DNA of 63,578 bases, filler included, from Streblomastix strix (lineage: Eukaryota): assembly GCA_008636045.1 (NCBI GenBank). It is 3 parts of 3 records of this genome, joined end to end, with 100 filler letters (N's around TTAATTAATTAA, not from the genome) between each part and the next. Parts side by side here need not be neighbours in the genome. Positions count along the whole stretch, not along the records: positions 42,480 to 63,578 come from SNRW01000397.1; 2 more parts are not named here. One strand, 5' to 3'. The notes under the pieces were generated by a model, which saw only the letters and a list, made by a program, of their open reading frames with translations, was not told the DNA's origin and did no database searches. Position numbers and translations under genes: made by a program. This document shows positions 1 through 63,578 of the stretch, one piece after another; within the stretch, counting starts at the first letter, position 1; every line of letters begins with the position of its first letter.

Positions 1-359
1 AAAATTATTTTAATATGTTGTTTTCTTGATCTGTAATGGAGAAAATATGATGAATTATAAATAACATATATATAATAGCATATTTAACATGAAATTAATA
101 ATTGCATTTATTTAATATATAAATATTTTTAAAAATTAATAATAATGTATTTCAAAATCAAATAAATTAAGAGTATTTATATTATATAAATATGATTTGT
201 TTTTATAATATATATTAATAAAACATGGAAATTAAATATATATTCAAATATAAGAATTACATAATAATAAATTATTCATCATATTTCATCTATAGAAGTA
301 TAAGAAAATCACATTTTATACATTTAATATATTTACTAAGAAATAATATTTTCTCATAC

Positions 360-3186
360 ATGTGTTACTTCCTTATTCTGTGAATTTTTTGATGGCATCA
401 TTTCGCTGAGCTGCTTTAACACTACCATCTAATCTCACAAATGAATATCGACGAAGACAACAAAGGGAAGTAATAAAGTCGAGCATATGCGTAAAGACGG
501 AACTTATCACAACTTTGTCGTTTGGATACATGCGCTTTATATGGGCAAGAATTGCATCTAGAGCAACGAGTTTAGCTAATAAAAAAAATATAAACATAAA
601 AATTAAAAATTAAAAAGTTCATCATTATAAAATCAAACATGAGCAAGTTATATCAATTGCTTTTAATTAATTAATTTCTTATTCATCTACACAAGATCTA
701 AACAGATCAATAATTGGTTTTTCTTAATCTTCAATATTATCTTCATCTATTTCAATTTATTATTCTTCTTCTCCTATTAAATTATCTTTCACTTTTTCAT
801 TTTATTTTGATCTTCCTTTTTTTCTAGCCTTAACAGTGTGCTTTGAAAGAATAAGTCTTTGTGATTCACTTAGTAAGCTTGAATTAATTGTATCACCCTT
901 ATGTCCACGTCCCTCCAGTGCAGATAAAGCAATATCTTCTGGAAAAATAAGGCCTGGATGATCTGAAAGGAGTCTTAGATATGTTATAAGGAGTAATGCA
1001 GAGGCTGAATTGTGGAAGGCATCAGCAATTTTCTTAGAAATTGCACGACGATACAATTCTAATTATATAGTTGAAGGAAGGCAGAAAATGATATTTTCAT
1101 CTAAAATTGTAAAATTTAGTGATTTAAATAAAATTACATTAAAAAAAATAGTATAAAAGTGAAAATTTTTAATTTTTTTCACATTAAATAAAGAAATATA
1201 TACGTTTCTGTGGAAGTTTGATAACATCTTTAGTTCTTCGTAATATGAAGCTAGATGTACGGGTTGTGAGCTCAGAGCTTAGTGATAAAGCAGATTCTTA
1301 TTCCTTCTTAGTTGAGTGTGAGTCTCTCGCTTTTTAAATGGGGACTGCATAAACGCGTTTGAAGACAGCTTATTGTCCCAAAGCATCAGGATTTACAAAA
1401 TCGCACATTGACCAAAACTCATCTTATCAAAATTATTTGATATTTAAACAAAAACAATTAAAGATCAATTAAAATTAGTATAAAAATGCAAACCTAAGTT
1501 GTTTTGGATAGGAGTTCCTGTAAGAATCACACGTCTCCTTGTTTTTATTTAGCAAAGTGTTTCAGCTGTTTTCGTTTTGCTATTCTTTAGGCGATGGCCC
1601 TCATCACAAACAAGAAGGCCGATATTACATTTGGTAAGTTTATCTATGTTTGATCTTAATGTTTCATAACTTATTATAAGAACATCTAATGTGCTCCCTT
1701 CAATAAATGCATTAATGTCTTATATTGTTTTGGATGTTGTTGCTTCACTGCTTATATATGCAACATGCACTCTGTAAATACCTAACCACTTCTTGAATTC
1801 AACTTTCCAACTCTAAATAATTAAATAAAAAGTATAATGAATATGAGAATTACAAATGCAAAATAAGTAAATTCAAATAAACAAATTTATTAATAAATAA
1901 AGTAAAAACTTGAATAAGTGAAAGAGGACAGACTACAATTACTTTTCTAACAAGTGGAACTCCTAGAGCACTTTGTTTGAGTACAGTCCAGATAAGTGAT
2001 ATTGCTTGGAGACTCTTGCCTACTCCCATCTCATCCGCTAAAATACATCCACCACTTCCTGTCTCTACTCCAGGACCACCAGTAATGCAACTGAGCATAA
2101 ATCGAACTCCTTCAATTTAATGAGGCTCCAAAACAGATGTAAGAACTGGATCAAGAACAACATCTGTTAATAATCGACCAGAAGCATCTTTTGAAGGGTG
2201 ATTTTAATTAAGTATAATAGCACCAGGTGTTTTAGGACTGAATAATGGTTATGGAATTTTAATACTTTCTTTAATAGGTTTTGCTCTGCTTTTTATTAAA
2301 GAATCTATAATGAAATAAAATATAAATTTTAAATTAATAATAATACATTAATATTGTATTTTATACTCTATGCTTCCATGTCTTTAATATGTTCTTCAAT
2401 ACTATCCATTCATTCTAATACTTAAGCTTCTTTTTCTGCAGCTTTTGCAGCCTCTGATTTCTTAGTTTTAAACTTTGATTAAAATGAGTTACTCTATGCC
2501 ATGTTTTTCACTACTTGCACAGCTGTCAGCTTCGAAGATATTCCAAACTAAGACTTTCCAATGAATGCTGTACCATTTTTCACATCTTCAATCTATGCTG
2601 GAGTTAAAATCTACAATTGTTTCATAAAATATTTTGAATTCAATTCATTAATTCAGAATTAAAATAATTATAATACTTCAATCTCTTTTTGTTGTATACG
2701 AAGTGTTGATCCATTAACCAATGTACTAGCTTTGAAACTAAGTCCTTATTTTCCCACAATACGACCCTCTGCATCATATAAACATCCTTACTTATTAATT
2801 ACGGTTAATATTCCGTCTTCATATGTTTTGTGCTTTTTAGTTGAAAATTTAGTAAAAACAACACGAAAACAGGCATCCTTATCATTTAGTTAGTCCTCTT
2901 TCTTAGCTTATATAATTTAAATTTATTAAGTTGGAGGAACAAAAGTTGACTTCACAGGAGTTTTTATTGAACTTTATATTGGAAGACGCTAGATTCCATG
3001 AAGAGTAGATTTAGGGACATTAGAAATAGGTACAACTTATAATTTATTTTCGTTTTCCTTTGTAATTGCTGCGATTATTATTGGATTTTCAACTTTCAGC
3101 ATCGGAGAAACAAATTTTTTCTATTTATTTATTCCAAGGCTATGAGGGGCTATTGTACTTGTTTTTGTATTATTGAGACTATACAT
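360..3186 (-). CDS. RAD54B: Rad54B/Rdh54-like SNF2-family DNA translocase, multi-exon, 3' part missing from the contig
   Basis: With TAR=Gln, spliced exons give N-terminal ...FRVVFTKFSTKKHKTYEDG..., LEPHQIEGVRF, GCILADEMGVGKSLQ (Walker A), LLVCDEGHRLKN (Walker B), LTGTPIQNNL-DEFWSMCDFVNP, FILRRT, LSDHPGL and RLDGSVKAAQRNDAIKKF. ATG at 3186; GT-AG introns. Confidence 0.85.
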
Positions 3187-4852
3187 ATGTATTTAACTAA
3201 AATTATTAAATAAAAAAAATTTAAATTTAAAATTTAATAGATAGATACGGAAATTTTCAAAAATTATTTTAATAATAATTTTTTCGCGGATTTATTTTAT
3301 ATATTTTTTCAATAATTTATATATAGTAATAAACTAATTGTTTTTATGTAATTAGAATTGAATTTAGATCTAAGGAAGTTTTAATAGAGCTAATCTTTGA
3401 GATTGTTGAAGCACAGATTAAACTGAATGAGTATCATTCGTATTTGTATTTGTTTTTGAATTCGATGTAAATATTGTTGAATTTAACTTGTCATTTTGGG
3501 GAAATAGATTTATAAAATATAAAAAAATTATGATTTTGGAGCTTTTATTTGAATTTTAATTTAATATTTTATTATTTTCAGAATAATTTTAAATAAATTA
3601 TTTTAATAAATAAAACCAATAATTAATTTTTATAACTAATTATTATTTTAAAATTTTAAAATAAAAATAATTAAATAACTTCAAAAAATATTGTTGAAAA
3701 TATGAATACAACAATTCTAATTATAAAAATCTATTTAAAATATTAAATTTTTAACAAAATATTATTTATTATTTGAGAATATCGTAAAATATTTTTAAAT
3801 TATTAAAGTTTAATTTTAAACTATTATTTATGCAATATTTTAGTCATTTTTTTTAAAATATCATTAAAATATTTTTTTCATAAATTCAAAATTATGTGTC
3901 AGAGTTTAATAATATACAATTACAAATGATTTTGATAAAATGAAAATTTTTCAAGTAGTTATGATAGAATCTTCTTACAATTCATTTCACTTTATGAATT
4001 ATTTAATAAATATAACTTGCATATTTAAATTATTTTTGATTTAATCTGATTTTATGAAATATGTTAAACAATTTCAAAAACTAATGATATTTTGATTTCA
4101 TTTAACAAAAGTTAATTTATTTGTAAATAGTTCTTAAAATTAATCAAGTTTTAACTGAAAATGCAATTTTATTTTCAATTAATGTGCCTATGTTTTATTT
4201 GAACTGTTTTTGAAGATTTTTTCTCTTTGATATTTATTATAAATATTTTATAATAAAATAAAGTTTTCAAATTTAACATTATTAGAATTTATGCATAAAA
4301 AATTTAAATATAGGTTATGTTTCGAATAAAATTAAAATTATATATAATTAAAACACTATTAAATTAGTGTTTGTTAAAAAAATTTAATATAATCAATATA
4401 TAATACAATAAATAATTTAAAATTATTCTAATAATTTTAATTTCAATTAAAAATTTGAATAAAAAATGATTTTTCTTGAAATATTAATAAATCCTAAGGT
4501 CAATTTTTTTGTTACCAGTTTAACAATTTCTTGCAAAAAAATATTCACTTGCCAACCAGAAATGTCAGCCACTGGCAAGTCCCAACATGTCAAAACACCA
4601 CTATACTTCTTTAGTATAATAATGTATGTCCAGCCCATTTTCACGAAAAAAATTTATAAACTGATTTTTAACTGCCACTTTGAAAATATTCACATTTGTA
4701 AATGAACCAAGAAAAATTAGAATGTATAATTAAAGGGCTTCGTTAAATTTAATTTATGTGTTGTGAGTATTATAGCGCCAATGCTTGTTTCATACCTCCA
4801 TTTATAGAATTTTTGTAAACCGCTATTGGAAGTGACTTTTATTGTATGTTAG

Positions 4853-4881
4853 ACAAGGGGGTTACCCTCGCAACGCTGCAG
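4853..4881 (-). mobile_element. Probable degenerate Helitron 3' terminus (GC-rich hairpin plus CTRR-like end)
   Basis: Minus strand reads TGCAGCGTTGCGAGGGTAACCCC-CTTG|T about 500 bp downstream of the Pif1 helicase remnant. It resembles the subterminal palindrome and CTAG|T end of Helitrons, with point changes. Confidence 0.5.
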
Positions 4882-5367
4882 ATTTTCTGCTATAAATAAA
4901 TATAATTAATATGTTTTTACCGAAAAATTCTAGCATCAAATTTTCAACTGTTAATTAAAAAAATACAATTTTTCTCGACAATAGGAAAGTAACCAAATTT
5001 TTCTAAATATATTTAACATATAATGAATTTATGCTACTAATATATATGTCAGGAATCTTCGAAAAATCGATCATATTTCGATTTTTTTTGCAATAGTAAC
5101 ATCATTTTTTTTATATAAGTTGCATAGATATTATAAATTTTTTAAAATTTGATAATTTTAATTAATAAATTATAGCTGTGGGATTTGCAGACGAATTTAT
5201 GCATTATGGCAGAAATAATGGATCTTGGATAATGGTAAGTTATAAGTAGTTTTACTATTAAATTTGAATATTGATTTTATTAACTATTTATGTCAAATGT
5301 TCGAGTTTAAGATTATAATAATATATATTTTATTTATAATATTAATTTAAATATAAAAAAATAGTTA

Positions 5368-6010
5368 AATGATGCTTTTCAAGACTATATATTTTAGCCT
5401 TTGAATGTTCAACCCCTGCTGAATTGAGACTGTAAACTTTTAATCCCTATCTGCATCAGCAACTTGAAAAAGCAACGTAAAGTTATCCATATGAGATGAC
5501 TTGATGATTAAGTAATGTACCTACTCTATCAAAACTTTATCCTTACGATTTGATTATCATCATGGCTAAGGAGTGTCTGATAGGAAATTACATCCTTGTC
5601 ATTTTAAATAGCATTTTAGAATTATTTGGTTGCATATCCATTCGAGGTAAAAAAAACCTATTTCTTTTTAGTTCTCCAGTTATTCCTTCTAATTTCAAAA
5701 CATAATTGTTCGAAGTTATGACTGCTAGACGCGTTTCGTTGCATAATCCTTCTCGAACATTAATATTTCTAAGCAGCATTACAATTGCTCTACTCTTTAG
5801 TGTCAATCTGTAACGAAGTAATCCAGAAGGTGTGATGCTATGTAAATATTCATTGGTAAACTTGAACATTTGCCCTTCATTATTTGTTATTAAAATTTCA
5901 ATACGTTCATAGAATTTTGACTCCCCTTCCATTTTTTATAATACTTATTCATTAATTTTTAAGCTATCAATATTTTAGGTGAAAGGATAATTACATTATC
6001 AAAAGATTCA
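5368..6010 (-). pseudogene. Helitron-type Pif1 helicase C-terminal remnant
   Basis: IILSPK..IDSLKINEQVL, VMLLRNINVREGLCNETRL, RMQFPIRHSLAMMIIKSQGQSFDRVG, SYGQLYVAFS and KNIV match the Helitron RepHel Pif1 C-terminus. A frameshift near 5975 and an in-frame TGA near 5455 indicate decay. Confidence 0.85.
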
Positions 6011-6788
6011 AAATATGTTACGGAAGGATTATCTTTAAATTGTAACTATTCTAGTAGTTAGTATAAACGAGAGCTGCCCTCACATATAAAACTAACATGA
6101 TTTGTCTATGCCACAAACACGTCAACATTGATGTGAAGCGGTTACAATATTTATGTTCTGAATTACCGGTATTCTTGAATGCTGTATGTTATTGTTTTAT
6201 ATTAGTTTTAAAAGATACTTTGAAGTATCATAATAGTTAGTTGAGATGTGAAGATTAATGTTATAAATGAATGGTTATGTAAGTGTGCGCAGCTGTCGAA
6301 GATGAATGCTTAAACAATATGATTGATTAATGAGTGCGCTAATAAGATCAACAATGTTACACATAACTTAAAAGGTAAATTTTGTGATTGGTCCTAGGAC
6401 AAAGTAATGTCATTTTTCTATGTTTTGGCAGTGCTCATTTATATTAACTACGTCTCCAAATCAAATGATTTGAGTATTACAAGATTAATATGTGAAACTA
6501 GCATAGTTATTAGAGTAATTGTGATTAATAAGACGATTAATTTGTTTGTTAGATTTGAGTTATATGCAAAAGATGGTGCTCGCATTATGAAAGTGTCGAA
6601 TTAAGAAGTCGTAGGTAAATTGATTGAAATAAACCAGTGCATTGAGTGGGTTGAGTGCATCGAGTCACGAGGTTAACTCAAAAGATGTCAGCCAGTAGTC
6701 CAGTTGGACAGTTTTGATTAATGAACTGATTAACGAATCAAGTTAATCTAAATAAATTTATTTTTATTATCAAAACCAAACATTTTAA

Positions 6789-7680
6789 ATGTAAACCAAA
6801 ATGACTTAACTGGAAAATGAGCTCGAAGACAGTAAATTTTTTGAATCAATCTTGAACTATCCAATAAACGTTAAACATGTAACAATTGAGGAAGGAGCAA
6901 AGAGACCATATACTTGTAAATTAGAAATGAATGAGAAAGCTAAAGCATTGATGGAATAAATGTTGAACAAAGTTAATGAGAAAGATAATGAAATCATTGG
7001 TGGAATCGTTAATAAAGTGGTGGACGCATCATTAATTAATGAGACCTTCAATAAACCTATAATTGAACAAACAAACAAAGAGAAACATGAAAATATCCTA
7101 CATGATCTACGTAATGCTGAAGCAGATTAGGAAACAAGACTTACGAAATAATAAAATGCATATAGATTGGATAAATAATGGAAACAAGATGATGAATAAG
7201 AATCAAAGTAGAAAAAAAAGAGAGGAATTTGATAAAAGAGCTAATGAAGTTATTAATAAACAAGCTAATGAAGAAGATAAGAAGAACAAGAGAATTCAAT
7301 AAGCGAATTTGAATAAGTCAACAAGTTGATAAGTGATGCATTTGATGCAGCTAATGAGTAAATATAATCTAGAACAATTAATGAAAGAATTGAAGGTGCT
7401 GTAGTTGATTTATATGAATATCGGAAATTTTCTGATGATAAACTGAAAAATAAACTGTTAACTGGACATGAAATTGACTTAAGCTTATTTAAATATAATT
7501 ATTTATGTATAATTGTTTTTGATATTGATCATGCAAGTAAATTAAACGAAGAAGAGAAAGAGAAAATTTGTTAAAATATAATCAATAATATATTACCTCA
7601 AAATGTTGGGTTAGAATAAAATACAAGAGGTGGTACACATGCATATTTCAGCAGAAACGGAAACAAATTAGTTTATAATT
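6789..7680 (+). pseudogene. Truncated Prim-Pol (AEP superfamily primase-polymerase) gene, paralogue of 10437-12814
   Basis: Coiled-coil N-terminus, then RTINERIE...LCIIVFDIDH...ILPQNVGLEQNTRGGTHAYF, matching the DxD and TxxGGxHxY motifs. Frameshifts near 7215 and 7320; the gene breaks off after the His motif. Confidence 0.7.
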
Positions 7681-9065
7681 TCCAAGTATATCTGATATTA
7701 TAACATCTATCCCTGATTCAAACGAATAAGAACAATTTCCCAGTGAAACTGTTAATTGACAAGCTCATGCATCGTAAAAATAAACAAATGTGGATTAAAA
7801 TGGAGAATAAATTAATATTTGTTCAGAATAATAAATGGATCAGTTCTGATGGTAGCATGCTTTTTAGCTTGAATGATTGTACGAGTTCCGTAACCGAATA
7901 TTTCTAACCAAAAATTTTTGAAGATTTATATTATTTAATAATTAATATCACAATATTAAATAATGAAATAATTTAAAATTTTTTCAAAAAATAATTTTAA
8001 TAATAAAAATTTAAATAAAAAATTTTATAAATTAAATTTATTAAAAATTTTTCAATTAATGAAAAAATTAAATTTTTTTATTTTATTTAAATATATGTAT
8101 AAACTAAGATTTTGTATATATATTTTATTTAACTACTGTAATTAATTATAAATATAATAGTTAATATAATTTATATCCAATGGCCAATATGAATACATCC
8201 ATAGACTGAAACCATCGGAACTGTCCCAATATCAGTTGAGGAATGCTTGGAATTAACACATTCAAGAGTAGCGGATAATTTAGTATTGGACAGAACTGAA
8301 AAATCAAAAATAAATTTAATTTTCAAATCAGGATTCGCGGTATAACACCATTTTGACCATAGCACTAAGAAAAGGCAATATTTTTACTGATGACGTAAAC
8401 AAAATGTTTATCATATAATGGGTCAGTTCCGATGGTATCATTAATGCGTAACAAATAGGATAACTGGAGATGAATATAATTCATTATATGTATAATTTGA
8501 ACTGTATATATTAACTTAACAGTAACTAATTTTCAAAATAACAAAAATATAACTGTTTACAAAGAAAATATAAAATTACCAAATTATTTATATCTTTAAG
8601 AAATTAAAATTTAAAATAGAAATTTAATTTTAACTTAAATTATTTATGAAGAATTAAATTTTTATATGCAATGTAGGAATAATTGTTAAATAAATTTTTC
8701 TAAAAAGTATGTATAGGCATTGTAATTTATGAATTATTTAATTTGCAAAAATTAGTACCATTATTTTTGTTACAACTAAAGCTAAAAATAATGCTACCAT
8801 AGGAATTAACCCAATATACGCAGTGTTTGAGATATTTAGAGGATGAGAACTTAATACTATATTAGATGATACTTACTAGAAAGCATTCACATTAGTCAAT
8901 TAAATGTGTACACTTACAAGGAATGACTACATTTTATAAAATCTGACGTGAACAATAATTAAACTTCCTTCGATTATTGGAACCTAAGAAAGTTATAAAA
9001 TCAGATAAAATATCTTAGCGATGATGAATGGGATCGAGCTGTTAGCCAAAAAGAATTAATGGAAA

Positions 9066-9859
9066 GTTATTCTTAAGATCATCCCGTTTGTTTGTAAGTT
9101 TTCTTGAAGATTAAAGAGATATCAAGTGGCGTTTCTGAAAAATCTGACCGGTTTGCGTTGGATGAAAGGAAAGATAAAACAGAAAATAGTCGATTTAAAG
9201 TAAGATTTCCTCTGATTCATTCAAGAAAATTAAAAATGGCTAAGGATGTCGAAGAAGTTGATGGTAAGGATGATATTGACAGAAACGAAGCACGTATAAA
9301 ATATGATAGAAATGTCAAAACACCAAAAAGAATGTTATTGGTTGCTTATTAATTAAAAGTATAATGAATATGAATAACTGGAATAGAAAAATGAATTTAT
9401 GTAAATAACATAATAAGAAGAAGAAAGATGCTAAGAAGACAGAAGTTAAGAACACAGATGTTAAGAAAGAAGAACCTAAAAAGACAGGAGCGAAATCAGC
9501 CCCGAAACCAAGAAAGATTGTTTGACATAGAAATCATGATAAATTAAATTATTTTTACAAATTTCATTATTAATTTGATAATATCCATTAAAATTTCATC
9601 AAAATCGTTTTGCTAACGATGAAATTCATATCAAATTTGCAAATCTAACTATAAGCATCAATTAAAATTGAAAACTAACTAAAATTTTATTGCTGCAAAT
9701 CTGAGGACATTAGAAATTAGCTTGCAAAATTATAAGACTGAAATTTCTGGCCTTTCTCAAATGAAGATGCTAAAATTGATACCATATTTGAAAAATAACT
9801 AAAACTTAATTATTAATTTTCTATATTTTTAATTTTTTCTAAAATCTCCCATAAACGTC
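9066..9859 (+). repeat. Dispersed direct repeat copy A (internally deleted version of 18016-19489)
   Basis: 9066-9410 aligns by eye with 18016-18360, and 9415-9859 aligns with 19035-19489. Both copies encode ...KKEEPKKTGAKSAPKPRKIV* and share a ~320 bp tail. Confidence 0.9.
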
Positions 9860-10354
9860 AGTAGTTATGAAAATAAGGAGAGTCTCCCACATGAAAGAAA
9901 TTAAATAAATAAAGCAAATAACTTTTGATAAAATAAATAATGGCAAATATATTATGGAAATAAAATTCTAAAATTAATTAAACTAAGACAGAAAATTCAT
10001 ATATGTATGATTAATGTTTGGCCAAATATTGAATGATTTTTGAAATGTATTAGTGAAATACATAAATGATATTCGTTATTGAATTATTTCTTTGTACGTA
10101 TGGCACTCTTCATATTCTCAAAACTACATAGGGCAATTGATGGAGTTGGTTGATGAAATTGGATTGATGGAAATTTAAAATTTATTGGAGAAATCGTTAG
10201 TGAAACCGTGAATAATTGAACATAAAATATATATATATACATGGTGGATTTGGTGGATTCAGTCATAAAACATCAATGAATTTATTGAAAAAGATACGAA
10301 GAAATGGATTAGGTGATGAATGTCTATTGACTGGATCGTGTAGATTGGGTGGAT

Positions 10355-10424
10355 TGAGTCAGAAACTTTTATAAAAAGCTGTGGCCAACAGGACAAATGG
10401 CCAATAATTGAAAAAAATAAAATT
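10355..10424 (+). repeat. Left inverted repeat of the PrimPol-helicase unit
   Basis: TGAGTCAGAAACTTTTATAAAAAGCTGTGGCCAACAGGACAAATGGCCAATAATTGAAAAAAATA matches the reverse complement of 12913-12982 with few mismatches. Confidence 0.9.
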
Positions 10425-10436
10425 GATTCAAATGTT

Positions 10437-12814
10437 TCAAACATTTGCATCTTCATTTGTATCTTCATTGATGTCTTAGTCTTCTTTTCTTAACCTATCA
10501 TATGATTTAATTAAATCTTCATTTAATTTATATATCCATGTTCGTTTTTCGTAAATTTATTTTTTTAATTCTTTGATATTTATTTTTGTGTTATAATTAG
10601 AATGGTTTTTCTTTAACATCGTATGGTTTGAATTATAGTACAATTGTGCAAGGTACGCCTTCCTTAAACGCTTGAAAATTTTATAAGATTACATCATCAA
10701 ATTATGAACGTGATACTCTTATTATGTCCTTTTTCGCCTCTGTGAATGAAATGATTCTTTAGTTCCAGCTTTCAATATTTCTGGTCATAAAATATATAAA
10801 TAAATTATTGTAAAATTCAGTAGTGAAACCATTAGATAAAGATGTGAAATACTCAACGTTTTCTCTATGAGCTGCCTTACATCTGCATGCAACATAACGC
10901 CTATCATTAACTTCTATCTTGATTGGGAAATCGTTATTGGTTACTAATATCAAATTCATAACATTTTCTGATGTTCTACGCGACAAATTTTTTTCATTTA
11001 TTCTTATTTGAATATCAGTTATTATTGACTTCAACGTATCCATGTTCGAATATCTCGCTTCTCCGAAATTTTTAAATTCATTGGCTATTCCAAGCATTAT
11101 ATCTTCCACGACAGAATTAAATTAGCCTGAAAATTCACTAATATCTGTAATATTTTAATTGAATAACCAGCTAATAATTCACATAAAACATCAGTGAATC
11201 TATTTGTGCCTATGCCTTAACTGCCTTATAATATCAATGCCACCTCTGATTTAACACCAACATTTTATATTACAAATGCAGTCCAATTTTGGACATAATT
11301 ATATTTAAATTTTCATCTTCTACTGTTATTGTTTCATATTTTAAATTTTAATAATCATCAATTAGGTCTTCATTAACTGAGGATAATTATTAATATTTAT
11401 TGCCTTAAATATATACTGAAAACGTCTTATTCATCGCTCATAAATTTTATTGCTCTCGGTTCAAATAAAAGATTATATTTTTCTAGAACATGTTTTAATG
11501 TTATTTTCTTTTATCGATCTTCCCATAATCTAACCATTTGCAACTAATCATAAGCTGTTGTTTTATTCATGTATTAAATTTTATTCTTTTTATCTACTGC
11601 ATCGTAATATTTAACTATAAATACTTAACCTCGATCACATGAAGTAGTACGTAATATTCTAGTTAAATCCTGAGCTATTGGTTCATATTCATTATATTTA
11701 TAGATTTCATTTTATAACTTTTTTTACAAGTCGAATAATTTGAAACTGTCTTTTAAATCAATTTTTTATACTTCAATTTAATTTTTACATCTTTTTTGAT
11801 TCGCTAACATAGGCATTACATATTCTTAATTATATTTTGGATTATATTTTTTAATAATTTTATATAAAACGAATGGATGTGATTATTTTTATTCATATCT
11901 TTTTTTAGCTGCATCGAATTATTATTTTGCTCTTTCCGTTAAATTATTATTAATTTTTATGTTTTCATATGTTTCCTAAATGTATTGATTATCAATTCCT
12001 TCAATATTGATTATACTATTAATTGTTGCAAATAATGGAAGTAATACTATTTCATCTTTTAAATTATGACCCTATGAGTCGTTATGTATTTCAAGACTAC
12101 TAATTCCTTTACATAACATAATCACGAAATCCTTTTTCTTATCGATTAATACTGTTGGTTGTAGTAGTGGCTTATCTTACTCATTATGCTATTTCTTTTA
12201 ATTTAGCATGACCTATCAATTTACTTCTAAATCTATTCCAAATATGTTCAAAATTTGTCACAAATCACATAAATTTAATTTATTTAAATAATCATTTATA
12301 GTTTCATATTGATATATAACTATAATTTTACTAATTTATTCGTTTTAATCTTCCATTTGTTTTGTTGCTTTAACTCTGTCATGTATTTTTGACGCACATT
12401 ACATAATCCATCTTTATTTATCATCAATACATGCAAATATATCCACATTAAAATTATCACATTTATAATCTTATATATTTGATGTTCTCAATAATTCAAA
12501 TCCATTGATATCGCAACAAATATGAAGTTCTCAATTTGCTGTTCTGATTAATCCAATATTTTAAGGCATTTTTTCTATAATAGATTTTCGAATTTATTTT
12601 AAATTAATTTATCTAAATTTTTATTTATGTCAATATCAACAACAGCAAGATTTTAACATTTTGATATGTTGATTGCTCTGCCTGAACGTAATTTACCTGT
12701 CTTGCCAATGATTGGAAATTAATTATAATCATAAGTATTCCTATACAAATTTTAAATACGTTCTTGAATTGTTAATGGTTGGCTAGTTTGTGCTCGATTG
12801 TCTTTTGACTCCAT
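10437..12814 (-). pseudogene. PrimPol plus SF3 (D5/NrS-1-like) helicase fusion, viral/plasmid-type replication protein, decayed
   Basis: N-terminus NLAVVDIDIN...MPQNIGLIRTAN*ELHIC, where GG has mutated to TGA-GAA. C-terminus ALILQGSQGIGTNRF (Walker A, K to T), MLGIANE (Walker B), LKSIITD..IRINEK and LILVTNNDFPIKIEVNDRRY (motif C, arginine finger). Several frameshifts. Confidence 0.85.
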
Positions 12815-12912
12815 TTATATATTGTTAAAATGTTGAATTAATTAAAAACAAACACTTTTAATTTTATCATAGAATTAAAATTTTTTATTTTATTTTTTTT
12901 ATTTTTTATAAT

Positions 12913-12982
12913 CTTCTATTTTTCTCAATTATTGGCCAGTTTACCAGTTGGCCACAGTTTTTTATAAAAGTTTTATGACTCA
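12913..12982 (-). repeat. Right inverted repeat of the PrimPol-helicase unit
   Basis: Minus strand TGAGTCATAAAACTTTTATAAAAAACTGTGGCCAACTGGTAAACTGGCCAATAATTGAGAAAAATAG, with two TGGCCAA boxes as in the left copy. Confidence 0.9.
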
Positions 12983-13073
12983 GAACATGTCGATAAAACC
13001 TCTGCCTGCGGATCGGAACAGTGAAATCAATAATCGGATTTATTTTACGTGAATAATTAATTACTTTTTTAAC

Positions 13074-13646
13074 ATGATTAAAATGCAGAGTCCAAAAATT
13101 CCAGAAGTAGAACCATAGTTCGAAAAAGAAATTGATCCATTTCAGCAACCCAGTTTCAACAACCCATTTCAGCAACAAGTTATCAGATGTGAAAAGTCAA
13201 CACTGTCGACAAGGCGCAGAAGTTCAATATTTGAAGAAACTTTTACTCCAAACCCTTCAATATGCAGTTAGCTGTTGGATATCATTAGTGAAAATGAGCA
13301 CATGGTTAAAGAATCAGCTCATTTCCTATTATCTGAAAATTAATTGATTCGAGTAGTTGCTCACACTTTTGATGTCCCTGAAAGTTAAATTTAATTGAGT
13401 ATAGAAGATGAAAGATATTGTGGTAGATTCTGCAATGACTTTATTCAAACATTAAATGAGATATTAATAGGGAACGTAAATGTTCTGAAGCTCGATGTTG
13501 AAAAAGTAAATTTATTAAGGGATAGCTATAAAATATGCTTATAAAAAATAAGAATAATTGCAAGTATTTTATATTTGGAGAAATTACTAATAAAATTATT
13601 TGTGCAAGTATCTAAAAGATTAATGATAGTATTAAATAAAATTTGA
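13074..13646 (+). CDS. Intronless hypothetical protein (190 aa) upstream of the fibre-like gene
   Basis: Open ATG-to-TGA frame with TAR=Gln (MIKMQSPKIPEVEPQFEKEIDPFQQPSFNNPFQQQ...). No family recognised. Confidence 0.5.
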
Positions 13647-13696
13647 TGTCATTAATAAATTATTTTTATTTTTATAAAATTGACTGAGATTTTCAT

Positions 13697-15330
13697 ATGC
13701 TTGATGTTATTTTAAATCATAATTAAGTGCTTTATGGTTCAAGTAAGTATAACACTATTGGCTTAATTAACGAAGTAAAAAATATTGAAAATTTAATAAA
13801 TATAATTAATGAAGCTCCAGAACCTTATAATCGTGAAGAAATTGATGAAATGTTAGATAAAAAATTAAATATATCTGACTAAATCGATGTATATACCAAA
13901 TAAGAAGATGATGCTCTGCTGTTGTTGAAGGCAAATAAAACAGAGCTCATTGATGCATACTCGAAGACTGAAGATTATGAATTGTTAGCATTAAAATTAA
14001 ACATTACTGAATAAATTGATGCATATTCAAAGACAGAAGATGATGCCCTACTCGACGACAATTTAAATATTTCTGATTAAATTGATGCATATTCGAAGAC
14101 ATAAGATTATGCTCTGCTGCTATTAAAGGTCGATAAATCAGAGCTCATTGATGCTTACTCGAAGACTAAAGATTATGAATTGTTAGCATTAAAATTAAAC
14201 ACTAGTGATTAAATTGATGCAATTTCGAAGACAGAAGTCGATGCCCTACTCGACGATAAATTAATTATATCTGATTAAATTGATGCATATTCTAAAAAAG
14301 AAGATGATGCTCTGCTGATATTGAAGGTCGATAAAACATAATTGGATATCTATGTTGATTTAACATCAACTCAAACGATAACAGGTCAAAAATAATTCAG
14401 AATAATTAGTGCTTCCAATATATCAAAATAGAATAAAAATGATGCTTAAATTCTTCTCATTGGTGGAGGTGATATGTTAGTAAGTTCATTAGTATCACAG
14501 CCATAACTATATGAAGTACGAGATATTGCTCCTGGCAAATCAAAAGGGTATGTCATTGCAACTACGGATGAAATGAATACTTGGATGGAAGATTAGGAAA
14601 ACATTGCAAAATTAGCGATTGGTGGTAATTTATATATAGTTGAAAACTAAGTCATGGATTATTGGCGGGATGGTACTAGTCTTCGAGCATTAAAAACAGA
14701 ACTGCCAGATATGAGCAATGTCATGACCATTCTTGGAGCTGCTACAGGAGGAAGAAATGCAATAACAGATTTATCATTCAGTGAAAACACACTAATACCT
14801 GCGAAAAATAGTAATTTTGTGTCTACTGGAAATGATAAATCTATTATAGGGATGAAATACATTTAATACAACTATTCACTAAGTCGGAATATCTGTATAA
14901 AATTACGATAATAATTCTGTATTTCTTGCAGGTGGTGGTGTTAAGGCAATATAGGACATAAACGCAAGCGTTGATTTATCAAATTATTACAATAAATCAT
15001 AAACATATTCATAAACTGAAATAGATAAAAAATTAAATCTAAAATTGATCATTTTCGATTAAATTGATGTTTATTCGAAGATATAGGATAATGCTCTGCA
15101 GTTATTGAAGGCTGATAAAACAGAGCTAATCGATGCATACAATAAAACAGAAGTCGATTCTCTATTCGACGATAAATTAAATATATCAGATTAAATTGAT
15201 GCTTATACTAAGACATAGGATGATATGTTGCTGTTGTTAAAGGCTGATAAAACTGAGCTCATTGATGCACATTCGAAAACTGAAGCCGATGCCCTACTCG
15301 ATGATAAAATAAATAAATTTTTGACTAAAT
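13697..15330 (+). pseudogene. Phage/virus fibre-like repeat protein, frameshifted and 3' truncated
   Basis: Many IDAYSKTEDDALLLLKADKTEL / IDAYSKTEVDALLDDKLNISDQ repeats, plus YVDLTSTQTITGQKQF, ILLIGGGDM, VFLAGGGVK and VDLSNYYNKSQTYSQTEID, which are typical tail-fibre repeats. +1 frameshift near 14858. Confidence 0.7.
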
Positions 15331-15399
15331 AAAATTTATTTTAATTTAATTTTTATCAATTTAATAAATATATACTATTAGACTATTATTTTTCCATAA

Positions 15400-16860
15400 T
15401 GTCAAATAAATTTCTATAATTATAATTATTATACATATCGGTATGCGCATTTACAAACAACTTCATGAAGACAGTCTTAATAATCTGATAGTAAATCAGC
15501 AGCATTCTATTTGAAATAGTCATTAGTCCATTTATCTCGAACTATTGTGTTAGATAGAGTCTTGTAACTATCATCAGCACTTGGTCCTGTGTGAGAGTAA
15601 TGATATTCATCTAATGTTTGTTAGTGCTTATAAACTTATTACTTTTTCTAGTATATAGGTCCAAAACTAATATATACCTTGTAAGGTTTAGCTTTTTCTA
15701 ATTCATATACCTAGTCAATTTTTTTCTTGAGTTGCTATAAGTCATAGAAATGATTATAATAATATTAGATTTATTTTTTTTTATTGAATATACCTTTTGA
15801 ATTCATTAATTCATCAGATAATCCTTCGATACTAGCTTCATTTTTCTCCTAGAATTTCTTGTGTGCCTGAGTTAATGTGATATAACAGGCTTATAAGTTT
15901 TATGGTGTGTATATAACGAATACCTTCTATTCGAGTTCTCTATTTTTATTTAATTATTGTGTTTTTGTTATATTTGGTTCATTAAAGTGATCCTTATGTA
16001 ATTTATAATATTCATCATTATGATTTTTCACTCTTTCATTAAATTCTTTAGCACCTAATTTTATGTCTAGGTATTTGAGAATTTTAAATGGTTTTTCAAC
16101 CGTTCTCTTATATCTTGAATTGATGAGTATCTGTTATAACTGTTCATAGAGTTTATGTCTCTTCCATTTGCCCTAAATCACTTTAGCTGCATTTACTGAC
16201 TATTTCATTAGTTATTATGCTAAATACATTCGAAAATGCTGTTGGATTAGTATAGCTGTTTAATTCTATTTCTCCAATTTGTCTTACAATTCTTATATCT
16301 CTTATTGATGTAATTGTTCCTATTAATCTAATTCTTATTAATGTTTCAATTATTGTTCAGCTAATAATTGATTATAATTCTCATTAATTTACTTAGGTAA
16401 TTGAATCTAATCATCTAAATCAAACTCTTCTCTCAATATGTTGTTTATTATTTATAGTGACTTTTGCAATTAATGTATCTAATTAGTGATTAATTGTTTG
16501 GTTTATAGAAACTATTATATACGCTATCTTCAACCACTTTCTTCAAATTTTTATTTGTAATTAGCTCTGTATTTATCAGGATTGAATAGATCATCATCCG
16601 AATTGTCAGTTTAGTTCAAATCATTGATGATATCATCAACATTTTTGACTAATTGTGGTTTATTTCCCTTTAGTGTTCAACAATTGCTATAATTCATTAA
16701 CTTCTTCTTTTATTTGTTGCAATTAAGGTTACTCAACTTATATTAACTATTATTACTACTCATTATCTGTTTCTACCAACTCCGTTGGCTGCATAAATGC
16801 TATTATTGGTTTGATTTATTCATATTATTATTGTTTGTCATTTTTTTCAGCAAAAATTTG
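15400..16860 (-). pseudogene. Decayed intronless Gln-rich ORF with two IQ-like motifs; possibly the N-terminal region of a Polinton-type protein
   Basis: Coiled coil, AILIQQHFRMYLAQ, AAKVIQGKWKRHK and ...IDQVYELEKAKPYKVYISFGPIY.... Several frameshifts; boundaries approximate. Confidence 0.35.
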
Positions 16861-18015
16861 ACTTTTTAAATGCAAAATTTTCAGATGTAATAGTTATGTA
16901 GCCTTAGTAATGTAATCGTTAAAATTCATTAGTTAACATATTTCTTAATTCAACTACAGTATGATTGGGTTGATTTAGAACTTACAATTGATCTAATAAA
17001 TTTTAAATCTAAATTCTACTCATTCTGTACTTCTCCGACACTTTAAGTAAAGGAAAAAAACTCATTTATTTTGAGTTAGATTTTGTTTAGTTCGTTATTT
17101 TTATTTTTTAATAAATGACATAAGAATTGAAGTTGTTATTAATGTAAATCTCATCAATCAAATCAGTTAAAGAAATGCGTTAATTTACAAAAAAGAATAA
17201 GGAAATATTACAAACTGCAAGAGCATTCACATTGAATAAATATATAACGATATTATTATATAAATTTTATTATAAGAATAATCAATTAAAGGTATTTCAT
17301 GTAAAAGAATGTGTAATACGACGTTGTAAGTAAATTGAATTATTGCCATAAGCAGCAAATTGTTTAAGTGATTAATCCGAAAGTACTAACGAAAATTCTG
17401 ATGCCAACTCTGTTGACTGCATAAATGCTAATACTTTGCATTCTGGCTTTTTGAGTAATTGAATAAATCATTTTTATCTATAATATTTTTAATTATTGAT
17501 ATATAAAGTATTCTCACATTTGAAATTATTTGAAAAATTTTAGTAATTTATTTCATATTATTTTAACCCGTAATCCCACAACACTATGCTAATTAATGTA
17601 CATATTTGTAATATATATATTGATATAGACTATTCAAATAAGTAATTGAAATAATTAGTCTATTAGCCAGTGAAGAAATTAATAGATAAAATTGATAAAT
17701 TTTTTTCATAAATTTTGAAAATAAGACATTTATTTTTCAAATAATTTTGAATAATTTTGAAAAATCTTTAAATATTAATTCATATCATTAACACAATACA
17801 TTGATTAATGTGTTCATTTTGTCATAATGTTTAAGGGTATAAATAGCGTGAATAAAACAGTAGTATGTGATAAATAAATATACATAATATTTATGAAATT
17901 GTCACCAGACGTGGATATTATGGTGAATTGGAGGTATTTTCACCAGTCGTGGAGATTATTGGTACGATTAGCGTGGCAGAATTAGTGCTCTCTGGGTCCA
18001 TCCAAATATATTATT

Positions 18016-19489
18016 GTTATTCTTATGATCAACCCGTTTGTTAGTACTTATTCTTGAGGTATAAAGAGATGTCAAGTGACGATTCTGAAAAATCCGACAG
18101 GTAAGCATTTAATGAAAGGAAAGATATAACAGATAAATGTCGATTTATAGTAAGATTTCCTCTGAATTATTAAAGAAAATTAAAACCGGTTAAGGATTTC
18201 GAGAAAGTAGATGATAAGGATGGTATTGACAAAAAAGATGCACGTAGAGATTATGACAGAAATGTCAAAACATCAAAAAGAACGTTATTGGTTTAGTTTA
18301 TTAATTAAAAAATATAATTATTATGAAAAATTGGAAGAGAAAAATGATCTTTAAGAAGTAAATGAAGAAGTAAGATAAAATAGATTAAAAAGGTTTGAAT
18401 TAAAGATGGAAAAAGAGATACAGACAGCAATAGATAAACAAAATGAACTTAACATAACAGAACCAAATCTGCTCAACCCGCCTCGACCATTATTAAAAGC
18501 AATAAGAAAAAAATCTTCAATATAAAATATAAAGAATATTGAAAAAAAACTTTCAATAGATTAAAAGTAGATATAAAACCATAAGAATAGATTAGAAAAT
18601 GAAGTCGAAAAATTAAGAACGGATCCATTATATAAAGATGCATCTATAAATGATATAAAATAAGAAATATTTAAAAGAAGAAAGAACTAAATATAAACTA
18701 ATAAAAGATGAAATGTTAAAAAAATAAGAAAAGGAAAAGAAACATCAGTATAAAAGTGCTGAAGACTAAAAAAAAGAACTTATATAAAAAATATAATAAG
18801 AAGAAGATAAGAAAGCATAAGGTAAGAAGACAGAAGCTAAGAAGACAGAAGCTAAGAAGGAAGACGCTAAGAAGGTTTATATTAAGACGACAGAAGCTAA
18901 GAAGACAAAAGCTAATAAGGAAGAAGCTAAGAAGGAAGACGCTAAGAAGGCTAATGTTAAGAAGGAAGATGCAAAGAAAGCAGAAGGTAAGAGGACAGAA
19001 GTTAAGAAAGCAGAAAGTTATATGACAATAGCTAAGAAAGAAGATGTTAAGAAGACAGAAGCTAAGAAGACAGATGTTAAGAAGGAATATGTTAAGAAAG
19101 AAGAACCTAAAAAGACAGGAGCTAAATCAGCTCCGAAACCAAGAAAGATTGTTTGACATAGAAATCATGATGGGATAAATTATTTTTGCAAATTTCATTA
19201 TTAATTTGATATTATCCATGAAAATTTCATCAAAATAGTTTTGCTAACTTTGAAATTCATATCAAATTTGCAAATCTTACTATAAGCATCAATTAAAATT
19301 GAAAAATAACTAAAATTTTATAGCTACAAATCTGAAGACATTAGAAATTAGCTTGCAAAATTATAAGACTGAAATTTCTGGCATTTTTCTAATGAAGATG
19401 CTAAAATTGATATCAAACTTGAAAAATAACTAAAATTTAATTATTTATTTGCTATATTTTTAATTTTTCTGAAATCCTTTATATACGTC
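18016..19489 (+). repeat. Dispersed direct repeat copy B (long version)
   Basis: Shares both ends with 9066-9859 and holds ~670 bp that copy A lacks. Confidence 0.9.
18069..19156 (+). pseudogene. Lys-rich protein ending in ~20 pentapeptide repeats (KKTEA/KKEDA/KKEDV), frameshifted
   Basis: MSSDDSEKSDRQ... start. A 15-bp tandem unit AAGAAGACAGAAGCT at ~18820-19110 reads KKxEA and ends KKTGAKSAPKPRKIV-TGA. The Arg-rich ORF in the track is the wrong frame. Confidence 0.55.
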
Positions 19490-20545
19490 CTTTCTAAAGT
19501 TATAAATTGCTTTTTTGACTTAGGATCGCCTATTTTACTATTATATTTCAATCATAAATTTACTAAATTATTGAATATATAGTTATTTAGTGTATCATTT
19601 GATAGAAGAGGAAAAATGGAAGATATTTGTATATTATTAGTTTAAAAATAATAGAAATTTTTTTTTTTAATTTTATTAAATTTGTAAAAGTATTAACTTT
19701 ATTTTAATTTAAAATTCATTTTATTTTTATGGATTTTTTGATTTTGATTTAAATTTATTTATAAATATTATATAATACCAAAAGTTTGCAAGGATTATCA
19801 AATTTTTCAATTGCAAATTAATAAAAAATTATTATATAATTAGAATTAATTTGTGATTTATTATTTTTTCAATTTCGGTTCAAAAAACATATAAAAATAA
19901 GTAAAATTAATTTTTTTGATTTATTATTAATAATTAAACAGAATATATATTACATTTTATTTTCATCTTTACTTATCTCATTAATACACATATATTATTT
20001 CTTGATCTTCTATTGATCTTCGTGTAGTGACCTCGGACGGACTTCGTTACCCTCCTGTATATATTTTAAACGTTTATGGCTTTGATCCGGCTATTAAAGC
20101 CCGGGGATTTGGCTACGGAGAACATACTTATATCGAGTTTGGCCGCTTTATCTTCTCTAGGTAACTGCAAAGAATGTTGAATATGCAATAATATATTTTA
20201 ATTGAGTAAGAGAGAGTTTCCTTTGCTAAATTGTTTTTAAATTTTAATTGCGAAAAATTCTTGCAATCAAACAGGACCTTTTTAATAATATTTGATTCGT
20301 TGATATTTGTAGAAATAAATATTACAAACCGAATTGAACTAATGCCCCCAATGCCCCCTTCAGAAACAAGAAGTTGGGCTTATTTGATATTGCATATTTA
20401 TTAGGAAATTAAAACATCATTAGACATTATTTTTGATATCTACCAATTACAAAGTTCATTAATTTTTGTTATCAACTCAAAATCGTAGACCTGCATTTCA
20501 CTTTCAACCAAAGACAAAACATATCAGTTTTTTTTCTCGGCCCCA

Positions 20546-21103
20546 ATGGAGATTTAGAGGGCTTAAGTACTATAGGAGCATGGATTCTAGGTATTATTAT
20601 CAGAATTTTTATCGTTCAATATTTTTTAATAAATATGATCTTCAATTTCTGTTTTTTTAATAAAAACAGGTGCTTAAGACACTCGGTATGCAGTAATAAA
20701 ATTGTTATGATAGATATTAAAATTAATAATTACATTTATATTTTATGAATTATATAGGTAAGGGAACTTATAGCCAGTAAACTTGTTATTTTAGATTTTA
20801 TTACCAAATTTTTTAAATCACTTTTTCTCTGTGACTATCAAGCGTATTTTTGGTCCACAAGGAGGAGTACGGTCTTGTTGCTGCCAAAGTTATGAACGAG
20901 GAAGACTTTGACACGAACGAGTGGCGAGTTGGCTTCCAATTAGCTTAGTTTGTACTTTTTTTTTATTTTAATTAGTGGTAATCGTTGTTTATATATAATT
21001 TTTTGATTTTAGGGATAATTAGAATCCTTTTGTCTTGAAATATTTATCTGCCAATATGTATGGTATTAACACTGTGATTCTGATGGATTACGCTAACCTA
21101 AAA
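20546..21103 (+). CDS. Ser/Thr protein kinase, 5' part (contig ends inside the gene)
   Basis: Spliced: MEIQRAQVLQEHGFQ|VLKTLG|KGTYSH|VFLVHKEEYGLVAAKVMNEEDFDTNEWRVGFQLAQ|DNQNPFVLKY...ILMDYANLK. Gly-loop and VAxK present; intron positions match the kinase at 52580. Confidence 0.85.
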
Positions 21104-21152
21104 GTTTGACAAAGATTTTATTATTATTTAATTCATTTATTCCTTTATTATT

Positions 21153-21252
21153 NNNNNNNNNNNNNNNNNNNNNNNNNNNNNNNNNNNNNNNNNNNNTTAA
21201 TTAATTAANNNNNNNNNNNNNNNNNNNNNNNNNNNNNNNNNNNNNNNNNNNN
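21153..21252. other. Artificial contig-joining linker
   Basis: N44-TTAATTAATTAA-N44; the genes on both sides are truncated. Confidence 0.97.
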
Positions 21253-22153
21253 AAGAGATTTGAAGCTTTGGGTTACTTGCCTGAACATGAGCTTGAGCAC
21301 ATTGAGTAATCTGGGACTCCTTATAGAAGACCTCCCTATACTTTTGTGGCTGATGGATTCCTGGCTGTGGGTGATTCAGCTTGTTTGACTAATCCTTGGA
21401 CTGGGGAGGTTTGATTATTGGATAGATGTTAATAGAATATTGGATAATTATTTTATTTAAGAATTGAATAATTATTTATGAATTTAATATAATTTTATTG
21501 TATAATATTTTTTTATTATATATTTATTTATTATATATTTAAAGGGAGTACCATATGCATGGTTGTTATGCCAAATAGCAGCAGAAGAGTTCGGAAAAGC
21601 GATGAAAGAACCCGGAATCCCAAAGAAAGAGTCTGTCTGGAGTGTGAATGTCAGATACTAAGAATAATAAGGCGCTTTATTCGCCAAGAACTTGGCTATG
21701 CTTCCTGGAGCACTGCAATGCTCACCTTAAGAAAATGACTATGAATTTTCTAAGTCTATAATATTTGAGGATGATTCTGAGAGGGGAAAAGGATGGCTTA
21801 TTGGGAAGTTGCTGCTTGGTTTATTACCTGGAGGTGGACTGTCTTTCAAATGCCTCAAGAAGCTTCTAGATGCGTCATCCATTGGTGAGAAGATTTTCAA
21901 GCATTATATGAAGTACCCGAAAGATCCATAAGGTCTGAAAGTTTGGGTTGAATAAGCTGATTAACTTTGGGCTTAGACGGTTAGTATGGCTACACTTGCA
22001 GAGGAGGATCTTGCATTGATGGATAAGGAATCATAAACTGGTGAGGAATAAGTTAAATCTGGTGAGGAATAAGTTAAATCTGGTGATGAATAAGTTAAAA
22101 CTGATGAGGATTAGGTTAAATCTGGTGAGGAATAGGTTAAAACCGATAGTTGA
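21253..22153 (+). CDS. FAD-dependent oxidoreductase, geranylgeranyl reductase/FixC-like family, 3' part
   Basis: TPYRRPPYTFVADGFLAVGDSACLTNPWTGE|GVPYA matches the GD(A/S)A..NPxxGEG motif. Intron 21409-21544; TGA at 22151-22153. Confidence 0.85.
22034..22146 (+). repeat. Coding 21-bp tandem repeat (QVKSGEE) x5
   Basis: Unit TA(A/G)GTTAAA(T/A)CTG(G/A)TGA(G/T)GA(A/T). TAA and TAG alternate at the same codon position. Confidence 0.9.
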
Positions 22154-22369
22154 ATGTAGTTGAATGTATTTTATAACGTCATATCATGCATATCATTATA
22201 ACGGTAAATTAATACAATTTAATTATTTATTTTTAAATTAATGTATGACATATAAAGCGAATTTTATGACTGAAGTATTCCTATGAAAACTCTTGACTTT
22301 ATAATATCATAATCCAAAATATTATCCTTTGTTCCTTTAACAATCTTCTTCCCTTTACTATATATTCCC

Positions 22370-24419
22370 TCAACTATGCAAATGATCGCTTAGACTTAAT
22401 GCATGCTTTATCATTTCAATAATCATCGGCCATTCTGCATCTGAAGGTAATGTTGGAGCTGGAATTGCATCTTCTGTTGGTCCACCTGTTGGGTTTGAAT
22501 ACCCAATAAAATATTCCCAGATCATAACATCTCTCAGAAGCCATATTCTGAACAATAAACAAATTATAAGAAGAAACATCAAATAAAATAAAAATAAAAA
22601 GAATTCAAACATATTTTATTTGTCCTCGTTTTCTGGTAAAGGGCGTTATTAGACATCCTTAATTTTCATCCAATCACCAGAAACGTGGATTCCGCTAAGG
22701 TCATTCATCATCTCAAACACTTCAACTCTAAAATTATCAGTCACAAAAGTTGGATCAGCAACTGGAGGTGTTTCCCAGAAGTTGATGGATGTTTCTAATA
22801 AAATAAATAATATTAATAAAAATGAAATTAATTTAAATGTTAAGTTTCATCAATAAAAAAGATTAAACCAGATGAAAAAGCCATATCAAAGTCAAGAGGA
22901 GATAAAATCTGTTTATTTTCAGATATTATATCCAGAGGCAAAACAATAAGATTATTCGCATGCGCATTGCAGTGGCACTGGTAGTTCACAAAATCTTGAT
23001 ATGTTCCCCATAGAAATCCTGGAGCTGTGCTGTGAACTGATCTCAATGCACGGCCACATTCAAATCCAAGTCGAGCGAAAAGTTTCACCAGAGCTGAAAT
23101 TTGAGTCTCTGTTCCATGAACATCGATTGTTGGTTCTTTGGGTGAAATATTGTTGATTTCTTGGAGAATTGTTTATGTTGGAGTGAATCCTAACTAAGAC
23201 AAAGGAAGAGTTAGAAAAGAAAGAATAGAAAATAATAAAATAAAGTAAAAATATAAATCATTTATATACTTCAATAAGTACATCATGCGAAATGCCTTAA
23301 ATTTTATCTCCAGCTAATGATCCAATATGTGCAGCAGCATATGGTACCACTTTACTCTTAGGCAACTGATAAGCACGATCGGCTCCCATATTACTGATAG
23401 AAGGAATAGTTTTACTTCCAAAGGCTTTTCTAACTGCTTAAATAACTAAAGAAGCTGAAGAATCACTTATCAATTAATCAGCAAGAATTTCAAGACTACT
23501 CAGAAGATGTGTCTCAAATCTCTTATCTCCAAAAGTCTCCATAATAATGACTGCTTTTTCAATCAGAGGTGCTGGATCATTCTCCAATGGTCCATAAACC
23601 CACACACCAATTGGGATGTTTGCAGGGTGGAGGTCGAGTTTGGATAGTGTGGTGTTTATTTGACTGGGGATAAATGAATAAATAATGTAAAAAAAATAAT
23701 TATTGTTACGGCGAATTGAATTTAAGGGTTTAATGTATAATTAATTGTGGAAATATTAAAAACGATTTCAAATATTATACCTAGTCGCATAAATCTCAGT
23801 AAAAGCTGTATTTGGATATGCTTCAAAGATAATAGAAAAAATTTATTAATAGAATCAAAATCCAAAATTACGATAATATACAAACACCACGAATCTGTCT
23901 TGTTTTAAACTTAGCAGTCGATTCTTCATCTTTAAATATTATACCAGGAAATGCCAATTATCTTCCCGTAAGCCAATTTCCGCAACCTTTTATCCGAATA
24001 AAATTTTAACCATCTTTTGCTGGTGTCAATTCCTTCCCATTTTCTGGTAATGTGCAAATTGTCCATGATGCTTTATCACTTGAATCCTTCTCTTTACACG
24101 ATATAACAGCGCTACGACTCCCACTACGCCATGCATAATCAGCTTTTATTTCAGAGTATGGAGATGCATTGCTTTTCAGTGGCGCTCCAAGTACAAATCC
24201 TGGCGTAGAAACTGATACGGTTGGATAAGTTGCACAGAAAGCTGATATTATGGCAGTTTCTGTCGCATTTGATGCAGGCGAAAGCGGAAAAGTCATTTCA
24301 AGAATTTTCTGGATTTCATGTGGTTTCAACTAGCTTGCTGGTGTTGGTTAATAGACATCTTTGGCTGAGTAGTATTTGCCAAATACTGGAACAACAATAA
24401 CCCTTTCTGAATCAAACAT
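22370..24419 (-). CDS. Atypical kinase-fold protein, SelO/YdiU-like motif order, multi-exon
   Basis: WRSGSRS, FIRIKGCG, RQIRG, METFGDKRFETHL, GFLWGTY...HCNAHANNL and LSPLDFDMAF in a spliced frame. The start (MFDSERV) is tentative. Confidence 0.6.
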
Positions 24420-25088
24420 TTTAAGATGATGTAACAAAATCAACCCCCAAAACTCGGCTGGTGGGTATATCAAAATATTTTTAAAAATGAAACAAATGTT
24501 TAGAGAAAAAATTAAAAATAAATAAATAATCCAAGTAATTGAAGTAAATCGTTCGTAAAATAGAAAAATTTAGTATTATTTAGTTATAAAAAATGCATAT
24601 TTAATCAATACTTATATTTTAAATTAATAGTAATTTACAAAACACGAAAAAATAGCAATTAATAAAATTAATAGAGTTTTAAAACGGATTTAAGGTAATG
24701 GTTAATTTTATATGTTTAAATATGTTGAAAAGCAAGTATATTCAAAAACTAATATAGAAATGAATTGTAAATATATGTGCAGACAGAATAACCGTTTGGG
24801 GAATAAATTTAACCTAAATTTCATAACATTTAATTATTTAATCATAAATTCATTAAAATATACTCAAAAAATCATAAAACATATTTATTTAAACTAGTGA
24901 GGTATAAAACGAGGGCGATTAATGCTAATCATTCATAAAAAATAAATAGACAATAAAATTGAAAGTAAAATTATTAGACAATAGGGTTAATACAAGAATT
25001 TATCAATAAAAATCTAACAATAATCAAACTCACTAGATTAATACTCATATTATTTTTCAATTATCTTAATTTAAACTCGTCCATATCT

Positions 25089-25726
25089 TCACCATTCAAT
25101 TGCTCTTTCTCCAGGAATCTTAACAGACATCGGAGCTGTGATTCTCTTCAGGGAAACTACAGTGAAGGATGAGGATTGATAATACAAACACCCCTAATTA
25201 AATAATATGAATACGAAAAACAAGGAAAATAAAGAATTATTTTAAAAAATTATATATTTCTCTCCAATCTCAAATTAACTCTAATTTCCATCAATATATA
25301 TTTATTCATACAAATATCTTCACAGGTTCTACAATGCCCTTCACAAACACTTTCTGCTGTGTCAAATCAATGAAGAAGTGCAGTTCACCTTTTCTAGTGT
25401 TCAATTCAATACCAATTAAATGGTCGTCGCATTTGAAGGGATCATTTCCTTCATATTTGCACTGTTTGTAGAAGATTAAGCCTCGTCTGTGAAATATGAA
25501 TAAAAATTATGAAAATTATGCAATTAATGAGAGAAATGATATGTTAATGATAATATATGAATACGTATAATATATAATTATTATTTTTTATTGTTTCCAT
25601 ACGTTCCGTAGTAGCACAACATGTTGTCATTTGCTGAATATTAATATTATATTTAAATACATATAATAGTAAAAAAAATTGTTATATAACAATTAATAAT
25701 TATTTCGCTATCTTTCACAATCATAA

Positions 25727-25787
<61 letters not shown>

Positions 25788-28700
25788 CCCTCATCTCTCA
25801 TCGGGTTAATCTTCACTATATTAGCTCCATTATTCACTTTTACTCTGTTAATAGCCTGAATATCAGCCACATTCTTCATAACGCCAACCAGTCTTCCATC
25901 TTATTCATTCACTTTGAATTGGAATTGAATGAAGAAGATTCCGGAATTGGGTTGGAAGATGCGTTTTATGGGGACTGGGAAGTGGTGCTTCTGTTTTATA
26001 TAGGTGTGAGTATATGAATGATTGAGTAAATTAAAATATATTAAATAGATACAATATATTATAAGATGTATTGTAAAATTAATATTGAATTACTAAATAC
26101 CTACAATGTAATTGCTTTTCTGATCAAACCACCTTCTTTCTCCAAATTAAGATCATCAAATCCAATGTTCTCCAATGAAAATGATATTTCTATATATATG
26201 AATAAATGAAATGGAATAAATTATAAAATATAAATATATTGAAATATTAAATATATATAATAAAAGCATATATTATCATACAACTTTCAGCATCAGCATT
26301 CGCATTAATTTGATGAAACGCAGGAATTTGCAGATTCTAAACCAAAGTTGGAGAACTTAAAGATGATGAAGAAGAAGATGATGATTATAATGAATACAAT
26401 TATGATTATGGATAGTATTAAACTTATTATGATTATGAAGACAAGAAAAATAGTTAGTCAGATGATGGTTAATATGGTTCATCTAATTGCTAGTGTTATT
26501 ATTCTTATAATTATAATGAAGAAGAATGCTATATTTAATGTTATGGTTGCTATTAGAAAGAAAATTATAATTAATTATCAAGTGATTATGCATGTATCAA
26601 CTCATTTGGCTAATCTAATTACAATAATTACTATTCATGATCATTTTACTATTGCTATTATTGTTATTATTAGTGGTCGCCTTATTATTATTACTATTAA
26701 AGATACTTATTTTGAGACGGAAGTCTAAATGGGACACTTGGCGGTGGATGTTTTGGTGGCTTTGGAATGTTTTGAATTGATGGTGTTTGAATTCTGGGTT
26801 ATTATGGAGGTTATACTGAAGGTTATTTTATTGAAGGTTATATTGAAGGTTATATTGTTTAAGGTTATATTATTGGATTTAATATTGAAGGTTATATTAT
26901 TGGATTTAATATTGAAGATTATATTGTTGGAGTTTGTATTCTTAGTTGTAATGGAGGTTACAATGGAGGAACAATAATAATTGGAGGAAGTTATGGATAT
27001 GAAGGAAGTGGATTGGGAGATGGAGAAGAAGATGATGAAGATGCATTTGAAGATGATTGAGGTTATTATTATTGAAGTTGTTATTGTTATTGTAGTAGTT
27101 GAATTATTGGTGGAGATTATTATTATTATTATTATTATTAATCAGATTGTTAAGAAATAACTGATGATTGTTATTGTACTTAAGGTATATTTAAGGGTTA
27201 TTATTATTACTATTATTATTAAACAAATGGTGAAATTTATTATTATGATAATTATGAAGATGAAGAAGATGATTATTATAATAATGAATTTGATGGTTAA
27301 GATAATTATTGAATAATTGGCGAATTTTATTATTATTGAATATTTGGCGAATTTTATAGTAATTAAATATTTGGCGAAGATTACTATTATTAAATTATTG
27401 GTGAAGCTAATTATTAAATAGTTGAAATTTATTGTTAAATTGTAGAAATTTATTATAGAATAGCTTGGGAAGTTTATTATAATTAATCTTATTATTCTAA
27501 ATCAGATGATACCTACTAATAAGAAGATAAAATAGAAGATTACTATTATTAAGGTTATGATAGTGAATTCTGCAATAATAATGATTATGATTATGATTAT
27601 TGATCTTAATTTGATGCTTATTAATCTGGAACAGAGAAATCAATTAATGAAGTGTCTGATGATGAAGATGAAGAAGTTGAAGTTGAGAAATTAGATTCAA
27701 ATGATTCAGAATCACTATCTGATTATTTCTATTTTTATTTGGATTATTATTTAGATTATTATTCAGATTGCTATTCAGATTGTTATTTGGAAGAAGATGA
27801 AGATTTTCTTGGGCTTCTTTTGTTTTTCTTTTTTGAAGAATTATTTTAATCTTTGTTTTACTCATTTTCAATATTTCTTTCTATTATTTATTATTTCTTT
27901 TATTCAACTTTAATATCTTACTATTCAACATCTGTTTATACACAAACATCTGAATTCTATATTTACTTTCTTTAGCTTAAGATTAACCACACATTATCTT
28001 ATTCTAATTAATTTGTTTTTTGCTGTAAATCTTCATTTTTTTATTCAGAAATATTCAGTTTTTATTCGAGATTTTATTATATTGTTTTTGCTTAATTTAA
28101 TTATTCATTATATTCTTATAACTACTATTCATTGATTTATGTTTATTTCTTCAACTATTATGTTAATTCTCCATTTTATAGTACAATTTTCACTAATTTG
28201 TCTTGAATGAGTGTTATTTCAGATTGGAGATTTATTATTTATTATTCTTTTTCTTTTACCAATTCTTTTTCCTTTTCTAATTCTTTTTCTAATTCTTTTT
28301 CTTTTTCATTATTATTATTTTCATTATTATTGTTGTTGTTCTAATCTATATTATCCCCTTTAAAATATATCAGCAATTCCTCTTCATACTGTTTTATCAG
28401 TTACTAATTTGTTCCTATAGTCTCCTGAGCCAATCTTAACTGTTCTTATTCAAAATAAAGCCTTTCTTCAGTTTATTTCAACTTTTCATCGCTTTTCTTC
28501 TTGTTTTCAGAAAATTGTTTGTTTTCATCTTATCTCCATTTGTTCTCATCTTCAATTCTCTTCAATAATTCATCTTTATTTTGCAATTCTTGCTCCAATT
28601 GTTGCATTTGTATTTAATTCCTGTTCTTTTCATCTTCTATTACTTTAATTCTCTCAAAAATGACTCCTTTTTCAGCTTCTATTCGTTAGTTCAATAACAA

Positions 28701-29997
28701 GACATGCTAAACATCTTCTTGTTTTATCAGAATTTCTTTTTTCAGTTCTTCAATCGCATTAACATAAATTGAGATTTATATGATCAAATCTTCTTCTTAT
28801 TCTTATTACACTTATTAATCTTTCCTATTTTGAGTCACTTTCTCCTAATTTTATTCATTTTCTTATCTTTCTTTCTAATTTCCTTAATCTTTCTTCTACT
28901 CTTCCCTCTTAGGAATATCCAACTTCTTCCTCTTCCACAAGTAAATGAAGTTATTCGCTGCTGCAGACACAAAATCATCCTCGTCGTTAATATACTCAAC
29001 AAGCACATAGTACAGATTGGATGGAATAAGCTGCCCTTGTCCAGATGTGATTATGCTGGTGACTATACGAAACGCAGAATGGATCTTGTTTCGTGATGAT
29101 GATGATGATGTTAAGTTTGATGATGATTATGATTCATTTAATGGTTATGGCGTTTAAATTTATTATGAATTGGGTTATGAAGATGCATTTTATTCACTTT
29201 GTATTAAGTATTCTACGAAATCCAGAATTTAAATCACAATTTCTTTATAAAAACTATTAGTATTGATATCAAGACTTTTACTAATATCATCAATTTTTAT
29301 ACTCCTATTCAAATTGGCTGTATTCTAATTAGCTGTAAATAAAGCTCCTTTCTCAACAAGTTAGCATAATGCTTATATAGCAGCATTACTTAACTCTTTG
29401 TCTTCGTGCTGAATATTATATATTATCAGTAAACAAATAAAAAGAAAGAAAGGTTCAAATAAATTAAACAAATAAATGAATAAATTGAAAATTTAATGTA
29501 GATAATATTAATAATAATTAATTGGCAAACAACTGCAATTACTCTCAAATTAGTGACCATTTCTTTGGCAGAGCTTAAATCGCCTTTATTGACAATTTAA
29601 TTTTTTATTAGTGCAACTGATTACGAACAAAGTTGCTATTTTAGTAAATAGTTCATAAAAATATATAAATAGATAAAATAATTTATCAAACTCTATCTTC
29701 AGAAGTTCCAGATGAGAACAAATCAACTAAAATGAGCAAGAGTCGTCCTGTCTCTGCTGGAAAAGTACTCCACAGTTCTATAGAAACACAAATATTAGTA
29801 AAAAAAGAAGATAAACAAGACAAACATCTCGACGCTGTGTTAAGGAGGTTAATAAGAGCTATTCGTTTATCATCTATATTTCCACATAAAAAGACTCGGA
29901 TATGATCTTCAATGATAGCAAGTGATTATGCACTTTCTGGTTCGAAAATTTCACGGTTTTTTGATGGAAGTGAAAGTCTCAATGTCTCTGATGCCAT
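25089..29997 (-). CDS. Large protein: N-terminal ARM-like helices, coiled coil, Gln/Ser/Pro low-complexity region, C-terminal SPRY/B30.2-like domain
   Basis: Starts MASETLRLSLPSKNREIFEPESAQ. The C-terminal exons LIGIELNTRKGELHFFIDLTQQKVFVKGIVEPVKIF|GCLYYQSSSFTVVSLKRI...IEW* match the SPRY tail pattern. Confidence 0.7.
25730..25783. repeat. (TA)n microsatellite inside an intron
   Basis: About 27 TA units. Confidence 0.95.
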
Positions 29998-30262
29998 CTT
30001 CGATTCTAATAATTTGAATGTATTTAATGATTAAAATAAAAGTGAAATATTATTAATTACTCTGTACGAAATTTTTCATTTTCGTGCTATTAAAGATTTA
30101 TTGAAAAAAATTTCTAACATTTTTAATCTGGTATGAAGGACATTCGATAATACAATAATAGTTCAAACGATAATAAAATACATTGGAATATAAAAATTAC
30201 AATGTTAAAGGATTAATATCTTTGCAATGGTTTGAATTCTGCAATTCTATCAATCCTGAATA

Positions 30263-31720
30263 ATGAGCGAGATTGTGCATATATAGCTAGGACAATGTGG
30301 GTACGGTTTTGAATTTATATAAATATTGCTGTGATTAAACAAATATTTAATATTTAACATTCGATGCGCGAAATTTCAATAAATCATAATTTGTAATTTT
30401 TTACTTGATAACAGCAATTAGGTTGGATCAAAATTCTGGGAAACTATTTCTGATGAGCATGGTATTGATCCATCTGGTTTCTTTCACGGAGAGTCTGAGC
30501 TTTTGCTTGAAAGAATCGAAGTTTACTTCAATGAAGTGGCAGGCGGTAAGTACGTTCCTCGTAATATCAGTGTTGATCTCGAGCCAGGAACGATAGATTC
30601 AGTGCGTGCTGGACCATTCGGATAACTATTCTGTCCAGATAACTTCATCTTCGGACAGACAGGAGCTAGAAACAACTGGGCGAAAGGACATTACGTAGAA
30701 GGAGCATAACTAATCGACAATGTTCTTGATGTAGTCCGTAAGGAAGCAGAAGGATGCGACCATTTGCAAGGTTTCTAGATCTTCCACTCACTTGGTGGAG
30801 GTACAGGAGCTGGAATGGGAACTCTATTACTTGAATAGCTCCGTGTTGAATATCCAGATCGTATGATGTGCACTTTCTCAGTTATTCCATCACAAAAAGT
30901 GTCTGATACAGTTGTTGAACCATACAACTTTGGACTTTCGTTGAAGTACATACTAGACAATGTTGATGAAGTAATATGCATTGATAATGAAGCCTTATAT
31001 AATATCTGCTTTAAAACACTGAAGCTTACAACACCAACATATGGAGATCTGAACTATATTATATCACATACATTGAGTGGAGTAACATGCAGCTTAAGAT
31101 TCCCTGATTAACTCAACACAGATCTTCGGATGCTTACTATGAACCTTGTTCCTTTTCCTAGACTAAAATTCTTATTGATTGGATAAGCACCTATAAGATC
31201 ATGAGGAAGTTCAGCTCCATATGTAGGATGGAGATTAATTGATTAGATTCCGTATGTCTTTGATTCTAAGTGTCAAATGTCTGCAGTTGATCCACGACTT
31301 GGAAGAACCTTTTCTGGGTATTGTACTATAAGAGGACGTATCTCTATAAAAGAAGTTGATTAATTGATGATGAGTTGTATTGATAAAGATTCGAAATAAT
31401 TTGTGAAATGGATTCCAAGCAGTACCAAATGGTCAATATGTGATATCCCTCCAAAATGCATAGGTAAATCTACAACATTCATTTCAAACTCAACTGCAAT
31501 ACAAGATGTGTTCAAACGATTCTCCTAATAATTCAACACTTTGTTCAAACGTAAAGCTTTCTTGCATTGGTATACTGGTGAAGGTATGGAATAAGAAGAA
31601 TTCACAGAAGCACAATAGGTTATGTATGATCTGATTAATGAATATCAGCAGTTTCATACCTCGTTTTCAATTAGTGATTAAACAGAAAATAAAATAGATA
31701 AGATCAATGAGACAACATGA
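30263..31720 (+). pseudogene. Divergent beta-tubulin paralogue with one in-frame TGA
   Basis: MSEIVHIQLGQCG|NQVGSKFWE, DLEPGT, NNWAKGHY, HSLGGGTGAGMG, VVEPYN and KAFLHWYTGEGM. Intron 30301-30414; 448 codons. TGA at 31202-31204 replaces the Arg of the SRGS motif. Confidence 0.9.
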
Positions 31721-32235
31721 TACATTTACTGTAAAATGTTTATATTGTCGAAGAAAATGAAAATTGGATTAATTTTATTGAATTGTCTTTGGCTTATGAT
31801 TTTGGTAGATGCTATTCTTATCTATATTTTTATTTTTAATTAATAAAATTTATCAAAAAACAAAACAAAATAAAACATAATTGATACTTTATGTATTTAT
31901 GAAGTGATGCAAATACTGACATTCATAAATATAAATAAAATCACTAAATAGAGCATGTAGGAACTGGTTTTGGATTTGTGTTATCTTTGTCAAACTTAAG
32001 AAATCTTAAAGAATATGGAATTTCACATTTGCTCAATGGCTAAGAAAGGAGAAGTTGGTAAATTAGATTAAAAAATTTTCTAAAATTATTTTTTATAATC
32101 AATTTTATTATTTCTCTTAATTTTAACCTATTTTTTTCGACGAAAAAAATTTTTTTGTTTATTTTTCACTTTTACGTTATATTTTGAATTGAATTATTTT
32201 TAAAGCAGGATAATCAAACTAATGAAATAAATATA

Positions 32236-34467
32236 ATGCTATCTAATCCATTAGACATGATTCAAAGCATCAGTACGAGCTCTGGAAAAAGATTGAAACA
32301 AAATTTAAGGTAAATCATTGAAAGCTGTGTTTCCTGTTTGTTTATAGCTATTAAATTAGAATTATATTTTTATTAAAATTCAATTTTTTAAATTAATAAT
32401 ATTTTTAGCACCGGAGACTTGTTAATTATTTATTGGAGAAAAAATTATACCAAAAATCGTTTAAATTCATGGTCGAGAAGGTTCTGATTTTGAAACTAAG
32501 GTAATTTTATTATTAATAAATACTTTATTCATACTCTCAATTTTGAAACTGTTATATACATGCTAGAATCTGTGTATTATGGTCATAGAAACGCTTAGAT
32601 TGGTTGGTCAGTAAGGATAATAACAATTAGATCTTATATTTATAGAATAAAAATAGAAAGAGATGTAAAAGAATTAAAAATTATTGATGGAGAAAATCGA
32701 AATCGCAGAAAGAAAAGCAAACCATGCTGAAAAAAGAGCGAAACGTGCAGAATAAATGGTTTTAAATGCAGAAACCAAGATTGAAATTGCAGAAAATAAT
32801 TTGAAATAAGCATTTGAAGACAAGAATATTGTTTTTAGGAGAATGGTTGCACATTTCTCATAACCTCTTGCCAATGTAGAAGAAATAAGAAATGAACAAT
32901 TAGAAAAAGAGGAAAATGACTGCAATTTCTTATCAACAATGTTTGAAGGTCATTAAAACATCTAAATGAAACAACTTTCTGTTGAGTTGGGTTTGTTTGA
33001 TACTTTCATACAAATATTTCAGACCCGAGATCTTCAGTTCATATTCAATTATCATTCGAGTGTTTTTCTTGCTATTGTTTCCAATAATGTTATTGATGTC
33101 AAACAAATGATGATTGAATAAAAGCTACAACCGTTTTAAGGGTTACTTCGATTGCTCGACCATGAAGATATTGATGTTGTTATTAACTCATTAACATCAA
33201 TCTATAATATTTGTGTTGATACAATTGAGTCAGATCTTTCTGCTTTTCCTTCCTATATTTACAATGCTATATCTGAAGATGGTGGAACAGGGAAGATATT
33301 TTAGACTTTTAAACACAGTATTTATGAAAATATTTAAAACATGGCTGCTTTAATTCTTGCACTGATGCATCAAGGTCGTTAAATGGTTAACTTATAAATG
33401 TAAGAGTAAATTATAGCTCATTTGTTATCTTTACAACATGATGAAAATAATTAAATTTTAAAAGCTGCATTTAAAAGAATTTTAGGACTAATTTCTAATA
33501 AATGTATGTACTATTTATTTATAATTTTAATTATTGTTAAATAATGATTGTTTTTGCTTAATTTTTCAATATATTTTTTATTATATTTTATCATAATATA
33601 AAATAGCTAATCTTGCTGAAGTCTTGAAGAGGGTTGATCTACAGAAAATTGCGTAGAACTTGAAATTACCTTTCAATATTTAAAGCGAATAAGACAATTA
33701 ACAAATTAATTATGGTTAATAAAAAGACTGCCTACTTCTATCAGCATTATTGAATAACCGACTTGATGATACATTTCGGAAGTAAATTGTTAATTCAGGA
33801 ATTTTAGAAGCATTTCAGGTCATTTTCAACTCACAACCATTAGATTAAATCTAAAAAACATATTACACCACATTTTTTAATATCATTTCACCATCAAACG
33901 AGTAATTCAAACTGTTTCTATGTGACAACGATATCTACCAGACCCTTGTGCACCTTCTTGACTGCCCAGACAACTCAGTAGTTGATTATTCACTCACTGC
34001 CATAACAAACATTCTTCTGGCTGGAATTAGAAACTCACCTTCAATTTCCCATCATCCGCATTACAGGACATTAACAGCATTTTTTGGGATACAGAAGATA
34101 TACACTATTTTCGCACAGACGCAGAGTAAGCATTGCAAAGATCAGGCTGCGATATGCCTTGGATGGGCATTCCGTGCGCGTGAGCTTACATCTAATATGC
34201 AGAGACCAATAATCCATTATCTCACGAATCTTCTGAATGATGATGATGACTGGAGTAAGAATGCTGCGCAATCTGCACTGAACAGTCTTGCGTAGGATAG
34301 TTGTATGATATTATTATAGACTAGTAAGTAAATTATAGTTTTTTATATTAATTCTTATTCAATTCGTTTTTCTATTTAAATAATACAATTTAGCAAATAG
34401 AACCCAGATTGAAAAGTATGGGTTTTCTCTAGGTAGACAATAAGGTTAGACATATAACGAGGAGTGA
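32236..34467 (+). CDS. Coiled-coil plus armadillo-repeat protein, multi-exon
   Basis: ARM-like repeats LLRLLDHEDIDVVINSLTSIYNI and LVHLLDCPDNSVVDYSLTAITNILLAG...CKDQAAICLGWAFRAREL. GT-AG introns; TGA at 34465-34467. Confidence 0.75.
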
Positions 34468-35232
34468 ATTAATATAGTTATTCCATGAAAATGCGTCTTT
34501 AGTTATTTTCTTTTCTATTAGAGCAACCTTCTCTTACTTTTTATTATAGTCATATTCATTATTTTTTACTTTGGGTATTATTCAATAATTTAACAGATTG
34601 AATTTTAAGATGTTTCAATAATTTAAAATGAGTAAATATAGTTTGTATGTATATACAAATAAAAATTAATATTATGGAGTGAAATTTTAATAAGAATATA
34701 AGCTTTTCTACTTGTTTTTATTTGTTTTTACCCCATCAAACTAAATAAAATTTGATTATCTCCAAATTCAAGCTAAATTGTTATTTTTTGCATATGAAAT
34801 AAAATTTAAAACAACAATAAATACAATTTATTTAATTTTCAAAACGATTACAACAATGAACACGATTTTATTATGTTTTTGAAAAAAATAATTTTTTACA
34901 CTATTTATAACTCAAAATTAATTTTACTCGATATTTTTATTTATTATTTTGAGTAATGTAATATTAAATGTAATATTATTTATTTTTAACAATTATATAC
35001 CTTGTTATTTTCTATTGAAAAAGATTTCATAAAACAAGCATAGAAAACAGAAATTCTAACGATTTTCTGTCTTTTTGTATAATATTATATGCATACATAT
35101 TATATCTAAAAATTTAATTATATATTCCAACTATAATTTTAAATATAAGACTCTATTTAGTGCATTTTGACAAAATCTATTAAATTTTCATATAATTTTA
35201 TAACAATCTCCTTTTATAATACAGCCTTATTA

Positions 35233-37233
35233 ATGGAACCTTTACAGATTGAGAATTAACAAAACTCATAAGATATTCAACCTCTTCGCTTGTATCGCAG
35301 GCGATGGTGGATCATGGGCATGTTCGGTATACTACAAATATTAAATGGAGCTGCAATGAATGTGTATGTTGCTGCACCACAGAGCTCATGCGAGTATTAC
35401 AAGGAGGGAAATATTACTATGAGCGACCTCAATTTATCCATGTCTATTGGTTTATTAAATTTTGTTACTGTTCATTATTTGTTTATTTATTTATTAATGT
35501 TACTTTTAATTACATTCATAGTTTTTTTATCAAAATGAATTATTTTTATATTTTGTTCACTTTTAACAGGTGCTGCTGTATTTGAAGTTTCAGTCATCCT
35601 AATGATGATCTTACAAGCCCGATTCTACAACATGCGAGCCATGACACTCATTTCAGCGTGGTCATTAGCATTATCATCGATTGTTAGATTAATCCCCACA
35701 TGGATTCCTTCATTAATGAAAAAAGCAAATGGTTTCATAATCGCATAAGCTGTTCTATCCATGATCGGTGTTGCATTCAGCTGCTCAATACCAGCACAAG
35801 CCAGTGCAACTTGGTTTGATGCCAAAAATCGAGAATTCGTTCTGGGAATTTTATCTCAACTCGATGCTGGTGGAATTGCGATTGGTTTCTTAGTATTCCC
35901 ATATATTGCATAGAATGGGTCACATATGGCTGATGTATTGTATATACTGTTTATAAGCTAAATTGTTGTTACTTTGCTGATTACATTATATTTCCCATCT
36001 AAACCTCCAAGTCCGCCTTCATACTCAGAATCATACAAAAGAGAAGCGAAAAATGATTAAATTTAGTAAAAAGATCAAAATTAAAGTAAAATACTACAAT
36101 AAAACAGTCTTCATGCTGTGAGAGATGCTAAATTTAAATAGAAAACTAAATCTAGTCATGAATATAATGATTCACTATATAAACCATTATCCCCAGAACC
36201 TCCTCAATCAATTCAATCATATGGATTATTCACACCAACTGAATAACCTTCACAAATAGATTAATATTAAACTCCTTCTTATAATTCAGACATTGGAGAT
36301 TCTGTTGATAATAATATAGATGAAGTTTAAATGACTTAGGTAGATTAGAACCAGGACGAAGGTTAATTTAATTAGTAATTAGAAGCAAATTAAGATAATG
36401 TTCCTTCCACTTCACATACAGATACAATTCTATAATCTTCATCTTCATCATAGATTTCCCCATAAAACTCGCATGCTTCATCAATTATACACCTTCATTC
36501 ATCCTCACACTTGGATTCACTTCCAACATCACTATAATCAGTGAAATAACAACTTAAATGCATATTTCGTCCTCAAATGCTCATCTTCTTCATTACAAGT
36601 GGACTTCATTTTGGACCTGTGTTTGCATGGAATGGGAACATAACTTTTCTTCTCACTCAAACAGGACTCTCTGAGTCGATTTCTGGAATTGCATCGTTTC
36701 TCGCTGTTGTTGGGAATGCGCTTGGTGGAATTGTTGTTTCTTATATAGCTCAGAAGTTCATCAAAAGAAAAGAGAAGAAAATAAATTTGATTCTTTTTGC
36801 TGCTTCAGATTTATTCATGTTCATTATTATGCTGCTGCTTCCACTTCCAGGAAAAAGCTCAAATGGAGAATCAAATAAGATTCTCGCAAAGACTCCAGCT
36901 TCAATACTCGTAATTCTAAGCACACTCGCAGGATCAGCGGGAATCACTGCATATCCACTTTTTTTTGTTATGGCAGCCGAACTCACATTTCCTGAAGTAT
37001 CAGAAGCAGTGACAGCTGGAGCTGTTGAATTTAGTAGTTTGTTGGTTAAATCGTTGGTTTTACTCGTGTTTTCATTGGTTGGCGTCGAGTTCATGACCAT
37101 ACTTACATTTGTGCTGCTTATGGCAAGCACAATCATGATTCCTTTCATTCGCATGGAATATCGAAGATCGATATTGGAAGATAAAAAATAATAGTAGTAT
37201 GAATTATCTAATGAATAGAGGATAAATATTTGA
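35233..37233 (+). CDS. MFS transporter, SLC49/FLVCR/DIRC2-like, with a long central Gln/Ser loop
   Basis: RLYRRRWW, PAQASATWFDAKNRE, YFPSKPPSPPSYS and PLFFVMAAELTFPEVSEA motifs. One intron at ~35450-35569; about 12 hydrophobic segments. Confidence 0.85.
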
Positions 37234-37585
37234 TCATTGAGGTAAATTTTATAAAATTTTATTTAATAAACAACTTTAATCATATTCAATTTAAATTTGT
37301 TATAATGATTATTTATTGTTGGATTTACATCTGACTCAAAAAATGAACTATATGAAATATTAAAAAAACTAAGAATAAGATAATTAACTTTTCTAATTAA
37401 ATAATAATGCTATTTGAAATTAGAAAAGGTATTAATAGAAATGAATAGGCTCTTTAAATAAATGAAAATAACACTATAGAAATTATCAGAATTTAAAGTG
37501 TAAAATGCATAAAAAAGATTATGTAAAGAAATATACTATACTAATACCAAATTTAAGGCTATAATTCTATCATAAAATCTTATAC

Positions 37586-40500
37586 TCACTTCTTTCCTAT
37601 TTAAGAAACATCCCCATATACCATCTATACATCATCATCCATATTTTGTTCGTCTAAAATAATCAAAGGAGTTTTTTCATTAACAATAAATATACTTTGA
37701 GCTGGTGATGAATCTGGAATTGAAAAATGTTGATGGTGTCTGTTTGAATGTGTATGCGTATGTGTATCAGAATTAGAATGATGAAGTGATTAAGGATTAA
37801 TAAAAACTTAATTTTAATTTGAATTTGTATCTAAATATGGAATTTGATGGTTTGATATTGATGTTTATTGGGACAAATGTTAATATCCAAAAGGAGGAGG
37901 AGGAAGAATTGTTACTGGAGAAGAGAATAATGATGAAGAAGATTAATATTATTATTAATATTATTATTAAGATTATTATTAAGATTATTGAAGTGGATGA
38001 GATAAAACATCGCTGTTGTTTAAACTGACTGTAAATTTTAATATAAAAAATATTAATATTAAAATATAATAAAAATTAAAATTTATTAATAAATAAATTA
38101 TTGTATTGATAAAACATACATTATTATTCATTTGGTAGATTGTTCCTATTCCCATAGTCGTATTCAATAACAGATCTGCTCAAAATATGTCTCATTCTCT
38201 TTCTACCTTTCTTTGTACTGACAACCTGCAAATAATAAATAGAAATATAAAGATATGATAAAATATTTAAATTAAATTAATTTTAATTATTATTTAATAA
38301 TTGAATAAATTTATTTATTTATTTATTTCTATATATTATTAGTTATGTTTTAATTAAATACCATCTTCCATTTATCTTCAGAATATATTATATGTTCAGG
38401 AGTTACTGGAATTGTCAAGAAATGTCTAAAATCAATCGCATTATCCAAAGAAGATGGAATTTCACGATGTTTTCCTGATAAGATAATGAAACATTAAGAT
38501 GTAAAATTAAAATTAAGTAAATTCAATTATTCAAATATAAATATATTTTTATTTCCAATCATTATACCAAAGAACATCATCATAACAAAAATAATTCTCG
38601 ATAAATCCTTAAAAAAAGGCCTTTGATTAGATCCTGAATATGATGCACACCCTAATGATATGCCAACATTTCCATATGCTGACACTAAATCAAATGCGAT
38701 GCGAAGTGCAGGAAAAGTGACATTATGAGGTTTGTTTATTTATTTTATTTCTTTACGGTTGTTATTCTTATTTTATTATTATTGTAATTATTACTATTGT
38801 GAATAAGAATCTGTTTGAAATAGTGATAAATTAAGAATGCATTAATTGTTCAAGGTCTGGTTAAATGATTATAATTCTTCAGTTATTACTTCAATCTATT
38901 ATTTAATCTCTAATTACTTCTACTTCACTTCAACTTCACTCATTCCAATTCTATAATCAATTTCCTTATCTTCTCCTTTCAAAAACTTCTCTTCCATAAC
39001 AAATACAGCAAATAAAGCAATCAGAATCCACCATAGATCTCGACCTTCAGTTGTATCTTGTTATTGTCTGAATAATTTGACTATGAAGGAAATTGCAATC
39101 TTCCATTTCTCAGCTTATGACTTCTTGACTTTAATTGGACGATGTGGTTTTTGTAGTTATTTTTGTTGGTGTTATTTTTTATTCAGTTTATTTGTGTTGT
39201 TTTATTCGTTTGTGTTGATATTCTGGTTATTTGGAGTTCCTAATATATTATTATTGTTATCTGACTCTATTGGAACATTTGGTGATTAATCTTGATCCTG
39301 AGCAAAAATGCCATATTATATGGTTGCTTATCGACTTACATATTTCTTCCTTCTATTTTTAGATGCTTTAGAGTTTCTTTATTAATTATTTATCAATCCT
39401 TCACTGATATCATCATCTTAAGTTACATTCTAATGTGAATGTTTAATTTTTTCTTTCATCTTCTATTATTATTAATCATTATTTATTGAATCTTTCTATT
39501 ATTACCCTTAAATTTATTATTCTTATTCTTTTTTATTCTCTTCTTTATCTTCATTAAAAACTGATAGTTTCTGGAGTTGTAATAAACTTCCTCTCGAATA
39601 TTTATTAGATTATGTCTTTACTTCATCATATTATGACTTTTATTATGTTTGTTATTAAAATGAAGATGGTTAAGGAACTAAAACTGAAGTATATTACGTT
39701 GATAATGACTGATTTTATTATTATTAATTTTATTATTGTTGTTAATGTTAATAATTTAACAACGAAGCATGATATGTTAATTCCAACTAATCAGATTCAC
39801 CCGCCTAAGAAATCTTCTTCTATGATTTTCTCTTCGAATGGGATCTAGATAATTACTGTTTTTATTTCTATTATTATTTCTATTATTTATTTTATAATAG
39901 AAATAACTATGAAGATGGTCTTGTGAAAGACGGTGATGATGTTTATTGAGAAGTTTGAGGAGAAAATGTGAGTTTGCGAAGTGAAGAAGAAGAAGAATAA
40001 ACTGTCGGACTTGAAAAAATGTTTATTTGTTACTAATTTTATTACAATTAATTTTACTATAATTAATTTTATTATAATTAATTTTATTACTAACTTTAAA
40101 ATTGACTTTACTATTATTGATATTATGTTAAAGTTACATCATATTAATGCTTCTAATAGTTCTGAAGCAAAGAAGAAGTAGGAGAAGATGATGAAGTTGT
40201 ATATGCTTAGAAAGTAGCTGGTGAATATCGTTATTGATTCTATTATTAATTATTAGTTAATTATTATTATGAAGTTGATTATGATTATAACTGATTGCTG
40301 AATCTATCCTGCTTGAATCCAACAATCGTTTTGCTTCTCTGCTTAAACTTCAGTGTTTTGTTTAATTCTTATTTTTCTAATTCTTTTTGCTTCTCTTTTT
40401 CTTTCTTTTATTTCTAATTATCAGTATCTATGAAATCTTCAACATTCACAGCAGTTTCTTTCAGAGCCATAATAAAAGGATAAGGTCCAAAAAACATTAC

Positions 40501-42379
40501 TGCTATCAGAATCCACAGTACAGCAACATGCAATTTATCCTCTTATAGGAAAGAAAAACCAGCTGCGCGTGTGTTTATGCAGAATACAAATGCAAGTATG
40601 AAGTTTCCGAATCCAGAATAATCTCATTATTTTTGTTAATATTTCAGTGTTTTCCAGTCAATTCCCAATATTGGGATTAGTTGGATGAGTGTCATTATTC
40701 CGAATAGATATGCAAGTGTTCGTGTTTACACTGAAGAAAACATGTGTGTGTAACACTGGGGAAATAAATATAGAAATAAAATACAGAATTAAATAAATAA
40801 GAAATAAATAAATTAATATTAAATTAAAAATTTATTTATTTTTTTTTCTATGTTTCTATTTATGAATTTAATATAATAAACTTTACGAGATGAGACCATA
40901 AGATAATGATAAATTGGCCTTTGACTACCTCCTTTATCTTTTGTTATCTGAATAAATATTAAAATAAAAAGAAAATTTAAATTCATTATATTATAATTCA
41001 TTATCTTTTTATATTTACATTTTCTCAATCATTTCAAATATATAATTTCTCCACTCAATTACTCATTTACCCAAACCTCAATCATCAATCTAAAGAACAC
41101 CGGGAACATAGTATGTCCAGCAGCAATCAGTAATCCAATAGGAAGAATAACTGCCCATTAACCCCTTATATCTGATAAGCTCCCGTAATCCAGAATAGAC
41201 AGCATCGCATTGTTGAATGAAGATACAACTGCGAATATTGAGAATCTCACAGCTGATATTCCTTAGTCATCCAGTTGATATGACAGAACTTCCTGCATCC
41301 AGGGTAGTAGTGATGATGCTGTATATATCCATATGAAACCTACTATGTATATAATGAATATATACAACCAGACATACTTGATGATCTTACCCATGGCTGT
41401 ATATTCATAGATTGAGTCATATAGAGGTTCATCACAAAGGACATCTGGTGTGTTTATTAGAGGGAATTATTGTTATGGGGATTGATGTTATTATTATACA
41501 TTTGATTATTATTATGTTGATTATTATGTTGATTATTATTATATGGTTTATTAAATAGTTTATGATTATTATTATTATTATTATTATTCTAATTGAAATG
41601 ACTATTATGATGCATGTTGATAAGACGTTGATGATAAAATCGGATAAATAGTTGGTTATTATTAATGTGATTTGTGAGGCTGATGTTCAACACCTTACAA
41701 CTATTCAATAGCTTTGAATTATCCATTTTTGTCTGATTCACTGAAGAAATTCAAATTATCTTTTTTATCTTATTTTTCTTACTAGTGGTCTTTATTAGAA
41801 TCATATGAGCTTGAGTTTTCTATTCCAGTTAATAATGATGATGAAGATGAAGAAGATGATGATAAATATAAGGAAAGTGATGTTTGAGATGAAGAAGAAG
41901 AAGATGATGATGATGAAGAAGAAGATGATGAACTTTCAGAATCATCAATTGTTGAATTATCTTTATTTTCAATTTTATTTCCAGTTGTTTCTTAATTCTC
42001 TATTTTAACAGCAAAATCAATTTTTGAAAATTACTCTGTTTCATCATCAATTATTGTGTCTTTTTAACTCCATTTCTACTTTTCTTATTTTATTTACTGC
42101 TAAATTCCTTCTAATGTCTGGCTTTTATCTATTTTTTCATATGATTCATTTGATGCATCTTATGAGTTTAAATTGGTTTATTCTTTCTTACCTTATTTTT
42201 TAATGAGTTCTTCATCTTTGTTGAGCAGAAGATATTAGTCATCTTCTTTTTCATCATTATTTTCTCTATCTTCAATTTTAATTTTCTTTTTTGATATTTT
42301 TTAATCTTTTTATTTTTTATCAATTTTTTCTCTTTTTTATTTTTTCTTCAATTTTTCCTTCCTTCTTCTTTTTTCCTTC
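37586..42379 (-). CDS. Trk/HKT (TrkH family) cation transporter with long poly-Gln loops, 5' end missing
   Basis: FAVVSSFNNAM, LIAAGHTMFPVFFR, CYTHMFSSVQT, INTRAAGF, AFDLVSAYGNVGISLG and GKHREIPSSLDNAI are Trk pore-loop motifs. Confidence 0.88.
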
Positions 42380-42479
42380 NNNNNNNNNNNNNNNNNNNNN
42401 NNNNNNNNNNNNNNNNNNNNNNNTTAATTAATTAANNNNNNNNNNNNNNNNNNNNNNNNNNNNNNNNNNNNNNNNNNNN
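42380..42479. other. Artificial contig-joining linker
   Basis: N44-TTAATTAATTAA-N44. Confidence 0.97.
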
Positions 42480-44173
42480 CTGCAGCAATTTAACCTATGG
42501 ATTCTGGAATAATTCATAGTGTGAAAAAGCGATACAAAACTATAATTACTTAAAGACTTTTCGAAGATGCTTTGTCCAATACACCATCAACGTTGGATCT
42601 GTACTAGGCATGTGTTTTAATTAATAGAGTCTGGGCTGAAACAAAAGCAAGTGTAATTCAACATTGTTTTGCTAAAGCTTGGGGTAATAACATTTTTGAT
42701 AAATTGCATGTTGACATTGAATTTGAATCAAAAGAATAAATTGAGTAAGAATGCTAAGATTTATAAGATTTTGACGAAAAAAATAATGAATAGACAAGAG
42801 TTGCACTTACAGAATAGGAAATTGTTAACTATGTATTAAACAAATATCAGAAAGAAAACTAAGATGAATAACTAGAGGAAGTTGGAAATGAAGTTTGTAC
42901 TACACAGCAAGCTTATCATGCTCTTCATCAAATAAAGATATATTTAAGTGATGAGAAATATCTTAACGTTATAAATGATTTAAGACGTGTTCTTGAGTTG
43001 TAAAGGGAAAATTTATTAACTTAATCAAATTTAAATATCTTCTTACATCAGAATAATTAGAAAATGATAGTTAATGAAAAAACAATTGAAATGAAATAAA
43101 ACAATAATGAAGATGTAAATGCAACTGGTACTTAATAAGAATAACAAGAAGATTATCTTACCTAACTTCATAAAATGTATGTATCTATTTGCATCTCGCA
43201 AGAAAATGAAGAATCCGATTATGATAATTAAGATATTGAGATAAGTGATCATATGCAAACTCTAGAAAATTCAAACATTGTTCAAAGTACAAACGAAAAT
43301 AAATCATAGATAAACCATAAATTAATAAAATCTGCAGTTAGCAAACTTACACCTATTCCAATAATAAAAGAATCTCATTCAATTTCAAGTAAACCTATAA
43401 TAAAAACCAAATAGTCATAACTCATTACACAATAAAAAGAAAAATTGAATCAAACTAACAAACTTTCTCCTTCAGAATTCTTTAAATATAGTGCAATTAA
43501 TAGGTTTCGCTCCGTTTGGCAATCATAATATGAGATTTTTGACAATTAAGGACAGGGAAATTGCTTATATTTGTTTGATTAAATAGTAGAAAGTTAATTT
43601 ATTTTAAAATTTAATTTGCATTTTATTTATTTTTACATTTAATTAATATTATATATTATTAGTGCGCTTTGCCACTAGCTTGGATTTGATTAAGAAGATC
43701 ACGATAAACTAAGAGAATCATCTGTACATTTTTTGTTAGAACATGCTGAAATGATACCTTTTGTGACAGATCTGAATGAACTTGCTGAAGATAGAATACT
43801 AAAATTGACCGAAGGAGACTGGGGTGGATCGGAATCATTGTAAGCTGTAAGCACACATTTTGAGTGTCCAATTGCGGTTCATGATATTTATGGATAAATA
43901 ACTTGGATTGGAAAAAATTAAAAGCTAGAAGCATTACACGTTGGGTTTATTAACGAAAACCATTACGTATCCATGAAACTTAAAGCGAAGAACTAAACAG
44001 AACAAATTAGCGAAATTCAAACTGGGGATGAATAGCTTATTTGCGATAAAGTTGATGAGAGTGACCAAAATACGAATATGGATGACGATTGCTATATTAT
44101 TGATTAATCTTAGCAAAGCGATAATGATGATGAAGATAATGAGTTTGATAACTATAATCGCTTTGGCTTTTGA
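42480..44173 (+). CDS. pogo/Tigger-family DDE transposase (C-terminal part) fused to an OTU cysteine-protease domain
   Basis: AAIQPMDSGIIHSVKKRY...VWAETKASVIQHCFAKA (DDE_1 end) runs without a TGA into DNQGQGNCLYF|ALCHQL...WGGSESLQAVS...LHVGFINENHYVSM (OTU). Intron 43573-43662; TGA at 44171-44173. Confidence 0.88.
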
Positions 44174-44349
44174 ATTTATTTATACATTTAATTAAGATTC
44201 AATAATTTATCATTCAAAATTAATCTTTTTAGATTCGTCTTAAATAAATTATAAATTATGAGTGCAAAATTATTATATCTAAAATGAGCTGTTTTATTTA
44301 AATTACATTTTCATAATAAAATGAAATAAGTTATTAATAAATCAACATA

Positions 44350-47300
44350 TTAATCAATCAGTATTTTTCGTTGATAATTGTATAACTGTTATAACTATTC
44401 TAAGTATTTTTTTTGCTTCGGCCAACTGAACATCTGGATAAACTTCCATTAATTAAATTCTCTTTCTGATCATCAAATCAATATTGCATTTAAATAAATA
44501 AAAATTATGAAACATATTACTTTCTTATGTGAATTCTTAATTTCAATTTTTACTCATTCAAACTCTGGCTTAAATGATCTGATATCCAAATTTCTCCCCT
44601 TAAACTATTTCTTTTCCAAAAGAATTAAAATTTACATAAAGATACTTAATTCAAAAAATTAATATCTATGACATTTTGTTACCAATTCTAACATATCATA
44701 TTCTTGCTTTTCTATTTTTCAATTACACAAAGATAATTTATGTTGAATTAGAAATACGAATTTCACAAATATTACTGCAGAAATTTGATCTAATATATAC
44801 AAAATTTTTATTTTACTCAAGAAATTTTGTATATCACTGGTTTATTTATAATAATAATTATAACTTATATAAAATATTTCATTTCACAAAAATTTTTCAT
44901 TTGAATTGATTGTAATCTATTTAGTTTGGAATAAGAGGGTGCTTTGTTAATGTCGTTTAATAAAAATAATTATTTAAATTATAATTTTCAAAGTTCTTAA
45001 TGGATATCTATTAGCAAATCATTAAATTTTTTATAGATTAATTAACATTGTTTAAGTAACTTTTCTAATGATTTCAAAATGTTGAATCATTTTTTTAAAA
45101 ATATCTTTCATTTTATATAGACCTTTCTGATTATAACTTTAAATCATATAGATAATTGAATTTTTATCAAAAATACAAAAAATTAAGAATATATATTTCA
45201 ATCTGAATTTTTCTTAATTATAAAATCGACTAAAAGCATTTAATACTGAATTTTTGATTATCAAAAACAGTTACACCTCTAGTTAAAAATAAAAATTATC
45301 AGACAGTTCAGATAGAAATTTGTTTTATAATATATTTTCTTGTTTATATTTTAAAAATAAGGAAGTTTGATTTTATTAATTAACAATATATTGCAACCTA
45401 AAAGTGAATCATCTCTTGCAAATTTATTTAATCCTTCTATTGAAAATTTTCTTAAAAATTTTCTCAAATATTCTCTACAAATATTGTTTATTTTTTAGAG
45501 ATCTTATTAAATTACATTAAACTTAATCAAAATTATTGATATAAAATATTTACTACAAAACAAGTATTTTAGATGTTTTAATCTAATTTACCAAAAAATT
45601 ATTTATTTTTTGATTGAATTTTTCAAGCTTACACGTTACAATCAAACAATTATAATTGAGTAATAAAAAATATTAAATTTAATATAAATATACATTATTT
45701 ACAAAAAATATTCTTACAAATATATGTTTATACTATTGAAACTAAATATAAATCAATTTATTTAAAAAAATTTAAATATTTTTTCAATTAATGACTTGAT
45801 TATAGTTTTATTAAGCAATTTTAATAATTTATCTTTTATTGTTGAAGTTTCTATTCTGAAATTATAATTTTTTCAAAAAAATCAAATTGCATTGTATATT
45901 TAGCGCAACAAATTCAAACTTTTGCCGAATAACATTTTGTTTTGATAATTATTTATTTTTTTAAAAATAAGCCTGTGAAGCGGAGCAAAATTACTCAATA
46001 AAATCAACAGATATTGCAAGATTCACACAATGTTGTTCCGTATATAGTCTTAATACCATCCAAAACTTTGCAAGTTTATTAACTTTATACATATTTTAAA
46101 TAAAATCAAGAGAATCGTATTCATTTTAATGTATAAAAGTTACATATATGCGTATTGGTTGAAAAATTCATCAATCAAATTAATCTACATTTGAATTGAA
46201 GATATTACAATTGAATAAATGATTGTATACGTTATATTTTTTTAATTGAAAATTTTGAAAGTATTGCTTTTATGACTATATATTTTTATTAACAACAAAA
46301 TGATAATTTAGATATGTATGAAAATTGAAAATTCTTAAAATAATAACAAAATTTTTATAATTAAGAGGATATTTAACGTGTTGAAAATATATTTATTTTA
46401 GGTATCATGTATACAAAATATAATATATTAACATTAAATATTAAAAACTTCTCAAAAATTTAGGAAAAATCAACATCTTTAAATTATATAAAGATAATTT
46501 ATTTAAAAAATATTTATTATTTTATGAAATATATAATTTAATTTAATTATTAATTAAATAATATTTGTATTATATTTGCAGTTTATTATTAAATTTAACA
46601 ATTTTTGAAAAGAAATTATTAAAAAAAAATTCGTTTAAAAATTATTGTCTCAAATTAATTATAAGAAAATTACCTATTTCTAAGTTTTTGAGAAGTGTAC
46701 TAATTTAAATGTTTATTGATTATATTTTATATGTCATATATATAAAGCAAATATATTTTCAATTCATTAAATATATTCTAATTCATAAAATTTTGATATG
46801 GTTTTAAGAATTTTCAATTTTTATACATTTTAAATTTATCATCTGAACGATTTCCATCGAACCTAAACAAATTTATTTTGATTAATTTAAATATATCGTA
46901 AAAAGTTTCTTTATTCTCTGAAATATGTTCGTCCTGCATTAAATGCTTATTTATGAAGAAAATCAATATTAAATTTACAAATAACTGTAAATAAATAAAA
47001 TTTATATGAAGATTTAAAAAAATTGGATTTCAGTACAATTCCATATAAAACTTTTTGCATTATTAATGCTTTATTAATGAAGTAAATAATAAAATTATAT
47101 TAATAAATTTTTATTATCTTATATATATATAAAGGACTTGGAAAAAGTCCTTCTGGCAAACTTTTCTTTGGATTGAGAAACAGTGACATTATATTATATA
47201 AACATATACATATATAATAGTGAATAAAAGAAAGTAAAAAATAAAAGGTTTTATTGCTTGATTATTCAACCAATAAATCCTATAATTTACATTTTTTTCG

Positions 47301-48150
47301 ACTTATTATCATACGTATATAAAAAAACATAATATCAAACCATTGTTTCTCAAGCTAAAGAAAAGTTCGCTAGACGGGTTTTTCAGGGAACGATATATAT
47401 ATATATATATTACATTAATTTTTCTTTTAATCTTTAATTGAATTTATTGAGCATATATTGTAGATTCAGATTCAATAACACCAATTATTTAATTGAATTT
47501 TTCTTGCATTCTTGAATTTTTGATTAAAAACAATAGAACATTTGATTCTGTTTTTACACTTTCAACTTGTTATTTTTGCTGCTGAACAGAAGATTGTGTA
47601 TTTTATTAGTTTATTTTTCCATAGATGCATGTATAAGTTCTAAGAGTTTCAACTAAAAAACAACTTCCACATCTTTCAAAATAGTAATATGGATTCTTTA
47701 ATAATATTTAAATATATTCAGTTTCTACTTTTTTATTAGCTGTACAATTAAACGCTTTATGTTATCCATCTTTATTACAACTAATTGCGTTCGATTACGT
47801 TTATGGTTAGTAATATTTATAAGTTAATAACTAAAAATAATAAGTATTTTGAAGCATTCCTTACGAAACGTTAATAAAGTATAAAAGAAATCTTATAACT
47901 ATTAAATTTTTTTACAAGTTTTGAAGGTGATTTTTTTCGTTTTTAATGGAAACGTATTAAATTTTAACATTGTTGAATTTTTAAAAGAAAATAATTTATT
48001 GCTGAGATTTCAATGAACACGCAAATCCTTAAACAATTCATTGAATAAAATTTAATGATTGCATCTAATTTTTTATTGTAAATGATTTCAAATAATAATC
48101 CTTAAATAAAATTTAGAAAATTATCACTATGCAGTTAGAAAGCGGAGACA
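44350..48150 (-). other. Putative cargo region with unrecognised minus-strand coding segments
   Basis: Plausible open frames with TAR=Gln at ~44354-44700 (spliced, ...GEIWISDHL...EVYPDVQLAEAKK) and ~47480-47800 (...KNPYYYFERCGSCFLVETLRTYTCIYG...). No family recognised. Confidence 0.3.
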
Positions 48151-48283
48151 CATAATATTAACTCAAATAATAAAAATAAAATATTATATCATATTTAAAT
48201 TAAATATTTTAATAAAAAAAATTATTTTTTATTTTAAAATTTTTATTATTTATTAATATAAAAATTTTAATATTAAAATTTTT

Positions 48284-48425
48284 CGTACGAATTAAATAAA
48301 ACAAAAATTCGAATTATCCGATGAATTTTATACGAAATTATTCCAACATTGAAAAAATTAAACTAAAAATTTGAATTATCCGAGTGTGCGAATTAAACGG
48401 CGTACGAATTAACCGAGTTCTACTG
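48284..48425 (-). repeat. pogo/Tigger terminal inverted repeat with subterminal transposase-binding repeats
   Basis: Minus strand TA|CAGTAGAACTCGGTTAATTCGTACGCCGTTTAATTCGCACACTCGGATAATTC. The motif (C)GAATTAWMCG occurs at 48310, 48373, 48389 and 48405, with a partial copy at 48288. Confidence 0.85.
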
Positions 48426-48427
48426 TA

Positions 48428-51400
48428 AATGATTCATATGATGCTATTGATGAAATTGGATTTGAATGTGAGTTAATTGATTAATAATTGGAAGAAGAAG
48501 GTTAATTATGATTATTTATTTCTGGAAGATAAAGAATTTGGAGTTTATTTTAATTCTATATTTATTTTTCATTTATTTTTTTTTTATTTTTATCTTTTTT
48601 TTTTCTTTCTTTATTTATTATTATTACTTTTATATTTATTATTATTTCTCAGAATATGTTTTTGTATTTACAATAATTGGAATTGTTCCATTCTTTCCTC
48701 CACCAAATATACAGAAACCATCTTTATTAATAAATAAAGAATAAATAAATTATAATTAAATAATTGAATAGTAAATTAATAAAATAAATCAATAAATGAA
48801 GAATAAAATAATTAATTAATAAATTAAATAATAGAAAAACCAGCAATTTAATGAAGTCCAGCCGTGAATTACAATAATTATGATGTTTAAGATGTAGAAG
48901 AATATAAAGAAGACAAAGATAATGATTAAGTTTATGATTAAGATTAAGATTATGATTATTAAGATAATTTAGAATGTTAAGTATGTTATGAATGATCTGA
49001 ATGTTATGATTATTATTAATCCTATTATTATTCCAATTAAGTTTATTAATTTAATTATTTATTAGATTATGAAGGAGAAATAATTTATAATTACAATTAT
49101 TATTATCTATCAGAAGAAAACTAAATGTATTATTATCTTTCAGAAGATAATTAAATTTATTATTTTTTTATTGATGTTAGATTTTGATCAAATTATTTAC
49201 TTAAATTTGAATGAGTAGAACATTATTTGTGAGACGATAAAAATGAAAGTTATTATTATTATTATTATTATTTTGATTCATTATTTGATTTATATTTATC
49301 TTTATATCTTTCTTATTAATAATCTTCTAATTATTCTTATTACAAATTTGTATTCTTCAATCTTTCTTATATTCGAGTTTTTTCTTTATCAATTTCTAAT
49401 TCATATTCTTATATTTCATTTAGTCCCAAATAATTATATGCTTATTACAAATAATTTTAAATTTCGTCAATAATTTTCCAAGTATTTTCCATGATATCAA
49501 CTTATTAATTCAATTCAGACTCTTCTATTTATTTTTCAATTCTCATTTCTTGTAATTTTTAAATTTCATCTGGATATTGTTTATATGAATATGAATATTT
49601 ATCTTCTTCAAATTATTATTCAATTTATTCTTAATTTCAATCTAAAATAAATTTATTCTTTTTCTTTTTCTTAATCAATAATTATCTTTATTTCAATTTA
49701 TTTAATGGACATTTATCTATATTACAGGTCAGATCAGAAAAAGGTTAACTTAAATCAGGAGTTGGAAGAGAATTAAGATAAGAAGGTGCATTATTTATAT
49801 TTATATTAATATTTATATTAGAATTATTATTATAAATGTTTGATTATATCGGAGTTATTTGTATTTATTGATTTAGGGTATTTTTAATGTTGAATGAACT
49901 TGATAATGAGGAAATAATGATTATAATTCTGAATATATTTATTATTAATTTAATTCTTATTATTATTTTATTAATTAATCTTTTAACTTTTAATATCCAT
50001 AGATTTCTTCAAATTATTTTTACTATAATGCAAAAAGAATTAATTTCATCTTTTATGCATAAAATTATTAATATTTGATTTATTATTGTTGTTGTTGTAT
50101 TTATGAATATTTAATTTCATCAAGTGCTTTTTCTTTAGCTTTTTGAATGAATGGAAGATTTGGAAGTAGAGAAAGTGAATTAAATTAATAATATTATTAT
50201 TATTGTTGTTATTATTAAGATAATGAATAAGGTGAAGAAGATGAATATCCATCAATCCATTTGATTTGTTTTTGTTTTTGATTCAATTATTATAATTATT
50301 CTATTAAATATTATAATAATTCTATTGAATATTTTTATTATTGACGATTTAATATTAAGGTGGAACACATGCTCCTTATATATGAAAATATTTTCTTTCT
50401 AAAAAATTGTTTAATTGAATTTGATATCTGAGATTAAGAATATGAATCAAACAATTATGTTATTAGAGTTTGTTTATTTAATTATTAAAATTTATTAATA
50501 ATTATTTATTCTTTCATATTCTTATTTTAATTCTTATTTATATATTAATTCATTATTATATAATTAACTCTCAGCATCAATATGAATAAATGGAACTATT
50601 TATTTTGGAGGAGGATGAATTCTATCGTATTATTATAATAATGAAATTGTTTCTTATTAATTTTGAAATGTAGAATAAGATTATTATTTATGAGAATCAA
50701 CTAATTATAGTCTGTTTTATTTATTAAAAATTTATTTCTATTTATTATTTTATTTAATTATAACATTTTATTAATTATTATTTTTTGATTGATTCATTCT
50801 AGATGTTTATGATTCGATTTATTTTTTATTCAGATATTTGAGTTGATTTCGAATTATTTAAGTTTCAAGATGAATTAATTGCATTTGCACTTCCAGATCG
50901 AATTCGTGATGATGATTATTATGAAATTGAAGTAAATTATTATTATTATTAATTTTGAGATTGAATCGAAGATTCATTCATATTAAATTTCTTTCATTTT
51001 ATTTAATAATTTGATTATTTGAATTAGATCTTGTAATATTTTCAAAGATATTCAAACATTGAGAATAATTCAATTATTCATATGAATCAATATGTTATTT
51101 ATCATGTTATATTGGTAATGAAATCTCATTTGGTAATTCCTAAGATAAATAAATAATAAATTGGTTATAATAGAAAATAATATCAAACTTCAATTTTATA
51201 TATTTTATCAGAAGTAAAGATGAAATTCGCTGTTATGAGTGAAAATAAAGTTTGTGAAGCAAGTTCTTTGAAACCAAATTATTTCTAATTGTGATGAAAG
51301 AAGTAATCGCAGATATCATAATATATAATATGACTAAATAAATGGGAAAATGGTAAGATTAAATAATTATATTAGAATTTAAAAATCATACCTTCAATTA

Positions 51401-51920
51401 ATACAGATTTGAGTTCAGACTCCTCAGAAAATTGGATATGGAAGTGAAATCTAGTTTCCAGAAGTCTGAAAATGATGTAAACATATTAAAAATTGAATAA
51501 TAATTAATAAATACCTTTGATGCGTTGTATAAACTCTCTAAATAAACTTGTGGAAAGAATTATCATTTAGACAAGCTTCTATGACAAAAGAATTTGTAGA
51601 TTAGGTTGTTTGAGGTTTCTGGAACTGAAAAAAGATAAGATTAATTGAAATATTAAATTTAAATAACAATTATACCTATTTTAAAAAAGATATTTCCAAG
51701 TAAAGCCAAGACGTTAAGCATCATTAACTCAAGGAATTTTTAAAAATTCTTTCCAGGCTTGATTTACCGAGTCTGTGCCACAAATAATTCGAATACATTT
51801 GAAATTTATAACTTAATCTTTGCATAATAATGAAATATTAACTTCTTTTGCATTAGTAGTCTATGTGCGACGTGGAGTAGTGAAATTTGCTAAAATGTCG
51901 AAATGCGGATGCTGCCATGA
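48428..51920 (-). pseudogene. Decayed multi-exon gene with long Gln/Asn-rich tail, cut at its 3' end by the pogo terminus
   Basis: Spliced 5' exons (HPHFDILANFTTPRR...AWKEFLKIP*) contain in-frame TGAs. Gln-rich coding-like sequence runs right up to the TA at 48426. Confidence 0.45.
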
Positions 51921-52579
51921 TTATTTTGATAATAAAAAAAAATAACATTAACAATAAATATATGAAAATCATGAGTAAACATGCATCGAATTTGTACTAA
52001 TTAACATTCGAAGTTTCAGTGGGCTCTACTGGTCTACTCTTAAGTTTATATTTTGTAAATATATTAAAAATATAAACTATGTCTAATAATACATATGATG
52101 TCTAAAAATTTAAAAATATCTTATTTATGTATAAAGAGAAATCTCTCAATCTATTTTTCCTCGCTTATGCCAATCACGTAAGTAATATTTCTAGGAATTA
52201 TAAATTTTATCACATATTTTTTGTGGTATAGTTATATATTAAATAATTAAAACAAACAAATATACTCCAATTATGCTTTGAATTGATATACAATTTTATT
52301 TTTCTTAAATAACTTATTGTGAAACTAATTTAGCTTATCAATATATAAATATATACTCCAATTATTCCATAAATTTCCTTATATTTTAATTTATAGGAAA
52401 CATTAAATTTCATGCTGAATATTACTTGTAAATATTCAAAAACATTTATCAGTTAATTATATATGAGCGTTTAACTTAAATTAAATAATTTATTTTTATT
52501 TTTTATTCGCAATATTTTTTTTTCTATTTCAATTTTATTACTTCTTATCTTTTAAAGTCAAATTTCCTTACAAGCAATT

Positions 52580-55500
52580 ATGAATTTCTGGGATATTCTG
52601 AGAATTAATACATTAATTGTATGATTCTTTTATTATTTATAATTTTCTAATTAAATTTCTATTTATTCGATTAAAATTAAAATTCCTTATTTGTATTTTT
52701 TTTGAAGCCGATTCGTAAACTTGGTATTTATCATATTTCTACTTATAATGAATTAATTATTCGAATTTTTATTTCGATAGGAGAAGGATCTTTTGGATGG
52801 TTAGATAAATATTATGATTTATATTAATAACATATTTTTTCTACTTTTAATTTGCTTTTCTTTAGTGTCTTTCTTATCTATGATTATAAAGATGATAAAA
52901 TTGTTGCAGTGAAGATTTTTCAAAAAGAAAAATATGATAAAAAAGAGTTAGATGCTAATAATGAACTATTGAAGTTTATTATTATTATTTATTTAAATAC
53001 TAATAAATATATATTTTTTATTTAGAAATAAAATTTAAAGTATTTTTGTGTTGAAATAAAAGAAATATAATGAAGAGGAATTATATCCATTCTTGTTATT
53101 GGAATATGCCAACATGATGGTTTGACAATTCTATTTAATTTAATTTAATTTATTTTATTTTTAATTTAGACACTTGATATAATTGCAAAATAATCAGAAA
53201 TTCAACTTCCGACATATACTCTTAGAGCACTTATGAAATAAATCCGTATAAATTAAAATTTTCAATTCAAATTTATTTATTTATTAATTTGTTATAGTTG
53301 AAGGAATGAGAGTATTTCACTCTTCTGGTCTTGTCCATCGGTTTATTCATTTATTATAATTATTTAATTTACATTTATAATCTTTTTTAAATTTTAAATA
53401 GTGATATCAAATGTGATAATATTCTACTTCACAGTCCACCTGGATCTGGTCGTGTTCATGCTAAGATTTCAGATTTTGGATTTACAAAGAAAGTTGATTT
53501 AAATAATAAACAAACTTATCTCGCTGGGTTTGAAATAATTTATAATTTTACATTTTTATTTTTTCTTATTCTTTTTAGGACAATTCCTTTTATGGTATTT
53601 GATAATTATATTTAATGAATATTATAAATATTTTAAATTATTTATTCAGTCACCAGAACAATTCCATGAGAATCCAATTATAACTCAGAAAGTAGATATT
53701 TATGCTCTTGGTATCACATTCTACAAACTTATCACTCATAAATATCCTGTGAATGAAAGAATCTTCAAAGAATAAGGAAAGTTTGAATAAATTATTCGTT
53801 TATATTTTAAAATTATTTTATTATAATATAGAAAGATGTCTCAAATTAAAAGTATAAAGAGACCTTCTTAAATAAAAGATAATCTTCTTTGGGATCTTCT
53901 TTCAAGATTATTGGAGTTTGATCCAAATAAAAGAATTTCAGCAGCTGAAGCACTTCAACATCCATATTTCACATCACCTGAAGCACTTTCTGATATTTCG
54001 AAAGAATAATAAGATCTTGCATCATTAGCTGCTGTTGCTAAATTAGAAGAAGATTCAAATGTTACAGAATTTGATAAAGATCCAACTTTCATTGTTTCAG
54101 AACTTATTATTAAATAATATATTCTCAATTATATTCAACATAATCAACCAAAGCAATTGAATAATATCAAATAAGAAGAAACTTAATAAGAAGAAATATA
54201 AACTGTTTATAAAATTGATGAATAAGATAATGAAGAAGAAATGATGAAACTTGCAAAATATATATCTCTTCAAAATGATTATAATAATGAATAAAGTTAA
54301 TAATCAACTTCATAATCTAAATTTGATTAGAAAACAGATTAAGATTAAACATTTGAATCTCTATTTGATTAATAATCTTTATAATCATCTTCTCTAAATA
54401 GTTCATTCTCTTATTCATAAACAACCATAATTGAATAATATTAATCATAATCAAAAAGTTTAAATCTTCAAGTTCAAAATGAATAATCCATTTATAGTTT
54501 TCATGCACATTCAATTCCTAAAATCAATTCAAAATCAGCTTCATTATCATATATTGCAACAGAAGAATAATTATAAGCTGAGAGAGATTTACTTGAATTG
54601 AATATGAATCTTGAAGAAATCAAAGAGAAATTTGAGATCTTTTCTAATTTATCATATCTTGAACGTGATGTTGTTTGTGTGAATCTTTGTAAACTCCTTC
54701 ATGGAAACAAATAAAATTGCATTAAAGCTTAATAACTTGGAATCATTGATATTATCTTACACATCATGAATACATTTCCACTTGATAGAATCTTTCCAAT
54801 ATATTATGAAGGATTAGAAGGATGCATTTTATTAATATCAAAAATTGAAAATAATCCTCATTTTAGAGAGGAAATATTGAAATGGATAAAGAAATATCTA
54901 AATTGTTAAAGTGAAATATTATTAAAATTTAATTTATATTATAATAATCTCTATCTTTATTTAATCTCTCTCAGAAATTATTATTCTAATTATCTTCCAT
55001 TGAGAGAAGCAATGAAATAAAATGGATCATTTATTAAACTACTTGAAATATTTCACAATGATAAATTTGAAGATAAAGAAATTAATGGATTTGCAGCATG
55101 TTTAATTGGATTTTTATATTACAAAACTCCGCTTTCAATTGAAATTGGATCATAAATCATCAATTGTATTAAAGAATTAACTCAAAGTAATAATTTATAA
55201 CTTTAAAATTAATCATTTTTATCATTATAATTTCTTGCTTCAAATTAAGGAAATCTTGAATTAATTCTTGCAAATAGATTTCTGAAAATAATTAATAATA
55301 ATCTCCATAATTAATAAAAATAAGAAATTTATTAATTAATTCTTAAATTTCTGGAAATTCTATTTGAATAAGGATCAACTTAAACAAAAGAATTAATAAT
55401 AAAAGAAATATCAATTAAAAGAATTAAATAACTTTCAAATATCTTAGATGAAGAAATATCTAAATATGCAAAGTTATTTCTTAAAAAAATTAATGAATAT

Positions 55501-58500
55501 AAGAAAAACGAATAAAAAATAGAAAATGAAATAAAAACAAATAAAAGCAGATAAATTCTAACAAAAATAACATTATAATAAAATGAAGAGAAAACATAAA
55601 AAGAAAATGATGATATAATGAATGAAGATGAAATGATGAAGATTGCAATATAATAATCAATATAAGAAATTTAAAATTAAAAAGAAAATTAATAAAAACA
55701 ATAAAATTCAGAAATGAATGAGAATGAAATGTTAGAATATGCTATATCATTATCAAATGAATCAGAAATGTTGAAATAGAAAGAAAAATAAAAAGATAAT
55801 ATTTCTGATGAAAAAAAACTTAGAATTGCTTTCAAACATTCAGAAAATAATGAATATAATAAAAATAAAATTGGTATGAAAATAAATTACTTGTTATCCA
55901 TAGTTAATGAAATAAAATTGAAAAGATAATAATAATAATAATTAAGAATGAAATAATAAGATATATAACAAGAATAATAAAAATGGAAGATTGCTACATA
56001 ATTATTCAATTAAACAGTTAAAGATATAAATTAATCTGATTAAATTTACTAAAAATAAGAATAAAAGATTGAATAAGAGAAAGAATAAGAACAAGAAAAT
56101 AAAAATTCTTGTGATAATGATAGTGAAACAGACTCAAAAAGTTCAGACATAACAACTTTATCTGAAAAAACATAAAGTTCTGATGAATCATCTTAGTCAA
56201 ATAGCAAATCTTAAGAAGAAAACGAGTTTGATTCGTAATTAATTATTACATTACTTAGATCATTGTAAGATAAGTAATAAGAATAAGAATAGAATGAATA
56301 AAAGTAAAAATAAGAATTAGAATTGGAGAAAGAATATGAGAAAGAATAAAATATAGAATAAAAGAAAGAATAAGATAAATAATAAGAGAAAGAATAATTG
56401 AAAGAATATGAATAAGAATATAAGAAAGAATAAGATAAAGAATAAGATAAAGAATAAGAATAAGAGAAAGAATAAGAGAAAGAATAAGAATAAGAATAAG
56501 AGAAAAAATAAGATAAAGAATATTAGAATAAATTAGAATTAGAGAAAGAATATTAGAATAAATATGAATAAGAATAAGAGTAAGAATAAGAGTAAGAATA
56601 AAAATAAGAGAAAGAATAAAAAATAGAGAAAAAATAAGAGAAAGAATAAGAGTATTTAGATGATACTCCTGTAGAATGTGAAATTTGCCATAAATTTATT
56701 CCATTCTTCATTTATCAGTAACATTCTCAATCTCATTCAATTCTTCAATAATAAAATTAATAAATATAATCTTATTCATCAAAGACTTCATCATCTTCAT
56801 AATAATAATCTGCTTATTATTAAATTTCTTCTTAATCTTTTGATTAATTATAATAATTTAATTCATAATTAAATGAATTTGAAAATATGAGCATTCAAAA
56901 GAAAGAAGAATTAATTTCAAATCTATTAGAATATCTTAATGAAAATAAAAACAATATAAAGATTGCCATATTAATTGGAATAGTTGATAATATTATTAAA
57001 ATACTCAATGATCATATTGAATAAGATATTGAATATAAAATTTTACTTAATCTTCTTTATAATCTTATTAAAATGTGCGACAATGAAGAAATAATGTAAA
57101 TGAATGAAAAAGGATTAACAAAATTCATTTCACAATTACTGAATAAAGATAATGAAGATATTCTATTAATTGCAACAAGAATATTTGAAAGGATAATAAA
57201 TATTTAATGTGAAATATTAATCGAAGGAAAATCAAATCGAATATTAAATGATTTTGAAAATAATGGAATAATAATCAGACTTGTTGAATTAATAATTAAT
57301 GATAAATATGAAAATATAGAAATCAAAAATAACTGTGTATTAATAATTGGATATTTATATAAAGCAACTAAACTTCCAAATTAATTTGGAGTAATAGTTA
57401 TAAATCAACTTAAATTATTAATTTCTAATTAGAATTCATATTTCAGATTATATTCAATTATTGCTCTCTAATATTTAGCTGAATGTTCATTTAATCATGA
57501 ATTAATAATTGCAAATGAATTTTTGAAATAAATTAATTAAATATTGAAAGAAAGTTCAATAATTGGATTTAGAATTAATATTCTTAATTTATTAACTATA
57601 TTAATTAAATATGGAAATAATAAAACGAAATAATAAATAATTTAAGAAGTTAATAAGGATTAAATAATTATTCTTTCTTTAAACAATAATAATAAATTGA
57701 AAATAAAAGCGAATTTGATTCTTTAAGTGATAAATTAATTTGAATAAAATAATGAAATAAATGAAAATATTAGAAATGAATAAAGGAAAGTCAATGAAAT
57801 AGAAATAAATAATAAATTAATTTTGGAGGAAGATGAATTGATACAAAAAACAATTTAAGTTTCAGTTTTAGAAATGAATAAATAAAATGTGAATTATGAT
57901 TGTCATGAAGAAATAGAAAAAGTAAATGAGAAAGAAAAAGAATAATATTTAGATGATGAAGAAAAGATGAAATATTTATTATAACATTAGATCGAAGATT
58001 AATATGAAAACTATTATATTGGAAATGATTAAAATATATAATCAATTCCAACTGCACTAATTCAAGCATCATAATCTTCTTTTTCTTAATCCTCAAAACA
58101 TTAAATTGAACTAATAGATAATAAATAACTTTCTGATAAGAATTTAATTGAAGATAAATAGTAAGAAAATGAATAAGATAAAGATTAAGCAAAAGAGAAA
58201 AAATAAATGAAAGAATATTAAAAAGAATATGAATAAAAATAAGAGAAAGAATAAGATTTAGAGAAAGAAAAATATAATAAATAAAAGAAAGAATAATATT
58301 ATGAATATTAGAAAGAATAAGATAAAGAATAAGAATAAGAATAAGATAAAGAATATGAGAAAGAATTAGAAAAAGAAGAAGATAATATTAAAGAGAAAGA
58401 GATAGAATAAAAATAAGAAGAATAAGAATAAGATAATAAACAATAGTAATAAGAGAAATAATAAGAATAAGAATTAGAGAAATAATAAGAATAAGTATAA

Positions 58501-58554
58501 GAATTAGAAAAAGAATAAGAGAAAGAATAAGAATAACAATAAGAGAAAGAATGA
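52580..58554 (+). CDS. Giant Ser/Thr kinase with ARM-like blocks, UIM-like motifs, a UBZ-like zinc finger and Glu/Gln/Lys coiled-coil repeats
   Basis: [39 protein letters not shown] and [13 protein letters not shown] spread over about 11 short introns, then one ~4.7 kb open exon ending at TGA 58552-58554. Confidence 0.88.
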
Positions 58555-58999
58555 GAGAAAAAAATAAGAAAAAGAATAAGAGAAAGAATAAGAATAAGAG
58601 AATGAATAAGACTAATTGAAAGAATAAAATTGTAATAAAGAAAAAGAATAGTAGAAAGAGAACGAATAAAAGAAAGAATAAGAATGAATTATCTTAAATG
58701 CTATCGAACATAAAACAAAATAAGATTAAAAAGAATTAGGAATATTTTAGATGGACTATTAAGATGACGATTAATACTGAAGTTTTATTAAATTATCAAT
58801 TCATTTGATATATAAGTTAAATACACTCGGCAATGTATATTGTTAAAACAAATAAATAATAATGAGTTACAAATATTAATTTTTTATAATTTAATTTAAA
58901 CTATTTATTTCTACTACAGTCATGGAACAAAAATTAAAAAATATCAAATTATTTCTTAATCTTCTTCTTATTTAGTTTCCTCTTTCTTTTCAACTTTGC

Positions 59000-63578
<4,579 letters not shown>

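Follow-up and report, generated by a model that had tools for sequence, protein, structure and literature searches.

OTU domains are known in Helitrons and Ulp1 domains in Mutator elements, and a C-terminal OTU domain on a cut-and-paste transposase has been described for Ginger1 (Bao, Kapitonov and Jurka 2010, excerpts of PMC2836005). For the Helitron VTD, cleavage of K48 and K63 chains has been reported and a function in blocking the degradation of transposition proteins has been proposed, while Erven et al. 2022 state, in the excerpted part of their article, that transposon OTU domains had had no activity test to date (PMC9741609). The transposase of Drosophila pogo carries a C-terminal PCNA-binding domain, according to the excerpted text of PMC4231638, which cites Warbrick 1998.

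Here we describe a locus at which the tail of a pogo DDE domain and an OTU domain share one reading frame; judged from the sequence, the existence of this frame is confirmed. The DNA stems from Streblomastix strix, an oxymonad protist of the termite gut, and the window, i.e. the whole analysed stretch of 63,578 nucleotides including filler, is AT-rich eukaryotic DNA with two N-filled gaps. With the pogoR and Tigger elements, as portrayed in excerpts of PMC7386202, the locus has in common a DDE_1 domain, DD31D spacing, a putative right-hand TIR starting CAGTAGAAC, a putative TA target and a C-terminal PIP-like motif, and its predicted protein length lies within the published pogo range of 300-977 aa. 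It differs from these elements by about 345 extra residues past the PIP motif, which hold the OTU domain, and by an implied element size above the 1.2-5.2 kb given there. With Ginger1, as excerpted from PMC2836005, it shares the cut-and-paste type, the C-terminal OTU domain, introns and a proposed role of ubiquitin removal in transposition. Ginger1, however, has a Gypsy-integrase-like DDE core together with YPYY, a zinc finger and GPY/F, whereas the core in the window is Pfam DDE_1, so that the OTU domain was captured independently of Ginger1. Helitrons and Helentrons likewise bear a deubiquitinase domain within the transposition protein, but they are rolling-circle elements and their active tested domains are VTDs, not OTU domains (PMC9741609, excerpts). 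Finally, in the terms of the excerpted OTUD survey of Mevissen et al. 2013 (PMC3705208), the domain has the minimal fold of ~150 aa with Cys loop, WGG motif and His loop that is found in OTUD3 (4bou), OTUD1, OTUD5 and yeast Otu2, but unlike the OTUD subfamily it reads QGNC for DGNC and HYVS for HYDS, and it stands behind a transposase.

The joining of pogo and OTU is new among the papers searched, whereas the capture of OTU domains by transposons is itself already known. The term 'OTU' occurs 0 times in the text and 8 supplement files of Gao et al. 2020 (PMC7386202), a term search of the pogo survey PMC7325037 returned OTU or protease 0 times, and in a fungal fusion screen OTU is paired solely with GTPase domains. 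The sequence-only reading of this DNA knew of no pogo-OTU fusion, and in agreement with it no pogo/Tc1-OTU fusion was found in the papers searched, a scope lying outside Repbase, Dfam, InterPro, subscription journals and bioRxiv supplements.

The reading frame and its transposase half

The plus-strand frame 42482-44173 begins right after the N runs of the adjoining gap and has no stop under code 6, 38 of its 563 codons being TAA or TAG read as Gln, the assignment under which long frames make sense across the window. The proposal of one uninterrupted frame with TAR as Gln, leading from QPMD into an OTU fold, thus holds, and a Pfam scan of the code-6 translation finds both a DDE_1 tail (21.8 bits) and an OTU domain (25.5 bits). 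The intervening linker, put at about 160 aa before, is open and measures about 150 aa. The frame runs from the pogo DDE tail via the PIP-like motif and the linker to the OTU domain, and the features of the locus are as follows.

42380..42479, no strand: N-filled gap (N runs 42380-42423 and 42436-42479) hiding the left end and the first ~320 transposase codons
42482..43021, plus: C-terminal part of a pogo DDE_1 domain with helical tail (Pfam DDE_1; alignment to pogo matches)
43022..43045, plus: PIP-box-like motif QSNLNIFL, where pogo transposases usually end
43046..43486, plus: low-complexity linker of ~150 aa in which the fusion frame is under selection (synonymous bias; no in-frame TGA)
43487..43572, plus: OTU exon 1, which encodes the N-terminal helix together with the Cys loop Q-G-N-C; a homologous exon is inferred in a divergent family
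43573..43662, plus: predicted 90-nt phase-2 spliceosomal intron (GT..AG, 10% GC; best of 28)
43663..43990, plus: OTU exon 2, WGG motif (43820) and His loop H-Y-V-S (Pfam OTU; OTUD3 match)
43991..44173, plus: acidic C-terminal tail and TGA stop (from translation; P0003 has it too)
44174..48310, no strand: ~4 kb of AT-rich DNA without a recognised protein, mostly near 18% GC
46300..46842, no strand: nested palindromic (MITE-like) insert with inverted arms, coinciding with a depth spike in run X1
47120..47405, no strand: second nested palindromic MITE-like insert with (TA)n ends (self-match; fold z-score -8.3)
48311..48427, minus: right TIR of pogoR/Tigger type with four sub-repeats, outermost base 48425, then TA (48426-48427)

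On the far side of the gap, which cuts it, lies a TrkH-family cation transporter gene (38164-42379, minus) with very long Gln/Ser-rich inserts, the 5' part of which is not evident. A further minus-strand frame (30335-31204) resembles what we take to be a divergent beta-tubulin.

QPMD occupies residues 4-7 of the frame, with the third catalytic Asp at 42500, and the DDE_1 match (E 1.5e-4; cut-off 22 bits) covers only a fragment of the domain. The missing N-terminal half is supplied by database protein P0002, deposited as 'putative CENP-b protein 1 [Streblomastix strix]', which equals the first 50 residues of the frame at 100% and adds 320 aa upstream of this 50-aa overlap. P0002 reaches 80.8 bits with Pfam DDE_1 and contains three catalytic aspartates, D191, D295 and D327 (the first two seen in P0002 alone), in a DD31D spacing that is also found in its relative P0006 and that falls within the ranges of both Tigger (DD29-36D) and pogoR (DD29-59D). 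Together with the DDE_1 tail and the alignment to pogo, this spacing backs the earlier assignment to pogo/Tigger. With the N-terminal half of P0002 the full-length fusion is predicted to comprise about 850 aa (~853 aa) after splicing. A Pfam match to CENP-B_N or HTH_Tnp_Tc5 is absent from P0002 at E 0.1, P0006 scores 21.7 bits with HTH_Tnp_Tc5 (cut-off 22.2), and the alignment of P0002 to P0061 covers the HTH region of the latter. In a DDE tree of 32 rows three S. strix sequences group together (100/97 with P0047), a tree that contains no labelled references and thus makes a choice between pogoR and Tigger impossible.

The motif QSNLNIFL, correctly described before as PIP-box-like, starts at 43022, 173 aa past QPxD and at the usual pogo terminus: a PIP-type motif is present in 23 of the 36 other pogo matches having at least 170 residues after QPxD, and in 19 of those 23 it lies at most 14 aa from the C-terminus. 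The pattern used, which we assume to represent PIP boxes, permits Leu in the last place, as QSNLNIFL requires. As a PIP-like motif is the usual end of a pogo transposase, everything past 43045 is an addition to the standard pogo protein.

The OTU domain and its active site

The OTU domain is ~25% identical to outside homologues, its Pfam score is above threshold (E 2e-5; cut-off 23.3 bits), and OTUD3 (4bou) is the best match of a PDB sequence search (E 0.004). A model guided by the alignment, with a pLDDT of 67.5 that drops chiefly over the intron (residues 22-53), is closest to OTUD3 in a fold search (E 1.9e-6, TM 0.65/0.76), followed by DUBA, a viral OTU, OTUD1 and Otu2; a fold from the single sequence was discarded (pLDDT 41). 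Thus, a profile match and a structure match were both found, the two kinds of evidence on which the sequence-only reading had staked its OTU assignment.

An intron at 43573-43662, just after the Cys, had been proposed as well, and it is the top candidate when predicted from sequence. Of 28 GT-AG pairs that keep the frame it scores best (88.1 bits, as compared to 75.4 for the next pair and 74.7 without splicing) with an OTU profile derived from 9 matches outside Streblomastix; as the members of this profile were found with the same query, the ranking alone counts and not the bit scores. Splicing at these positions yields an ungapped Cys loop, and the predicted intron has 10% GC vs 29-36% in the exons on either side. 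Gene models P0003, P0005 and P0078 use the same acceptor, and P0008 and P0009 start at it. Run X1 is a termite-gut metagenome read set containing the stretch, and among the 12 indels listed of 22 relative to it one, a 1-nt deletion, lies within the predicted intron, none in the exons and 11 past the stop. The sequencing runs listed for the stretch are termite-gut metagenomes and include no RNA run, a listing that says nothing about expression.

Searching 1.84 billion representatives with phmmer yielded 74 matches, of which the top seven all belong to S. strix, and none of 77 database proteins (these 74 and 3 cluster members) contains both domains. Among 6,769 candidates of a word-indexed protein search the whole frame matched only P0002, the OTU region matched none of 104, alignment of the DDE part to proteins of 673-2,000 aa yielded 0 of 7,355, and locus scans of JGI metagenomes, prokaryote genomes and viral contigs, in which back-translation probably misses TAA/TAG Gln, revealed no relative. 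Within S. strix close copies, which may be alleles, are located on three other contigs (12,555, 7,083 and 1,081 bp). Further DDE families are represented by P0004 (45%), P0006 (46%) and P0047, and OTU exon-2 fragments by P0007, P0008 and P0009 (56%, 38% and 45% identical); a single species therefore harbours at least four divergent families of DDE and four of OTU domains. The first exons of P0003, P0005 and P0078 are transposon DNA in shifted frames, which explains the absence of the fusion and of the catalytic Cys from the databases. Read in the next frame, the mis-called exon 1 of P0078, a member of the P0008 cluster, is compatible with the end of exon 1 in the window at 10 of 16 positions, the best fit among the roughly 26,600 positions compared; its last residues read G-[ADGV]-G-[NS]-C. 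This fit suggests that the Cys and the intron are common to a family only ~38% identical; the P0008/P0078 family most likely keeps DGNC, so that the Gln would be specific to the family or copy in the window.

The Cys (TGC at 43562) and His (CAT at 43961) of the window align to the Cys and His of OTU homologues. Cys, His and WG motif had been called intact, which they are, but this does not extend to the active site as a whole, as the Val at His+2 had been overlooked; the replacement of DGNC by QGNC, on the other hand, had been recognised and is due to a CAG codon (Gln) at 43553. All five S. strix sequences that cover the His keep it, and all five have Val at His+2, where 11/11 outside matches have Asn, Ser or Ala and OTUD3 has Asp. 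At Cys-3 the Gln of the window faces an Asp in 9/9 outside matches having the Cys loop. Position His+2 is, as we take it, that of the third residue of the OTU triad (Asp/Asn). The window thus has neither of the canonical OTUD residues, i.e. Asp at Cys-3 and Asp or Asn at His+2, and in P0003 the His loop reads HFVS.

With the acidic or amide residues beside Cys and His replaced by Gln and Val, catalytic activity is uncertain, although the replacements would weaken the case for a canonical OTUD enzyme rather than that for a protein that works like an OTU. According to excerpts of PMC3968130, the Asp of the Cys loop acts via the amide of its backbone, and a third catalytic residue is missing from TYMV PRO, which makes activity plausible, if not assured, and on the basis of the sequence we regard an active deubiquitinase as fairly probable. 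Fusion and transposon might also be real while the OTU domain serves as a ubiquitin-binding module with weak or no catalysis, or as a protease that cuts its own long protein in the manner of viral OTU proteases, a reading that we consider rather unlikely. Gln at Cys-3, Val at His+2 and HFVS in P0003 would suit it, the TYMV OTU, devoid of the third residue, also processes its polyprotein (excerpts of PMC3968130 and PMC5695851), and the long unstructured linker could contain a cut site. A non-catalytic domain is, however, at odds with the conservation of Cys and His across families ~38% identical, with a second family that most likely reads G-D-G-N-C, and with the outside OTUD3-like matches that tolerate Ser or Ala at His+2.

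The putative transposon end and probable mobility

The right TIR is found 4.25 kb behind the stop codon. From 48425 inward it reads CAGTAGAAC, and the same 9-mer opens at least 8 TIR entries (2 pogoR, 6 Tigger-like; 21 of 32 places, Gao et al. Table S1). A host-like minus-strand frame, rich in Ser/Asn, lies beyond the TA and runs straight into the repeat, an arrangement that would fit a transposon insertion. A partner of this TIR is absent within the window, including the stretch between TIR and gene; of the paired TIRs starting CAG and the two TAs by which pogo elements are defined, the right TIR and its TA are seen, and the left end lies in the gap. We infer that this TIR is the end of the element under study, which would then measure 6.9 kb or more (about 7 kb) and exceed the published 1.2-5.2 kb, a range that is typical of pogo, not diagnostic.

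The AT-rich DNA at 44174..48310 is probably the long 3' region of the element. Among the 40 of its 46 ORFs (>=60 aa) that were scanned none has a Pfam match above cut-off, and a second ORF was thus dismissed as unsupported by Pfam. Two further possible ends, near 44386 and 45268, were discarded, as they have no flanking TA and do not match the end at 48425; at 45268 an isolated CAGTTACACCTC resembles a left pogo-type end. The summed contig depth of run X1, which does not equal copy number, is 76-248 outside the one spike and shows no step at the stop codon.

The window contains further repeats. Inverted repeats of 60 nt (10363-10422 and 12914-12973; 88% complementary, 2.5 kb apart) enclose a 281-aa minus-strand frame (11370-12215) and look like another TIR element, a 300-nt direct repeat (9391-9690 and 19022-19321; 89% identical) recurs at a distance of 9.6 kb, 13688-15346 is a coding array of 66-nt tandem repeats, and a long (ATT)n tract (63393-63578) closes the window. 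The coding array and its neighbouring frames, about 7300 to 19300, resemble what we presume to be decayed Polinton-like virus DNA.

That the pogo-OTU locus is a mobile element is likely. Its domestication into a host gene, i.e. a CENP-B-like DNA binder joined to a deubiquitinase, with the various records being alleles of different Streblomastix lineages and the TIR being foreign, appears improbable. Purifying selection and an intron would suit a host gene too, the TIR is 4.25 kb away with its partner unseen in the window, and pogo has repeatedly been domesticated (PMC4231638 and PMC7386202, excerpts). Yet the catalytic Asp is conserved at each of the three positions, a single species contains at least four divergent DDE families and four OTU families, and the TIR, which fits in type and orientation, lacks a partner between itself and the gene and seems to break up a host-like frame. 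Moreover, several records, e.g. P0003 and P0047, look degraded, and the substitutions of P0003 at otherwise conserved sites suggest that some copies are decaying.

The predicted fusion protein and its proposed role

In the linker TGA is absent from the fusion frame and occurs 3 and 7 times in the two remaining frames. As an open stretch of 143 codons has a chance of ~6% at the local TGA rate of 0.02 per codon, it is the selection test and the other copies, rather than the openness of the frame, that carry the fusion claim. The test uses the 17 exon differences among the best-supported 40 of 623 relative to run X1, a small sample in which several linker changes stem from the same two run X1 contigs. 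In the linker, the fusion frame renders 6 of 8 differences synonymous (as compared to 2.15 expected; P=0.002), the other five frames only 0-2; within the same best-supported 40 of 623, 3/3 differences are synonymous in the OTU domain (P=0.03), 1/2 in the acidic tail and, in the direction opposite to the linker, 0/4 of those listed in the DDE tail. Gene models P0003 (92%) and P0005 (91%) start as a shifted-frame reading of the DDE tail (42831-42890) and lead, via the same acceptor, into OTU exon 2, so that both halves are linked on two other S. strix contigs; the span 42831-43816 fits the 1,081-bp contig of P0005. In addition, divergent run X1 contigs span 42954-43303 and 43298-43562, i.e. the junctions of PIP motif and linker and of linker and OTU domain. 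The claim of an in-frame, C-terminal OTU domain thus finds support in the open frame, the Pfam match, the linkage in P0003 and P0005 and the selection on the linker, and translation of the fusion is very probable.

Two separate products, with a transposase mRNA that ends or splices close to the PIP motif and an OTU domain that is expressed by itself or is a passenger fragment in frame by chance, are quite improbable. The ~6% chance of an open linker, the PIP motif as usual pogo terminus and public gene models that split the halves may be taken in favour of this arrangement. Also counting against a fusion, the divergent DDE model P0004 stops immediately ahead of the PIP position and carries no partial label. 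There is, however, no stop past the PIP motif, the synonymous bias resides exactly in the fusion frame (6/8 vs 0-2 elsewhere), and the split gene models look like annotation errors, as their frames are shifted and the catalytic Cys is dropped. An assembly chimera, conceivable in a fragmented and gapped assembly, is hardly credible in view of the linkage on two other contigs and the junction-spanning divergent contigs in the read set.

We are thus inclined, with some reserve, to see in the locus the 3' part of a repeated pogoR/Tigger-type transposon that encodes a DD31D transposase with an intron-split OTU domain, the latter likely stripping ubiquitin and allowing escape from the proteasome. 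According to this proposal, a host OTUD-type gene would have been the source of the OTU domain and its intron, both acquired by extension of the frame past the usual PIP-box terminus, a step that may be easier when TGA is the only stop. The mobile pogo element would give rise to one spliced mRNA from which the 90-nt intron is removed, and the protein would bind its own TIRs and cut and paste at TA. The PIP-like motif might dock it on PCNA, and the OTU domain, relying on the Cys-His pair for catalysis, would strip ubiquitin off the transposase or the transposition complex, which would thereby escape proteasomal destruction. Whether the transposase or its complex is the main substrate is evenly balanced in our estimate, this choice following from the analogy to Helitron VTDs and the in-cis arrangement. 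More tentatively, and doubtful in its entirety, an old oxymonad lineage of unusually long pogo elements may have taken up an intron-bearing host OTUD-type deubiquitinase once, helped by the single-stop code, and may have kept it in at least four families (38-56% identical) as an active, non-standard Cys-His enzyme brought to PCNA by the PIP box, which would make it the first OTU-armed member of Tc1/mariner/pogo.

Gene callers hide such fusions in fragmented genomes with alternative codes. As the OTU domain is small and separable and has an odd active site, the question of its activity suits a routine assay. With this locus pogo joins the unrelated transposon groups that have independently gained a ubiquitin- or SUMO-removing protease, and the pogo case lends weight to the view that hosts generally restrain transposition by means of ubiquitin.
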